Positions 1 through 64,000 of a DNA stretch of 64,000 nucleotides are shown here, piece by piece. This stretch comes from Spirochaetota bacterium (GTDB lineage: Bacteria; Spirochaetota; UBA4802; UBA5550). The stretch lies in the NCBI GenBank assembly GCA_050298055.1, contig JBNKTL010000005.1, positions 7,094 through 71,093 of the forward strand. The letters run 5' to 3'. Numbering within the stretch: the first letter of the stretch is position 1; every line of letters begins with the position of its first letter. Both the position numbers and the translations under genes were made by a program. The notes beneath the pieces were generated by a model. That model was not told where the DNA came from, ran no database searches, and was given only the letters and a program-made list of their open reading frames with translations.

Positions 1-251
1 GTGAGGGTTTTTTCCGGCGAAAGACCCAGCCTCTTCATGTCGATTTCCGTGTCCCGGGGTGACTGGATATCCACACCCTTTCTGAAGAGAGCACACACGG
101 AGAGGAGGCGGGCATACTCTTTACCCGAACGACTGTTGAAGAATGTTGATGGATTATTGATCCTGTAGGGGAAGATCGCCGTTTCGGCATACAGGTTTGC
201 TGCAGGAACAATTGCTATCGTTAAAACCAATGCTGTGAAGAGCTTTTTCAT
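1..251 (-). CDS. Exported hypothetical protein, 5' part only (runs off the window start)
   Basis: Hand translation from ATG at 251: MKKLFTALVLTIAIVPAANLYAETAIFPY..., signal-peptide-like, open to the window edge; not in ORF track. Confidence 0.7.
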   Translation of the reverse strand, partial: MKKLFTALVLTIAIVPAANLYAETAIFPYRINNPSTFFNSRSGKEYARLLSVCALFRKGVDIQSPRDTEIDMKRLGLSPEKTL

Positions 252-529
252 TTATCCGGTCCGTTTAAATAAAGGAACCTCTGTTTATTGAGGTACCCAT
301 AAGCTTATGCAAAGTAGTGTTATTAAGCTCTTTTTGCAAGGAAAATATTAGTTTCCGGTTTCCCGTTGAAACGGATACATTTTAAATTTCGGTTGAATAA
401 GATATCTCTTTACGGGGTCAAAGGGGTGAAACTCCTTAAAAGCCCCGCAGGGTACCTGCCATAAGCGTGCGAATTATTTTCCCCGAAAAATAATTCGCAC
501 TCGTTGAAACTTGCTTATTCAAATTATTC

Positions 530-558
530 TTGACATTCGGTAAAATTTATTTTAGAAT
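530..558 (+). promoter_or_regulatory. Sigma70-type promoter for the 607 lipoprotein operon
   Basis: TTGACA (530-535), 17 nt, TAGAAT (553-558); GGAGG RBS before ATG 607. Confidence 0.7.
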
Positions 559-606
559 TGTCACCATCACTGGATTAATTTTTGCTGTTTAAACCACGGA
601 GGTATT

Positions 607-888
607 ATGTATTCATTAAGAATTTTTGCTGCTGTTTTGACCATAGCTTTTCTTGCAGTTTCATGTCAGCCCAAGAAGAAGGCAATGACAATGGAAGACT
701 ATGTCAAGATCGATATGGAGATAACGTCTACCGATATGAAACCCGAAAGCAAGGAGAAGGTCGTTAAGAAATATGGCTATACCCTTGAACAGTTTGACGC
801 ATATGCAAAGAAGGTTGAGGCCGATCCGAAGCTCATCGAAAAGAGAGGAGAGTTGATGCTGGAAAAGCAAAAAACCGAGAAAAAGTAA
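607..888 (+). CDS. Small lipoprotein
   Basis: Lipobox-like LAVSC after a hydrophobic N-terminus; good RBS. Confidence 0.75.
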   Translation: MYSLRIFAAVLTIAFLAVSCQPKKKAMTMEDYVKIDMEITSTDMKPESKEKVVKKYGYTLEQFDAYAKKVEADPKLIEKRGELMLEKQKTEKK

Positions 889-891
889 TAG

Positions 892-2043
892 ATGGATATA
901 AGCTGTAAAAAGTGCGGGCAGAAGTACCATGTACCCGATGAAAAAGTGCATGACAGACGCCTCTACTTTAACTGTGAAAAATGTGGTTATAAAATAATCT
1001 TAGACCGGAGGGGGGAGAGCTGGTCGTCTTTTCGGGGGCTCTCCCTGGAAAGGTTTTCATCCAGGGACATTCTCGAGGGTGTATTCTACTCCTTTAATAT
1101 AAGAAATATTCTCTTCACCTTTTTCCTTCTGCTTATCTACACGGCCATAATATTTATCCTTTCGCTTCTCTTTACCAAGAACGCAGGTTTTATTACGGGC
1201 CATCCAGCCCTCTCTGTTTTTCTCATTTATCTCTTTGTCCTGCTGATGGTCTATTTCTTTGATATTCATCTCTACATGCTCTCAAAGAGCATATACCATG
1301 ATATCAGCTATAATGAGAACCTTTCGTTTTCATCAATTGCGCCGGAGATCAATAACGATATAAAGCCGGTATTCATTATCTCAATCGGTTTCATCATTCT
1401 CTTCAGTATCCTCTTCTTTCCGGTTTATCTTATGAAGAGTCATTACAGCCTTGTATACGAGGGGATTTTTCATATCATCAATCTTCTTCTTATTGCGGTG
1501 ATACTCTTTACTTCTTTCTTTAAAGGAATCATTTATTCATTCATTGCTTTCAGGGTAAGAACACCAAAGGAGAGTTTAAGGGGCCTCGCCGGTTTTTTTC
1601 GCATAGAAAACCTGAACATTCCCTTCTACTCTCTTTTAATCGGCGCTGTAAGCCTCTTTGTCTTCATTATTGCCGCTGTCCTTCTCGGGGGCGGTACCTT
1701 TGTCCTCTTCTCTCTTATTGCCCCCACTCTTGCCGGGGGAACAGGGATGCAGTTTGGGAAACTGCATACGGGGCCGTTGACCGGGGGGCTGGGGGATCTC
1801 ACCGCTTTCGCAGGAACACTTTTCGCGGGGAGCTCCGAGGGAATAACACTGGTCATACTCTCTACGGGCCTGGTCTTCCTGTTTCTCCTTTCCTATATGA
1901 TCAACCTCTACCAGTCACTCTCTTCGGTTGCTGTTTTCATTATGGAGAAGAACCCCGGAAGGAGCGTGAACAGGATCGCAATACTCCTGGTGGCGGTCCT
2001 CTTTGCCGCGGCAGTAAAGCTTGCGGTCTTTTTACTCAGGTAA
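892..2043 (+). CDS. Zinc-ribbon (MJ0042-like) domain multi-pass membrane protein
   Basis: N-terminal CxxC...CxxC (CKKC, CEKC) followed by many hydrophobic helices. Confidence 0.75.
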   Translation: MDISCKKCGQKYHVPDEKVHDRRLYFNCEKCGYKIILDRRGESWSSFRGLSLERFSSRDILEGVFYSFNIRNILFTFFLLLIYTAIIFILSLLFTKNAGFITGHPALSVFLIYLFVLLMVYFFDIHLYMLSKSIYHDISYNENLSFSSIAPEINNDIKPVFIISIGFIILFSILFFPVYLMKSHYSLVYEGIFHIINLLLIAVILFTSFFKGIIYSFIAFRVRTPKESLRGLAGFFRIENLNIPFYSLLIGAVSLFVFIIAAVLLGGGTFVLFSLIAPTLAGGTGMQFGKLHTGPLTGGLGDLTAFAGTLFAGSSEGITLVILSTGLVFLFLLSYMINLYQSLSSVAVFIMEKNPGRSVNRIAILLVAVLFAAAVKLAVFLLR

Positions 2044-2045
2044 TC

Positions 2046-2933
2046 TCAACTTTCAAGGCGAAGGAGCCTGGCGGCGTTTTCTCCCAGTATGTTCTTTTTC
2101 TGGTTTTCCGGCAGCCCGGTATTCTTCACCGAATCCATGTATCGTGAGAATTTCAGCAGGGGATAATCGCTTCCGAAGAGGATCTTTTCCGGGCCCACAA
2201 TATTAACGGCTATTTCATAAATATCGTCCCTGTAGAGGAAAGGGGAAGCAGCCGTGTCGTAATAGAAGTTTTTAAATGTTTTTTGAATTTCCGGCATCAG
2301 CTCATAAAAGAGAAGGCCCCCGCCCCAGTGCGCGAGGATCATCTCCACATCGCTGTACTCCTCAAAAAGGCCGTTGAGCCGGGGGAATTCAGGGTCATAC
2401 TTTCCCGGGTAATGGTGGCCCACAGGTTCGTTGACATGGAGACAGACGGGAAGTTTGTATTTTCGCGCGGAGTTCATCACATCATTGAGGTATTGGAGGT
2501 GCCCGTCGGTGAGGCCGTCGCTGTAGTACCCGATTTCGCCGATCCCGAAAAAACTGTTTTCACTGAAGTATCTTACATATCCTTCAACGTCCTTTGTGTC
2601 AAGAGGGACCGAACCGAAGGGAAGGATTTTCCCCTGAGACATCTCATATATTTCACTGAAGTAACTGTTCTCCTGGTCACAGAATTTACTCTCCTTCCAG
2701 GCAAAACCCATTGCCACGGCATGGTCAACGCCGGAACCATCCATGGCATTCATGAGAGCCCTGTGGTCCGCAAAGGTCACCCTGTCATTGGCGTAGAGGT
2801 GTCTGAAGTTATCATCACGAAGATATTTTTTTTTATCATCCGGGACTTTTTCCGAAAAGACATGAGTATGAGCATCGATAATCATTCTGTTTTCCTCTAT
2901 CTTCTCTTTTTTCACATTTAAATTTTCCTGCAA
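2046..2933 (-). CDS. Amidohydrolase_2 family metal-dependent hydrolase
   Basis: IDAHTH, GIGE, LAHWGGG, YDTAA, LFGSDYP motifs; true start may be the later Met (MIIDAHTH). Confidence 0.85.
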   Translation of the reverse strand: MQENLNVKKEKIEENRMIIDAHTHVFSEKVPDDKKKYLRDDNFRHLYANDRVTFADHRALMNAMDGSGVDHAVAMGFAWKESKFCDQENSYFSEIYEMSQGKILPFGSVPLDTKDVEGYVRYFSENSFFGIGEIGYYSDGLTDGHLQYLNDVMNSARKYKLPVCLHVNEPVGHHYPGKYDPEFPRLNGLFEEYSDVEMILAHWGGGLLFYELMPEIQKTFKNFYYDTAASPFLYRDDIYEIAVNIVGPEKILFGSDYPLLKFSRYMDSVKNTGLPENQKKNILGENAARLLRLES

Positions 2934-2955
2934 TCACTTTTTAAGTGTTTTTTGA

Positions 2956-3076
2956 GTAACGAATCAGCTACATATAAGAATAATTATATTCAATATAAAA
3001 ATTGCTGGTATGTCCCCGCCGCCAACGGCGGCGGGGACATACTGTTGATATTTTACCCAAAGAGCTGAGGAGTTAC
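2956..3076. mobile_element. MITE-like repeat, copy 1
   Basis: Ends GTAACGAATCAGCT / AGCTGAGGAGTTAC; central perfect 16-bp stem GTATGTCCCCGCCGCC-AAC-GGCGGCGGGGACATAC (3008-3042). Confidence 0.7.
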
Positions 3077-3155
3077 GTTTTTTTCTTGAAGAAAAAAAAT
3101 GATATGTATATGATGTTATGTGACTCGTTATTTACAGAAAACATGAGGTTCCCCT

Positions 3156-4166
3156 ATGAAAACTGTCTGGGGTGTTGAATGGCCCATAGCTACTCCCGTT
3201 GAGGCAATATTTGTTATTGTGGTGGTACTTCTGATACTCTTCATCTTCGTGGGTATCAGGTATTATGAAAGGCTTAAGAGCGAGAGGATACACGACACTC
3301 AGCTTTTCCTTTTCAGGCTGAAGAGAAAGGGGTTCTCAAACTTCCAGATAAAGATCATCAACAACATGGTTGAGATCCTCAGGCTGTCAAATATACTGGA
3401 TTTCTTAAACAACCCGGAACACTTCGATTCGGCGGCGGGAATGTTTCTCGCGTTCCTCAAGGAGAAAAAAGAGAGTGAAGAATCGCTCCTCTCAATATGC
3501 AGCGAGATGACCCTTATCCACGACAGGATCTTCTATCCTTCTCCCTACAGAAAACCCCTTTCCGGCATGAACGATATTGAGACCGGGCAGATACTCTATT
3601 TTTCAACGGAATTCAGGTATGTCTACATAGGCAAGGTTACGGGAAAAACCGGGACAGAGATCAGCATAAGAATCTATGAACCGAGAAAGAAACTCCAGCC
3701 CCTCTCCGGCGGAATAAGGATCGATGTATTCATGATACGGATCGGCGACGCGGAGTACAGCTTCACGACACAGACAAAATCTCTCGAAAAAAATATCCTG
3801 ACTATCGGCATGCCCGCTGACTATGTGAAAGAGAAGGAGTTCAGGCATCCCTATATCGATATTATCCTGCCCTGCAGCATCAGGACCGAAGAGACCGGCG
3901 CGGAGAGCAGGACAGATATTTTAAACGGGACCATTTTCAAGATCAATGAATATGAGGCGGTGGTGAGGGTGCAGAATAAGCTCAACTACCGGAAGAAGTA
4001 CTTTCTCGATTTTGAAATAGAAGGATATAAGACGGATATTCTCACACAGATCCTGGCAAACAGGACCGTGGAAGAGGAGAATATCCTCTACTATACCCTC
4101 AAGTTTGAAAAGCTCAGTGACGCCGCAAAGGAGGTCCTCTTAAAGTTCGTCAAGGACCATCTTTAA
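3156..4166 (+). CDS. Membrane-anchored YcgR/PilZ-like protein with degenerate c-di-GMP motifs
   Basis: N-terminal TM, then a layout resembling spirochaetal PilZ proteins; RxxxR and DxSxxG not conserved. Confidence 0.5.
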   Translation: MKTVWGVEWPIATPVEAIFVIVVVLLILFIFVGIRYYERLKSERIHDTQLFLFRLKRKGFSNFQIKIINNMVEILRLSNILDFLNNPEHFDSAAGMFLAFLKEKKESEESLLSICSEMTLIHDRIFYPSPYRKPLSGMNDIETGQILYFSTEFRYVYIGKVTGKTGTEISIRIYEPRKKLQPLSGGIRIDVFMIRIGDAEYSFTTQTKSLEKNILTIGMPADYVKEKEFRHPYIDIILPCSIRTEETGAESRTDILNGTIFKINEYEAVVRVQNKLNYRKKYFLDFEIEGYKTDILTQILANRTVEEENILYYTLKFEKLSDAAKEVLLKFVKDHL

Positions 4167-5035
4167 AAATAGTCGGGGAGTATTGCCTTCAGTTTTTTTA
4201 CCTGAGCGCTCTCCCTTTTCTCCTCAGAAGTTATCACCGCGTATTTTGACGCTTCTCTGCATCCGCAGTCCCTCTTTTCACCCAGGGAAAAGATAATTCT
4301 TTTCAGGACATTTTTCGCGTGGCTGGAGTTCGTGATCAGCCTGTCAATGACCATCTCAACAGAGACATGCTCTTCATCCTCCTTCCAGCAGTCGTAATCG
4401 GTGCTCATGCAGATCACCGAGTAGCAGATCTCCGCTTCCCGGGCAAGCTTGGCCTCGGGGAGTGTTGTCATGTTGATAATGCCCGCTCCCCATGACCGGT
4501 AGAGGTTGCTCTCCGCCACCGTTGAGAATGCCGGGCCCTCCATGCAGATAAGTGTTTCACCGGTATGCAGCTCTATCCCCTCGCCGGTAATTGCCGGTTT
4601 GAAAATATTGTGAAGCCTTTCACAGAAGGGATGACCGAAGGATACATGCCCGGCAACCCCGTTCCCGTAGAAGGAGCTCCCCCGTGATTTTGTCCTGTCG
4701 ATAACCTGGTTTGGAAGTATGAAATCCAGGGGCTTTATCTCCTCCTTAAGGCTCCCGCATGCGGAGAAAGCCACGATCTCCTCAACACCGGCCATCTTCA
4801 GCGCCGCGATGTTCGCCCGGTAGTTGACTTCCCCGGGAAGATGAACATGTCCCTTCCCGTGCCGGGGAAGGAAGGCGGCCTTTTTCCCTTCAATCTCCGC
4901 GATGACTATTTTGTCCGAGGGCTTTCCCCAGGGTGTGTCAATATCCCGTTCTTCAATGACCATGATGCCGTCAATTTCATAAAGGCCGGAACCGCCGATG
5001 ACGCCGATTTTTGCTTTGTTCACGATGTTCTCCAA
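4163..5035 (-). CDS. mtnP: S-methyl-5'-thioadenosine phosphorylase
   Basis: IGGSG, PRHGKGH, NYRANI, MEGPAFST, NMT, TDYDCW motifs. Confidence 0.92.
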   Translation of the reverse strand: MENIVNKAKIGVIGGSGLYEIDGIMVIEERDIDTPWGKPSDKIVIAEIEGKKAAFLPRHGKGHVHLPGEVNYRANIAALKMAGVEEIVAFSACGSLKEEIKPLDFILPNQVIDRTKSRGSSFYGNGVAGHVSFGHPFCERLHNIFKPAITGEGIELHTGETLICMEGPAFSTVAESNLYRSWGAGIINMTTLPEAKLAREAEICYSVICMSTDYDCWKEDEEHVSVEMVIDRLITNSSHAKNVLKRIIFSLGEKRDCGCREASKYAVITSEEKRESAQVKKLKAILPDYF

Positions 5036-5102
5036 ATTAAAAATTGATATTATTTCAGTATTAATTCCCGAACTTAATTTTAACTTAACTCTCTAAAGAT
5101 GA

Positions 5103-5127
5103 GCCACAGAGACACGGAGGCACAGAG
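5103..5127. repeat. Short 9-mer tandem repeat (CACRGAGRC-like, about 3 units)
   Basis: GCCACAGAGACACGGAGGCACAGAG in AT-rich intergenic DNA. Confidence 0.45.
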
Positions 5128-5254
5128 TTTTAATTTTGAAATAAATATCAGTGTTCAAGAATTATTTTTATTAAAATATATTCATGTGAATTTTTTCAAT
5201 AGAAAAATATGTTTTTTTCGCGGGTTATCACCTGCGGGGATTTGTCCGGGGGCA

Positions 5255-6016
5255 CTATTTTTTACTCTTTATTTCCTGTTTTTTCTGAGCAAAAATTTCA
5301 ATCCAGGGAGTTTTATTAAATATTTCTCTTGAAGCCTTTAAAAATTTATTTTTTACTTTGATACTATTTTTATATCCATAGTACTTTGCGGCATAAGATA
5401 AATTACCATCAAAAGGACTTTTTAATGAAATAAACATATCCCTTTTTGTTACTCTATCAAATTCTATTACGTTTTTTGGTGTAATTATTCTGCAGTATCT
5501 GTACTGCATCTCATCCGCGTATTTGTCTGAAAAATTTTTATTATCGGTAAGGGTAAAGCTACCCAGAAATTTTATTTCATTTTCTTTTATTTCAACTTCA
5601 GTGAGCTGAATTAGTTCTTTTGGGAAAAAGTATGTTTTATCCATGCTTATGAAACTGTTATATAAACCTCTCCCGTTATTATTTGAATCATCTTCAAAAA
5701 ATGCCGCAACTGCTCTATAGGTACCCGGTTCAACATTCATTAAATAATTGTATATACCATAATCAAAATTAGATTTGAAGATTTTATTTTTCCCGGGATC
5801 ATTTTTATCAATTTTTACAAAATAGACATTCAATGGCATCCACGCACATTCAAAATATGGCTCGTTAATAGATATTTCCAGACCTATTATTGACGTTCCC
5901 ATTTTTCTTTCAGGCATATCAATTCTCAATATTGACAAACAGCCATAATAAATCATTGAAAAACTGAGTATGACAATGCCGAGAGTGGTTTTGAATGACT
6001 TATTTTTGAAACTCAT
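5255..6016 (-). CDS. Hypothetical lipoprotein (AT-rich)
   Basis: Hydrophobic leader ending YYGC; 253 aa ORF. Confidence 0.7.
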   Translation of the reverse strand: MSFKNKSFKTTLGIVILSFSMIYYGCLSILRIDMPERKMGTSIIGLEISINEPYFECAWMPLNVYFVKIDKNDPGKNKIFKSNFDYGIYNYLMNVEPGTYRAVAAFFEDDSNNNGRGLYNSFISMDKTYFFPKELIQLTEVEIKENEIKFLGSFTLTDNKNFSDKYADEMQYRYCRIITPKNVIEFDRVTKRDMFISLKSPFDGNLSYAAKYYGYKNSIKVKNKFLKASREIFNKTPWIEIFAQKKQEIKSKK

Positions 6017-6452
6017 TTGTACTCTTGCTTTTGTTTTATAAAATGATAAAACACACCGGAATCTAATTGCTATTATTTTTTTTGGGATGTCAAATATTTT
6101 TTTTATAATTGTTCATTCCTTCTGTCCTCCATTTCCAGGATCTTCTTTAGGATTTTAATTAGTAGGCTCTGACCCCATGTTTGTTTGAAAATTCTTCTTT
6201 GCGCTTGCCTTCCCTGGCGCGCTTCTTTCTCTTTTATAGAACAATGTTTGCAGGAATGAACTGTTGTGAAAACGGCAGGCGCCTGCCGAATCAGGGGTGG
6301 GCAGGTAAGGAAGAGAGAAATGTGCTATGATGAATTAATCTTGACATTATGTGGTTAGATGGTACGGGTTGGGAGTGATGTGGTGTTTTTGATTAATAAG
6401 AAAATGAAGAGAAGTTTTTCATTATGCTATTTATTTTGGAGTTAAAGAAATA

Positions 6453-7046
6453 ATGAAAATAAAATATTCAATAATCTTGTTATTCTTTTTTATGATAAAT
6501 TCTTTATCTGCCGGTTCTTTTTATTCAGAAGAACCTGTTTATTATGACAATGATAACTGCTATATTGGAATAAAACCTAAAATTGAATCAGGATTTTTTT
6601 CTAAATCAAAAAAAATAACATATTATATATCAAATTATTTAATTTATAATACACTATCAAAATCAAATAAATATATATTTCTTCCTGACGAAAATCGTCA
6701 CATTACAAATTTAATATTTGAGAAAATTTATGATCAATCGAAAAAGAAAATAATATTCAATATTAATGCTGTAGATTCATATAGTGGAATTAAAATTTTA
6801 AATAATGATAATGTACAACCTCGTAAAACTTTGAACTACTTGCTTTTTGTTCAAACTATTGAAATGTCCAAAATAGAACCTGATGTTATTGAATTATGGA
6901 TTGCTGATAAGAATGGCAATAATCTCAAAAAGATAAGAAGATTGTTAAAAAATGAATCATGGCATATTGATGTAAAAAATCAAAAGCTAATTATTATTAA
7001 ACAAGATTATTTAAAGTCAAAAGTGATTGAATATTTGCTAAAATGA
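6453..7046 (+). CDS. Exported hypothetical protein (AT-rich)
   Basis: Signal-peptide-like N-terminus; GGAG upstream; 197 aa. Confidence 0.7.
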   Translation: MKIKYSIILLFFFMINSLSAGSFYSEEPVYYDNDNCYIGIKPKIESGFFSKSKKITYYISNYLIYNTLSKSNKYIFLPDENRHITNLIFEKIYDQSKKKIIFNINAVDSYSGIKILNNDNVQPRKTLNYLLFVQTIEMSKIEPDVIELWIADKNGNNLKKIRRLLKNESWHIDVKNQKLIIIKQDYLKSKVIEYLLK

Positions 7047-7092
7047 ATTGGTTTCTTCTAAATATATTAAACAATCCAACAGGTAATAGAAT

Positions 7093-7800
7093 ATGCGATA
7101 CGATAAATTCATGACATTGTCACTCATGACGTTGTCACTCATGACATTGTCACTCATGGCATTTATATTAAGTTGCTCTTTTACATCTGAGAAAATGAAC
7201 AATTTTGCGAAAAATATAATAGTAAAATATCCTGTCCAGTCAGTTGTCCTTATTCATCAAGATCCAAAGATAGGTGATTTTGCTATTTTAAAAGATGCAT
7301 CAAATAACTTCAAAATAACCTATGAGGTAATGGATATCTCCAATGACTTATTACATGTAAAACTATTAATAAAACAAAAACCTTCAGGTCCCTCATGTCA
7401 ATTTATCTCTTTCAGAGAATATTTTTATGAGCTTATAATAGATAGAAATGGAAAGGTGCAAAAAGCACTATTGGTCGACCCTGTTACAAAAGAAAAAACT
7501 GGCATCAAAATAAATAAAAGTAAAGAATCAGGAATAATTAAAGGAAAATTTGAAGATAATTTTATCCTAAAAACAGATACCGGGAATTATAAATCAAAAT
7601 TATTCTGGTCATTTGATAAAAAAAATAAAACATATCATGTGGCATTTTTAAGCAATGATGTTTATTTTGTTGTTGTCAAACTTATGACAATGAATGAAAT
7701 AGAATTTGAACAATTCAGGAAATTATCAAATACTGATAAGTCCTTATACAAAACAAATGATTCGCTTGTACTTTTTAAACAGGGTAACAGGAAAAAGTAA
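7093..7800 (+). CDS. Hypothetical lipoprotein with a tandem repeat in the signal peptide
   Basis: AGG RBS; (MTLSL)x3 then ILSC lipobox. Confidence 0.7.
   Translation: MRYDKFMTLSLMTLSLMTLSLMAFILSCSFTSEKMNNFAKNIIVKYPVQSVVLIHQDPKIGDFAILKDASNNFKITYEVMDISNDLLHVKLLIKQKPSGPSCQFISFREYFYELIIDRNGKVQKALLVDPVTKEKTGIKINKSKESGIIKGKFEDNFILKTDTGNYKSKLFWSFDKKNKTYHVAFLSNDVYFVVVKLMTMNEIEFEQFRKLSNTDKSLYKTNDSLVLFKQGNRKK
7111..7158 (+). repeat. 15-bp tandem repeat x3 (ATGACRTTGTCACTC)
   Basis: Units at 7111, 7126 and 7141 read directly; in frame. Confidence 0.9.
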
Positions 7801-7983
7801 TAATTTTCGGTTCAACACTTTATCTATGGAATTTCACAAGTAAATAATCACCTCTATTCTTCCCCCCCTCTCTCTTTGGCCAGAAGGTGAGGGCAGCAAA
7901 AATCTCCCAAATTACGTAAATTTCTTGAAATAAAATTAAGAGGGTAATAATCTAGGTCTTTATTTCGTTTCCAGGAGGATAAC

Positions 7984-9099
7984 ATGGATTCACAAAGCAG
8001 CGCAGGACTGGAGAAATTCGAACCGGAAAAGGAACTGAGCCTTGAAAAGTTCAGCTCTGAGGAGCAGGCCAGGGTCAGGGACATTGCCGGGCAGATAGAT
8101 ATTGAAGATTCACAGGCACTTGTTCAGTACGGGATCTCCGCCCAGAGCAATGTATCACAGTTCGCCGATACCATACTGACCCAGGTGAGGGCAAAGGACG
8201 CGGGCTACAGCGGTGAAATTCTTACCGACCTTATGCTCACGGTGAAGGATATGAAAGTCGATTCACTCTCATCGGGGAGTTTCCTCTCAAACATACCCAT
8301 AATCGGGTCAATGTTCGGGGGGATAAAAAAGTTTATCGCCCAGTTCGATTCAATCAGCGAACATATCGATGAAATCATTGATGAACTTACAAAGGCAAGG
8401 ATGCAGCTTCTCAAGGACATCACTCTCCTTGACCAGCTTTATGACAAGAACCACGATTACCTGAAGGAGCTTGACCTGCATATCATGGCCGGCGAGCTTA
8501 AGCTCAAGGAGATACAGGAGAAGACCCTTCCGGAACTCAGGGCAAAGGCCGAGAGCTCCAAGGACACCCTGGACGCCCAGAAGGTGCAGGACCTCAACCA
8601 GATGATCAATCGGTTCGAAAAAAAGCTCCATGACCTGAAACTGAGCAGGATGGTGGCCATACAGTCCCTTCCCCAGGTGAGGCTGATCCAGGGCAACGAC
8701 CAGGCACTTGTGGAGAAGATCCAGAGCTCAATCCTTAACACCATCCCCCTCTGGAAAAACCAGATCGTTATTGCAATCGGCCTTTTCAGGCAGAAGAAGG
8801 CACTTGAGCTCCAGAAGGAGGTCTCCGAGACCACCAACGACCTTCTCACAAAGAACGCCGAGATGATGAAGGAGAGCAGCATAGAGATCGCCAAGGAATC
8901 GGAAAAGGGGATTGTTGAGATTGAGACCCTGAAGACCGTCCACAACAACCTTATCGAGACCATTGAAGAGACTCTGAAGATCCAGAAGGAAGGAAAGGTC
9001 AAGAGGCAGGAGGCCGAGAAGGAGCTTACAAAGCTTGAAGATGACCTGAAAAGCAAGCTTACCCGGATACAGGGAGATGAGCTTCCCGCCGGGCAGTAA
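7984..9099 (+). CDS. telA: Toxic anion resistance protein, TelA family
   Basis: QYG..AQ, FEKKLHDLKLSR, KIQSSILNTIPLWKNQ motifs; AGGAGG RBS. Confidence 0.9.
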   Translation: MDSQSSAGLEKFEPEKELSLEKFSSEEQARVRDIAGQIDIEDSQALVQYGISAQSNVSQFADTILTQVRAKDAGYSGEILTDLMLTVKDMKVDSLSSGSFLSNIPIIGSMFGGIKKFIAQFDSISEHIDEIIDELTKARMQLLKDITLLDQLYDKNHDYLKELDLHIMAGELKLKEIQEKTLPELRAKAESSKDTLDAQKVQDLNQMINRFEKKLHDLKLSRMVAIQSLPQVRLIQGNDQALVEKIQSSILNTIPLWKNQIVIAIGLFRQKKALELQKEVSETTNDLLTKNAEMMKESSIEIAKESEKGIVEIETLKTVHNNLIETIEETLKIQKEGKVKRQEAEKELTKLEDDLKSKLTRIQGDELPAGQ

Positions 9100-9117
9100 T
9101 ATTCGGGAGTGTAATTC

Positions 9118-9666
9118 ATGAAAGTCCTGGTTCCCCTTGCAGAGGGATTTGAAGAGATTGAGGCCGTAACGGTTATTGATGTTCTGCGAAGAGCGGATAT
9201 TGAGGTTGTGGTCGCGGGTATCGGGGGCACCTCCGTTAAGGGCGCGCACCATATCCTGGTTACCGCGGAGAGTGAAATAGGCGGGATCCATGAGTCCGGT
9301 TTTGACGCGGTGGTCCTTCCCGGCGGAATGCCGGGAAGCGCGAATCTCAGGGATGACGGCAGGGTCCTTTCGATTATCAGGAGTATCCACGGGAGAAAGG
9401 GAATCGTCGCGGCCCTCTGCGCGGCGCCCATTGTCCTTGCGGAGGCCGGCGTTATTGATGAAAAGAATGTGACATGCTACCCCGGTTTCGAAAAGGAGCT
9501 CGGCGGCGCCAGTTATAGCCCCAAACCTGTTATTGTTGACGGTAATATTGTCACGGGAAAGGGCCCCGGATGCGCCATCCCCTTTGCCTTGAAGCTTGTG
9601 GAGATCCTCTCGGGGGAAGAGAGAGCCCGTGGGCTGAAGAACCAGATGCAGGTTTACTGGATGTAG
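9118..9666 (+). CDS. DJ-1/PfpI (YajL/ThiJ-like) glyoxalase/deglycase
   Basis: GFEEIEA, LPGGMPG, catalytic ALCAAP, GPG. Confidence 0.9.
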   Translation: MKVLVPLAEGFEEIEAVTVIDVLRRADIEVVVAGIGGTSVKGAHHILVTAESEIGGIHESGFDAVVLPGGMPGSANLRDDGRVLSIIRSIHGRKGIVAALCAAPIVLAEAGVIDEKNVTCYPGFEKELGGASYSPKPVIVDGNIVTGKGPGCAIPFALKLVEILSGEERARGLKNQMQVYWM

Positions 9667-9715
9667 GGGGGCCTCTCAAAAGAGCTTTTCCTTTTTCCCC
9701 TGGCGGTATATAAAG

Positions 9716-10945
9716 ATGAGCACCCGGAAAAATAATACATATAAAAAGGGAGCGTATATATACATAGAGGGGGATGAAGATATTGATTCCGTTTATATTA
9801 TCGAAGAAGGCAGTGTGGGATTTGAAAGTTCCAACCAGTACGTAAACAGGTTTACAAAAACAGCAAAGCCGGGTGATATTATCGGGTTTATTTCATCACT
9901 GAGCAACCAGCCGAGAATTGAATCCGCGTGCGCCCTGGCCGATACACGGGTGGCGGAGTTATCAAAGTCCGGCTTCCTCAATATTCTCCGGAAGAACTCC
10001 GACATTGCAATAAAGATCATCAATTATTTTGCCGACGAGCTCAGGCGCTATGATAACCTGATCTTCGATACGGAGACCGGTCAGGATACTCACTCCGGCG
10101 ATATGAAGATCTATAAACTGGGTGAATACTATTTCAGGGAAAACAGCTACCGCCACGCGTTCTACATCCTGAACAGATTCCTCCAACTCTATCCCGGGTC
10201 CGGCCTCAAGGGACAGGCCAGGACAATTATTGATAAAATTGAAAGTACGGGGCTGCGGGCACTATCCGAACCCATAAGAAAGGGACTCTCAGAGGAGTAT
10301 GTGAATGACCAGATCATATTCTGTGAATATGAACCGGGTGATCAGCTCTATATCATCAAGGAGGGGAAGGTAAAGATCGTCAAGTATAAGAACAACAATG
10401 AGATCATGCTTTCTGTTCTCAAAGAGGGGGATATTTTCGGAGAGCTTGCCATCGTATCGGAAAAACCGAGAAACGCCACAGCCATAAGTTTCGGCAGAAC
10501 AAAACTCCTTCCCCTCACAAGGGATTCGCTCATGGAGCTCATGAACCACTCTCCTGACATGTTGAACAAGATCTTTACCTCCATAAGCAAGAGGGTCTGG
10601 TTTACTTATATCCGGCTTGAAGCAAAGGTCCATAAAAAACCGGTTACCCGGATCTATGCCTTTCTGGAAGATAAGCTTCTGGAAGAGGGGATCTCACTCA
10701 GGGAGAAGACGCCCCATGTATTCAAGTTTGGCATCAATGAACTGCTCGAAATGACCGATCTCACCCAGGAGATGGTGGGTGATTCCATGGAGGAAATACT
10801 CAAAGATCCAAACCTTCACTTTAACTTCGGGCAGATTACCGTTAACGATCCCAGCGAGATATCATCAAAGGCGCGCTATTTCAGGACACGGGACAACCTC
10901 TTCACGGGAGAAAAGGGCCTTCCCGCGGGGAGCAGGGAAAGTTGA
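9716..10945 (+). CDS. Crp/Fnr-like protein with two cNMP-binding domains and a central TPR-like segment
   Basis: Two cNMP modules (GDIIGF..PR.ESA; GDIFGELA..PRNATA) and a C-terminal Crp-like region. Confidence 0.82.
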   Translation: MSTRKNNTYKKGAYIYIEGDEDIDSVYIIEEGSVGFESSNQYVNRFTKTAKPGDIIGFISSLSNQPRIESACALADTRVAELSKSGFLNILRKNSDIAIKIINYFADELRRYDNLIFDTETGQDTHSGDMKIYKLGEYYFRENSYRHAFYILNRFLQLYPGSGLKGQARTIIDKIESTGLRALSEPIRKGLSEEYVNDQIIFCEYEPGDQLYIIKEGKVKIVKYKNNNEIMLSVLKEGDIFGELAIVSEKPRNATAISFGRTKLLPLTRDSLMELMNHSPDMLNKIFTSISKRVWFTYIRLEAKVHKKPVTRIYAFLEDKLLEEGISLREKTPHVFKFGINELLEMTDLTQEMVGDSMEEILKDPNLHFNFGQITVNDPSEISSKARYFRTRDNLFTGEKGLPAGSRES

Positions 10946-11053
10946 AGGGCCCCTGTTTTTTCATTGACTCCTGAATATTTAATGAATAAATGTTAATGAT
11001 GAATCTGTTAAAGAACAATATATTAATAAATTACAAAAGTTCCGGGGTTAATA

Positions 11054-11689
11054 ATGAACTATACAATGGTGAAGCAGTTTTCAAATGCTGCAATAGATAA
11101 TTTCTTCAAGTTTTTCTTTAAGATCGTTGATTTCGGAAAGGTCATGTATGAAGCCCTCTGGGCTTTTTTCGATATCTGGGTGGCATTTTATCTTATTTTT
11201 TATAATTCCTTTATGTATCTTTATTACCTGGTCCTTTTTGGTATCGACAGGGGGTCCATCGAATCGCGATACACGGTCCTCTTCTGGAAAAAGGCGCCCC
11301 GGGGGGTTTCGCGGACACCCGGTGTGATACTCTCCAGGGAACCAAACCCCATACCTGCCATGTACAGGACAACGGCGAAGAAAACATCACAGGCTGTATC
11401 CGCAACCGCGGAAACAGTTTCCCGGGCAACAGCCGCTGTATCGGAAGTTCCTGACATGGTTTTTTCATCCGGTTCAAGAGGGAAAAAATCTCTTTTCAAA
11501 TCAATAGGGGAAGCTCTCTCAAATTTCTTTTCTGCCCTCAAAAGGGCCCTTTTAAAACCCTTTGAATCTCTTGCGAATTTCTTTACTGACAGGGTGAAAC
11601 CTGTGAGGGAAGAGGGGCAGACAAAAGAACAGAAGAGCAAGAGCCTTATCGATGAGTACCTCAAGGAATATGAAAGAAAAAAGAAATAG
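11054..11689 (+). CDS. Hypothetical membrane-associated protein
   Basis: 211 aa ORF with aromatic/hydrophobic N-terminal segment, filling the gap between flanking genes. Confidence 0.65.
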   Translation: MNYTMVKQFSNAAIDNFFKFFFKIVDFGKVMYEALWAFFDIWVAFYLIFYNSFMYLYYLVLFGIDRGSIESRYTVLFWKKAPRGVSRTPGVILSREPNPIPAMYRTTAKKTSQAVSATAETVSRATAAVSEVPDMVFSSGSRGKKSLFKSIGEALSNFFSALKRALLKPFESLANFFTDRVKPVREEGQTKEQKSKSLIDEYLKEYERKKK

Positions 11690-12040
11690 TTAAGGCTTAT
11701 CTTTATCACTCCTGTGCCGGTAGGTAATTATTCTTACCTTTTCAAGGGTAATGAGTCCCTCTGTTACCGTTTCGTCAAGAAAAGGGAGGATGAGGTTGAT
11801 CTTCTCTTCAGTGTCCACTATTTCTATGACAACCGGCAGGTTGTCGGAGAGTACGAGAAGCTTGGCAGAGTGTATCCTGCTCGACGCGCCGTATCCCATG
11901 ATTCCCCTCAGGACCGTGGCCCCTGCCAGGTTAAGTTCTCTGGCCTTAAGAACAATCTCCTCGAAAAGCAGGTTCCCTTTGTACCTGTCCTGCTCATCGA
12001 CGTAAATCCTTAAAAGTAATCCGTTATCCGGCAGTTTCAT
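11690..12040 (-). CDS. DUF190 (PII-like) protein
   Basis: LLRIY..E, GATVLRGIMGYG, LSDNLPVVIEIVD; AGGAG RBS. Confidence 0.88.
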   Translation of the reverse strand: MKLPDNGLLLRIYVDEQDRYKGNLLFEEIVLKARELNLAGATVLRGIMGYGASSRIHSAKLLVLSDNLPVVIEIVDTEEKINLILPFLDETVTEGLITLEKVRIITYRHRSDKDKP

Positions 12041-12072
12041 AATACTCTCCTGTTATAAACAAGATATAGGTG

Positions 12073-12528
12073 CTATTTAATAGTATATGATTCCTTATCA
12101 AGAATGATGTCAAAGATAAACCTGTTTCTGCCCGTATTCAGAGGCGTGTGAAGAACGAAAACGCCCCTGAATTCAATAATCTTGCCGGGTATCAAAACGG
12201 AGGTATCAACATCACTGCCCGCATGGATATGATATTTCACTTCAAGCTGCTGTTTTTCCGGGTTTTCATACCCTGCGATAATCAGGAGATCTTTCCCGTA
12301 CCTTTTATTTTTCCGGAAAGACTCAATGATGCCCCTGCCGGAAACGGTCCTGGTTAAGATCCCGTCCAGGAACCGGTCTCTCAGGATAACCGGTTCGGAA
12401 CTCATTTTATTGTAAAAAACGGTATTAAGATCAACAATTACATTCTCTTCGGTGCAGTCAGCAGGTGTGCCCGCGGCTGCAAGGAGAAGAAGAGTGAGCA
12501 GAAGAGATTTCCATTGTGCAGGTCTCAT
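12073..12528 (-). CDS. Exported hypothetical protein
   Basis: Signal peptide; tightly spaced in the amidase-HtrA-DUF190 run. Confidence 0.65.
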   Translation of the reverse strand: MRPAQWKSLLLTLLLLAAAGTPADCTEENVIVDLNTVFYNKMSSEPVILRDRFLDGILTRTVSGRGIIESFRKNKRYGKDLLIIAGYENPEKQQLEVKYHIHAGSDVDTSVLIPGKIIEFRGVFVLHTPLNTGRNRFIFDIILDKESYTIK

Positions 12529-12540
12529 TGTGTGTAATTA

Positions 12541-13833
12541 TCAGTTTTTCCTCAGAAAATCCAGAATAAAAAGCCTGTTGTTCCTCTGGATCGTAAGTTT
12601 TTCAATCGTCATCCCCCGGCGGGAAAAGACATTTATGAAGTCATCAACGGTGCTGGTATGTGCGCCGTTCAGCGACATGATAATATCCCCCGATTTCAGC
12701 CCGTAGATAATACTTCTGGGGGAAACATATGAAACGGCAATAATGTCCCGGTCGGCATTTTCATCGATTTCTATGCCGTATTTCCTGAAGAGCTTCGCGA
12801 GACCTTTCTGTATCTTTTTAAACCGGTGCCTTTCCCTCAGGGAAATGGTGAAATCTGAGAGTTTCCCGTTTCGGGAAACAGTGAGAAGTATCCGTGAACC
12901 CACCTTTCTGTTCCCCACATACTTTACCAGTGAACCGAGAGAAGTTATTTCTCTGTGATCAATACTTCTTATGATGTCACCTCTCTGGAGCCCTGCCAGG
13001 AACGCGGGAGAGTTCCGGGTGACGGATATGATCTCAATAAGAGTCCTTTCGCCCCTTGGCGCCAGCCGTTTCTCCCGGGCGATAAATCCGAGCCAGCCTC
13101 TCCTGACCCGGCCATGCCTCACAAGCTCACTGTAAACCTGCCTGACAATGTTCGAAGGTATGGCAAAACTTATTCCCTGGTAGCCCCCGGAGACGGTCCT
13201 TATGGCGGTATTCAATCCCACCATTTTCCCGTAGAGGTTCACCAGGGGCCCTCCTGAATTACCCGGGTTGATGGACACATCTGACTGGATAAAATCTTCA
13301 ATATCGGCAAACCCTATGTTGTCCCTTCCCTTGGATGAGACGATCCCCCCGGTAATAGACTGCTTGAGGCCGTAGGGGTTCCCTATGGCGATCACCCATT
13401 CGCCGATTGACAGCCGGTTTGAATCCGCAAAAATCATGGGAACAAATGATATCCTCTCCCTGTTGGATATTCTGAGAACGGCAACATCTGTCTTCTCGTC
13501 GGAGAGATAATATCTACCCTTATGAAATTCTTCCGCTTCGTAAACTTTACCGAAGGCATCGGTTATTTCATAGAAATCTCCCTTCTGAACAACATGGTGA
13601 TTTGTAACAATATCGCCGGAACCCGATACGATAGTTCCGGAGGCATCGGCAACCTTAACGTACTCTGTTTTTCCCCTGAAAATTTTCCGCCTGAAAATGC
13701 TTATGGTAACCACAGAGGGACGGGCGATTTTCGCGGCTCTGGTGAAATAGTAATTAATGTCTTCCGGCGTAGAGGAGAGGGGAAGGGCCGGCAGCAGGAG
13801 AAGAAAGATTATGTTGAGAATTATTATCCGCAT
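12541..13833 (-). CDS. HtrA/DegP-family serine protease with PDZ domains
   Basis: TNHHVV, DVAVL, GNSGGPL triad; two PDZ-like regions. Confidence 0.92.
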   Translation of the reverse strand: MRIIILNIIFLLLLPALPLSSTPEDINYYFTRAAKIARPSVVTISIFRRKIFRGKTEYVKVADASGTIVSGSGDIVTNHHVVQKGDFYEITDAFGKVYEAEEFHKGRYYLSDEKTDVAVLRISNRERISFVPMIFADSNRLSIGEWVIAIGNPYGLKQSITGGIVSSKGRDNIGFADIEDFIQSDVSINPGNSGGPLVNLYGKMVGLNTAIRTVSGGYQGISFAIPSNIVRQVYSELVRHGRVRRGWLGFIAREKRLAPRGERTLIEIISVTRNSPAFLAGLQRGDIIRSIDHREITSLGSLVKYVGNRKVGSRILLTVSRNGKLSDFTISLRERHRFKKIQKGLAKLFRKYGIEIDENADRDIIAVSYVSPRSIIYGLKSGDIIMSLNGAHTSTVDDFINVFSRRGMTIEKLTIQRNNRLFILDFLRKN

Positions 13834-13838
13834 TCTTT

Positions 13839-15203
13839 TTACTCGGTAACCGCATTAAAATAGTCCGTATCAGTAGTAATCCTGTATTTGCCGAGGTCAA
13901 TTCTTTTTCCTCTTGGAGCATGTCTGTAACCGTTGTCTTTTGGTTTCAGCCCGGTAAAGAGAGAGTAGACGGCAACGGCAATGCCCTCGGCGATAATGTC
14001 CTGTTTTTGTGTAAGGACAAGCCGGTCAAATCTCTTTCTCAGGTATCCAAGTTCTATAAAGGGACTTACGGCATTCATGTGAAGGGGAAGGATCCAAACG
14101 CCGATATAGGGGCTGCCGGGAAAGTATGCCCTGTCCTCGATACCGTTCATTTTCAGTGCGGTGAGGATATACCGGATTATTTCGTATGACGCGTATGAAT
14201 TGTCACCGCCATAACCCTCCATTCCTCCTTCACGCCGGTATTTTTCAAACCTGCTCCTCTCTCTCTCCCAGAATTTTCCTTCCGGGACCACGTCGCGATA
14301 GTCCTTTGAGTAGGGTGTGCCCGGTTCATGCTTTACGGCGTCCTTTTCCCAGCCCTTATCGTCTCTGTATGCCCATGTTACCATGTTATACCTGTAGCCT
14401 GTAAAGTCTTTGCCATTGGTCCTGTAATGCCTGTCCAGGGGAAAGCCCGTAAAGTAGTATGAGACATCACTGAGAAACCACCTGAAAGGGCCCCGTCGGG
14501 GGTCCTGGATAAACCAGTTATCCAGTAATTTCCGGTTAATTTTTTTTCTTACGCTTTTCTCTCCTTTCAGGTATTGAAGGCCTTTCTGAAGGAAACTATA
14601 GGGGGGAACAATCACGGGATTAAGCCCCATCTTTTCCCGGGGAGGATTGACGGCATGGTGAAGAGAAAGAACAAGATGGGGCCTGAAGCTGTTGATCCTG
14701 GATATTCTGCCCGGCCTGTTTCTGCCGTCCTTACCGGGAAAATCAAAATACCTGAATTTTTCATTTGGATCATTCAGTGTATACTCCTCCTTTCTGCTGA
14801 GTGACCTTCCCCTGGATTTTTGTGTCAAAATATAGATCCTCTCCGGTTTTGTGTCAGTATATTTTTTCAGTATGTTCCTGAATTTCCGGAAATCGCCTCC
14901 CGGAGCGCAGTGGAGAAGGAGCCGGTATGCTTTTTCCGCGATATTGTAGACTACGTCACGTTCCCTGATCCCGCGGAAGGTGGCGCCCTCTTTGTAATCA
15001 TCCAGGTATTTTCCGGAGAGAAGGTCGTACTTGTCCCCATACTTGGAAGTGGGATGCCTGCATACGCCGCCATGTCCCGGATCAAGAACTAAGCGGTAGA
15101 GAGGAAATTCGTACTTATATGATCTTTCTCCGGGCAGAAAAAGAAAGACCGCTATGAGTACCGATCGAAGTATGGTTTTTGTGTGATGAATAATCTGAAA
15201 CAT
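13839..15203 (-). CDS. N-acetylmuramoyl-L-alanine amidase (Amidase_3) with large insertions
   Basis: LDPGHGG, E(RD), LSLH, IELGY zinc motifs. Confidence 0.75.
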   Translation of the reverse strand: MFQIIHHTKTILRSVLIAVFLFLPGERSYKYEFPLYRLVLDPGHGGVCRHPTSKYGDKYDLLSGKYLDDYKEGATFRGIRERDVVYNIAEKAYRLLLHCAPGGDFRKFRNILKKYTDTKPERIYILTQKSRGRSLSRKEEYTLNDPNEKFRYFDFPGKDGRNRPGRISRINSFRPHLVLSLHHAVNPPREKMGLNPVIVPPYSFLQKGLQYLKGEKSVRKKINRKLLDNWFIQDPRRGPFRWFLSDVSYYFTGFPLDRHYRTNGKDFTGYRYNMVTWAYRDDKGWEKDAVKHEPGTPYSKDYRDVVPEGKFWERERSRFEKYRREGGMEGYGGDNSYASYEIIRYILTALKMNGIEDRAYFPGSPYIGVWILPLHMNAVSPFIELGYLRKRFDRLVLTQKQDIIAEGIAVAVYSLFTGLKPKDNGYRHAPRGKRIDLGKYRITTDTDYFNAVTE

Positions 15204-15265
15204 TATTAAGAAAATTTATTATTATGCGGTTGAATGGCAAATGAAATTTTTATTTTTCAGGTACT

Positions 15266-15294
15266 AAAAAAAAGGGGACTTTGTCCCCTTTTTT
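15266..15294. terminator. Intrinsic terminator (bidirectional-capable) after 15325..16143
   Basis: A8-GGGGAC-TTT-GTCCCC-T6. Confidence 0.85.
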
Positions 15295-15324
15295 CATAAT
15301 TCAATCTCTGTTATTATCTTTTGC

Positions 15325-16143
15325 TTATTTAGGAGTTCCGCCTCCACCTCCCGATGGAGCTGTTTTTTGAGCCGATCCGGTATCATATATTCTGTTGAGG
15401 TTATCCGCTTTCTGGACTTTATACTGGTCTTTCAGTTTGTCCCTTTCATCAGGCTTGGAGAGGGATTCAAGTATCTTTATGGCATATGTTTTAGCTACCC
15501 TGTAGTGAAGGATAGAGCTGACATAGTTATGGCCCAGGAAGGAGGATTGTCCGTCATCAAACTGCCCGTAGGAAATTTTCAGTCTCATCTGGTTCTGGAA
15601 AAGTTCTTCGGTTTTATTGGGGTCAGACCGTGTCTGCTCATCAAGGTGAAGTTCAAGGATCTTTCGCGCGCAGACGAAGAGCATTTCCTCGGCCTGTTTT
15701 TTATATTCTTCGGATATCTTTTTCATCATGTCATCGATGAACTTTTTATTGTTTTCAAACCAGAACCGTGAATAGATCACGTTTCTTCTGTAGTAGAGTT
15801 CCATTGCCAGCCTGTAGCCGTTATATGCTTTCTGGTAATCGGCATCCCAGCCTTTTTCCTTATTATTTGAAACGATCACCTTCAAAAGATAGATCTGGTT
15901 GAGGTTCTCTTTCATCAGCTTCTCTACGACTTCGATTGCCTTGAATTTTGCAAGGTATGAGTCTTCCGGCCTCTGGTCGGCTTTAAACTCTTTGCTGCTG
16001 TATGTTCCGTCAGCGTTTAATGTTGAATCGTTAAGCTTGGCTTTGTATTCTGAGTCTGTTATCTGAGAGAAGATTGATGGTGATACTGTTAACATTAAGA
16101 CGATAATTAAAGACGATATCTTCCTGAAATCCCTTCTTTTCAT
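15325..16143 (-). CDS. Exported helical protein, possibly OmpL37-like
   Basis: Signal peptide, AGGAG RBS, own promoter and terminator; family call is by resemblance only. Confidence 0.55.
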   Translation of the reverse strand: MKRRDFRKISSLIIVLMLTVSPSIFSQITDSEYKAKLNDSTLNADGTYSSKEFKADQRPEDSYLAKFKAIEVVEKLMKENLNQIYLLKVIVSNNKEKGWDADYQKAYNGYRLAMELYYRRNVIYSRFWFENNKKFIDDMMKKISEEYKKQAEEMLFVCARKILELHLDEQTRSDPNKTEELFQNQMRLKISYGQFDDGQSSFLGHNYVSSILHYRVAKTYAIKILESLSKPDERDKLKDQYKVQKADNLNRIYDTGSAQKTAPSGGGGGTPK

Positions 16144-16185
16144 GTCAAAACTCCTATTGATATACTTGTTAAAATAAAAATTGCC

Positions 16186-16201
16186 CGGGCGTCCCTGCCC
16201 G
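16186..16201 (-). promoter_or_regulatory. 5'-UTR hairpin with GGA loop (candidate CsrA site)
   Basis: Minus strand CGGGC-AGGGAC-GCCCG between promoter and SD. Confidence 0.45.
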
Positions 16202-16217
16202 ACATAATCAATGAGTA

Positions 16218-16246
16218 ATTATATAGAATTAAAATAATATAGGCAA
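16218..16246 (-). promoter_or_regulatory. Sigma70-type promoter for 15325..16143
   Basis: Minus strand TTGCCT, 17 nt, TATAAT. Confidence 0.7.
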
Positions 16247-16399
16247 CTTTTTTTTTATTTTTTTTTATAAAAATTATATTGTTAATTTAATTTATTATGT
16301 CATTTAAATTTTCAATAATATCAACCTGGTCCTGCATATAAATCATTTTTTCATTCCTCGGGAATGGATAAAAATAATTAAATTCTATGAAAGTTTAAC

Positions 16400-16966
16400 T
16401 CATATGGTCAGCCTTATTCCCAGGTTCAGACTTTCATCCTGATACTTCTTCTGGCTGTCACTGGCATATGTGGAAGCAACATGTGTATATTCAAAGAATA
16501 TATTCAACATTTCATTGATCCTGAAACCCAGTCCGATTCCCGCAAAACCGGTTGAGAGATAACGTGTTTTTTCTGAAACAATTCCTCCATATTCCGTACG
16601 ATACTGGTCTTTGAATGAAAACCCCAGCCGGGCAAAAGGGACCGCATGTATCAGGGAAGTATTTATCAGGATGATCAACTGAGGCCCCCAGAAGGTTTTG
16701 TCCACATCGGCGTCACCCGCGTCCCTTTTAACGGTAAGTTTCTCTTTACAATAATAGAGACCGGTACCGAGAAATACGGCGCCGAGGTTAAATCCCACAT
16801 TGAGAAAACCGTTATAGTTATAACCGCTATGTTCGGCATCAACGTCATTCAATTTTTCTTCATATCTTCCGAACGTATAACCGCCGGAAAATCCCGTATC
16901 AACGAGGGCGAATGAAGAGACGGGAATCAGCATTAAAAGTAAAATGAGAAAAGAACGGTATTTCAT
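16400..16966 (-). CDS. Small outer-membrane beta-barrel protein
   Basis: Signal peptide; alternating aromatic/Gly strands; C-terminal strand LNLGIRLTI. Confidence 0.7.
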   Translation of the reverse strand: MKYRSFLILLLMLIPVSSFALVDTGFSGGYTFGRYEEKLNDVDAEHSGYNYNGFLNVGFNLGAVFLGTGLYYCKEKLTVKRDAGDADVDKTFWGPQLIILINTSLIHAVPFARLGFSFKDQYRTEYGGIVSEKTRYLSTGFAGIGLGFRINEMLNIFFEYTHVASTYASDSQKKYQDESLNLGIRLTI

Positions 16967-17148
16967 AATTTTATCACCCTGTTATTAGTCTTTTAAAGAT
17001 GAAGAGCTGTGTGTTTTTTTGTCAAACTTTTTATAGTTTTAACAGCAGTTCAATTCCCTGTTTTCCCGAATGGGTTTGTCTCCGGATGAAGAGAAGAGCT
17101 CTCGGAAGGAGACCTGGATAGTGTGCACATATGGCCGGGTCGTCGCTT

Positions 17149-18483
17149 TCAATCTTCAATAATGACTATCCTTATGTCCATTACATTCGTGTTAGTGGGC
17201 CCGGTAATGACCAGGTCATCAATGGCCTTGAAAAAATTGTATGAGTCGTTATTCTCTCTGTATTTTATCATATCAATATTCTTTTCCCGGGCCCTGTTCA
17301 CTGTTGTCCCGTCTGCCACTGCCCCCGCCGCGTCCGTTGGGCCGTCACTCCCGTCTGTTCCGATACTTGCCATTGTAATTTTTGTGTCACTGATAAGGTC
17401 CGCAGACTGTATGGCGAATTCCATGTTCCTTCCCCCCAGCCCGCTCCCCTTCACCACAACGGTTGTTTCTCCGCCGCTTATTATACATGCGGGGGGAGGT
17501 GCGGGATGGCCGGAAGCCAGCACTTCCTTTGCAATTCTCGAATGCCAGGATGCAACATCGGATGTTATCCCCTCTATCTGTGAAGAGAGTATCAGTGTAT
17601 TGTATCCCAGTTCATCCGCTTTCTCTTTTGCCGCCTTCAATGAAATAATGTTAGAGGCCACGATGAGGTTTGTTACGTTCCTGAATATTTCTGAATCCGA
17701 ACCGGGGTTTTCCGGGACTTTTCCCTCGGTCCCTTTTTTCAGATAATCGCTCACTGAGCCGGGGACTTTATCCGTGAGCCCGTATCTCTGAAGGATTTCC
17801 GCGGCGTGGGAGAAGTTTGAATTATCGGGTACAAAGGGCCCGGAAGCGATAACATCCATGCGGTCCCCTACCACATCTGATATCATAAGATTTATCACTG
17901 TTGCGGGGTATGCCGCCGCTGCCATGTTTCCCCCTTTGATGAGGGAGAGATGTTTTCGTACGGCATTAATTTCGTGAATTGCCGCCCCGCTTTTCAGGAG
18001 CAGGTCGGTGGTTGCGCGTTTTTCATCAAGGGATATTTTTTCCGGAGGAAGGGGAAGAAGGGAGGACCCCCCGCCGGAGATAAGGGATACAACCAGGTCC
18101 TTCTTACCCGCTCCTTTGAGGATACCCCGTATCTCCCCTGCTCCCTTTACCCCGTTTTCATCGGGTACCGGGTGGGAGGCTTCGATGGTTTTTATTATTG
18201 AAAGGTCTTCCGTGTAACCGTATTTTACCGATATCAGGCCGCTCTCTATTCGCTCCCCGAGGATATTTTCTATTGCCCGTGCCATGGGAGAGGTCGCCTT
18301 GCCTGCTCCTACAACCAGTATTCTCTCAAAGCCGTCGAGGTCAAATTCCGCAAAAGATTTTCCTTCCGTTAAGAGTGCCAGAATGTTTCCCCTGAGCTTG
18401 ACATGTGATTCAATTGCGTTTTCCGGGTTTACCGCGTCGATGGCTGCAGTATAGATTTCCCTGAGCTTTTCTCTGGTATTCAT
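17149..18483 (-). CDS. Glycerate 2-kinase (MOFRL family)
   Basis: GAGKA, ASHPVPD, ISGGGSSL, SGGETTV, GGRNME, TGPTNTNVMD. Confidence 0.92.
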   Translation of the reverse strand: MNTREKLREIYTAAIDAVNPENAIESHVKLRGNILALLTEGKSFAEFDLDGFERILVVGAGKATSPMARAIENILGERIESGLISVKYGYTEDLSIIKTIEASHPVPDENGVKGAGEIRGILKGAGKKDLVVSLISGGGSSLLPLPPEKISLDEKRATTDLLLKSGAAIHEINAVRKHLSLIKGGNMAAAAYPATVINLMISDVVGDRMDVIASGPFVPDNSNFSHAAEILQRYGLTDKVPGSVSDYLKKGTEGKVPENPGSDSEIFRNVTNLIVASNIISLKAAKEKADELGYNTLILSSQIEGITSDVASWHSRIAKEVLASGHPAPPPACIISGGETTVVVKGSGLGGRNMEFAIQSADLISDTKITMASIGTDGSDGPTDAAGAVADGTTVNRAREKNIDMIKYRENNDSYNFFKAIDDLVITGPTNTNVMDIRIVIIED

Positions 18484-18540
18484 GGCCCACCTGCCTTGTG
18501 ATCTGTTATCCTGATTCGATACAGGAAATTTGGCAGAATG

Positions 18541-20298
18541 TCAAGGGACTTTTTGGAAGGGATGATATTTCAATTGTCGGTTCAGCAGGACGAAAATGAG
18601 AAAAGCGCCGGCAAGGAGAGGGATCCCCGCCGAATACTCACCCACTATGATATAACCGATGGAAAAGAGGGACATATAGACGAGAAGTATTCCCAGGACC
18701 CAGTTGAAGAGCAGCCGGATAATTGGTTCTTCCCGGGACATATCCGTTCCGGCTTTGTCTCTCACTGCCTTCCATCCCGGTCCTCCCGGATAGACTTTTT
18801 TGTAAAAGGAGATTAATCTTTCCGCATCTACCGGCCCCGTCAAAAAGGTAACGGTTATCCATGAAACGGTTGTCAGGCCCACGATAAAGAAGAGGCTCTC
18901 CGGAAATTCTATATGGAGAAGGTATTTGCTCAGGGAATATCCGATAAAGGGGGCGACCATTGCCGTTATCTCCGACCACGCATTGACCCTCCACCAGAAC
19001 CATCTCAGGATGAGAACAAGCCCCAGTCCCGCGCCGCATTCGATGATAAATTTCCAGGCGCCGGAGATGGAGTTTATGACCAGGACAAGGAGGCTGGAGA
19101 GGAGTACCATGATCAGGGTAACGATCCTCGAAACCCGGACATAGTGCCTGTCACTGCCGTCATTCCTGATAAATCTTCTGTAGAAATCGTTGATAATATA
19201 GGATGTGCCCCAGTTAAGATGGGTCGATATGGTCGACATGTATGCGGCGAGAAATGCCGCCACAAGGAGCCCCAGGAGCCCGGGGGGAAGATGGTCTTTC
19301 ATGGCCATGATAAACCCCGCTTTTTTGTCATCCGCTGCAAGGTCGGGATAGAGGACAAGGGAGCAGAGCGCCACAATGATCCAGGGCCAGGGCCTCAGGG
19401 CATAGTGGGCGACGGTGAACCAGAGTGTTGCCAGAAGGGAATGTTTCTCATCTTTAGCGGACATCATCCTCTGGGCAACATATCCTCCTCCCCCCGGCTC
19501 TGACCCCGGGTACCAGGAAGACCACCACTGGATAAATATATGCGCCGTAAAGGCGGAAAACGAGAGTGCCATAACACCCCCTGCGGCATTTTCCGGGGTC
19601 AACCCTACTTTCGGGAAGAAAGAAAACATCTCTTCGGGGAGCTTGGATTTCAGACCGGCAATACCTCCGATCTCCGGAAGGTCCAGAACAAAAACGGCAA
19701 GGGCAATGCACCCCCCCATGGCAATTGCGAACTGGAAGATGTCCGTAAATGCTATTCCCCAGAGCCCCGAAACAGCAGAGTATATGCCCACAAGTATCAT
19801 TGCGGCAAAGATATAGGGGAAGAGGGCAGATTCGGGTATGTTGAAGACAATCTTCAGTATTTCCGCCAGGGCCACATTCACCCATCCCATGATTATGACA
19901 TTCATGAATATTCCGAGATAGAGGGCCTTGAATCCCCGGAGAAAAGCAGCGGATTTACCGGAGTACCTCAGCTCTATGAACTCAACGTCGGTGAGAATAT
20001 CCGCCCTCCTCCAGAGCCGGGCAAAGAAAAAAACCGTGAGCACATTACCGGCAACCATGTTCCACCAGATCCAGTTGCCCGATATTCCACCGGACGCGAC
20101 CAGTTCAGTTACCGCCAGGGGTGTATCCGCGGCAAAGGTGGTGGCAACCATTGTGGTCCCGGCTATCCACCAGGGGAGCTTTCTTCCTGAGAGAAAATAT
20201 TCCTCCGGGTTTTTCCCGGCTCTTTTCGAAAGAAAAAAAGCGATGAAAAGGCTTATGGCAAAATATATTGCAATGAGGAGAATATCAGGGGTTTCCAT
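18541..20298 (-). CDS. Sodium:solute symporter (SSS family)
   Basis: YFLSGRKLPWW, ATTFAADTP, AQRM, AAYMSTIST; many TM helices. Confidence 0.92.
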   Translation of the reverse strand: METPDILLIAIYFAISLFIAFFLSKRAGKNPEEYFLSGRKLPWWIAGTTMVATTFAADTPLAVTELVASGGISGNWIWWNMVAGNVLTVFFFARLWRRADILTDVEFIELRYSGKSAAFLRGFKALYLGIFMNVIIMGWVNVALAEILKIVFNIPESALFPYIFAAMILVGIYSAVSGLWGIAFTDIFQFAIAMGGCIALAVFVLDLPEIGGIAGLKSKLPEEMFSFFPKVGLTPENAAGGVMALSFSAFTAHIFIQWWSSWYPGSEPGGGGYVAQRMMSAKDEKHSLLATLWFTVAHYALRPWPWIIVALCSLVLYPDLAADDKKAGFIMAMKDHLPPGLLGLLVAAFLAAYMSTISTHLNWGTSYIINDFYRRFIRNDGSDRHYVRVSRIVTLIMVLLSSLLVLVINSISGAWKFIIECGAGLGLVLILRWFWWRVNAWSEITAMVAPFIGYSLSKYLLHIEFPESLFFIVGLTTVSWITVTFLTGPVDAERLISFYKKVYPGGPGWKAVRDKAGTDMSREEPIIRLLFNWVLGILLVYMSLFSIGYIIVGEYSAGIPLLAGAFLIFVLLNRQLKYHPFQKVP

Positions 20299-20310
20299 TA
20301 AATGATGCTT

Positions 20311-20772
20311 TTATTCGTCAATGTCCCTGTAGTAGAAGTCCACATCAAAACCGCCGTAGCTTGAATTAAAGGAGAGGTTGATATTTTCGTAGAGGGTTTT
20401 CAGCTGTATGGGGTCATCATTGTATTCGGGAGGTGAGAGCGTGATTTCATGGTCGGTATACTGAAGCTGGTTTGCGATTGTACCGGTTATCAGGTTTGCG
20501 AGCTCACCGGCAACATCAGGGTGGTTCTTTCTGATTGTGGTGGCATTTTTGCTGCCGATGAATTTTTTTGTAATGAGGTTCAGTGTGCTTTTGGGAAGGT
20601 TGATGATAATTTCACCTTTCAAGGTCCCGTCTATTTCAACATGGACCTGGGGATCTTTTTCCCGTGACTGAGATTCATAGACTTCCTGGATCTCGTTGTC
20701 TCCGAGGAAGTTCTTGAATATATGATTTACGGACCGTGTGATTATCTTTGAGAAAATATCATACTCGTTCAT
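20311..20772 (-). CDS. cheX: CheX-family chemotaxis phosphatase
   Basis: GELANLITG (ExxN) motif; start moved to ATG 20772, which has a GAGG RBS. Confidence 0.75.
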   Translation of the reverse strand: MNEYDIFSKIITRSVNHIFKNFLGDNEIQEVYESQSREKDPQVHVEIDGTLKGEIIINLPKSTLNLITKKFIGSKNATTIRKNHPDVAGELANLITGTIANQLQYTDHEITLSPPEYNDDPIQLKTLYENINLSFNSSYGGFDVDFYYRDIDE

Positions 20773-20887
20773 TCTGCAGCCCTCAAGCGACTTGATTTTC
20801 AATTATGTCATATAGATAAAATAAAATTTCTTTGCAACCATAATATTTTTTAATAAAAATATTTATGACTGGTTTTGTTTAAAAATT

Positions 20888-20953
20888 GGCGGGGACATAT
20901 TCCTGGTATTTTATTAAATAAGCAAATTTATGCCATACAACTGAGTAGTTACA
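20888..20953. mobile_element. MITE-like repeat, copy 2 (half element)
   Basis: Half palindrome GGCGGGGACATAT and end GCCATACAACTGAGTAGTTACA, the exact reverse complement of 40325-40346. Confidence 0.65.
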
Positions 20954-21038
20954 AAAACATATAAAATAATTATATTTTTATTCATTGACATTTTTATGTT
21001 ATTTAAAGAAAATTTGCCCTGTAATGACAAGAGAAACG

Positions 21039-21380
21039 ATGAAGCGTTTATCAATAACAATTCTCATTATGATTTTTTTCCAGCTGTCGCTGCATGCCGC
21101 GGACAGGAGGTATCTCGTCACAGTAAGTGTGAAGACACAGGTGACTGTTACCAGGAAGAAACCCTGTACAAAAAAGGTTAAAGTCCGTAAAAACGGACGA
21201 TGGATTTACGTAAAGAAGAGGGCCCTGTGTCCGGAAGAGACGGAAGTCTGGAAGAGGTACAAGCTGAAAAAGATCTTTAAAGCTGACAACGTAAAGGAAG
21301 CAAGGGAAGAAGCAAAAGATCACTATGACGATGAAGGCTACAAGGAAATCAGAATAATCACAGTTCGACTTCTGAACTAG
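21039..21380 (+). CDS. Small basic exported protein
   Basis: Signal peptide MKRLSITILIMIFFQLSLHA; Lys-rich, two Cys; start moved from 20985. Confidence 0.65.
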   Translation: MKRLSITILIMIFFQLSLHAADRRYLVTVSVKTQVTVTRKKPCTKKVKVRKNGRWIYVKKRALCPEETEVWKRYKLKKIFKADNVKEAREEAKDHYDDEGYKEIRIITVRLLN

Positions 21381-21442
21381 TGTAAAATAACTGCTCTTAA
21401 ATCTCCGTTTGTCAGGTTCGTCATTTTTAACCGGGTTAGAGT

Positions 21443-22402
21443 ATGACTTTAAAGGTATCTCCCATTCAAAAATTATTTATTATTATAACTCTCCTTATCA
21501 TTCCGGGTTATGGAATTGACGGGTTTGCGCAGGAATCCCGGGATGGATTATTTGAACCGGACAATGCTTTTTACATAGCGGCAGTAAAGAAGAAGAAATA
21601 CCGAAGAAGACCTGTAAGAAAACAACAACCCGAAACTGCTTACCCTGAAATAAGAACAGATTTTATATCACTGGGAGGGGGATATATTGATTACGACTGG
21701 CAGGCCGGTTCTTTCGAAGCGGCTGATAAAGGAAAATATGGGAGAGCGCTTGCGGGGATCCAGTTCAAAGTAAGTTATCTTTTACTGGGGTTCTCTTTCA
21801 ATTATACACAACTCTCCTCAGAATATACGGGACGTATTCCTACAGGTGAAACCGTTGACGGGGAACTGGATACTGTTCATGCTGACGCGAAGTATAAAAT
21901 GGGATTTTCCTATGCTTTCAGTGAGCGGTTCCACCTGGTATTGCCCTATACCGGTTTACAGTATAAGTACTGGAGAAAAGATGGGAACCCGTCCGGTTAC
22001 AGGACGGATGAGCGGTATGAGTGGTTCCAGGTACCCGTTGGAATGCATCTGCAGATACAGCTTTTCAGGGGATTTGTCATAGGTCTTGACATCTCCGGCG
22101 GTGTGACCCTGGGGGGGATGGCCACAATCTTAACGCAAAAAAATACAGATCCCTTTAATGAGCAAGTCCCGGAAAATGAATATCCCATATTTAAGATGGA
22201 GAACGGCTGGTTTTACCGGGGAGAAATGCCCCTGGAGTTTTACCTGGGCAGGAGGTTTGGCCTGGAAATCAGCCCCTGGTATGAAAGGGTAAAGCTGGGG
22301 AACCGGGATTCTCTTGTGATAAATGCCAGCGAGACAATTTCACTCTCTGAAGTTGAAATAATATCCTATGGCGTTAATTTATTATTTAAAATCTATCTTT
22401 AA
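21443..22402 (+). CDS. Outer-membrane beta-barrel protein
   Basis: Signal peptide; amphipathic strands; C-terminal YGVNLLFKIYL. Confidence 0.7.
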   Translation: MTLKVSPIQKLFIIITLLIIPGYGIDGFAQESRDGLFEPDNAFYIAAVKKKKYRRRPVRKQQPETAYPEIRTDFISLGGGYIDYDWQAGSFEAADKGKYGRALAGIQFKVSYLLLGFSFNYTQLSSEYTGRIPTGETVDGELDTVHADAKYKMGFSYAFSERFHLVLPYTGLQYKYWRKDGNPSGYRTDERYEWFQVPVGMHLQIQLFRGFVIGLDISGGVTLGGMATILTQKNTDPFNEQVPENEYPIFKMENGWFYRGEMPLEFYLGRRFGLEISPWYERVKLGNRDSLVINASETISLSEVEIISYGVNLLFKIYL

Positions 22403-22414
22403 TCTGCTAATTGT

Positions 22415-23179
22415 ATGATAAAAAAAACGATTATTATCATTTTATCGATTCTCTGCTTTTCATATGGTCTGCATGCTCAGGATTTTGATGAAGAGCTCAT
22501 GGGCTGGCAGGATACCTTTACTCTTGAGGGAGGGCTTAACTGGCAGAAAGGGACCACCGATCAACTCCTCTATACCTATACTTTTGATTACAATACAATA
22601 TATGAAAACGAATGGGACATGGCTTTGGCTATAGCCGGAAATTACGGGAAAACCAATGACTCTCTCAGTGAAAATGACCACCGGTTATCAATTAATATCA
22701 TGAGGCTGTTATTCAATGCCCGGTTTGCCATTCTTTATTACGGTTCCATTGAAACAGACACCATGCAGAACATCTATACGCGGTCAATAACAGGTCTTGG
22801 GCCAAGGCTCTGGCTACTGAAAAACAGGTATGTTCATTTTTCAATCTATTCGTATCCGATTATAGAACACACAAGGACCAGGGATTTGCTGGAATCTGAA
22901 ATTTTATACAGAGAAAAGAACAATGCAAACATGACATTTTTCATTAACGAGGAACACTCAAATTCACTTGCCTTTGATTACCTCTATATCCCCAACCTTA
23001 AAGAAACATCGGATTATCGCTCGGAATTTTCAGTAATACTGACTTTAGCCATAGAGTCTAACCTGAGCATAAGTAATACATATAAAATTGAGTATACATC
23101 CAATCCCCTTGAATCTGAGTTTACAGAGGTTGAAAAGAAGAACTACAGCAATATTTTGTCGGTTAGCATTTCTTTTTAA
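22415..23179 (+). CDS. DUF481-like outer-membrane beta-barrel protein
   Basis: Signal peptide; G..W.KGTT, GLGPR, SDYR; terminal Phe. Confidence 0.7.
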   Translation: MIKKTIIIILSILCFSYGLHAQDFDEELMGWQDTFTLEGGLNWQKGTTDQLLYTYTFDYNTIYENEWDMALAIAGNYGKTNDSLSENDHRLSINIMRLLFNARFAILYYGSIETDTMQNIYTRSITGLGPRLWLLKNRYVHFSIYSYPIIEHTRTRDLLESEILYREKNNANMTFFINEEHSNSLAFDYLYIPNLKETSDYRSEFSVILTLAIESNLSISNTYKIEYTSNPLESEFTEVEKKNYSNILSVSISF

Positions 23180-23209
23180 CAGGGAAGTTGCATAACACAA
23201 AGGATATCC

Positions 23210-24574
23210 TCAGAAGTTCTTAATAAGTTTGACCTGGTTCCCCTTGTCATTAAACTCGATTTCATCAAAGGTGTTTTTTGCCATTGTAATCCCCCTGCCG
23301 TGTCCAAGCAACATCCTGTTTACGTTATCTGAAATTTCCTCCATGACTTTCCTGTGGTTAAAACCTTTCCCTTCATCTTTGACTTTATAGACCACTTTTT
23401 CGGGACTGACCGAATACTCAATTTCTATCTTTTTTTTCATTCTCTCTGGATCTTTCTGTCTCTCTGTGAGGAAGTCCAGGTAAGTGCTGTTTGTTACCGC
23501 TTTACTTTTTTCATCAAAGGTAATTCCGAGGTTACCATGTTCAACCGCATTAATGATTATTTCACGAAGAGCAATTCTCAAGAGGTTGACACTTCGGACT
23601 TTCATGTATTTAACCAGGTTTCTTGTGACCCTGTAGCTTATATCCTCAGCTGCCACAAGGGTGCTCTCGATGATAAATTTCTGATTTTCCGAAACAAAGA
23701 ACTTCATCAAAGAGTCTTCAAGGATCCTTGAGGCTTTGCCAAAGATCTCATCTTTTCCTTCAATGTTTATATGCTCAAGCTTAACCTGGAGTTCCTTGGG
23801 CTCTGAACTTATGGAAGATCTGAACATTGTTTTAAAAGTTACCGGTTTATTGCTCTGTGAAAAGATTTCCAGTTTTTCCTGGACGAGCTGCCGGGTTACC
23901 GCGTTTTCTTCATTGCCTCTGTAAATGATGTCGAAGAGTGACCGGGAGATGACTTCATCCTGGCTGATATTCAGAAGACTGCTGATAGTCTTGTTCACGG
24001 AGAGGATCTTCCAGTTCCTGTCCATGGAGAAGATAATTTCATTTGAACCTTCAACAAGAAGACGGTATCTCTCTTCGGAGAGGATAAGTTTTTTGTTGGC
24101 CTGGTTGAGATTATTCAGATGCGTTTGTAAATCTATATTTAGTTCATCGATCTCCCTGTTCGCCTGCATCAGCTGTTTATCGAATTCATATCTTTTCAGG
24201 GCAATCTCGATGGACACATGAAGGTTGTTCTTGTTATAGGGCTTGATCAGGTAGCCATAGGGAGTAAGATCTTTGACCCGCTTGATGAGATCATCATCAG
24301 CATAGCCCGTTGTAAATATTATCGGGACATCGTACTTCTTAACCAGCTCAGCATGTGTTTCAATACCCGTGAGCTGTCCTTCCAGGTATATATCCATAAA
24401 AACAAGGTCCGGTTTTATGGTTTCAACACGCTGAAGAGCTTCTTCACCTGATGAAACCGCGGTTACCACGGTGTATCCGAGTTTATAAAGAAATTTTCGT
24501 ATCAGGTGAAGATCAACCAGTGAGTCTTCAACAATGAGAAGGCGTTTTTTCCGGTTTTCCATCAGGGTTTTCAC
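23210..24574 (-). CDS. Receiver-PAS-HATPase (anti-sigma/RsbW-like ATPase) signalling protein
   Basis: LIVED, FMDI, KP receiver; PAS; EIIINAVEHGN, DEGKGF, GRGI; no HisKA box. Confidence 0.82.
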   Translation of the reverse strand: MKTLMENRKKRLLIVEDSLVDLHLIRKFLYKLGYTVVTAVSSGEEALQRVETIKPDLVFMDIYLEGQLTGIETHAELVKKYDVPIIFTTGYADDDLIKRVKDLTPYGYLIKPYNKNNLHVSIEIALKRYEFDKQLMQANREIDELNIDLQTHLNNLNQANKKLILSEERYRLLVEGSNEIIFSMDRNWKILSVNKTISSLLNISQDEVISRSLFDIIYRGNEENAVTRQLVQEKLEIFSQSNKPVTFKTMFRSSISSEPKELQVKLEHINIEGKDEIFGKASRILEDSLMKFFVSENQKFIIESTLVAAEDISYRVTRNLVKYMKVRSVNLLRIALREIIINAVEHGNLGITFDEKSKAVTNSTYLDFLTERQKDPERMKKKIEIEYSVSPEKVVYKVKDEGKGFNHRKVMEEISDNVNRMLLGHGRGITMAKNTFDEIEFNDKGNQVKLIKNF

Positions 24575-24640
24575 ATTAATTTTAAATTATATAACAACTG
24601 TACAATTCTGCATAATGTAAAAAAAAATTTCAATAAATAT

Positions 24641-25351
24641 TCAGTGCATTGTCGTTATAATTAAATTGCCCGTTCGTGACGCTGTTATAACAAACTCATT
24701 GTGACTGATAACCGAAGATTGTCCGCAGAATTCAATTCCGTATTCAAACCCGTATCTATTTGAAATAAAGACAGTTCCATGATAGTCCTTGATCCTCTTT
24801 TTCCAGTATTTCTGGACATCAATATACTGCTCCAGCCAGTTTGTTGAAATGAGGAGCCATTTTGTTCTTTTATCTATATGAAAGTTCACAAAATCATCAA
24901 AATTAAGGTCCATGCATATACCAAGTCCAATCCTCCCCAAAGATGTGTCGATTGTGATATAACCCTTATCTCCCGGACGCGCCCAGGTAAAATCTGTCTC
25001 GAAGAGGTTTACCTTTCGGTATGTTGCGAGGAGTTCCCCCTTGTCACTGACCAGGTTCTGAGAATTATAGATGTACCCGTTATCCAGTTCCGGATACCCG
25101 TATGCAAGGAAGCAGCTGTTATCAGAACAGAATTGTGAAAATATCCTGAATGTTTCTCCCCGGGCATCTTCGGAAAAGGGAAGGAGGTCAGATCTTTGAG
25201 GCCAGATATAACCTGTTGTACACATTTCGGGCATGAGAATCAGTCGTGATTTTTCATCAGCAGCTGCCCTGCAGAGTTCAATGAGAGATTTTCTGTTTTT
25301 ATCAGGTTTGCGGTATTCAGGTTTAAACTGTATTGTTGATGCTTTCAGCAC
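24641..25351 (-). CDS. Carbon-nitrogen hydrolase (nitrilase superfamily)
   Basis: E-K-C triad: PEMCTTGY, YRKVNLF, GICMDLN; start moved to GTG 25351 because 25393 lies in a repeat. Confidence 0.85.
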   Translation of the reverse strand: MLKASTIQFKPEYRKPDKNRKSLIELCRAAADEKSRLILMPEMCTTGYIWPQRSDLLPFSEDARGETFRIFSQFCSDNSCFLAYGYPELDNGYIYNSQNLVSDKGELLATYRKVNLFETDFTWARPGDKGYITIDTSLGRIGLGICMDLNFDDFVNFHIDKRTKWLLISTNWLEQYIDVQKYWKKRIKDYHGTVFISNRYGFEYGIEFCGQSSVISHNEFVITASRTGNLIITTMH

Positions 25352-25375
25352 GTGGTTGTTATATACTCCGTAATT

Positions 25376-25454
25376 ATTCCCCCCATCCCCCAAAGGGGGT
25401 GCAAGATTCTTTTTACAATATTCTTATGCCCCCTTTGGGGGTCAGGGGGCTAAC
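25376..25454. repeat. REP-like doublet, family B copy 1
   Basis: Two CCCCC-N3-GGGGG hairpins in inverted arrangement; reverse complement aligns with 45434..45511. Confidence 0.75.
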
Positions 25455-25642
25455 CTGGCGGTATAAATGTTTCCTTATCGTCTTTGTTGCAGATTAAGAA
25501 TCCAAGGAATAAAAGTGTTTTCAAAATAATACAATACATAAAACTAATTAATTGACATAATGATCAAATTAAATAAAGATTATCAACAGAAAAAAATATT
25601 TTTGAAAAGAATATCTTTTCCCGGGCCCTTCGGAGGTATGAG

Positions 25643-26521
25643 ATGAAAATGTCAAATGAGGCGAAAGTGGGTATGATGATAACACTGAGCCTTACGCTTT
25701 TTATTGTGATGATAGCGCTCCTGTCCAAGGTGAGCATAGCTCAAAAGGGATATACTCTGAGGCTCTACTTCGGATTTCTCAACGGGCTGCGCGTGGGTGC
25801 TCCCGTGAAGATCGCGGGGGGTATAAAAATCGGGCAGGTAGAGAGCATTTCCCAGTCTGCTGAAAAGACCGAGGTCAATGTGTGGATAGACAGAAAATAC
25901 AACCTGCTCAAAACAGCGAGATTCGCGATCTTTACAACAGGGCTCATAGGAGAGAAGTATGTGAATATATTTGTCCCGCCCTCTGTTAATGTTGATGACT
26001 TTCTCTCGGACGGCGACAAGATCTATGCCATTGATCCTGCCAGTTTTGACCAGATGATGCTGACTTTCCAGGGTTTTATGCAGGATAAAAGCGGCGGAGA
26101 GATCCTCGCGAATATTTTTCAGAATTCCAAAAAGTTTGTGGAAAACCTCAACAGCATCGCCTATGAGAACAGGCAGGATATCCGGAAGTCCGTTCTCAAT
26201 GCGAAAACAATGTTCATAAACCTTGCGGAGCAGACAAAGGTCCTCATGAACCAGATGAACAGGTTCACCGGCAACATGGCCATCCTGTCAGAGAAAAACA
26301 AGGAGGAATTTTCCATTGCCGTGAGAAACCTCTCGGAAGTCACAAGGAGTCTCAATAAAATAATCTTCAGGCTGGAAAAGGGGAAGGGGACCCTGGGAAA
26401 ACTTCTCATGGAGGAGGATATTTATATCAACCTCAAGGACGCGTCAATCTCCGCAAAAGACCTCTTCAGAAGCCTCTCCCGGGACCCGTCCAAACTTTTC
26501 TACAGGCCGAGACAGCAGTAA
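25643..26521 (+). CDS. MlaD/MCE family protein
   Basis: N-terminal TM, GLRVGAPVKIAGG.KIG.V, GLIGEKYV, C-terminal GKGTLGKL. Confidence 0.88.
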   Translation: MKMSNEAKVGMMITLSLTLFIVMIALLSKVSIAQKGYTLRLYFGFLNGLRVGAPVKIAGGIKIGQVESISQSAEKTEVNVWIDRKYNLLKTARFAIFTTGLIGEKYVNIFVPPSVNVDDFLSDGDKIYAIDPASFDQMMLTFQGFMQDKSGGEILANIFQNSKKFVENLNSIAYENRQDIRKSVLNAKTMFINLAEQTKVLMNQMNRFTGNMAILSEKNKEEFSIAVRNLSEVTRSLNKIIFRLEKGKGTLGKLLMEEDIYINLKDASISAKDLFRSLSRDPSKLFYRPRQQ

Positions 26522-27864
26522 TGGTAAAAAATAAAAAAGTCTTTGCCTGTGTCTCCTGCGGATCAGAGTTTTCAAAGTGGTCGGGGAAGTGTCCTCTCTG
26601 CAATGAGTGGAATTCACTTGTTGAGGCAGAAAAAAGTCACTCAGGTAATTCCGGGGAAAAACTTGAGATCATAAGCCTTTCGGCGGTAAAGAGTGAAAGT
26701 ACAGAGAGAATAAAAACAGGACTGGGTGAATTCAATCTGGTCTGCGGCGGGGGGATGGTCCCCGGTTCAATAATTCTTGTGGGGGGCGAACCGGGAATCG
26801 GGAAATCCACCCTGGCCCTGCAGGTGGCCGGGTATGTTGATACTCTCTATATATCCGGTGAAGAGTCTCCCGTGCAGATAAAGCAGAGGGCCGAAAGGCT
26901 GGGCATTGATCCGGGAAGAGTAAGGATATCAACATCAACTGATATTGATGTCATTGTGGATACCCTGACCACCGGGAAAATAAAAAAGAGTTTTCAGTGT
27001 ATCGTTGTTGATTCAATACAGACCATACAGTCAACGAATGTTCCCGGTATTGCCGGTTCCGTGAGCCAGATCAGGAGCGCTGCGGCAAAACTGGCAATCC
27101 TTGCAAAGAAACTCGCCGCTCCGGTAATCCTCATAGGGCATATCACCAAAGAGGGGAATATCGCCGGTCCGAAACTCCTTGAGCATATTGTTGATACGGT
27201 GATCTATTTCGAGGGTGATTATACAAAGGATTTCAGGATACTCAGGGCGTTTAAAAACAGGTTCGGGTCCGTAAACGAGATCGGGCTTTTCAGAATGACC
27301 CCCGGGGGGCTTGAGGAAGTCAAGGAGAAGAACAGGGTCTTTCTCAATCCTTTTCTTTCAAGTTCACCGGGGAATGCCGTATCTGCTGCCATTGAGGGGA
27401 GCCGGACCATTCTCTTTGAGGTTCAGTCCCTTGTGACATTTACCGGTTTCCCCAATCCCCGGAGGATGGCTGACGGTCTTGACCTTAACAGGCTCATCCT
27501 TATCACTGCTGTTCTTGAAAAGCACGCGGGACAGAAACTCAACTCCTTTGATGTTTTTTTAAATGTCTCGGGGGGATTCAGGATAAACGATACTGCCGCT
27601 GACCTGGCAGTTGCCATGTCCGTGACATCCAGTCTCAGGGAGCAGCCTGTTCCCGACGGGATAGGGCTCCTGGGCGAGATATCTCTCTCCGGGGAAATAC
27701 GGCCCGTATCTCAGTGCAACAGGAGGCTCATGGAATTTAAGCATTCCGGTTTCAATACTGTTTTTATCTCCCACAGCGACATGAAGGACGCGGAAAAATC
27801 GGGTTTTAAGGGAAACCTTGTAGGAGTTAAGGATATTGCCGGGGCCATAGACAGGCTTTTTTAA
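26521..27864 (+). CDS. radA: DNA repair protein RadA/Sms
   Basis: C4 zinc finger, GEPGIGKST, KNRFG, Lon-like C-terminus. Confidence 0.96.
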   Translation: MVKNKKVFACVSCGSEFSKWSGKCPLCNEWNSLVEAEKSHSGNSGEKLEIISLSAVKSESTERIKTGLGEFNLVCGGGMVPGSIILVGGEPGIGKSTLALQVAGYVDTLYISGEESPVQIKQRAERLGIDPGRVRISTSTDIDVIVDTLTTGKIKKSFQCIVVDSIQTIQSTNVPGIAGSVSQIRSAAAKLAILAKKLAAPVILIGHITKEGNIAGPKLLEHIVDTVIYFEGDYTKDFRILRAFKNRFGSVNEIGLFRMTPGGLEEVKEKNRVFLNPFLSSSPGNAVSAAIEGSRTILFEVQSLVTFTGFPNPRRMADGLDLNRLILITAVLEKHAGQKLNSFDVFLNVSGGFRINDTAADLAVAMSVTSSLREQPVPDGIGLLGEISLSGEIRPVSQCNRRLMEFKHSGFNTVFISHSDMKDAEKSGFKGNLVGVKDIAGAIDRLF

Positions 27865-27937
27865 ACCTGGCTAACAGGACCGGTAATTAAGAGATGTGAA
27901 GCAAATGTTAAACCTGATTGAAAATGAAAGGAAATAT

Positions 27938-28249
27938 TTACTCTTTGCAGATCCCGGTCATTTTCATCGTATATCTCTGGAAAATAATAAATTCTCTCAT
28001 CTCAAGCCGGGAAGTGGTACTTATAATATTTCCGTTGCAGCGTGATTTCAGGATCTTCAGGGCAGCCTGTTCAAGTTCAAAGCTGTCCGGAGAAGTCAGA
28101 TGAAGGATACCGCTGGCAGAAGTCTCTGAAGCAACCACTTCACCATCGCCTTTGACTGCATTCGTTGAACCTGCACTCTGAATTAAGACACAGCCTGTTA
28201 AAAGTATCGGGAGAATCCCCAGAGCAAATAATTGGAAATTTTTTTTCAT
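27938..28249 (-). CDS. Small lipoprotein
   Basis: LLTGC lipobox; paired Cys in the mature part. Confidence 0.7.
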   Translation of the reverse strand: MKKNFQLFALGILPILLTGCVLIQSAGSTNAVKGDGEVVASETSASGILHLTSPDSFELEQAALKILKSRCNGNIISTTSRLEMREFIIFQRYTMKMTGICKE

Positions 28250-28458
28250 AGAAAACCAACCTGATTATATAACGTAATTTTTATGGACTGTTTGTTAATT
28301 ATTAACAATAAATGATATGAAATGGATGTCAATTTTTTTTTGATGCGAATATTTTTATTTATTGAGCCAGCCGGATATCATTTAACAGATACTTAAAGAG
28401 AAAAAATTCTTGCTATAAATGAATAGGTCATCGATAATGTATATTAATTACATGTTAT

Positions 28459-28540
28459 GTAACTACTGTAAAGAATAGACATGTTAATAAATAAAATATA
28501 ATTGATATGTCCCCTCCGCCTCGGGCGGCGGGGACATATT
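28459..28540. mobile_element. MITE-like repeat, copy 3 (one end lost)
   Basis: GTAACTACT end; palindrome ATATGTCCCCTCCGCC-TCG-GGCGGCGGGGACATAT (28505-28539). Confidence 0.65.
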
Positions 28541-28566
28541 GTTGGTAATATTAGTATACTATAAAA

Positions 28567-29562
28567 ATGAAATTTAAAATAAAAGAATATCAGAGCAGGT
28601 TCAGTATTAAATTCTCCGAGAGTTACTATGTCTACAGGAAAAAGCTGAGTAAGGCCTGGGACAGGTTTCTGGAGAAGGGTCATGAGAAAATGACCATAAT
28701 GTTTATCCCGCACAACGAAAAGAACATATTCAATTTTCAGATATCAAAGTTTATCATTTCATTTTTTATCATTCTGTTTTTCGTGGTCATCGCAACATCA
28801 TCGTACGCGATTATCAAAAACAATGCTGTTAAACGGGAAGAGCAGCGGCTCCTGATGACCTACGAGGATATCCGCTCACACCTTCTGAGGTTTGAAAAAC
28901 TTACAAACAATATTGAAGAACAGATTGATGAACTTAAACCCGATATTGAAGATCTTTATGAATCTGCGGCAGGAACTGAAATTACCGAAAACCTCTGGAC
29001 TCTTGCTGACTTTGAGAAAAAGGAACTGAGTGAACTTCTCAAGATGAGGAGCATACTCCCCGAGGAGATTTTTACCATAAAGGAGATACAGAAAGACCTC
29101 ATCTGCTCTACAAACACCATAAAGGCAATCAAGAACTTTATCAACGTAAGGAGTAAGGTCATCAAAGACACTCCGTCCATTGTCTCGAACCAGGGGCATA
29201 TTACATCACTGTTCGGATGGCGGAGGTCTCCTTTCGGGCATGGCAGGGATTTTCATACGGGCATTGATATTGCGGCGTCTCCGGGTACTCCCATACGGGC
29301 CACAGCACCCGGTGTGGTTGTTACCGCGGGCTGGAACGGCGGATACGGTTTCACGGTAAGGATCAAACACAAATATGGCTTTGAAACGATTTACGGACAC
29401 TGCAGAAGCATTGATGTACAGATTGATCAGCAGGTCAGGAAGGGCGAGGTGATCGCGTATGTTGGTCAGACAGGTAACGCTACGGGTAACCACTGTCACT
29501 ATGAGATCAGGCTTGGTGGAATTCCCATTAATCCCTATCCCTACATGAGCAGAGTCTGGTAA
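28567..29562 (+). CDS. M23 family metallopeptidase
   Basis: HTGID, YGH, HCHYE motifs; TM plus coiled coil. Confidence 0.92.
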   Translation: MKFKIKEYQSRFSIKFSESYYVYRKKLSKAWDRFLEKGHEKMTIMFIPHNEKNIFNFQISKFIISFFIILFFVVIATSSYAIIKNNAVKREEQRLLMTYEDIRSHLLRFEKLTNNIEEQIDELKPDIEDLYESAAGTEITENLWTLADFEKKELSELLKMRSILPEEIFTIKEIQKDLICSTNTIKAIKNFINVRSKVIKDTPSIVSNQGHITSLFGWRRSPFGHGRDFHTGIDIAASPGTPIRATAPGVVVTAGWNGGYGFTVRIKHKYGFETIYGHCRSIDVQIDQQVRKGEVIAYVGQTGNATGNHCHYEIRLGGIPINPYPYMSRVW

Positions 29563-29632
29563 TATCCGTCATAAATTAAAATATCATAATATATTATGGC
29601 CGCTTATATTCTCATCATTGTGCCGGGTGTAA

Positions 29633-32600
29633 GTGAAAGTTACAGCTTATATAAAACTGCTGTTTATCTCAGGATTTGTGTTTACACTGGTTGCCCTCTA
29701 TTCCGAAGAGAGCGGATTTAAATCAAGCCTCCTTAAATTTATTGAAAAAAACTCTGTAAAAGATGAGACACTTGCCGGAGACCGGCCTTCTCAAAATGGC
29801 GAAAAGAAACCGGGTTCCGGTTTACTGCTTCCCGGTGAGAGTGTTCCCGAGTCTCTCGATTACAGGGAGAGTGACTGGTCAAATTATGTCATTACTCCCG
29901 CATACCGGGTGCAGGGCCTCACGGAAACCCCTCTTATCCTTTATGGGAGCGATGATGTAAACGTTCTCACATACGGGTCCATGAAACTGAATCTGACCTA
30001 CGGAAAGTCGGTATTTACCGATAAAAAGTATAAACAGTTTGACGATGACAAACCGCATTCAAGGGTCATTGACTCGGGATTTGTTCCCGAACAGGAACTC
30101 CAGCTTCATATTGAAGGAAAAACCGGAAGAAGGATGACTCTCTTTATCGATCACGACAGCAGAAAAGAAGATAATATCTACAGGATGAATTACCGGGCCC
30201 TCAAAGATGATGAGATCATCCGGGACATCAACGCGGGTGAAATAGACATCAAATTCGACCATTCAAAGTACGCGGTCTATGACAACAACAGCGCCAAAGG
30301 GCTTGGATTGGACCTGACGTTGAGAAAGAACAGGCTGCAGGTAAAAACTTTCGGAAGTATCACTCTGGGAGAAACGGAAGTAGAATACTTCAGGGGAAAT
30401 TCATCTCCCGGCAGCTTTAAATTGTCCGAATACCAGTATCTGAAGAGATCGTATTATCAACTTGAACCATTCAGAAGATATGATAACCTGGGAAGTATAC
30501 CGACCGGGTCCGCGTCATACACATCTCTGAATGTATTCACCTCGGCGCCCGCGGACCCGGCAGGTTACTCTCCCTATTCGGTAAAAATCAATCCTTCCGG
30601 CTTTGAGATATACCTGGATGACCAGAACCAGTATAACAACTACAATGCCATCCGGCTCTCAATTGACAACGGGTACTACACAAAACTTTCATCGGGAGAG
30701 GATTACATCATAAACTATACTACTGGTGTCATTACTTTCAAAAACACCCTGCCTGAGAATTCCCGGGTGCTTGTTGCGTATACTCTGAAAAGCGGGTCAA
30801 CATCGGACCCGGGTGTTATCGCGCCGGGGGACGCCGCTCATCCCGGGGGAAATTTTACCGGGAAAAACTGTGTTTTTATCAAGTATGGTTATTCCCTGGA
30901 TGAAGATTCCGATGAAGACCTTGTTCTCGATGGGGGAGAGGACAGGAATGGTGACGGGAAACTGAATCTTGATATCTACGAGATAAGGTCTTTTTACTAT
31001 CTCGGGGACAAAAATATTCTTCCGGATAATTTTCTGCTGCGGTTTTATAATGAAAACCGTGTAATGGAAACGGGTGATGCCGCTCTTCTGGGAAAATACA
31101 GCGTGGACTATACTGCGGGTCTCCTGAAGTTTAGATTAAGAGAGCCGTTCAGGCGGGTCGTGACGTCTCATTATTCCGCGTCCGCCGCGTCAACCATATA
31201 CTCGGAGAGGCAGACCGGCAGTACGTATCTTGATTCGCACTATTCGGCGCATGTTGATTACTACCGGGAAGCCAGGAGCTTCAAGTTGAAGCACTCTAAT
31301 GTTATCCACAACAGCGTAAGTATAAAGATAGACGGGAGCAAAATAAAGGAGTCTCTCTATTCCGTTGACCAGACTTCTGGCTTCCTTGTCTTTCTCGATC
31401 CCAACAACCCTTTGATAACAGGGGAGACTGTCATTGAGGTAAAATATGAGTATCTTCCCCTGGGATCGGAGAGCCAGTCATTTATCGGGGGTGTGAGGGG
31501 AGATTACACGGTAAACAGAAATCTCAACCTGGGAGGAAGTGTCCTCTTTACACGGTCCGGTTCCAGTGTTACCATTCCGGATATAAACAGCAGCCCCTCA
31601 CAGACTGTGGTCCTTGAAGGTGATGCCACGCTCCACCTGGGAGAGAAAAAACTTGCCGACCTGGCCAATATCTTTACGGAGAACAAGAAAAAAAGCGTCC
31701 CCCTTGAAATAAATGCGTATGCTGAATACGCCAGGAGTTACAGGAATGTCAATACCTTCGGTAAGGGACTTATTGATAACATGGAATCTATTGATGAGAT
31801 AATCTCTATTTCCCTGTCGGAAAAAGACTGGATCCTCTCCTCAATGCCATCGGGATATTCACCGTCTGACAGGGGACTTCTTTATTACTATTTCTACAGG
31901 AGACTTTCCAGTCCTGAAAAACTTGAGGGGACTTCATTTTCGGCAACGGCAGTGAGCTACTCCACAAAGCCGGGCCCTTTTAACGTGGCAACGGGACATG
32001 TGGCAAACAGCATTAAAAAGGAAACATCACAGAGGTCCCTGGTCTTTGACTTTGACATGTCGGGGGCAGGCAATGTCTCCGTGGCTACGAGGAGGCTCTC
32101 AGACACGGCCGTGGATTTTTCTGGTCTTCAGTATGTTGAGATCTGGTACAGGTACGAAGGGACAGAGGATATTTCTCTTTCGGTTGATATAGGCAGTATC
32201 AACGAAGATTCCGACGGTGACTCGGTCCTCGATACGGAGGATGAAAACGGGAACAGTTTTCTCGATACCGATCCCGGGGCAGGTTATACGGAGGATACAG
32301 GTTACTCTTTCAATGGAAATAATGCAACAATTGTCGGTTCCGGTCCGGGGTTAAATTCTGTCACCCGGGGGGATGGGATTCTCAACAGTGAAGACCTGAA
32401 TGGAAACGGGACCCTTGAGACAGCGGAACAGGTTTACAGTATATCGCCGGTTACCCTGGCAGGAAACAGCAATGTATGGAAGAAGACAAGGATCTATATT
32501 GACCAGACGTCCCTGACCCAGAGTGAGATTGATCTCCTGAAGCAGGTTGAGGCGGTAAGGCTGAATATTGCAAACAGTACGGGGGCGTCGGGGAGGGTCT

Positions 32601-35323
32601 ATATTGACAGCATTAAGTTTATCTCGTCGCGGTTCAGGAATGTCCAGATGAACGGTTCTGCCGCGGGCCCCGCGAATCTGGCCGTGACCCTGGTGAACAG
32701 TATAAATGATTCTGACTACAGGGCGGACGCCTTTATCTTTCAGCAGAGTGATGTTTATACATCCCTCTACGGAGAAAAGAACAGCAGTGAACTCTCCAGG
32801 GAGACGGAATCCGCGCTGCAGCTTGAGTATAACATTACATCGGGCACAAATGTATCCGTAACCAGGTCTTTCGCGCGTCCCCTGGACCTGAGGCATTACA
32901 AGACAATGAATCTCTGGTTTAACTACCGGGAAAGTTCCGGCGGTGAAACAATAGGAATAATACTGGGCTCGTCTGAGAATGACTATGTGGAATACAGGTT
33001 CTCCATGGATTATATGGATGTCTGGAGGGAGGTCAGGCTCCGTCTCAAAGAAGGTTCGGGAGGGGACGTTAATTCCTCGTCAACAACAGGAGAACCTGAT
33101 ATGAAGAGGATCAGGTATATGAAGGTGGTGATATATGGAAATGCCGGGGACAGCGGTAAGATATGGCTGAACGACACGTATGTCTCTGAGCCGGAAACAT
33201 TGAAGAGCAGTGCCCGCTGGTATGAAGGTGAACTGAAAATTAAGAGGCCCCTGTATCGGACCGATTCCGGAACACCCATCCTTTCCGATATCAGTATCAA
33301 ATACATTCACAAAGGGCATGGAGCGCAGTTCAGCACAATCGGAAAGAGCAACACGGATATTGATGAGAGCCACAACCAGGTTTTCTCATCATTCAGGATA
33401 CTTCCCAACATGGAGACACGGCTGGACTATACAAGGGAAAAAACAAAAACAGACAGTTTAAATGAAGACGTCAACGAGGAGAAGAGAGGAGAGTCAATAA
33501 AAAACAGCTTTTACTTTATGACGGATTATAAATCATCAACAAGCGGTGTACCCAGTGTTGTCATATCCTACAAGCATGATAATTACAAGAATGTTATTGA
33601 AGAGGATATTACCGGTTATGATATAGACAGAAACAGGGGGAGAGTTGTCCATACGCCGGTTATTGCTATAACTGAAAATCTCGATAACTTTCTCTTTGGG
33701 AAGCTTACCACAAAACTTCTTCTTAACATGATCTTTAAAGAAGAGGATGTGAAGAGAAGTTCGCAGGATATTGACAGCAGCACGCTGTCCGGTTATGTAT
33801 CTCTCCGGGAGAAGGAGAAGAGACAGAAATCTGATGCTACACTGTTTGTTACCTATACCAGCAGGTATTTTTATATAAAGCCTGAGCTGAACATTAAATC
33901 GGAAGAGCTGGTGGATACCGCGGGGAAGGAGAATCTCCCGGACACGGAAATTGTCAGCGATGTACGGGGAGGATATCATGTTCCCTTTGTTTATAGTGAC
34001 AGTCTCAGGTTTGTGGAAAGAAACAGGAAAGCTTTATGCGCCATTGGCCTTGTTGACGGTTATGTAACCCCTGAATATAAACTCGACCTGAGTTATCTTG
34101 AAAACAGGTTCAGGGATTATGATGATTCAGAACTGCAGTCAGCGCAGGAGTACAGGAGGGCTAAAGACGCGAAGAGCCTTATTATGTCGGAAATATCACT
34201 GCCGGTGAACCTGAGAAAAATCAACAGCCTCCAATTTGTTAAGAACCTTAACCTCTCATATATGCGGAGTATTTACTTTTTTGAAAATGATATACCCTAT
34301 GAAGGCGAAAGCAAGGGCCCCTTCAATGAAGATTACGGGATAAACAGGTCGCTGTTCGGTAATCTTGGGACCGGGTTAAACTTATTCAGGTACTATCCCG
34401 GATATTTTTTCAGGGGAAGGGATAATTACTCAAAGGGAAGAGACTATGTCTATGGCAGGGACAACCGGGAGCTTACCTTCCCCTCGGGTGATTCTGTGAC
34501 TGATTACAACAACCAGCTCCGGCTGATAAACAACTTTTCCCTGAATTTCATGATGGATTTTAATCTCCTGACATTTGATTCAGGGGCGGGGATCAACCAG
34601 GTTAATGAACGGCAGCAGGTGAATGGTATCCCCCAGCAGATCATCACAAGGAACTTCAATACGGGAATTGACCTGAACCTGATGAAGGTCTTCAGTTTTG
34701 GATTTTTCAGGGGCAACAGGCTGGGTATTCCTCACCACTCTGCCAATTTAAAACTGGGATATACCTACAGCAACAACATGATCATTACATCCAATATTGA
34801 AGAGAATACCTATAAGCCGAGTCTCGGTCTGACCTTTAAAAGGGACAGGTCTCTCATAGGATTGAAGGCCGGGATTGAAATGAGAAGGAAAAAGAGCAGG
34901 GAATTCATATCACCGGACGAGAGTTCCCGGTCAGACAGTGATGATATCTATATTGACAATATGCCGGATAATTCCCTGTTAAGCGAGATTGACAACGGTT
35001 ATAATCTTTCCCTCTTATATGAAACAGATGTGAACTGGCTCTTCAATCTCTTTTCAGAGATCTACCGGCTTTCTTCTCAGCCGATATTTTCTCTTGAGTA
35101 TAACCTGGTCCTGAACAGGTATGATTACAGGTCAACCGTTTCCCCTGAACCATATGACCTCCATATGATTAAAGGAAAGCTCACACTGGATCTTCATAAA
35201 AACATCCAGGGAGGACTCACTTCACGGTGGGCCCTTGAGAGATTCAGGAACAGGGAAACGGATGGGATAAGCAGGGAGGTTTTTTCCTATGAACTGGGAA
35301 TGAACTTTACTCTCATTTTTTGA
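29633..35323 (+). CDS. Giant outer-membrane protein, SprA-like
   Basis: 1896 aa; DEIIRDINAGEI, DY.I/VDY..G repeats, IDIGSINED..DGD..LDTED, SEDLNGNG motifs resemble SprA; C-terminal strand ending in Phe. Confidence 0.65.
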   Translation: MKVTAYIKLLFISGFVFTLVALYSEESGFKSSLLKFIEKNSVKDETLAGDRPSQNGEKKPGSGLLLPGESVPESLDYRESDWSNYVITPAYRVQGLTETPLILYGSDDVNVLTYGSMKLNLTYGKSVFTDKKYKQFDDDKPHSRVIDSGFVPEQELQLHIEGKTGRRMTLFIDHDSRKEDNIYRMNYRALKDDEIIRDINAGEIDIKFDHSKYAVYDNNSAKGLGLDLTLRKNRLQVKTFGSITLGETEVEYFRGNSSPGSFKLSEYQYLKRSYYQLEPFRRYDNLGSIPTGSASYTSLNVFTSAPADPAGYSPYSVKINPSGFEIYLDDQNQYNNYNAIRLSIDNGYYTKLSSGEDYIINYTTGVITFKNTLPENSRVLVAYTLKSGSTSDPGVIAPGDAAHPGGNFTGKNCVFIKYGYSLDEDSDEDLVLDGGEDRNGDGKLNLDIYEIRSFYYLGDKNILPDNFLLRFYNENRVMETGDAALLGKYSVDYTAGLLKFRLREPFRRVVTSHYSASAASTIYSERQTGSTYLDSHYSAHVDYYREARSFKLKHSNVIHNSVSIKIDGSKIKESLYSVDQTSGFLVFLDPNNPLITGETVIEVKYEYLPLGSESQSFIGGVRGDYTVNRNLNLGGSVLFTRSGSSVTIPDINSSPSQTVVLEGDATLHLGEKKLADLANIFTENKKKSVPLEINAYAEYARSYRNVNTFGKGLIDNMESIDEIISISLSEKDWILSSMPSGYSPSDRGLLYYYFYRRLSSPEKLEGTSFSATAVSYSTKPGPFNVATGHVANSIKKETSQRSLVFDFDMSGAGNVSVATRRLSDTAVDFSGLQYVEIWYRYEGTEDISLSVDIGSINEDSDGDSVLDTEDENGNSFLDTDPGAGYTEDTGYSFNGNNATIVGSGPGLNSVTRGDGILNSEDLNGNGTLETAEQVYSISPVTLAGNSNVWKKTRIYIDQTSLTQSEIDLLKQVEAVRLNIANSTGASGRVYIDSIKFISSRFRNVQMNGSAAGPANLAVTLVNSINDSDYRADAFIFQQSDVYTSLYGEKNSSELSRETESALQLEYNITSGTNVSVTRSFARPLDLRHYKTMNLWFNYRESSGGETIGIILGSSENDYVEYRFSMDYMDVWREVRLRLKEGSGGDVNSSSTTGEPDMKRIRYMKVVIYGNAGDSGKIWLNDTYVSEPETLKSSARWYEGELKIKRPLYRTDSGTPILSDISIKYIHKGHGAQFSTIGKSNTDIDESHNQVFSSFRILPNMETRLDYTREKTKTDSLNEDVNEEKRGESIKNSFYFMTDYKSSTSGVPSVVISYKHDNYKNVIEEDITGYDIDRNRGRVVHTPVIAITENLDNFLFGKLTTKLLLNMIFKEEDVKRSSQDIDSSTLSGYVSLREKEKRQKSDATLFVTYTSRYFYIKPELNIKSEELVDTAGKENLPDTEIVSDVRGGYHVPFVYSDSLRFVERNRKALCAIGLVDGYVTPEYKLDLSYLENRFRDYDDSELQSAQEYRRAKDAKSLIMSEISLPVNLRKINSLQFVKNLNLSYMRSIYFFENDIPYEGESKGPFNEDYGINRSLFGNLGTGLNLFRYYPGYFFRGRDNYSKGRDYVYGRDNRELTFPSGDSVTDYNNQLRLINNFSLNFMMDFNLLTFDSGAGINQVNERQQVNGIPQQIITRNFNTGIDLNLMKVFSFGFFRGNRLGIPHHSANLKLGYTYSNNMIITSNIEENTYKPSLGLTFKRDRSLIGLKAGIEMRRKKSREFISPDESSRSDSDDIYIDNMPDNSLLSEIDNGYNLSLLYETDVNWLFNLFSEIYRLSSQPIFSLEYNLVLNRYDYRSTVSPEPYDLHMIKGKLTLDLHKNIQGGLTSRWALERFRNRETDGISREVFSYELGMNFTLIF

Positions 35324-35327
35324 TGTG

Positions 35328-37505
35328 TCATTTTTTAAAAACAGAATTAAGGACTTCTTCAAGTTCGTCTATCCTGTACGGTTTGGCAATAACTCCCTTA
35401 AATCCATGTTCTTTGTAGTTGCCCATAAGTTGATCATTTGAGTATCCGCTGGACACAATTGCAGTTACGCCGGGATCATATTTTTTGAGGACCTCGAGGG
35501 TCTCCTGTCCGCCCATACCGCCGTGTATTGTCAGGTCCATTATGACCGCGTCGAACTTCTTTCCATGTACATCGGCCCTCTTGTACTCAAAAACAGCATC
35601 CCTGCCGTCCTTAACGCATTCCACTTCACACCCGAGTTTTTCAAGCATTCGTGAACCGACTTTCAGTATCATCTCTTCATCATCCAGGAGAAGTATTCTG
35701 CGGTTTATGAGATTAACATCCCCTGTTTCCGGTATCTTTGCGATAATGCCGTCACCAACAGCCGGAAGATAGATGGTGAAAACCGTGCCTTCCCCGGCAT
35801 CTGACTTTACATGGATGAGGCCGTTGTGCTCTTTAATAATTGAGTGTGCAATTGTAAGTCCAAGTCCCGTACTGTTCTCTTTCTTTGTGAAGTAGGGATC
35901 GTATATCCTATCGATAATTTCACTTTTTATTCCCGGTCCGGTGTCGGCTATACTTATTTTTACACAGGGTCCTGTAAGTTCCGGCGGAAGCATGCCGGTT
36001 TCTGTTTTAAGATTTACCGCTGTTATTGTGAGCACTCCTCTCCGGTCCATAGCCTGGCATGCGTTGAGGATTATGTTATAAAATGCCCGGTTTATCTGTC
36101 CTTCATCGGCAAGCAGAGTATAAATATTATCAGGAATATCAATATTCTTTTCTATCATTGTGCCGTTTAATATCAGGTTAACGGATTCATTGATCATTTT
36201 CGAAACCGGGATATTTTTTCTTATGGGCTTACCGCCTTTTGAAAACGCAAGAAGCTGAGTTGTCAGTTCCTTTGCCTTGTTCGATGCGGTCTCCGCTTCG
36301 TTGAGGATATCATATATTTCGTGGCTTTTATCAATTCCGGTTATGGCCAGGGAGAGATTTCCCGTAATGGCTGTGAGAAGGTTGTTAAAGTCGTGGGCAA
36401 TTCCTCCCGCGAAAACTCCCAGTGCCTCTATCCGGGTCTGCTTAAAGTGTTCCTCCTCTTTCCTTGCCCGGGTCAGTTCATTCCGTGCTCTTTCCATGGT
36501 ATTTTCAAGTCTTCCGATGTAGATAAAGAAAAAGAAAAAGACCATGAGTCCCAGTACTCCCGAGATTGTAATAAGGAGTAATACGAGGTTCTTTATGGAA
36601 GCCATGTCCTCACTGATATCTGCCAGGACAAACAGGTAACCGATGTGACGGTTGCCCGCATCCATCATGGGAATAAATCCTCCCCGGTAAATCTGCTTTT
36701 CATGTTCGATTTCATCCTTGAGAGTGAGAGTCTTCGGTTTTTGAATATTCATTATATGCCGGTAATAGAAATCAAGGTTTTCCGGGATAAAGGTGAGTGT
36801 TCTGTCGGTGATTGCGTAATCTTTCAGCAGGTTCCAGCGTCCTTTCCTTCCGGTCATGATAAGCCCCTCTTCCCAGAGGTTCTTTTTCAGAAGAGATTTC
36901 TTAATGCTGAGTATTGTTTCCACATCCAGGACTTTTTTAATATGGTAAAGAATCTCTACTATCTCGGCATCCAGTTCAATATATCCTGCAACCTTCCCGC
37001 GGAGCAAAAAAGGTTTTACAACCCGCAATGAGTAGGTCCCCAGGGGGCCCAGCTCTACGCCGTAGCCTGTTTTTTTCAGGATAACGGCATGTTTCAATGT
37101 AAACCTGTCAATGATATCACCATGCCTGTTATGGTTGTGGACCCTTAAAAAGCATCTTTTGTCGGGATTGATAAAGGAGAGTCCTGTTATTCCAAATTCA
37201 CTGTTTAATTCCCGGTAGAGGTTTACTGTTTTTTCATACAAAAGCTCCCTCTCTCCGCTTCTCCACGCGGAAATAATCTCCCTGCTGTTCTCGATTTGCC
37301 TGATAAGCCCGTTAAATGAAACAGCCTTCTGGGACAACTTCTCCAGGTAGAGGTTGTTTGCCTTCTCCAGCAGAGAAGTGATTTTACTATCCAGGTTATC
37401 ATTTTTTACGTAGTAGAATCCCGCAATGGATGAAATGAGAAGTATCACCAGGGAGAAAAGAACAGGGAATAATATTTTTGCTTTTATTTTCTGATACCTG
37501 TGCAT
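35328..37505 (-). CDS. Hybrid sensor histidine kinase (Cache-like sensor, HisKA, HATPase, receiver)
   Basis: GGIAHDFNNLL, NACQAM, DTGPG, GLGL, C-terminal receiver; start moved to ATG 37505 because 37607 lies in a MITE. Confidence 0.9.
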   Translation of the reverse strand: MHRYQKIKAKILFPVLFSLVILLISSIAGFYYVKNDNLDSKITSLLEKANNLYLEKLSQKAVSFNGLIRQIENSREIISAWRSGERELLYEKTVNLYRELNSEFGITGLSFINPDKRCFLRVHNHNRHGDIIDRFTLKHAVILKKTGYGVELGPLGTYSLRVVKPFLLRGKVAGYIELDAEIVEILYHIKKVLDVETILSIKKSLLKKNLWEEGLIMTGRKGRWNLLKDYAITDRTLTFIPENLDFYYRHIMNIQKPKTLTLKDEIEHEKQIYRGGFIPMMDAGNRHIGYLFVLADISEDMASIKNLVLLLITISGVLGLMVFFFFFIYIGRLENTMERARNELTRARKEEEHFKQTRIEALGVFAGGIAHDFNNLLTAITGNLSLAITGIDKSHEIYDILNEAETASNKAKELTTQLLAFSKGGKPIRKNIPVSKMINESVNLILNGTMIEKNIDIPDNIYTLLADEGQINRAFYNIILNACQAMDRRGVLTITAVNLKTETGMLPPELTGPCVKISIADTGPGIKSEIIDRIYDPYFTKKENSTGLGLTIAHSIIKEHNGLIHVKSDAGEGTVFTIYLPAVGDGIIAKIPETGDVNLINRRILLLDDEEMILKVGSRMLEKLGCEVECVKDGRDAVFEYKRADVHGKKFDAVIMDLTIHGGMGGQETLEVLKKYDPGVTAIVSSGYSNDQLMGNYKEHGFKGVIAKPYRIDELEEVLNSVFKK

Positions 37506-37522
37506 ATAAGTATTCTCTTCTT

Positions 37523-37663
37523 GTTGCTGTTCAGTTATATGATTATAATCAACCTGTTTACTAAAATACCAAAAATATATCCCTGCCGCCTTGAGTGGCG
37601 GTGACATATCAGTAATATTTTATTATGAAGATGATTCTTCTTATACTCAGCCTGAGTAGTTTC
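37523..37663. mobile_element. MITE-like repeat, copy 4 (degenerate)
   Basis: Ends GTTGCTGTTCAGTT / CTGAGTAGTTTC; degenerate palindrome 37576-37610; flanks CTCTTCTT / CTCTTATG. Confidence 0.55.
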
Positions 37664-37818
37664 CTCTTATGGAATTATTCTGAATTATAGATGCTATTTT
37701 CGCAAGTGAATTTTCAGTAAAGAAGTCTGATATTCTCCTTGACATTATCGGGAAAAGGACTTAGTAAGAAAAATGTGATATTTTCTGATCACCATATCTG
37801 AAAGAATGAGGAAAAAAC

Positions 37819-37995
37819 ATGGCAATTAATATGGCAGAATGCGCAGGTCATGAGAACCACCTGTGTAACCTTATTGAGAAAAAAACACCTGTTGAGAAAA
37901 TAAAATCAATGGTAATGACACCAAAATTTATCTGCAGCGGATGCGGCAGGGTTGCTGAAAGCAAAGACAATCTCTGTTCGCCGGAAGAGCTGTAA
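37819..37995 (+). CDS. 58-aa Cys/His-rich small protein
   Basis: Hand translation MAINMAECAGHENHLCNLIEKKTPVEKIKSMVMTPKFICSGCGRVAESKDNLCSPEEL; GAGG RBS; TTGACA at 37739; below the ORF-track length cut-off. Confidence 0.75.
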   Translation: MAINMAECAGHENHLCNLIEKKTPVEKIKSMVMTPKFICSGCGRVAESKDNLCSPEEL

Positions 37996-38008
37996 AAAAA
38001 GAACTCTC

Positions 38009-39826
38009 TCAGGCTTTGATCCTGAAATCACCCACTCTCTTCAGGAGCCCCTCCCGCTCTATCCGGTTCAGGAGGGGAAGCATATATTTTCTTGAGATAT
38101 CAATGGCGTCTCTTGCGTCGGATATGGATATCTTCTCCATGGTGTCAAAAAGGTCCATGATCTTCTCTTTTGAGCTGTTGTAAACATCCCTGTGGTAAAT
38201 GATATTTCCATCCAGGCTGATGAGAAAATCCATCCTGATGAGTTCCTTGATTGTTTTTTTTCGCAGGTCGTCCTTCTCCCTGCTCAGTTCAATCCCTTTT
38301 GTGCTGCTTTCCAGTATTTCATCAAGGAGTTTCCTGCTTCCCTCGGGGAGGGTTTCCTCGGTTATGGAATCTCCCGAAAAGTACCTGCCGTCCTTTTCAA
38401 TGATTGTATGCTCTTTCATTGCCAGGGGCAGGAGCTCCTTGCAGATTTCGGGGGAGATACCCGATGAATCGGATACCTCCCTGAGGTTAAGGCCGACTTT
38501 TTCCTTTATGGATTCCACAAGTGATTTTATTGAATTTTCATAATAGGCCGAGTTAAGAAGAAAGTCCTTTATCTTTATTATTTTTTTCTCTTCTTCCAGT
38601 TTCTTAATAAGCGCATCCATACTCTTTTCTGAATCTGGAAGCATCTTCATAAGGCGCTCCCTTGTGAGACAGTTAAATACGGAGAGATTGAATTCCACAA
38701 TTTCAGGTTTTGTGATGTTTTGTAAAATTGAAAGGTTTTTTCTGACGGCCTTTTTCAACTTTGAATTATAATCACAGAGGACCACTTTTCCCCCGCCGAT
38801 GACCCTGTATCCCCCGGGGTTTGTTATGACAAACGGCTGGCTGGTGGTGAAATACCATTCCCTGTCGATCTTTATCCTTACGAGGTAGATACTCTTTTCT
38901 TCAACCTCTTCTAGTATGATAAGTTTTCCTTTGACATCCGAGGTCCCTACCAGAATTTCAATTCCCAGGTTGTTCTTGATCTCTTTGGACCTGTCAAGTA
39001 TCTGGACCCTTGCCACAAACTCCCTGGACTCTATGAAAAAGTTTTTCTTGAAAAGGATCCATCCCCTTTTGATCTCGTTTACGGAAACACCGGATAGGTT
39101 CAGGGCCGTTCTCTGTGACGGGTTGCCTTCTTCTACTTCATTGAAGTGGGTCTCAATCCGCTTTATTCTCGCGTCCTTTTTTATGGGGAGGATATGCACA
39201 GTATCGTCTTCGTTGAATATGCCGTTCTTCTGTGTCCCGGTTATAACAGTTCCGTGGCCCTTTGACGCGAAAACCCTGTCTATAAAGAGATAGGGCTTGT
39301 CCGTCTTTGTGATCTTTGAGAGCCGGCGGAGGTTTTCTACGATGAGGTTTTTCAAATTCTCAATTCCTTCACCGGTTTTTGTCGATGTGGCGGTAATATC
39401 CGATCCCTCATAGAGGGTCCCGGAAAGCTTCTCCTCAACCTCGGCCTTCACGAATTCCACCATCTCTTCATCTGCGAGATCAACCTTGTTCAGAACAACA
39501 ATCATCCTCTCGATTCCCAGGATTTGTAAAACTCTGAAGTGGTCCTCTGTCTGGGGCATCCAGCCGTCATCTACCGCGATAACAAGAAGTGCAAGATCCA
39601 CACCCCAGGCCCCCACGACCATGTTCCTGATAAAACGCTCATGGCCCGGAACATCGATGATACTCACTGTGCCAAACTTCGGATATACGATACTTGCAAA
39701 ACCGATATCAATGGTCATCTCCCTCTCTTTTTCTTCGGGGAGCCTGTCCGTGTCAATCCGGGTAAGTGAATATATCAGAGAGGTTTTGCCATGGTCGATG
39801 TGACCGGATGTTCCAACAATATACAT
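38009..39826 (-). CDS. selB: Selenocysteine-specific elongation factor
   Basis: GTSGHIDHGKT, DRLPEEKER.MTIDIGFA, DVPGHERF, NKVD; C-terminal SRKY..PLL winged helix. Confidence 0.95.
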   Translation of the reverse strand: MYIVGTSGHIDHGKTSLIYSLTRIDTDRLPEEKEREMTIDIGFASIVYPKFGTVSIIDVPGHERFIRNMVVGAWGVDLALLVIAVDDGWMPQTEDHFRVLQILGIERMIVVLNKVDLADEEMVEFVKAEVEEKLSGTLYEGSDITATSTKTGEGIENLKNLIVENLRRLSKITKTDKPYLFIDRVFASKGHGTVITGTQKNGIFNEDDTVHILPIKKDARIKRIETHFNEVEEGNPSQRTALNLSGVSVNEIKRGWILFKKNFFIESREFVARVQILDRSKEIKNNLGIEILVGTSDVKGKLIILEEVEEKSIYLVRIKIDREWYFTTSQPFVITNPGGYRVIGGGKVVLCDYNSKLKKAVRKNLSILQNITKPEIVEFNLSVFNCLTRERLMKMLPDSEKSMDALIKKLEEEKKIIKIKDFLLNSAYYENSIKSLVESIKEKVGLNLREVSDSSGISPEICKELLPLAMKEHTIIEKDGRYFSGDSITEETLPEGSRKLLDEILESSTKGIELSREKDDLRKKTIKELIRMDFLISLDGNIIYHRDVYNSSKEKIMDLFDTMEKISISDARDAIDISRKYMLPLLNRIEREGLLKRVGDFRIKA

Positions 39827-39883
39827 AGAGTCTCCTGAAACAGGTTATTGTCTCCTCTTGGCGCGGGTGATCGGTTTTCCCTG

Positions 39884-40291
39884 CTACTTGACGCCGCGGC
39901 TGATAAAAAAGCTGCTGTATTTTTTATCGGATCCCACAACATGGTCCTGGAGCCAGTCCACCAGGAAAGCAAGAAGTTCAAACGCATCAACACCTTTTCC
40001 TTCATCGAGGTCTTTTTTCAAGGATAAGACTTTTTTACTCAGCTCTTCATGTTCTTTCTTATGTGAGGCTTTATCAAAATAATGATGTTTTTCAAAAAGC
40101 TTCTCTTCATTATCAAAGTGATAATGAGTATAATCCAGCAGCTCCTGGATTATTTCAGATATCTTATCGGGACTGCCTCCCCCGGTAAGTACAGCATGAG
40201 CATTGTTAATAAGCTCGATAATTTTTTTGTGCTGAGCGTCCAGAGTATCAATCTCAACACGGAAGTTATCTTCCCATTCAAAAAAAGTCAT
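39884..40291 (-). CDS. Bacteriohemerythrin
   Basis: W..., DAQH, HFDNEE, HKKEH, WLQDHVVGSD iron ligands. Confidence 0.93.
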   Translation of the reverse strand: MTFFEWEDNFRVEIDTLDAQHKKIIELINNAHAVLTGGGSPDKISEIIQELLDYTHYHFDNEEKLFEKHHYFDKASHKKEHEELSKKVLSLKKDLDEGKGVDAFELLAFLVDWLQDHVVGSDKKYSSFFISRGVK

Positions 40292-40325
40292 ATAGTTACA
40301 TCCTTTAATTTTTGTTTTTTATATT

Positions 40326-40467
40326 GTAACTACTCAGTTGTATGGCTGAAAATAAACATATTTAATAAAATGCCAATATTATGTCCCCGCCGCCGAAGGC
40401 GGTGGGGACATAATGGTTATCTTTTGTTCATTAACATATCTATTTTTATACATAGCTGAATAGTAAC
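40326..40467. mobile_element. MITE-like repeat, copy 5 (complete, with 8-bp TSD)
   Basis: TIRs GTAACTACTCAGTTGT / ATAGCTGAATAGTAAC; central palindrome 40378-40414; TTTATATT on both flanks (40318-40325, 40468-40475). Confidence 0.8.
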
Positions 40468-40484
40468 TTTATATTTTATAAAAA

Positions 40485-41870
40485 CTACGTAAACCTCTCG
40501 AGAAGTTCGTCAATGACAGATGCAATGTAGGAGATATCATCATCAAAAACAGTCATAAAATCAAGAGTATACCTGTCGTTTATAATAGAACCTACAACCG
40601 GAAGGTTCAGTGAGATCATCCTGTTGTAGAGGTCATCCGGTTTTACTCCGGGAAGAAGTAATTCTACACCGGCGCTTTCAACTTCCAGGGTGGGAAGCGT
40701 ACCGCCCCCGTAAGTGCTCATGGTGCTGACCCTTTTTACCCGGTCCTTTTTCAGGGGATTTTTGATATTCCTCATGAGTCTTGTTATTTTCCCGGAAAGG
40801 GATTTCTTGTCCTGAAAAATTGTGCTCCAGAGGGGAAGGTCCTCATGTTCTCCGTTATCATACAAAAGGAGTGTTTCCTGGATGATATAGTAGGTGATCT
40901 TATCCACCCTGATCATCCGCATGAGGGGATTTTTCCTGAGTCGGACAATCAGCTCCTTTTTCCCGATAATAATGCCCGCCTGGCATCCTCCCAGAAGTTT
41001 GTCTCCGCTGAAACATACCAGGTCCGCGCCCTGGGAAAGTTCCTGACCCACTGTCTGTTCAAAATTTGCCGGAAGTTCGCTGCCGGTAACGAGGTTACCG
41101 CTTCCCAGGTCCCTGACCAGGAGAATATGGTCGGTTTTCAGCTCTGAGAGTTCTTTTAACGATGGAGACCGGGAAAACCCCTCTATTTTATAATTGGACC
41201 GGTGTGCGGAGAATATCATTGATGTGTTCTCTGTTATACTGTTTTTATAATCATCCAGTTCGGTGATATTTGTTGTTCCCGTTTCAACAAGATGTGCCCC
41301 GCTCTGGTTCATGATATCGGGTATCCTGAATCCGCCCCCTATCTGGATCAGTTCACCCCGGGAAACCACTGCTTCTCTCCCCCGGGCAAATTCATTGAGG
41401 ATCAGGAACACCGATGAAGCGTTGTTATTGACGATGAGGGCGTCTTCGGCAGATGTGAGGTTGCAGATAAGTTCCTCTGCGAACCCGCCTCTTTTGCCCC
41501 TTTTCCCAGTTGTGAGCTGGTATTCCAGGTTGCAGTATCCTGAAAGTGCTTCGGCCGCCCGGGAGAAGATCTCCTTCCCGAGGGGTGACCTTCCGAGATT
41601 GGTGTGGATTATGACACCGGTACAGTTTATGACCTTCTGGAGTTTGTGGAGTTTTTTGATTCTGCAGTTTTTCACTATTGCCGGAACAAGCTTCTCTACC
41701 GGTACATCAGCGCCGTCCTGGATTTTTTTCCTGAAAAGGTCAATGACTTTTCGGACGATACCGGTTACAAGCGAATGTCCTATTTCAGGAATAAAAGCAG
41801 CTATTTCATCATTCTGCAGCAGCTTTTCCACCTGGGGGATGTTGCGTAGGTTGTTCTGTGTGTCGTTCAT
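40485..41870 (-). CDS. selA: L-seryl-tRNA(Sec) selenium transferase
   Basis: INCTGVIIHTNLGRSP, VNNNA, SRGELIQIGGGFRIPD, FSGDKLLGG (PLP Lys). Confidence 0.96.
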   Translation of the reverse strand: MNDTQNNLRNIPQVEKLLQNDEIAAFIPEIGHSLVTGIVRKVIDLFRKKIQDGADVPVEKLVPAIVKNCRIKKLHKLQKVINCTGVIIHTNLGRSPLGKEIFSRAAEALSGYCNLEYQLTTGKRGKRGGFAEELICNLTSAEDALIVNNNASSVFLILNEFARGREAVVSRGELIQIGGGFRIPDIMNQSGAHLVETGTTNITELDDYKNSITENTSMIFSAHRSNYKIEGFSRSPSLKELSELKTDHILLVRDLGSGNLVTGSELPANFEQTVGQELSQGADLVCFSGDKLLGGCQAGIIIGKKELIVRLRKNPLMRMIRVDKITYYIIQETLLLYDNGEHEDLPLWSTIFQDKKSLSGKITRLMRNIKNPLKKDRVKRVSTMSTYGGGTLPTLEVESAGVELLLPGVKPDDLYNRMISLNLPVVGSIINDRYTLDFMTVFDDDISYIASVIDELLERFT

Positions 41871-41895
41871 AGAGTTTCCGGTTTATTCGTTGATT

Positions 41896-41985
41896 CGGAA
41901 GGGGCAGGAATCGAACCTGCCGCTACAATAAATTACAGCCAACGGTTTTGAAGACCGCGGAGACCACCAGATCTCATCCTCTTCC
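41896..41985 (-). tRNA. selC: tRNA-Sec (anticodon UCA), CCA not encoded
   Basis: Minus strand GGAAGAGG AT GAGATC TGGT GGTCTC C GCGGT CTTCAAA ACCGT, long variable arm, GCAGG TTCGATT CCTGC CCCTTCC G; 6-bp D stem; directly upstream of selA. Confidence 0.95.
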
Positions 41986-42109
41986 CTGATATTGAGTTTC
42001 ACTTTCGAAGAGAATATGTCAATTATTTATTCTTTATTGAGATTTTTTTACCCCCTCATTAATTCTCCCTCTATCAGGGGGAGTTAGGGTAAAAAAATTT
42101 TAATTATGT

Positions 42110-42218
42110 AAACATATTTATGAAAAAAATACCTGATATGTCCTCGCCGCCTTCGGCGGCGAGGACATAAAAGTTAATTTTTTAAATACACTTATTTTTA
42201 ATCATAGCTGAATAGTAA
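42110..42218. mobile_element. MITE-like repeat, copy 6 (left end lost)
   Basis: Palindrome TATGTCCTCGCCGCC-TTC-GGCGGCGAGGACATA (42137-42169); end CATAGCTGAATAGTAA identical to copy 5. Confidence 0.7.
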
Positions 42219-42292
42219 TAATAAAATATAAAATATCTTTTTTTGAAGCAGAAGCATGAGAGAATTGTCATATCTATTGGACGGGAACAGTA

Positions 42293-42823
42293 ATGGGAAA
42301 ATGCACGGAATACGATGAAAAGGCGATTTGTGAGGATGTAAAGAGCATGCTCAAGAAGGTTGAGCAGAGCCGGAGCAGCCTTATCCCCCTTCTTCAGAAT
42401 ATCCAGGAAAAGTACTGCTTCCTCGCGCCGGAAGCCATTGAACTTATTGCGGATAAGCTCAACCTGAATACCTGCGAAGTATACGGTGTTGCTACCTTCT
42501 ACAACCAGTTCAGGTTTCACCCTCCCGGGAAACACCAGGTCAAGGTCTGTATGGGGACCGCATGCCATGTAAAGGGCGGAGATATTATTCTTGAGAACTT
42601 TGAAAGGAAACTCGATATAAAGGTCGGCCAGACCACAGAGGACAGGGAGTTCAGCGTGGACAAGGTTGCCTGTATCGGGTGCTGCGCCCTTGCCCCTGCG
42701 GTGGTTATTGATGAGAAGATACATGCCTATATGTCTCCCAGCAAGGTTGAAGGGATCTTTCTCGGCTACGAGATTGAGAAAGAGATGCAGGCCCGGAAAG
42801 AGAAAAACCGGCAGGACCAGTAG
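42293..42823 (+). CDS. NuoE/HydC-like [2Fe-2S] subunit
   Basis: GVATFY, CMGTACHVKG, CIGCCALAP. Confidence 0.9.
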   Translation: MGKCTEYDEKAICEDVKSMLKKVEQSRSSLIPLLQNIQEKYCFLAPEAIELIADKLNLNTCEVYGVATFYNQFRFHPPGKHQVKVCMGTACHVKGGDIILENFERKLDIKVGQTTEDREFSVDKVACIGCCALAPAVVIDEKIHAYMSPSKVEGIFLGYEIEKEMQARKEKNRQDQ

Positions 42824-42838
42824 AGAAGGAAAAGAGTA

Positions 42839-44779
42839 TTGGAGCAGAGCAGGATAGAGAGTATCGTTTCGGCTTACGATGAATTGAAAAAGAAAGCTGA
42901 AAGTTCCCCGGGGGAGAAGGGCAGAGAGGGTATTCCGAAAATTGTCATAGGGATGGCCACCTGCGGAAGGGCCGCCGGGGCTGACGAGATAGACCTGGTT
43001 TTCCGGGAAACACTTGAAGAGAGGAATGTGGAGGCTGATATTATCCATGTGGGATGTATCGGCCACTGCTATGCCGAACCTATCGTCATCATAGAGAATC
43101 CCGGATTCCCGCCGATATTCTACTATAATGTGACTGCCGGAAAGGCAAAGATCCTTGTTAAGTCATTCCTTGAAAAAGGCGATCCCCACTTTGAATATGT
43201 CCTGGGAGCGATGGAAGAGAATGACCTGATACCGCCGGTGTCAGGGTTTCCCCGGTTCGGGAAGGAAAAGCGGATTGTCATGGAACTCTGTGGCCGCATC
43301 GATCCGGAGAACATCTATGACTATATCCGGCAGGGAGGATACGGCAGTATTCCGGAGATCTTTCGCAGGGAGCCCGCGGAGATAGTGGAAGAGGTGAAGA
43401 AGTCCCGGCTCAGGGGAAGGGGCGGCGCCGGTTTTCCCGCGGGGCTTAAGCTTGAAATGACCATGGCATCTCACGGAGATGAAAAGTATATCATATGCAA
43501 TGCCGACGAAGGGGACCCCGGGGCCTATATGGACAGGACCATTATCGAAAGCAATCCCCACCAGCTCATTGAGGGGATGCTCATATCCGCCTATGCTGTG
43601 GGCGCTTCAAAGGGCATTGTCTATGTCCGGCATGAGTACCCCCTTGCGGTGAGGACCCTGGAAAAGGCTCTTGAAAGCGCCGAAGAAATCGGGCTCCTGG
43701 GAATGAACATTCTCGGTTCCGGTTTCGACTTTACACTGTCGGTTTTTCAGGGGTCCGGCGCTTTCGTCTGCGGAGAGGAAACGGCGCTGATCCGGTCCGT
43801 TGAAGGGAAAAGGGGGTGTCCCGTGAGCCGTCCCCCTTATCCTTCCGGGAAGGGACTTTACGGCAGACCCACACTTATCAATAACGTAAAAACAATTTCA
43901 ACACTGCCCGCGATTATTAAAAAGGGAAGCGGCTGGTTTTCAGGTACAGGCACGGAAGGGAGTCCCGGGACCGCAATCTTTTCCATTGTGGGTGATGTTC
44001 TTCACGCGGGGCTTGTGGAGATCCCCATGGGTGTCACCATACGCTCCCTTATCTTCGATATCTGCGGCGGCATCCCCAATCATAAAAAGTTCAAGGCGGT
44101 ACAGATAGGCGGTCCCTCAGGGGGCTGTCTGCCGGAGGAGTGCCTGGATACACCCATAGATTTCGATTCGCTTAAGGAAGCCGGGGCCATGATGGGCTCC
44201 GGCGGAATGGTGGTCATGGATGAGGACACATGCATGGTTGATGTGGCCCGGTACTTCCTTGAGTTTACCCAGAACGAATCGTGCGGCAAGTGTACCTTCT
44301 GCCGGATCGGGACAAAGCACCTTCTCTCCATCCTCGAAAGGATAACCCGCGGTGAAGGAAGGGAGGGGGACATCGAGCTCCTGGAAGAACTCAGCAGGGA
44401 CATAAAGGAAGGTTCTCTCTGTAACCTGGGGAAGACAGCGCCAAACCCGGTCCTTACCACAATTAAGTATTTCCGGGAGGAGTATGAGGCGCATATAAAG
44501 GAGAAGAAGTGTCCCTCGTTGAGCTGCCGGTCTCTCACGGCATTCTATATTGACCTCGATAAGTGCGCCAGGGGATGCGACGCGTGCGTGGGAAGCTGCC
44601 CGGTTGACTGCATCTTCACAACAAAGGGCAGGAAGAAGGGGATAGACCAGGAGACATGCGTGAAATGCGGTGAATGCGTCACTGCCTGTCCCGACGAATA
44701 TGATGCGGTCATAAAGATATCCCCCGCCGGCCTGGTGCCGGTAGTGGAAAGACTTGAAGACGCGGGACATAAGAAATAG
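42839..44779 (+). CDS. NuoF/HydB-like FMN/NADH-binding subunit with N-terminal thioredoxin-like Fe-S and C-terminal 2x[4Fe-4S] domains
   Basis: GRGGAGFP, CNADEGDPGAYMDR, GEETAL, GGPSGG, ESCGKCTFCR; TTG start. Confidence 0.92.
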   Translation: MEQSRIESIVSAYDELKKKAESSPGEKGREGIPKIVIGMATCGRAAGADEIDLVFRETLEERNVEADIIHVGCIGHCYAEPIVIIENPGFPPIFYYNVTAGKAKILVKSFLEKGDPHFEYVLGAMEENDLIPPVSGFPRFGKEKRIVMELCGRIDPENIYDYIRQGGYGSIPEIFRREPAEIVEEVKKSRLRGRGGAGFPAGLKLEMTMASHGDEKYIICNADEGDPGAYMDRTIIESNPHQLIEGMLISAYAVGASKGIVYVRHEYPLAVRTLEKALESAEEIGLLGMNILGSGFDFTLSVFQGSGAFVCGEETALIRSVEGKRGCPVSRPPYPSGKGLYGRPTLINNVKTISTLPAIIKKGSGWFSGTGTEGSPGTAIFSIVGDVLHAGLVEIPMGVTIRSLIFDICGGIPNHKKFKAVQIGGPSGGCLPEECLDTPIDFDSLKEAGAMMGSGGMVVMDEDTCMVDVARYFLEFTQNESCGKCTFCRIGTKHLLSILERITRGEGREGDIELLEELSRDIKEGSLCNLGKTAPNPVLTTIKYFREEYEAHIKEKKCPSLSCRSLTAFYIDLDKCARGCDACVGSCPVDCIFTTKGRKKGIDQETCVKCGECVTACPDEYDAVIKISPAGLVPVVERLEDAGHKK

Positions 44780-44781
44780 TC

Positions 44782-45426
44782 ATGGTAAAGATATTTGTGG
44801 ACAACAGGGAACTTGAAGCCGAAGCCGGGGCAAATCTGTTGAAGATATGTCTTGATCATGACATCTATATCCCGAACCTCTGTTATGTCCAGGGGATGGA
44901 GGAGCCACCGGCATCCTGCAGGCTCTGCTTTGTGGATGTTGAAGGTGAAAAGGAACCCCTTGCCGCCTGTACCCTGGAGGCCAGGGAAGGTCTCAGGGTG
45001 AACACGGACACTCCCCGGGTCAGGAAACTTCAGAAGGCGGCCCTGGAACTGATCATGTCGACCCACCGGATCGACTGCGGAAACTGCCCCTCAAGCAAAA
45101 ACTGTGTCCTGATAAAAATCAGCAAATTACTGAAGATACCCCTGAAACCGAAAAGGGTCGAAGGGATAAACCGTGAGAGGGAGGCGGAAGAGCATCCATT
45201 CCTTGTCTATGACCATACCAAATGTGTTATGTGCAGAAAATGCATCTACAGGTGCGGCCGGCTTTATGAACATCCCTATCTCACAGTAGGGGGAAGGGGC
45301 CTGGAGGCAGGTATCAGCTTTTTCGGTGAAACCGATCCGGAGAAGATCCCATGTAAAGACTGCCTGGCCTGTGTTGAGGAATGCCCGGTCTCGGCGCTTG
45401 TGCCCCGTGACCCCCTGACCTCCTAA
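44782..45426 (+). CDS. Short NuoG/HydA N-terminal-like (HylA-type) Fe-S protein without a catalytic domain
   Basis: [2Fe-2S] C..CRLC..C, HxxxCxxC-x5-C, two CxxCxxCxxxC motifs; ends at TAA after 214 aa. Confidence 0.85.
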   Translation: MVKIFVDNRELEAEAGANLLKICLDHDIYIPNLCYVQGMEEPPASCRLCFVDVEGEKEPLAACTLEAREGLRVNTDTPRVRKLQKAALELIMSTHRIDCGNCPSSKNCVLIKISKLLKIPLKPKRVEGINREREAEEHPFLVYDHTKCVMCRKCIYRCGRLYEHPYLTVGGRGLEAGISFFGETDPEKIPCKDCLACVEECPVSALVPRDPLTS

Positions 45427-45433
45427 GAGGGCA

Positions 45434-45511
45434 GTTGGCCCCCTAACCCCCGGAGGGGGCACAAGAGTTCAGGAAAAGAATCTTTCGCCCCCTCAGGGGG
45501 ATGGGGGGAAT
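45434..45511. repeat. REP-like doublet, family B copy 2
   Basis: Aligns with the reverse complement of 25376..25454, including the AAAAGAATCTT spacer. Confidence 0.75.
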
Positions 45512-45560
45512 GATTAAGGCAGATTCTGTGGCAAATGAGAAAATGAGTTAAGAATTAAAT

Positions 45561-46175
45561 ATGAACAAAAAATACATCATAAAAGCAAACTCCCTCTCAA
45601 AGAGGTTCGGGAGGCAGCGGCTTTTTAAAGAGATTAACTTCCGGGTTGAAACCGGGGGTTCTCTGGCTGTGACCGGGCCCAACGGGTCGGGGAAATCCAC
45701 CCTGGTCCAGATACTGGCGGGGCTGCAGGCCCCCACAAAGGGGAAAGTGGAGTTCAGGCAGAATGACAGGGTGCTGGAGAAATATTCCCTGAACGCTCAC
45801 TACGGATTTATCAGCCCCCTTATCAATCCCTACGATGAACTTACGGGAATTGAGAATATCCGTTTCTCACTGAAAGGGGCCCCTGATGAGGAGAAGATCA
45901 AATCGCTCCTTGAGGACTTTAAACTCTTTGAACAGAGGAACAGGATCGTGCGGCACTACTCATCGGGCATGAAACAGAGGCTCAAGTTCATCATATCCGT
46001 CATTAACGATCCCCCTGTTCTTTTTCTCGATGAACCGGGGACAAATCTTGACAGGGAGGGGAAGGAGACAATCTATTCATATATAAAGAACATAAGGAAA
46101 GATAAGCTGATTGTTATGGCCACCAACGAGAAGGAAGAGGTCAGGCTCTGCGGCGGGGAGGTCAGGATTGCTTGA
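45561..46175 (+). CDS. ccmA: Heme exporter ATPase CcmA
   Basis: GPNGSGKST, YSSGMKQR, LDEP; first gene of the ccm run. Confidence 0.85.
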   Translation: MNKKYIIKANSLSKRFGRQRLFKEINFRVETGGSLAVTGPNGSGKSTLVQILAGLQAPTKGKVEFRQNDRVLEKYSLNAHYGFISPLINPYDELTGIENIRFSLKGAPDEEKIKSLLEDFKLFEQRNRIVRHYSSGMKQRLKFIISVINDPPVLFLDEPGTNLDREGKETIYSYIKNIRKDKLIVMATNEKEEVRLCGGEVRIA

Positions 46176-46830
46176 GGAGATTATCAGGAACCTGAAAAAG
46201 GACCTCAGGGTTGAGTTCAGAAACCGCTCGGCCCTGAATATTTCCCTGGCCTTCGCGGGGATATCGACCCTTGCAATAAGCCTGGCAACCGGCGGCGTCC
46301 CCTTTTCAGTGAAGCTCCAGGCGGTTCTCCTCTGGATCATCATGTTCTTCAGCGCCATGAACGGGCTGGCCCACATTTTCACCCGGGAAGAGGAGGAGAG
46401 GACCTCCCTTTTTCTCAGGCTAAATACCTCCCTGGAGTCCATATTCCTCTCAAAGCTGGTTTTTAACTTCCTTTTTTTTCTGGTTTTACAGATCGTCGTG
46501 TGCCCTCTCTATGTCTTTTTCCTGCAGATTGAGGTGAAATCGCCTCTTCTCTTCCTGCTCGTAGTCTTTTCAGGGGGGATATCCATATCCTCTGCCACCA
46601 CAATACTGGGGGCCATGGTCTCCCGGGCGGGAGGCAAGGGGTCCCTTTTCACGGTGATCTCCTTTCCCATTATTCTGCCGGTCCTCTGGATCGCCATCTC
46701 CTCCACATCAGAGGCCCTGGAGAAAGGGGACGCGTCCGGGTACGGCACCATCCTTTTTTTCCTTGCATTTTCAGGTGTAATAATATCTTTATCATTTTTA
46801 CTGTTCAGGTATATCTGGGTTGAAGAATGA
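46168..46830 (+). CDS. ccmB: Heme exporter permease CcmB
   Basis: KDLRVEFR, F.REEE, FPIILP; TTG start overlapping ccmA. Confidence 0.85.
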   Translation: MLEEIIRNLKKDLRVEFRNRSALNISLAFAGISTLAISLATGGVPFSVKLQAVLLWIIMFFSAMNGLAHIFTREEEERTSLFLRLNTSLESIFLSKLVFNFLFFLVLQIVVCPLYVFFLQIEVKSPLLFLLVVFSGGISISSATTILGAMVSRAGGKGSLFTVISFPIILPVLWIAISSTSEALEKGDASGYGTILFFLAFSGVIISLSFLLFRYIWVEE

Positions 46831-47495
46831 AAATATCAAGAATTGCATACCTCCTGATGCCGGTATCTATCTACATGGCATTCATGTTCGCGCCCCCGGC
46901 TGAGATTCTCGGGGACGCAAGCCGGATAATCTATTTTCATGTGCCCCTGGCATGGGGGTCCGCGCTGGCTTTTATTTATTCGGGGATTGTTTCGATTCTC
47001 CACCTGGTTGATAAAGATAAGAAGTACATGCTGCTGGACGAGAAGGCGTATAATTCCGCCCATGTGGGGATGCTCTATACAATTCTCGCACTGATTACCG
47101 GCTCCATCTGGGCCAAGGTCAGCTGGGGGAGCTACTGGAACTGGGACCCCCGTCAGACCTCCATAACAGCGCTTGTCCTCATATACATCGCCTATTTCAG
47201 CCTCTGGTCCGCACTCTCCGGCAACGCGAACAGGGGGAGGATCTGTTCATCCTACCTGATCTTTGCCATGGTTACCGTTCCCTTCTTTGTTTTCATTATA
47301 CCGAGGATGTATCCCACATTGCACCCTGATCCGATTATTAACCCGGAGAAAAAACTCAAACTTGACGTATCAATGAGGATAACCCTGCTTACGGCAATGG
47401 TTGCGTTTACTCTACTCTATACATATCTTTTGAGTCTCATGAACAGACTGTCACGGGCAGAGAATACATTTAAGGACAAGTTTGATGAAATATAG
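46827..47495 (+). CDS. ccmC: Heme chaperone-loading protein CcmC
   Basis: YFHVP, GSIWAKVSWGSYWNWDPR (WWD), TLHP. Confidence 0.92.
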   Translation: MKISRIAYLLMPVSIYMAFMFAPPAEILGDASRIIYFHVPLAWGSALAFIYSGIVSILHLVDKDKKYMLLDEKAYNSAHVGMLYTILALITGSIWAKVSWGSYWNWDPRQTSITALVLIYIAYFSLWSALSGNANRGRICSSYLIFAMVTVPFFVFIIPRMYPTLHPDPIINPEKKLKLDVSMRITLLTAMVAFTLLYTYLLSLMNRLSRAENTFKDKFDEI

Positions 47496-47814
47496 AAGCG
47501 CAATAATTATTTTTTTCGTAACAATACACTTTCTTGCCTTCCCAATTAAGTTTCAAAAGCCCGGAGAGAAGCTGTCTCATACCGGTAAATGGGAAAATAT
47601 CTGTGCCGGAACCGCATTTTCGAAGCTTTACGCGGATGAAAAAAAGAGTTCCGCTCAACCGGAAACAGCTGTAAAAGAAGAAGAGAGCCCGGAGAAGGGA
47701 AAGCTCTTCAAGGTCATGGTTGTTGTTATGGCCATATGGCTGGGACTGGCATTCTACCTCTTCAGGCTCGACAAAAAAATTACCCGATTGGAGAAAGACG
47801 TTAATGAACTTTAA
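47485..47814 (+). CDS. ccmD: CcmD-like protein with N-terminal extension
   Basis: Lies between ccmC and ccmE; C-terminal TM plus YLFRLDKKITRLEK. Confidence 0.6.
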   Translation: MKYRSAIIIFFVTIHFLAFPIKFQKPGEKLSHTGKWENICAGTAFSKLYADEKKSSAQPETAVKEEESPEKGKLFKVMVVVMAIWLGLAFYLFRLDKKITRLEKDVNEL

Positions 47815-48199
47815 GAGAATGGGAATTTTCCTGGGGGCAATGATTCTCCTCATCGTTGCCATATTGTCCCTGAGTGATGATGTAATGACCCCCTATGTTA
47901 CGGTGGCCGAGGCAAAAGAGGCTTCCGGTAAACTGGTGCAGGTTATCGGCAAGCTTGATAAATCCGTACCCCGGAAGCATACGGAGAAGGAGCTCTTCTA
48001 TACAATTATCGATGATAAAAAAGTAACCATGGACGTGGTCTATACAGGGATAAAACCGCAGAACTTTGAGAGGGCCGACCAGATCGTTTCCCGGGGAAAG
48101 TATGATACCGGGAAAAATATCTTCGTGGCAGACAGGATCCTTGTAAAATGTCCGTCCAAGTATAAAGAAGAGCACCCGGAAAGGGTAAAGGGGAATTAA
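47804..48199 (+). CDS. ccmE: Heme chaperone CcmE, CxxxY type
   Basis: TM, V.YTG.KP.NF, A..ILVKCPSKY; start moved to ATG 47804. Confidence 0.9.
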   Translation: MNFKRMGIFLGAMILLIVAILSLSDDVMTPYVTVAEAKEASGKLVQVIGKLDKSVPRKHTEKELFYTIIDDKKVTMDVVYTGIKPQNFERADQIVSRGKYDTGKNIFVADRILVKCPSKYKEEHPERVKGN

Positions 48200-48205
48200 A
48201 CGAAC

Positions 48206-50389
48206 ATGAATTTGGGAAATCTATTACTCTACGCGTCTCTTGCTGCATCCATGGCTGCGGTTTTCTTCTATTTACGGAATACCGGCGGCAGTGAGCCGGG
48301 CATCAATCTCTCAAGAAAGCTCTTTTACACGACAAGTCTCCTCATAGGAGCTGCTGTTATCCTGCTCCTTTTTTATTTTTTAAATAATGATTTCAGGTTC
48401 TCCTATGTGTATGCCTATTCCAACAGGGAACTTGAGTGGTACTACCTGGTGTCCGCCTTCTGGGCGGGCCAGCCCGGGAGTTTCCTCCTCTGGCTTTTTA
48501 TCCTGAACATCTTCGGTATCTTTGTTATCAGGAAACATGATGAAGAAGAAAATATTCTGATGACGGTAATGATACTGGTCCAGGTCGCAATAATTGTTCT
48601 GCTGGTTGTGGACAGTCCCTTTAAATATATCTGGGACCAGTACACGAACCTCAGGCCGGGAGAGTTTCCCCCGGACGGTTCGGGATTAAATCCCCTCCTT
48701 ATTGACCCGTGGATGATTGTCCATCCGCCGGTCCTCTTTGTGGGTTATGCGTCCGCCACAGTCCCCTTCGCCTATACCATTGACGGTCTTATAAGAAAGG
48801 ACTATACCTCGTGGATAAACAGGTCTTATAACTGGGTGATGTTCAGCTTTGTCTCCCTGGGAATCGGAATATTCCTGGGAGGATACTGGTCATACAAGGT
48901 CCTCGGATGGGGCGGTTACTGGGGATGGGACCCGGTGGAGAATTCCTCCCTTGTCCCCTGGCTTGTGGGCCTCATCCTCTTTCACAGCATGCTCCTTTAC
49001 AGAAGAAAGAAAGTCCTGGTAAGAACAACCGTTCTCGCATCACTGTTGTACATTATCTTTGTCTTCTACGGGACCTATCTTACCCGAAGCGGTATTCTCA
49101 AGGACTTTTCGGTCCATTCCTTCGGTGATTCGGTTATCGGGGTTTTCCTGGGTGTTTTTATTCTCCTCCTTATTGCCGTGAGCGGTTTTCTTTATGTTAA
49201 GCGGTTCAGGGACATGAAGCCCCTTTCACAGCCGGTTGACCAGAACCTCTTCAGCTGGGACACTCTCCTGGCCTATGGTCTTATCACGCTGGGGGTCTAT
49301 ACGTTCCTTATCCTGATTGGAACCTCCTGGCCCATCATTACCGGGATAATTTTACCAAAGGCAATTGTTGTTACTGAGAAGTTCTATAACAGCATCTCCA
49401 TACCCTTCGGGATACTCCTGCTGTTCCTTATGGTGTTTTCAACCCTGGCAGTTTCTTCAAAGAAACTCCTGGACATCAAGGATTTTGTTGCCATGGGCGG
49501 GGCAGTTGTCATTGCGGTTTTTTTCAACCTTATGTTTACCGATAAGATTGCGGCATATGCTTTAACCGCTGTGTCCCTGTTTGTAGTCCTTGAATTTCTC
49601 TACGATTTTTCAAAGCTGAAACCTTCGGCGATTCTGGCATCCCGGCTCTCCCACATTGGTCTTGGACTGATGGTTGTCGGTGTTATTACTTCAGGTTTTC
49701 ATTCAACAACCGACCAGAAAAAGTTATTTCTCAACAGGCCTGAAACAGTTGGTGGTGTTAACCTGACCTTTAACGGCTTTACAAGGGAGAAGGAAGCATC
49801 AATGATCTTTACGCTGAGGGACGGTGATACTTCCCGGCGCATTGCCATGAAATATTACATGTCAGAGAAGATGAAGTCCCTCTACAGGGAACCATATATA
49901 GATTACGGTTTTCTCGGAGATACCTACATTATCCCCGAGGATTACACACCGTCGTCAATTGCCGACAATAACGTGGTCCTGGCAAAGGGGCAGCAGCAGA
50001 ATATCGGCGGTGTGGATGTTAAATTTCTTAAATTTGACGCACGGCAGATGAGGGCGGCGGAACCGGTCATCTACGCGGAACTTCTTGTAAACGGGAAACG
50101 GGTCAAACCCGGAATAAAGATTGATAAGCGAAAGGCAAACAGGATCGACGCGAAGGTCCCCGGGACAGACCGGGTCATTTCCCTTCTCAGAATCAATCCC
50201 AGCGATGAGCTGATAGATATATTTGTCAGTCCCGGTAAGGATGTTAAAGTGGTCCCCGACAGTGTCATCGTGAAAGTCTCGCATAAAAGGCTTATCTGGA
50301 TTGTCTGGCTGGGGACAGTGTTAATAACAATTGGCGGCTGCTATGCGATTTACAGACACAGGCCCGCGTCTGCCGCGAAAAATGCCTGA
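48206..50389 (+). CDS. ccmF: Cytochrome c synthetase CcmF
   Basis: WAGQPGS, GLNPLL, HPP, WGGYWGWDPVEN, TRSG..SVHSF. Confidence 0.94.
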   Translation: MNLGNLLLYASLAASMAAVFFYLRNTGGSEPGINLSRKLFYTTSLLIGAAVILLLFYFLNNDFRFSYVYAYSNRELEWYYLVSAFWAGQPGSFLLWLFILNIFGIFVIRKHDEEENILMTVMILVQVAIIVLLVVDSPFKYIWDQYTNLRPGEFPPDGSGLNPLLIDPWMIVHPPVLFVGYASATVPFAYTIDGLIRKDYTSWINRSYNWVMFSFVSLGIGIFLGGYWSYKVLGWGGYWGWDPVENSSLVPWLVGLILFHSMLLYRRKKVLVRTTVLASLLYIIFVFYGTYLTRSGILKDFSVHSFGDSVIGVFLGVFILLLIAVSGFLYVKRFRDMKPLSQPVDQNLFSWDTLLAYGLITLGVYTFLILIGTSWPIITGIILPKAIVVTEKFYNSISIPFGILLLFLMVFSTLAVSSKKLLDIKDFVAMGGAVVIAVFFNLMFTDKIAAYALTAVSLFVVLEFLYDFSKLKPSAILASRLSHIGLGLMVVGVITSGFHSTTDQKKLFLNRPETVGGVNLTFNGFTREKEASMIFTLRDGDTSRRIAMKYYMSEKMKSLYREPYIDYGFLGDTYIIPEDYTPSSIADNNVVLAKGQQQNIGGVDVKFLKFDARQMRAAEPVIYAELLVNGKRVKPGIKIDKRKANRIDAKVPGTDRVISLLRINPSDELIDIFVSPGKDVKVVPDSVIVKVSHKRLIWIVWLGTVLITIGGCYAIYRHRPASAAKNA

Positions 50390-50445
50390 CCTGTTAAGGT
50401 GAGAACAGCCGGGCTGAGAGGGAATAAAGAGGGACGGGACACAGG

Positions 50446-51300
50446 ATGTTTAGTATTTTATTTGCAATAACAATTATACTGTTTTCCACTACATCAGTAT
50501 TGTGCATGATGGCGATTTACTCGGTCAATGAGAGATACCAGTGGATTATCCGGATGCTCATTCCCGCTTCGGTCGTTTCATTTCTTTTCCTCGGATTTAT
50601 GAGGGTCTATTATTCGGAGATAAACACCTTTTTCTATCTCGCATCGGCAATCTGGAGTTATTTCTACCTCTTTTCCCTGGTGCTTCTGCTGGTCCTTGTC
50701 TACCTCTTTTTCTCAAAGTGGAAAACATACTGGAAACCCTTTGTGGCATTGATGTTTCCCTTTGTTACGATCATTTTGCTCATATCAACACCCTTTATCA
50801 ATTCAACGAGAAGGGTCTCAATCGATATAACCGGGAGTATTTTTGCCAACCACCTTCTTCCGGTCCATATATTTTTCACAATTGTGGGAGAGTTGTTTTT
50901 CTTTTTAAGTTTTGTGGGGTCAGTTCTCTACCTGGTCATGGAGTGGCAGTTGAGGCGAAAGGCTTCCATGAGGCTTATCTATAAGCTTCCCACTCTTGAA
51001 ACAATTGAAAAGTTCAACATGTGGGCAATCATACGGTCATTTCTTCTTCTTACTATCGGGCTTTACTTTGGGCTTACCATGGCTTTTACAAATTTCCACA
51101 CACCGTTTATGGGTACGGCCAAGGAAATGCATATTTATTTTTCCTGGATCGTTATCCTGGGGATTTTCTTTCTGAGGAGAATGAAAAAGCTTGTTTCCCA
51201 CAAGGTGAACCTGATAAACGCGGTGCTTTTTCTCATTATTATGTTTCTCTTTATGTTCACGAATATATATATTACCAAGGGTTTTCACAGCTTCCAATAG
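50446..51300 (+). CDS. CcsA/HemX-like membrane protein
   Basis: About 8 TM, LPVHI, LPTLETIE, C-terminal FHSF; immediately upstream of hemA; WWD motif absent. Confidence 0.7.
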   Translation: MFSILFAITIILFSTTSVLCMMAIYSVNERYQWIIRMLIPASVVSFLFLGFMRVYYSEINTFFYLASAIWSYFYLFSLVLLLVLVYLFFSKWKTYWKPFVALMFPFVTIILLISTPFINSTRRVSIDITGSIFANHLLPVHIFFTIVGELFFFLSFVGSVLYLVMEWQLRRKASMRLIYKLPTLETIEKFNMWAIIRSFLLLTIGLYFGLTMAFTNFHTPFMGTAKEMHIYFSWIVILGIFFLRRMKKLVSHKVNLINAVLFLIIMFLFMFTNIYITKGFHSFQ

Positions 51301-51302
51301 AG

Positions 51303-52619
51303 ATGAATAAGGATACAAATAAATCAGAAACTCCGGAAGTGGGTCTTATCGGCATGAGTCATAAAACTGCGCCGGTTGATCTCCGGGAGCAGTTTGCGTT
51401 TACTGACGAAGAGATATCAAAATACATGGACCTCCTGCATGACCAAGGGATTGAAGAGACCGTATGTGTGTCAACATGCAACAGGGTGGAGATCTATTTT
51501 GCTTCCAGCAATGTCCGGGAAGCAGCGGAGCATATCATGAAGCTCCTGGAGGAGAAATCACAGACCAGCAGGAAGAAATTCGAAAAGATCCTCTATAAAA
51601 AGTATTCAAAAGATGCCATTAACCATGCAATGATGGTCTCCGCTTCACTGGATTCCCTGGTTGTGGGAGAGGATGAGATCCTGGGACAGATGAAGGACGC
51701 GTACAGGAAGTCAGCGGGAGAGAAGAGAACCGGGCAGGTCCTCAACAGGCTTTTTCACACTGCTTTTAAAACAGCAAAAAAGATACGGACTGAGACCGAG
51801 ATAGCCCGCAACCCCCTTTCCGTGGCGTATATTGCAACCGAACTGGCAATGAAGGTGTTCGAGGATATCTCCAAGAGGAAGGCCCTGCTCATTGGCGCAG
51901 GTGAGATGGGTGAACTTATTCTCAAGTATCTTACAAAGTACAATATCAGCGAGATATTCCTGGCAAACAGGTCGTTCCACAACGCGGAAAAAATCGCGCA
52001 GGAGATCAACAGGGACGCCCACATAATACCCCTGGAGGACATTACCGATGTGGCCGGCAAGGTTGATATTATCGTCTCATCTGTTTCTGTTCCGGAGTAT
52101 ATATTCAATACCGAAATGGGCAGGGAGGTTACCCGGGAAAGGGGGGACCAGCCCCTCTTTATGATAGACATATCCATACCCAGAAGTCTCGACCCGGGCC
52201 TTTCCGGAATGGACAATATATTTCTCTACAATGTTGATGACCTTCAGACAATTGCGGACGAAAATTTAAAGAACAGGCTGAAAGAAGTTGACCTTGCCCG
52301 GCAGCTTATCGAATCTGATGTGGATGAATTCTTTGCCTGGTATGAGGGACTGGTTGTGGTACCGGCAATTGTCTGTATACAGGAGAAGTTTGATGAGATA
52401 AGGTGCCGGGAACTGGGAAAGTACCGGAAGAGAAAACTGAAACACCTCTCTGACGAAGATTTCAAGCTCATAGAGGACCTGACGAACCAGATCATGACCA
52501 AGACATTGCATAATCCCATCATGTTTTTGAGAAGCTTTAATGCCGCGGACGATGATGAAAAAAAGGCCATAAAAGAGAACGTGAAGATCATTGAAGACCT
52601 CTTCCGGATGAGGGCATAA
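51303..52619 (+). CDS. hemA: Glutamyl-tRNA reductase
   Basis: HKTAPVDLRE, STCNRVE, SLDS.VVGE..ILGQ, GAGEMG; start moved to ATG 51303. Confidence 0.95.
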   Translation: MNKDTNKSETPEVGLIGMSHKTAPVDLREQFAFTDEEISKYMDLLHDQGIEETVCVSTCNRVEIYFASSNVREAAEHIMKLLEEKSQTSRKKFEKILYKKYSKDAINHAMMVSASLDSLVVGEDEILGQMKDAYRKSAGEKRTGQVLNRLFHTAFKTAKKIRTETEIARNPLSVAYIATELAMKVFEDISKRKALLIGAGEMGELILKYLTKYNISEIFLANRSFHNAEKIAQEINRDAHIIPLEDITDVAGKVDIIVSSVSVPEYIFNTEMGREVTRERGDQPLFMIDISIPRSLDPGLSGMDNIFLYNVDDLQTIADENLKNRLKEVDLARQLIESDVDEFFAWYEGLVVVPAIVCIQEKFDEIRCRELGKYRKRKLKHLSDEDFKLIEDLTNQIMTKTLHNPIMFLRSFNAADDDEKKAIKENVKIIEDLFRMRA

Positions 52620-52710
52620 ATTTTCCATTACATCACTTCGTTCCACATGATGACAGGGTCTTCAGCTTGAAACTCGAAACTTGGAACTAAACTTATAACG
52701 GATAGATTTT

Positions 52711-53613
52711 ATGAAAATACGAATTGGAACCAGGGGAAGCCAGCTGGCCCTCTGGCAGGCGGAACATGTAGCGGGCCTTCTCGGAAGAGAGAAAACGGAA
52801 ATTGTTATTATCAAGACTAAGGGTGACCGGATACTCAATGTCTCCTTTGACAAGATGGAGGGGAAGGGCTTCTTTACAAAGGAGATCGAGGCGGCACTTC
52901 TGGAGAACAGGGTTGACCTTGCCGTTCATTCTCTCAAGGACCTTCCCACCGAGAGCGTACCGGAACTGACCGTTGCCGCCATACCTCCCCGGGAAGAGCC
53001 GTGGGATGTCCTCCTTATAAGAAAGGAAGCGCATGAAGAGACAGGTGACTTCCCGGTGAAAAAGGGGGCCGTGGTGGGAACAAGTTCCCTGAGAAGACTG
53101 GCACAGCTGAAGTATAAACGAAACGACCTCACTGTCAAAGCCCTCAGGGGCAACGTGAATACCCGGCTGCGAAAACTTAACGAAGGAGAGTACGATGCCA
53201 TTGTACTGGCCTATGCGGGGATGAAGAGGGTGGACCTTGATACAACCGGCCTGGAAGTTTTTACCATACCCCCGGATATTTTTCTCCCCGCCCCGGCACA
53301 GGGCGCCCTGGGCCTCCAGACGAGGAGGGAGGACCTGCGAACCATCAAGGCTGTAGAGCACCTGAACCATGGTGACACCGTTCGCGCGGTGACCGCGGAA
53401 AGGGCCTTCCTTCACCACTTTGGCGGAGGCTGTCACATCCCCCTGGGATCACTTGCCCTTATTGAGGATGACGAGATATCCATGCAGGGGATCGTGGCAT
53501 CAACCGACGGCAGGACCGCTTTGAAGGACACGGTCCGCGGGAAAGACCCCGGGAGAGCGGGACTTGAACTGGCAAAAAAACTAAAAGAGAAAGGGGCCGA
53601 TAAGCTCCTCTGA
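52711..53613 (+). CDS. hemC: Hydroxymethylbilane synthase
   Basis: GTRGSQLALWQ, AVHSLKD, GTSSLRR, RGNV.TRL, GGC. Confidence 0.96.
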   Translation: MKIRIGTRGSQLALWQAEHVAGLLGREKTEIVIIKTKGDRILNVSFDKMEGKGFFTKEIEAALLENRVDLAVHSLKDLPTESVPELTVAAIPPREEPWDVLLIRKEAHEETGDFPVKKGAVVGTSSLRRLAQLKYKRNDLTVKALRGNVNTRLRKLNEGEYDAIVLAYAGMKRVDLDTTGLEVFTIPPDIFLPAPAQGALGLQTRREDLRTIKAVEHLNHGDTVRAVTAERAFLHHFGGGCHIPLGSLALIEDDEISMQGIVASTDGRTALKDTVRGKDPGRAGLELAKKLKEKGADKLL

Positions 53614-53641
53614 TACGAACAGGGAGAGAGAAGACAGCAGG

Positions 53642-54409
53642 ATGGATAAAAAGCCTCTCTACGGGAAAAAGATAGCCGTAACCAGGAACAGGGAGCAGGC
53701 GGGGTTCCTTGTTGAGATGCTTGCGTCCCGTGGCGCGGATGTCATTGAATTTCCTACCATTGAGGTAAAGCCCCTTGATGACCTTTCCGGCCTTGAAAAA
53801 GCCATAAGCGAGATCGAGAGTTTTCACTGGATCTTTCTAACGTCCCGGAACGCGGTCACGGTTTTTTTTGATAAACTGAAAGAGATGGGTCTTCCCAGGG
53901 AAAGTCTTACCGGTACCGGTTTTGCTGCTGTGGGGCCCGCAACAGCAAGGTGCCTTGAAAGTTACGGGATAAAGCCGGAACTTGTTCCCGATGAATTTGT
54001 CGCCGAAGGACTGGTTGAAGCATCGGCCAGGACCGGTGTCAGCGGGAAGAAGATCCTCCTGCCGTCGGCTGCGGGGGCCCGGGATGTTCTTGCAGGGGGC
54101 CTCAGGGATCTCGGGGCGGACGTGGTGCGGATAAACACGTACCATTCGGTAAAACCGGAATCGGCCCCCGCGAAGAGGGTCAGGGCCGTAAAGGAGGCGG
54201 ATGTCATTACCCTTACCAGCTCCTCAACGGCGGAAAACCTCTTCTCCCTTGTCCCGGATATATCGAGTATCTACGCGTGCATCGGTCCCGCCACGGCGGA
54301 TACCGTGAGAAAACTTGGCCGCGAGCCGCATATTATTGCCGGGGAGTATACACTGGCGGGACTTGTGGATGCCATTGTTGACTACTATTCGGGTATAATT
54401 GAATTGTGA
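53642..54409 (+). CDS. hemD: Uroporphyrinogen-III synthase
   Basis: VTR, TSRNAV, VGPATA, TSSSTA, IGP.TA. Confidence 0.9.
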   Translation: MDKKPLYGKKIAVTRNREQAGFLVEMLASRGADVIEFPTIEVKPLDDLSGLEKAISEIESFHWIFLTSRNAVTVFFDKLKEMGLPRESLTGTGFAAVGPATARCLESYGIKPELVPDEFVAEGLVEASARTGVSGKKILLPSAAGARDVLAGGLRDLGADVVRINTYHSVKPESAPAKRVRAVKEADVITLTSSSTAENLFSLVPDISSIYACIGPATADTVRKLGREPHIIAGEYTLAGLVDAIVDYYSGIIEL

Positions 54410-54476
54410 TTGAAAATTATTAACTCACTTGCAATTATGAATGCCTTTTCAAAATATTTTAAATGGAGGAAACCAG

Positions 54477-55448
54477 ATGGACCTTGTCAACAGACCCCGG
54501 CGATTGAGGAAAAACAGTATTATCAGAGACCTGACCGCGGAGACCATTCTGGATACCCGGAAACTGATATTCCCCTACTTTGTCACCGAAGGAAGCAGGA
54601 TAAGAACACCTATCGAATCCATGCCGGGGATAGACAGGGTCTCCGTGGACAATCTCCTGAAAGACCTGGAGGGCGACCATAAGCGGGGAATTAATACCAT
54701 CCTCCTCTTCGGAATTCCCCACAAAAAGGATGAAACGGGGACCGGGGCGTATTCTGACAGCGGGATCGTCCAGAAAGCGGTGAGGGAGATAAAGAAGAAC
54801 TTTCCCGGTGTCTATGTGATTACCGACGTCTGTCTCTGTGAATTTACCGATCACGGGCACTGCGGAATTGTCAGAGACGGGGACGTTTTAAACGATCCCA
54901 CACTGGAGCTTCTCAGCAGGACCGCGGTCTCCCAGGCCATGGCGGGGGCCGATATGGTTGCGCCCTCTGACATGATGGACGGACGGGTGGGAGCAATACG
55001 GGAGGCCCTGGACGCCAAAGGGCTGACAGATGTGCCCATAATGTCCTATGCCGCCAAGTACAGCTCCGCCTTTTACGGCCCCTTCAGGGACGCCGCGGGG
55101 AGCGCCCCGCAGTTCGGGGACCGGAGAAGCTACCAGATGGATTTCAGGAACGGGATAGAGGCGGAAAAGGAGGTCCTCATGGATATCGATGAGGGGGCCG
55201 ATATTGTCATGGTGAAGCCGGCACTCTCCTACCTTGATATAATCTCCCGGGTCAAAGACATCGTGGACCTGCCGGTCTGCGCCTATAATGTCAGCGGCGA
55301 ATACTCCATGGTAAAGGCCGCGGCGAAGCTGGGCATGGGTGACGAGGAGAGACTCACCGTTGAGATCCTGGGATCGATTTTCCGGGCGGGTGCTGACATG
55401 ATCATAACATACCATGCCCGGGATGTACTGAAGAATGGCTGGTTTTAA
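54477..55448 (+). CDS. hemB: Porphobilinogen synthase (Zn type)
   Basis: RPRRLR, DVCLCEFTDHGHCG, SDMMDGR, MVKPA, YNVSGEY; start at ATG 54477 with GGAGG RBS. Confidence 0.96.
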   Translation: MDLVNRPRRLRKNSIIRDLTAETILDTRKLIFPYFVTEGSRIRTPIESMPGIDRVSVDNLLKDLEGDHKRGINTILLFGIPHKKDETGTGAYSDSGIVQKAVREIKKNFPGVYVITDVCLCEFTDHGHCGIVRDGDVLNDPTLELLSRTAVSQAMAGADMVAPSDMMDGRVGAIREALDAKGLTDVPIMSYAAKYSSAFYGPFRDAAGSAPQFGDRRSYQMDFRNGIEAEKEVLMDIDEGADIVMVKPALSYLDIISRVKDIVDLPVCAYNVSGEYSMVKAAAKLGMGDEERLTVEILGSIFRAGADMIITYHARDVLKNGWF

Positions 55449-55465
55449 GAGAGGAAGAAATTAAA

Positions 55466-55616
55466 CATGAAGTGCACGAAGCAAGAGTTTTATAATGTTA
55501 AGTTTTAAATTTTGAATGTTAAATTAAAGAAATCGTTTTTGATTAGATAATTCAAAATTAAAAATTTAACATTCAACATTATCCGAAACTTCATGTACTT
55601 CGTGTACTTCGTGGTG
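55466..55616. repeat. Nested inverted short-tandem-repeat element (9-mer outside, 7-mer inside)
   Basis: CATGAAGTGCACGAAG ... CTTCATGTACTTCGTGTACTTCGTG flanking TTTTAAA/TTTTGAA/TGTTAAA ... TTCAAAA/TTTAACA/TTCAACA. Confidence 0.65.
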
Positions 55617-55669
55617 AAAAAATCTTAAAAAGAAATTTTTTATATGAAAAAAAACAACCGGAGCAATAA

Positions 55670-56959
55670 ATGAATAGGGAAAAATCAGAAAGGTTATACA
55701 CTGAAGCACTGAATTACATGCCGGCGGGTGTTAACTCCCCTGTCAGGGCTTTCCGGTCCGTGGGGGGCACACCGGTTTTCATGAAGAGCGGCAGCGGATC
55801 ACATCTTGTTGATGAAGACGGCAATGAGTATATTGACTACTGCATGTCGTGGGGACCCATGATCCTGGGGCACGCGGACAGGGACATTATTGAAGCGGTC
55901 AGGGAAGCGGCCCTGAAGGGGACCAGCTTTGGTACACCTAACAGGTATGAGGTTGAACTGTCAAAAGGGGTAACAGGGGCCTTCCCTTCCATGGAGAAGG
56001 TCCGGTTTGTCAATTCGGGAACAGAGGCGACCATGTCGGCCATAAGGCTTGCCCGGGGTTACACCGGCAGGGACAGGATCGTAAAGTTTGACGGCTGTTA
56101 TCACGGCCATGCTGATTTTCTCCTCGTTGCCGCAGGTTCGGGACTTGCGACCTTCGGGGCCCCCGATTCAGCCGGTGTTACCGCGGACAATGCAAAGGAC
56201 ACACTTGTGGTCCCCTATAACGATATTGAAGGCCTGGAAAAACTTCTTGAACAAGAGGGAAAGAATACCGCGGCCATAATCCTTGAGCCTGTTCCCTGTA
56301 ACTATGGTCTCATCCTTCCCAACAGAGGTTACCTGGAAAAACTGAGGGAACTCTGTGACAGATATGGGATCGTTCTGATATTCGATGAGGTCATAAACGG
56401 TTTCCGGCTCGCTTTGGGAGGTGCCCAGGAATACTATGGTGTAAAGGCTGACCTGACGACCCTGGGGAAGATAATCGGTGGCGGCCTTCCCGTTGGCGCC
56501 TACGGGGGAAAAAAGGAGATCATGGACAAAATTGCCCCTGACGGTCCCGTGTACCAGGCAGGAACACTCTCGGGAAATCCTCTTGCAATGACGGCGGGAA
56601 TTGTCACACTGAAAAAACTTGGCGGCGGAAATATTTATCCTGAACTGAAGAAGAAGGGTGAGTCTCTGAAGAAAAAGCTGGAACCTGTTTTGGACCGGTA
56701 CAGGGGGAAGGTGCTCTACCAGGAGCTGGAATCAATATTTTCGCTCTATTTTACTGACCGGGAGGTCATTACCTCCGTGGACCAGGTGAGAGGGTGTGAT
56801 ATGAAGAAGTTCGGTGAGTTCCATTCCCGGATGCTTTCCCGGGGGATCTATCTCTCACCTTCAGGATATGAAGTGGGCTTTCTCTCAACTGTGCATACCG
56901 AGGAAGATCTTGACAGGACAGCAGTTGCAGTTGAGGAATCGTTAAAGGCTATTTTCTGA
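55670..56959 (+). CDS. hemL: Glutamate-1-semialdehyde 2,1-aminomutase
   Basis: GVNSPVRAF, SGTEATM, GCYHGH, FDEV, GKIIGGGLP, YQAGTLSGNP. Confidence 0.96.
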   Translation: MNREKSERLYTEALNYMPAGVNSPVRAFRSVGGTPVFMKSGSGSHLVDEDGNEYIDYCMSWGPMILGHADRDIIEAVREAALKGTSFGTPNRYEVELSKGVTGAFPSMEKVRFVNSGTEATMSAIRLARGYTGRDRIVKFDGCYHGHADFLLVAAGSGLATFGAPDSAGVTADNAKDTLVVPYNDIEGLEKLLEQEGKNTAAIILEPVPCNYGLILPNRGYLEKLRELCDRYGIVLIFDEVINGFRLALGGAQEYYGVKADLTTLGKIIGGGLPVGAYGGKKEIMDKIAPDGPVYQAGTLSGNPLAMTAGIVTLKKLGGGNIYPELKKKGESLKKKLEPVLDRYRGKVLYQELESIFSLYFTDREVITSVDQVRGCDMKKFGEFHSRMLSRGIYLSPSGYEVGFLSTVHTEEDLDRTAVAVEESLKAIF

Positions 56960-57031
56960 TTTTTATTTATGGTTTTTAACTTAATTCAATGTAAAAGATA
57001 TTTTAAACATTTTAATAAAAGGAGTTTCAAT

Positions 57032-57520
57032 GTGAAAATAAGAAGTTGTATAATAGCAGTGATGGCAGTGACCTCGATGGCAGTTTTCGGATGCAAGGAT
57101 AAAGCTCCGGACGGCAACCAGGGACTTCCCAAGGGTCATCCTGCTCTTGATATGCAGTCGCATCCCAAAATTGATACAAAATCAGAAATAAAAATTGCTC
57201 CGGGATCAATAGAGAAGGCCTCCGGAGGATACACTGTTTCGGAAATCTTTGGGAAAAAAGCCGCTCTGAACGGCAAGAGCGTAAAGGTCAGGGGGACGGT
57301 CACTAAATTCAATGCTAATATTATGAGCAGAAACTGGCTGCATCTGCAGGATGGAACCGGTGGTCCCGGTGAAAACGACCTGACGGTCACAACAATCAGC
57401 AAGGCCGCAGTAGGCCAGAGAGTCCTCATTGAAGGAAAGCTTACTCTTGATAAGGACTTTGGTGCCGGCTATAAGTATCCCGTTATCGTGGAAGGAGCTA
57501 CCGTCACAGTAGAAAAGTAG
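57032..57520 (+). CDS. NrfJ-related OB-fold lipoprotein
   Basis: GTG start with AGGAG RBS; VFGC lipobox; LPKGHP, NWLHLQDGTG, KDFGAGYKY. Confidence 0.65.
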   Translation: MKIRSCIIAVMAVTSMAVFGCKDKAPDGNQGLPKGHPALDMQSHPKIDTKSEIKIAPGSIEKASGGYTVSEIFGKKAALNGKSVKVRGTVTKFNANIMSRNWLHLQDGTGGPGENDLTVTTISKAAVGQRVLIEGKLTLDKDFGAGYKYPVIVEGATVTVEK

Positions 57521-57545
57521 ATGGATATTATGGAACCTGTTTTGG

Positions 57546-57579
57546 AAGGGGAAGGTTGTTCAGCCTCTCCCCTTTTTTT
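57546..57579 (+). terminator. Intrinsic terminator
   Basis: AAGGGG-A-AGGTTG-TT-CAGCCT-CT-CCCC followed by a T run. Confidence 0.7.
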
Positions 57580-57619
57580 ATGAGAGGCTTTCTAAAAGTC
57601 ATATGAGATATTATTTTGT

Positions 57620-57647
57620 TTGACTTTTAAATAATATATCATATTCT
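57620..57647 (+). promoter_or_regulatory. Possible sigma70 promoter of the selenoprotein-led operon
   Basis: TTGACT, 16 nt, TATTCT. Confidence 0.4.
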
Positions 57648-57681
57648 ATACAAACTCAGGATTTCATTATTCAATTACGAG

Positions 57682-58128
57682 ATGAAACTTAAACTTAAAA
57701 ATTTATCAATAGGTAAAATTAACGGAGTCTTAATTACTGCAGTTCTTTCGATCCTCGTTGTCTGGTCCATTCAGAAAGGAGTCCTGAGTTCAGCAAGCAG
57801 TGCGGAAGTGAAGAAACATGCATCGGTTTATTTTCCCGTTAAGTCCCACGATTTTGGAAAGGTTACCGGCGCTAAAACAGTCAGTCATAAATTTATTTTT
57901 TATAACAGGGGAGGAGATATTCTTCTGATAAAGAAGATCACCGCGGGATGAGGATGCACTGCTGCTCTTTTAACAGAAAAGAGCATACCTGCCGGGGGCA
58001 GAGGAGAACTTAAGATAAGCCTGAATACAAAAGGGCACAGGGGCAGGATTTCAAGGACTATAAAAGTCTATACCAATGATCCGGAGAAACCTGTGATACG
58101 TATCAGTATATCGGCCCTGTCGGGATAA
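57682..58128 (+). CDS. Probable selenoprotein, DUF1573-like Ig fold (148 aa, Sec at TGA 57949-57951)
   Basis: HDFGKV..HKFIFYNRG..LLIKKITAG-TGA-GCTAA..IPAGGRGELKI..T.G..GRISRTIKVYTNDP; in-frame continuation matches the DUF1573 xCGCT pattern. Confidence 0.85.
57963..57985 (+). promoter_or_regulatory. Candidate bacterial SECIS hairpin
   Basis: TGCTCTTTT-AACAG-AAAAGAGCA, perfect 9-bp stem starting 11 nt after the TGA. Confidence 0.65.
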
Positions 58129-58180
58129 TCCAACAAACTGAATTTTAAAATTTCCCTTGTTATTTATAGGATCAAAGAGA

Positions 58181-59053
58181 ATGGATATACAACTGAAGGG
58201 TCCAAAACTCTCCAGGTTTAAAATAAAAACCCTTATCTATTTCAAAGCGCTGGCTGTCTTTTTGTTGACATTTCTCATTCTTTTTCTGCTCATAAAAGGG
58301 ATTCGAAGCTTCTCAGAGTATCGAGAGTGGAAACACGCAGTTAAAACTATCCCAGAAAAAGAGATCAGAAAACTTGAAATGGTAAAGAAACAGTTCAGCT
58401 ATGAACAGGTGATCCAGACATGGTATGTCCCCCCGTATAAGGAATGGTTGAAACCGATTAACTGGCTGATCTATTCGGAAAACTGCATATTATGTGGAAA
58501 ACTCAATGTCATGAAGTTTGTGGGAATGATCCCGGGGGAGTGGACAGTTAAGGATTTCAAAAAAAAACTGGAAGGATTTGATTTTGCAAATGAATGGGCA
58601 CTTCACACGGGAAAGTATCCCATAACTGACAGGATTTTGTCTGATGTAAGCAGAAGGCTAACCGGGAACAGGTCCATTAAGTACAGGTGGTATTCCATTA
58701 AAAACCTGGATGAACTCATTTACCTGGCAAGGAGAGGGCACCATGTCTTTATCTATACGCAGGTCTGGCTGGGGCCGTCAAAGAAATACCCGAAAGCAGT
58801 AAAGTATCTTGGAAAGAACTATTCACATGCGTGCACAATTACCGGAATTAAATCCTATGATCCCGTGGAGGATATCATCGAGTTTTCCGTAAATGAGACC
58901 CTGCCCGCCACGGAATTCACATACACACCGGTATACAGTAAGCTTAAAAAAAAGGATGGATGTAATCTCTTTGACAGACAGAGTGTTCCCTATATAATTC
59001 CCTCGGGAGATTTAGCACGATCAGGATATGTTATCAGGGTTGAGGATGAGTAA
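58181..59053 (+). CDS. Membrane-anchored protein, possible papain-like/C39-type Cys peptidase
   Basis: TM anchor; SENCILC ... YSHACTITG ... VNET in Cys-His-Asn order; start uncertain (58157 or 58181). Confidence 0.45.
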   Translation: MDIQLKGPKLSRFKIKTLIYFKALAVFLLTFLILFLLIKGIRSFSEYREWKHAVKTIPEKEIRKLEMVKKQFSYEQVIQTWYVPPYKEWLKPINWLIYSENCILCGKLNVMKFVGMIPGEWTVKDFKKKLEGFDFANEWALHTGKYPITDRILSDVSRRLTGNRSIKYRWYSIKNLDELIYLARRGHHVFIYTQVWLGPSKKYPKAVKYLGKNYSHACTITGIKSYDPVEDIIEFSVNETLPATEFTYTPVYSKLKKKDGCNLFDRQSVPYIIPSGDLARSGYVIRVEDE

Positions 59054-59073
59054 AGACCCATAAAGGAGAAGTA

Positions 59074-60624
59074 ATGAGAAATCTGTTAATTATATTTACC
59101 GGTGTTATACTCTGTCTTGCTGCCTGCAAGAAAGGAGGAACAACTGCCGGGACTGCCGATTATAAAGATGCCACAGAAGCGGATCTGCCGCTGACACTAA
59201 TTACCGAGACAAAGGTCATAAAGGGATATAATGAGAAGTCAACCCCCGATAAATATGACAGGGTCGGATATAACAGGTATTATCTCAAGGGCCAGTCCAA
59301 CAGCAGGATGCCCATACTGATCATCGTATCAGGTTATGTTGTGGATACCACATGGTTTAACAGGATGGCCAGGGACCTTGTTGCGCGAAAGAATGTTGAG
59401 GTCTGGACCATTAACAGGAGGGAGTCCCTCGTAGAGAACAGGGCGGCCCTTGATAAGGATATTAACGACTTCATGGCACATCCGGGAAAGAGGAAACAGC
59501 TTATCAGAAAGATGAACAGAACATCCAACTACCTCAAGGGGAAGGATGAGTATATCAGGAACTGGGGCTTCACTGTCTTTATGAATGATATTAAGGCTGT
59601 TGTTAACGAAGCAAAAAAACTGAGCCGCAACATATTCCTGGGAGGATGGTCTGACGGTGTGGAATACTGCATGATATATGCAAACTACAGGTTCACAAGC
59701 GGTTTCGGTTCCGGGGACCTCAGGGGACTGGTTTTCCTGGATGAAAATCCCGAGTGGGGAAATCTCTCGGGGAAGGAAGAGGAACTTAAGAAAAAGATAG
59801 AGAGGCAGATAAAACTAATGGAGGGAGGACATCTCTACATGAACTACTATCCCTCCCTTGCCGTGCATACCCTTGCCATGGAACTTGCTTCCAGGGCCCC
59901 CGGCGGGAAAAGTCCCCTGGCAGAGTATTTTAAACTCCCTGAAGCTGTAATGAAATCCGGGATAACCAACCGGGGACTCATCGGATGGCTCTATGATAAG
60001 GATGTTACAAATTACGGTAAGAACGTCAGGGGGGGCTTTGCGTATCTTTTAAGATCGGGTGACCTTGAGGTTCCTGAAATGCAGGACAATAACGGCCATG
60101 AAGAAAAGAGTGAAGAGAAAACTGACGGACCTGATAAAAATGAAAAAAACCCCGGAAAAGAGAAGAGTGAAAATACCGGCGGTCTCTGCAGGTGGAAATC
60201 GTTCAAAGAAACGGGGGAAGTTACGGATATTAACCTGATGATCAGCAGGTACAGGTCTACGGGAAATTACTGGGAATATTTTTATCCGCGAAAAGTACTC
60301 CTGGATTATTTCCAGATGGGCCTGTGTGACTTTGAGTGTCCCGGTTTCAATGTTTTTGCCAATAAGGAGAACAGTCTGCCTGTTTACTATATTTTAACCG
60401 GAACGAACAATGTGGGTAAAGGTATCCCTTCGGGACTGAAATGGTATTTGGAAAAAAGCAGTATCAAGATTGAACAGGTTGTTTTTAACAGGCTTTATGA
60501 TTACGCCCATGGGGATATCTATTTCGCAGAGAATGCTCCGGCAAAGATTTACCGGCCTCTCTATGAGTGGCTGCTAAAAACTTCCGGTCTAAAGAATCCG
60601 GATAAAAAAGAGAGGAATAAATAA
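59074..60624 (+). CDS. Alpha/beta-hydrolase fold lipoprotein
   Basis: LAAC lipobox; GWSDG nucleophile elbow; C-terminal YAHGD; AGGAG RBS. Confidence 0.75.
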   Translation: MRNLLIIFTGVILCLAACKKGGTTAGTADYKDATEADLPLTLITETKVIKGYNEKSTPDKYDRVGYNRYYLKGQSNSRMPILIIVSGYVVDTTWFNRMARDLVARKNVEVWTINRRESLVENRAALDKDINDFMAHPGKRKQLIRKMNRTSNYLKGKDEYIRNWGFTVFMNDIKAVVNEAKKLSRNIFLGGWSDGVEYCMIYANYRFTSGFGSGDLRGLVFLDENPEWGNLSGKEEELKKKIERQIKLMEGGHLYMNYYPSLAVHTLAMELASRAPGGKSPLAEYFKLPEAVMKSGITNRGLIGWLYDKDVTNYGKNVRGGFAYLLRSGDLEVPEMQDNNGHEEKSEEKTDGPDKNEKNPGKEKSENTGGLCRWKSFKETGEVTDINLMISRYRSTGNYWEYFYPRKVLLDYFQMGLCDFECPGFNVFANKENSLPVYYILTGTNNVGKGIPSGLKWYLEKSSIKIEQVVFNRLYDYAHGDIYFAENAPAKIYRPLYEWLLKTSGLKNPDKKERNK

Positions 60625-61490
60625 TGACACCTCCTGATCATCTCGTCATTGGATTTTCCCTGGCCAATGTTTTTTACAGTATACTGATCATACTGAGGAA
60701 GCGATGGTTTGGATATTTTTTTCTCCTGCTCCTTTTCGGTATTGTATCGGTCTCCCCTGATATCGATTCCTTCTTTGGTAACTATACGTCAATAGATCCA
60801 TGGATCGGACACAGGGGTGTAACGCACTCGCTTATTGGCGTGTTTGTTCTCGGTCTCGGGCTTACTCTTGTTTTTTCATTTCTTGCCCTGGTTGTCAGGT
60901 TGATAGGGGGTTACTGGAGATATCTCGTTCACTTCTTTACAAACAGGACGCCCGGTGAAAGAAGCGGCTTTATTCTGTGGAAATATCTTCTCGAGCCGTT
61001 TTGTTTCAAAAGGCTCCTTCTCCTCTTTGCCGGCACATTTGTTGTGGGATATTCCCATCTCCTGGTAGATATGGTACAGCCGCCCAGTGTATGGAAGGGT
61101 GTCCCCCTCTTTTTCCCTGTAAAGGTTAATGGGGAGTATCTGAGAAGCGGCGGATGGAACCTGATTGGCTGGTACGATCTCAAAATATCTCTGGTTCTTA
61201 TCGCATCTTTTGTGGGCACCATACCGGTTGTATTCCTCGGGAAACTGTTCGACTTTGCCCGGCTGAAGTATGTGGCCGCACCTCTCCTTGTCCTGGTGAT
61301 TCTCTTTAACACAGGTGTTTATATCTGGATAGGGAGCTATATATCCTCCAATAATTATTCGGGGAATGCCGACTGGTACAGGTATCAGATGAAAATTGTC
61401 GATACCTTCCCGTCACCAATAAAAGAAACAACACTGAAAGGGAAAACTATTTTTCTTACTCTTTTCAGGCAGATGAGGAAAAAGAAGTAA
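60624..61490 (+). CDS. Membrane metal-dependent hydrolase (YdjM/LexA-binding family)
   Basis: N-terminal His, SPDID, HRGVTHS, SHLLVD; ATG overlaps the upstream stop codon. Confidence 0.8.
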   Translation: MTPPDHLVIGFSLANVFYSILIILRKRWFGYFFLLLLFGIVSVSPDIDSFFGNYTSIDPWIGHRGVTHSLIGVFVLGLGLTLVFSFLALVVRLIGGYWRYLVHFFTNRTPGERSGFILWKYLLEPFCFKRLLLLFAGTFVVGYSHLLVDMVQPPSVWKGVPLFFPVKVNGEYLRSGGWNLIGWYDLKISLVLIASFVGTIPVVFLGKLFDFARLKYVAAPLLVLVILFNTGVYIWIGSYISSNNYSGNADWYRYQMKIVDTFPSPIKETTLKGKTIFLTLFRQMRKKK

Positions 61491-62273
61491 TCAGAACCTC
61501 AGTTTTACCCCTGTATTAATTATCCCTTTGTTTTCACTTCCCTCTATTCCGACATTTTTACCAGCTTCGAGGATATCATTGATTCTGCTTTTATTCTTCA
61601 AGTAGCTGTATCCGTAATATCCGGCCGCAGGATAACCGATTGCTGCTGATACGATGCATAAAATAACGATAACAGTACTTATCAATCCAAACTGGAGGAC
61701 CGCATAAAAAAGATATCCGATACCCAGGGAGATTGTGCTGCTTGCAGAGTAAAACATGAAGTTATACCTGTTAGAGAGGATGTTCTCCTTTTCAAAGTAT
61801 TTATATTTTATGAGGTATTCCGGGGGAAGAAAGTCAACATCTTCTTTTGTTCCGGTATCGAGCTGGAAACTTCCGGTAATGGGATAGTTCATATAACTGA
61901 AATATCGTGAATTAACCGGTTTGTTGTTAAACATTCTCTCAATTGTATAGGTATAACCGCTGTTTTCAAGAGTCTGAGGAAGCCGGACGGAATAAAATTC
62001 CCCGTAATAGAGTTTCGGTGCTATGATGAATTTCTGGGGAGATGCCTGCCTATTCTCCTTTTTCTTCAGGGTGATTCTGTATTTTGTCTCTTTCCCATCT
62101 TTATATCCGTAAATATCTTTCCATATAAAGGATGGGCGATTGTTGCTAATACTGTCACAGGGATAAAGCAACGGTTTAACGGGGCTCCTCGATTCTGCAT
62201 AAATAGAGGAATAGATGAAGATACATGAAACCGTTATAGATGTGTATATTCGATATCTTATCATCTGGATCAA
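61491..62273 (-). CDS. Hypothetical exported/membrane protein
   Basis: 260 aa ORF; signal-like N-terminus, two C-terminal hydrophobic segments. Confidence 0.6.
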   Translation of the reverse strand: MIQMIRYRIYTSITVSCIFIYSSIYAESRSPVKPLLYPCDSISNNRPSFIWKDIYGYKDGKETKYRITLKKKENRQASPQKFIIAPKLYYGEFYSVRLPQTLENSGYTYTIERMFNNKPVNSRYFSYMNYPITGSFQLDTGTKEDVDFLPPEYLIKYKYFEKENILSNRYNFMFYSASSTISLGIGYLFYAVLQFGLISTVIVILCIVSAAIGYPAAGYYGYSYLKNKSRINDILEAGKNVGIEGSENKGIINTGVKLRF

Positions 62274-62354
62274 ATAAAAGTCGAGCTGGAGTTAGTCTGT
62301 TTTAATGAGAGCGATTGTCAAGAGAGTTTTCCGGTTTGGGCCCAGTTATTTGAA

Positions 62355-62512
62355 AGGGTCAGAGCATATAGGAAAAAAGCAGATGCAATTATGTCATCTG
62401 GATATATAATTTATCAGAAAAATGCATTATTTTACAATAGATGCTGCTCTGTCCCCTATATTTTTGTTCTAGAGGGTCAGAGCATAGTTTATTTCACAAT
62501 TGCTCCTGACCC
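62355..62512. repeat. REP-like family C: two inverted pairs of GGGTCAGAGCA
   Basis: AGGGTCAGAGCATA at 62355 and 62473; TGCTCTGTCCCCT at 62445; TGCTCCTGACCC at 62501; related GCTCTGACCCC at 6166. Confidence 0.6.
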
Positions 62513-62698
62513 ATAAATATGATTTATACTAACTTGACAAATTGTGGTATGTATAAATTTATTGAACAATCCTTATAATCATTTAAAGAAACAACAGAGT
62601 AACATTTAGCAAAAGTTAAAGACAGATTGTTTAAGTCTTTTAAAAACAATTGTTGAAAACAGAATTAATTTTGTTTAACCTTCAAAGGAGTATAGATT

Positions 62699-63760
62699 AT
62701 GAAAATGCCGAATATTCCCCGGTTAATTTTCTGGGAACTGACAAAGAGATGCAACCTTTCCTGTATACACTGCCGTGCTGAAGCTGAGGATAACGAGTTC
62801 TACGGAGAACTTGAATTTGAACAGATAAAAAAAGTCATTGATGATATCTCCGAAGTTTCCAAACCGATACTTGTTCTCACAGGTGGCGAACCCCTTTATA
62901 GAAATGATATATTCGATATTGCTCGCTATGCATCAAGTCGTGATTTTCGTGTTGCCCTGGCAACTAATGGAACACTTGTAAACGAAGAAACTGCTAAAAA
63001 AATTAAGGATGCGGGTATTCTCAGGGCCAGTATCTCCCTGGATGGCTGGGATGCGGAATCTCATGATAGTTTCAGAGCAGTGGAGGGGAGTTTTGAAAAT
63101 GCTTTGAAGGGAACTCATTATTTAAAAGATGCCGGTGTTGAATTTCAATTCAATACAACTATCACAAAAAGAAATGTAGACCGAATGGAAGATATACTGA
63201 AGCTTGCTGAAAAAGAAGGTGCAGCGGCACTACACCTTTTCATGCTTGTGCCTGTAGGTTGCGGTGTAGAAATTGCCGAAACAGATATGATCTCCAGTGA
63301 AAAATATGAGGAGGCACTCAACTGGTTATATAATAAATCGAAAGAAGTTAAGATGGAATTCAAAGCAACATGCGCGCCTCATTATTACAGAATTATCAGG
63401 CAAAGAGCAAAGGGAGAGGGGAGAAAACTCAACTTCGAAGAGGATGGAATGGCTGCCATGACAAGGGGATGTCTTGCAGGTAGCGGTGTTTGTTTTATCT
63501 CTCATAGTGGTGATGTCCAACCATGCGGATATCTCCCAATATCAGCAGGGAATGTGCTGGAAACGCCATTCGAGAAGATCTGGGAAGAATCGGAGCTTTT
63601 CCAGTCACTGAGAGATGTTCACCAGCTTAAGGGTAAATGTGGTGACTGTGAGTACAGAATGGCCTGTGGGGGCTGCCGGGCAAGGGCATACTATTCGGAA
63701 AAAGATTATCTGGGGGAGGAACCTTACTGTATGTATGAGCCCAGGAAAAGAACCGATTAA
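62699..63760 (+). CDS. ahbD: Radical SAM/SPASM heme b synthase (coproheme decarboxylase)
   Basis: WELTKRCNLSCIHCRA, LTGGEP, LVPVGCG, TCAPHYYRI.RQ, TRGCLAG..CFISH.G.VQPCGYL; AGGAG RBS. Confidence 0.78.
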   Translation: MKMPNIPRLIFWELTKRCNLSCIHCRAEAEDNEFYGELEFEQIKKVIDDISEVSKPILVLTGGEPLYRNDIFDIARYASSRDFRVALATNGTLVNEETAKKIKDAGILRASISLDGWDAESHDSFRAVEGSFENALKGTHYLKDAGVEFQFNTTITKRNVDRMEDILKLAEKEGAAALHLFMLVPVGCGVEIAETDMISSEKYEEALNWLYNKSKEVKMEFKATCAPHYYRIIRQRAKGEGRKLNFEEDGMAAMTRGCLAGSGVCFISHSGDVQPCGYLPISAGNVLETPFEKIWEESELFQSLRDVHQLKGKCGDCEYRMACGGCRARAYYSEKDYLGEEPYCMYEPRKRTD

Positions 63761-64000
63761 TACGTTATAAAAAAAATCAAAAACAAATGACAAGCTAATA
63801 ATAGTAATTTAGTGAAAATTATTTATGAGAAGTTTTTATTGTTATCATTACTTTTCATCATGTTAATAAATTATTGATAATCTCTTTCTATAGGCTTCTT
63901 CATAATAAAGAAACCTGTTAATTCTTTCTTTAAATGTTGATCCAAGTTGTAGAAAAAAATCATGTTGTGTTATTTTCAGTGGAGATTTATACGTTTCGTT

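Follow-up and report, generated by a model that had tools for sequence, protein, structure and literature searches.

A predicted DUF1573/OS_HP2-family selenoprotein gene from a Spirochaetota bacterium with a likely non-canonical, tandem-hairpin SECIS

Analysis of a 64,000-nt stretch of Spirochaetota DNA (referred to below as the window) revealed a reading frame at 57682..58128 on the plus strand that is very likely a selenoprotein gene of a known family, encoding a DUF1573/OS_HP2-type product of 148 amino acid residues in which an in-frame TGA (57949..57951) specifies the predicted Sec90 within the context A-G-U-G-C-T. This UGA is conserved across relatives and, on comparative grounds, is very likely decoded as selenocysteine. 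The gene is also likely to carry a non-canonical tandem SECIS, and its recoding is probably directed by two successive hairpins, of which the variable first one would serve as a spacer, and the conserved second one would present a G-first triloop for binding by SelB.

The frame opens with an ATG at 57682, runs for 89 codons up to the TGA, and continues for a further 58 open codons to a TAA at 58126..58128; an earlier note on this DNA had described the 89-aa ORF, its extension and the downstream peptide, and its coordinates and peptide all match. At the local composition, an open stretch of 58 codons is expected by chance with a frequency of about 2%, and the main support for the predicted read-through, which is strong, comes from homology rather than from the length of the open frame. 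The profile PF07610 (DUF1573) spans the TGA, covering residues 51-138 with an E-value of 1.5e-21 and a score of 76.7 bits against a gathering cut-off of 26.1, which places the product within DUF1573. Each half of the product also matches the NCBIfam model NF041425 separately, at model positions 2-38 and 41-95. The profile search of the read-through protein advised in the earlier note, together with an alignment in which the TGA falls on the first Cys of CGCT in the Cys homologues, bears out its proposal of a UGA-recoded DUF1573 protein. Its expectation that standard callers would truncate the gene was likewise borne out, as the gene calls of a public collection end at the TGA in all three cases looked up (89-, 84- and 65-aa forms of the target gene and two relatives). 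A protein search with the target returned 74 proteins, mostly two-domain Cys forms together with the truncated 89-aa version of the target itself; a search of this type cannot reveal TGA forms. Promoter and terminator scans around the gene gave matches at chance level only.

It is very improbable that the UGA is a genuine stop, a lesion in a pseudogene, an assembly error, or a Trp, Cys or Gly codon of a changed code. The public calls ending at the TGA agree with such a reading, which is opposed by the recurrence of the TGA in two phyla at one and the same Cys column and by the intact domain on both sides of it. The TGA is not a sequencing error, the objection that the earlier note had itself raised: it is covered by contigs of four out of four runs with no differing letter, all four belonging to one study, with run X1 possibly being the source of this DNA and runs X3 and X4 being shallow. 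A changed genetic code is excluded, because UGA is a common stop in this genome (TGA ends 850 of 2686 long coding-like ORFs), tRNA-Sec is the sole UCA tRNA among 52 tRNAs, and prfB, encoding RF2, is present.

The machinery for selenocysteine insertion is encoded on the minus strand of the same window, between 38009 and 41985, where all three genes named in the earlier note were located: selB (38009..39826; 605 aa, with a SelB winged-helix domain) and selA (40485..41870), both recognized by profile match, and selC, the tRNA-Sec(UCA) (41896..41985), recognized by tRNA/RNA family scan. The selD gene, which itself carries an in-frame TGA, is found on contig C39 of the same genome. The host therefore possesses selA, selB, selC and selD, as expected for a Sec-using host of the OS_HP2/DUF1573 family, and the nearest taxon-named matches of its SelB are from Spirochaetota. 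A scan against Rfam found only tRNA-Sec in the window and matched no RNA family, SECIS included, at the locus itself.

A six-frame search of 61 related genomes detected the gene in 46 and its TGA form in 43 of them; among the 54 matched places, 46 contained exactly one TGA and eight contained none. The occurrence of the TGA in other genomes alongside Cys homologues agrees with the definition of the OS_HP2/DUF1573 family. After de-duplication, the same-phylum set comprised 49 TGA forms and 12 Cys forms, leaving out four (G014, G017, G018 and G039:C3) of 24 places that had come without a locus, and lower-scoring matches. In all 49 distinct TGA forms, the TGA aligned to residue 90 and was followed by 58-101 open codons. 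A second set was compiled from the phylum of a Desulfococcaceae record, in which 74 of 201 genomes were matched; the best-scoring places yielded 22 TGA and 12 Cys forms of Desulfobacterota, with L117 being dropped by the alignment filter. Thereby the homologue search suggested in the earlier note, for TGA aligned to Cys with downstream hairpins, returned 49 and 22 TGA forms in addition to Cys homologues. The Cys homologues retain the CxC motif, and two same-phylum genes, L030 (G006) and L048 (G026), read U-G-I(-T), having kept the UGA and a G-loop and lost the partner Cys. SelB was matched in all eight TGA-form genomes tested and was also present in eight other genomes with no match to the DUF1573 target protein; four distant Cys-form genomes gave no match with this SelB query. 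One further DUF1573/OS_HP2 match (G524:C192:20763-21023) contains two in-frame TGAs and may represent either a form with two Sec residues or a broken gene.

The consensus bacterial SECIS has a loop of 3-9 nt with G at the first or second position, located 16-37 nt from the UGA, and a folding energy of -7.5 kcal/mol or lower (PMC13188914). Hairpin 1 of the target gene (57963..57985, plus strand), identified by folding and in homologues and proposed as a spacer or pause element, starts 11 nt past the TGA and consists of 9 bp closed by the loop AACAG, which lies 20 nt from the UGA and has no G at its first two positions. The earlier note had correctly reported this perfect 9-bp helix but had missed a second hairpin, at 57989..58001. 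The minimum free energy of hairpin 1 is -9.1 kcal/mol. Its stability is unremarkable when compared with dinucleotide shuffles (z from -0.48 to -1.25), and only three of 1000 synonymous recodings of the same peptide were as stable; the hairpin was better than such recodings in 44 of the 49 same-phylum TGA forms versus none of 13 Cys forms. It is kept in 47 of 49 same-phylum and in 22 of 22 Desulfobacterota TGA forms, with a variable loop sequence (41 different loops in 49 genes) and an early loop G in ten of the 49 genes by minimum free energy. At one fixed register the pairing amounts to 62.6%, a low value because the register shifts between genes. RNAalifold did not recover hairpin 1, pairing the UGA region instead, and recovered hairpin 2 in part.

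Hairpin 2 (57989..58001, plus strand; CUGCC-GGG-GGCAG), also identified by folding and in homologues, is proposed to provide the SelB-binding loop. It has 5 bp, begins 3 nt past hairpin 1 and exposes the G-first triloop GGG 42 nt from the UGA. In the target itself this hairpin is weak: its -5.5 kcal/mol misses the -7.5 rule, and it does not stand out from synonymous recodings, of which 311 in 1000 were as stable; in relatives the stem lengthens to about 57986-58005, and -7.5 kcal/mol or lower is reached in 38 of the 49 same-phylum TGA forms. The loop reads GGN in all 49 of them, the third base being C in 29, A in 13, U in five and G in two. The codons of the stem are near-fixed, with Ala encoded by GCC in 43 of 47 cases and Gly by GGC in 46 of 48, against a background elsewhere in the same genes of 89 of 210 and 95 of 314, respectively. 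At the silent third base of the Pro codon, the pair formed with the opposite stem base covaries (U-A in 30 genes, C-G in 15, G-C in one, broken in three). It is the only pair of hairpin 2 that covaries strongly, most pairs being invariant and lying within the conserved P-A-G-G peptide, and the genes are related rather than independent.

Taken as a two-helix structure, 74.3% of the cells pair versus 46.7-59.1% with slid partners, a contrast inflated by the derivation of the structure from the same sequences. In an ensemble test, both hairpins folded in 45 of the 49 TGA forms from the same phylum and in 20 of the 22 from Desulfobacterota, whereas the Cys forms gave 2 of 12 and 1 of 12, respectively (3 of 24 together), and GC3-matched synonymous recodings gave both hairpins in 14 and 18% of cases. 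In the two Desulfobacterota misses, L099 and L110, the search pattern had picked the second Gly, and G-loops at 38-39 nt are present in both. With our own rendering of the published rules, as distinct from bSECISearch itself, a canonical element (G-loop hairpin at 16-37 nt) was detected in 5 of 49 same-phylum and 1 of 22 Desulfobacterota TGA forms, and a G-loop hairpin at 38-44 nt in 38 of 49 and 17 of 22, respectively; among the Cys forms, a relaxed energy cut also brought up a distal G-loop hairpin in 4 of 12 and 6 of 12.

In three of the 49 genes (L030, L048 and L052), the G-triloop is found on hairpin 1, where it reads GGN and lies 21 nt from the UGA. The hairpin 2 cores of these genes retain 2/4, 3/4 and 0/4 pairs, respectively, and all three fail the hairpin 2 fold test; five other genes have 3/4 of the hairpin 2 core without the swap. 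Since L030 and L048 are sister genes of one genus and L052 belongs to another family, the swap to hairpin 1 probably represents two events, although a quick tree built from 82 columns is compatible with a single origin. In L052 a longer fold stands in competition with the local G-loop hairpin (-1.0). At the protein level, I/V-P-A-G-G in the same-phylum Sec forms takes the place of x-x-P-G in most Cys forms, an amino-acid change for which the RNA stem may be responsible. The exact hairpin 2 motif, searched 33-48 nt behind other TGAs of the genome, revealed no other credible selenogene, so that the feature shared between selenogenes is the layout and not the sequence.

The genome contains at least 11 predicted selenogenes, the target included; the others were found by coding-score and Cys-paralogue screens and named by motif, paralogue or NCBIfam match. 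Nine of the ten others carry G-first loops, triloops for the most part, at a distance of 17-27 nt: SelD, two FdhA-like, two MvhD-like, MsrA, thioredoxin-like, YeeE-like and DUF166, with the FdhA and YeeE labels resting on motif reading rather than on family matches. With these G-first loops at canonical distance, the lineage of the target follows the G rule, and the earlier suggestion of a lineage-specific SECIS without an early G, based on the AACAG loop, is not supported. SelD is encoded on C39, and the sites C5:95355, C69:2685, C4:73025, C65:5130 and C42:23235 correspond, in unassigned order, to the two MvhD-like genes, MsrA, the YeeE-like gene (G-Y-U-P-G) and DUF166/DfsP. Read-through candidates on C45, C6, C43 and C47 were rejected, one of them joining phosphoglucomutase and acylphosphatase genes and three having no family match.

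The tenth selenogene, peroxiredoxin/AhpC-like and with a signal-like leader and the motif F-T-S-T-U, is located on the minus strand of G000:C22 (TGA 26037; L129, L142). Its first hairpin is long and G-less; 2 nt further on stands an 8-bp hairpin that displays a GUU triloop at 60 nt from the UGA. One ortholog (L143, G009) keeps both hairpins with compensatory changes, and in a more distant peroxiredoxin with TGA there is a single hairpin, which bears the same GUU triloop at 17 nt; no ortholog beyond this one was found in a protein search of 81 genomes, a pattern search of 122 genomes and a metagenome scan. Directly downstream, with its TGA at 25578 on the same strand (L129), is the thioredoxin-like selenogene (U-P-I-C), which has a hydrophobic leader, and the two could possibly form an exported Prx/Trx pair. 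The same contig also harbors the two formate-dehydrogenase-like selenogenes, with TGAs at 27433 (plus) and 7521 (minus), each with a canonical GUC-loop hairpin at 19 nt and a second GCGG-loop hairpin at 40 nt; one base pair differs compensatorily between the two.

The tandem reading can be expressed as a sequence of steps. When UGA occupies the A site, about 11 nt of mRNA lie covered in the entry tunnel of the ribosome (PMC4513850), and since hairpin 1 starts 11 nt after the UGA, it would fold at the mRNA entrance. Its folding would loop out 23 nt, so that hairpin 2's GGN loop, 42 nt off in sequence, would come about as near to the entrance as a canonical loop at 17-27 nt, where SelB would bind the G-first triloop; hairpin 1 may also slow the ribosome. 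With such a layout, the codons right after Sec would escape the loop constraint, which would fall instead on the Gly of the P-x-G turn, the codon of which always begins with GG. This division of labour draws support from the natural swap in three genes and from the Prx-like gene with the same layout. We regard the assignment of the SelB site to hairpin 2 with good, though not high, confidence, and the need for hairpin 1 as a spacer or pause with confidence only a little better than even.

Two other selenoprotein readings divide these roles differently. Hairpin 1 might itself be the functional SECIS, recognized by a SelB that does not need the loop G, with hairpin 2 a by-product of the P-A-G-G peptide. 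Its start 11 nt after the UGA, as in the upper stem of E. coli (PMC8659212), and its advantage over synonymous recodings in TGA forms but not in Cys forms agree with this. We nevertheless consider it improbable, given that its loop sequence is not conserved, that the SelB of the same genome serves nine genes with G-first loops, that the silent sites of hairpin 2 are constrained and covarying, and that G-triloops turn up on hairpin 1 where hairpin 2 is weakened. It is also unlikely that hairpin 2 alone is the SECIS, working at 39-42 nt, with hairpin 1 acting as a separate pause or enhancer and not as a spacer. Binding of SelB to a SECIS can precede the arrival of the UGA, at a time when the element is still far from the ribosome (PMC4513850), and the range of 16-37 nt is a statistical rule for 'most' elements (PMC13188914), both of which would accommodate a distant loop; yet hairpin 1 is kept as consistently as hairpin 2, and in the Prx-like gene a longer first hairpin accompanies a more distant G-loop, as predicted for a spacer, although this comparison comprises two genes only.

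Turning to the protein, the hydrophobic N-terminal segment (approximately residues 10-34; 57709..57783, plus strand) has a Kyte-Doolittle 19-residue mean of up to 1.97, in agreement with the signal peptide or membrane anchor claimed earlier, and the target copy has no lipoprotein Cys. A hydrophobic leader is found in all 49 forms, with a nearby Cys in 22 according to a crude lipobox pattern, and the protein is predicted to be exported or membrane-anchored; it may sit anchored outside the cytoplasmic membrane, a weaker inference. The DUF1573 domain (residues 51-138; 57832..58095, plus strand) is recognized by PF07610, AlphaFold2 and Foldseek as an Ig-like, PapD/ASH-type beta-sandwich. The AlphaFold2 model, built with Cys at position 90 from an 18-row alignment, shows a confident beta-sandwich over residues 41-148 (block pLDDT 89-98 from residue 41 on) and positions U90 in a loop between strands 81-88 and 92-96. 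The best Foldseek match is PDB 2qsv from Porphyromonas gingivalis (E-value 3.6e-07, rmsd 1.8, 23% identity), followed by PapD/ASH-type Ig domains (HYDIN, and the Ig domains of VesB/VesC), and a sequence search against PDB returned no match. These structural matches indicate no function for the U-G-C loop, nor do the available portions of the literature naming DUF1573 give one for the domain. Chances appear evenly balanced that the exposed selenolate of U90, backed by C92, is a redox centre or soft-metal ligand. The U-G-I genes L030 and L048, which keep U and lose the second Cys, speak for the selenolate as the working group rather than for a Se-S bridge of purely structural role.

No functional partner was evident from the gene neighbourhoods of the same-order loci, the window and the Desulfobacterota loci. 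Across 75 loci, a divergent Sua5/YrdC gene lies upstream in 19 and a glycogen-branching-type gene downstream in 28; in most same-order relatives, including L134-L141, the selenogene is situated between divergent Sua5/YrdC and glycogen-branching-enzyme-like genes. The Desulfobacterota neighbourhoods differ again from those of the same-order relatives and of the window. In the window, CcmA-, B-, C-, E- and F-like genes are followed on the plus strand by the haem biosynthesis genes hemA, C, D, B and L (45561-56959), and this haem/cytochrome c maturation cluster, which ends about 700 nt upstream of 57682, is absent beside the gene of most relatives. Between hemL and the target (56969-57520, plus strand) is a gene for a small predicted lipoprotein with a leader ending in G-C and an L-P-K-G-H-P motif, for which no Pfam or NCBIfam match was obtained. 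A 1896-aa ORF and three further ORFs, in the regions 29633-35323 (plus), 58157-60624 (plus) and 61491-62273 (minus), likewise have no Pfam match.

The earlier note had left open whether the selenoprotein family was new; it is an already catalogued predicted selenoprotein, OS_HP2 or 'DUF1573 domain-containing protein, UGC'. OS_HP2 was predicted from two TGA-containing ORFs (Zhang and Gladyshev, 2007; PMC1976440), and reviews of 2022 and 2026 list a DUF1573 selenoprotein with PF07610 and the motif UGC (PMC9312934, PMC13188914), the equation of OS_HP2 with that DUF1573 row resting on NF041425 and a shared citation. A figure legend in PMC1976440 announces SECIS drawings for five of the six new families, OS_HP2 being left out, and the accessible part of one BSepDB supplement holds no DUF1573 or OS_HP2 entry. 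Against NF041425, the 'OS_HP2 family (seleno)protein' of NCBIfam, the target scores 87.2 bits, below the cut-off of 100 bits, so that by profile score it is placed outside the curated membership, as a sister clade of the NF041425 subfamily within the DUF1573-UGC family of the literature. Its closest relative, L007, scores 94.4 and one Desulfobacterota form 130.5, and none of 301 genomes of the target's phylum reached the cut-off in a six-frame search.

On the protein side the result is an annotation fix for a Spirochaetota clade shortened in public calls and missed by the curated model. The RNA signal matters more, as it offers one concrete, mutable architecture for a class of non-consensus SECIS, represented by 71 variants occurring in nature, by a swap and by a second family. 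Atypical bacterial SECIS elements are acknowledged in reviews and tools (PMC13188914, PMC12013277, PMC13326102); a subset of bacterial selenogenes fails the consensus model and distinct classes must exist (PMC13188914), and canonical elements are reported for only 87.4% of BSepDB entries (PMC13326102). No description of a two-hairpin bacterial SECIS was found in the literature searched, which left most subscription papers, including the 2005 bSECISearch paper, outside its reach. Comparative evidence tips slightly in favour of a distinct SECIS class, whose spacer hairpin, sequence-free and placed at the mRNA entrance of the ribosome, would hand a distal G-triloop (39-60 nt) over to SelB. Such a class would be family-wide in DUF1573/OS_HP2 of two phyla, would recur in an unrelated peroxiredoxin selenogene, could revert to one hairpin, and could cover part of the approximately 13% of catalogued bacterial selenogenes without a canonical SECIS. 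If true, it would show how a bacterium frees the codons following Sec from the G-loop constraint, and would improve selenogene prediction and provide a design rule for recombinant Sec insertion.

Compared with known systems, the target shares with OS_HP2/DUF1573 the DUF1573 domain, Sec at the first Cys of CGC giving U-G-C, the hydrophobic N-terminus and the Sec-using host. As a single-domain form it has 58 residues downstream of U; the range is 58-101 across the 49 forms of the same phylum, against 154-290 across the 22 from Desulfobacterota. Like the SECIS of E. coli fdhF, in which the upper stem begins 11 nt from the UGA and G23 and U24 are the key loop bases (PMC8659212), it has a helix beginning 11 nt after the UGA. 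With the consensus SECIS of the bSECISearch model (PMC13188914) it has in common in-frame hairpins just 3' of the UGA and a small, G-first apical loop, and both hairpins fall within the size rule of a 3-9-nt loop and a 4-16-bp stem. In contrast to that consensus, no single hairpin combines an early loop G with a distance of 16-37 nt: the target splits these features over two hairpins, the one at canonical distance (20 nt) lacking the early G, and the other presenting its G-loop at 42 nt, as compared with 39 nt in most Desulfobacterota forms and 60 nt in the Prx-like gene.
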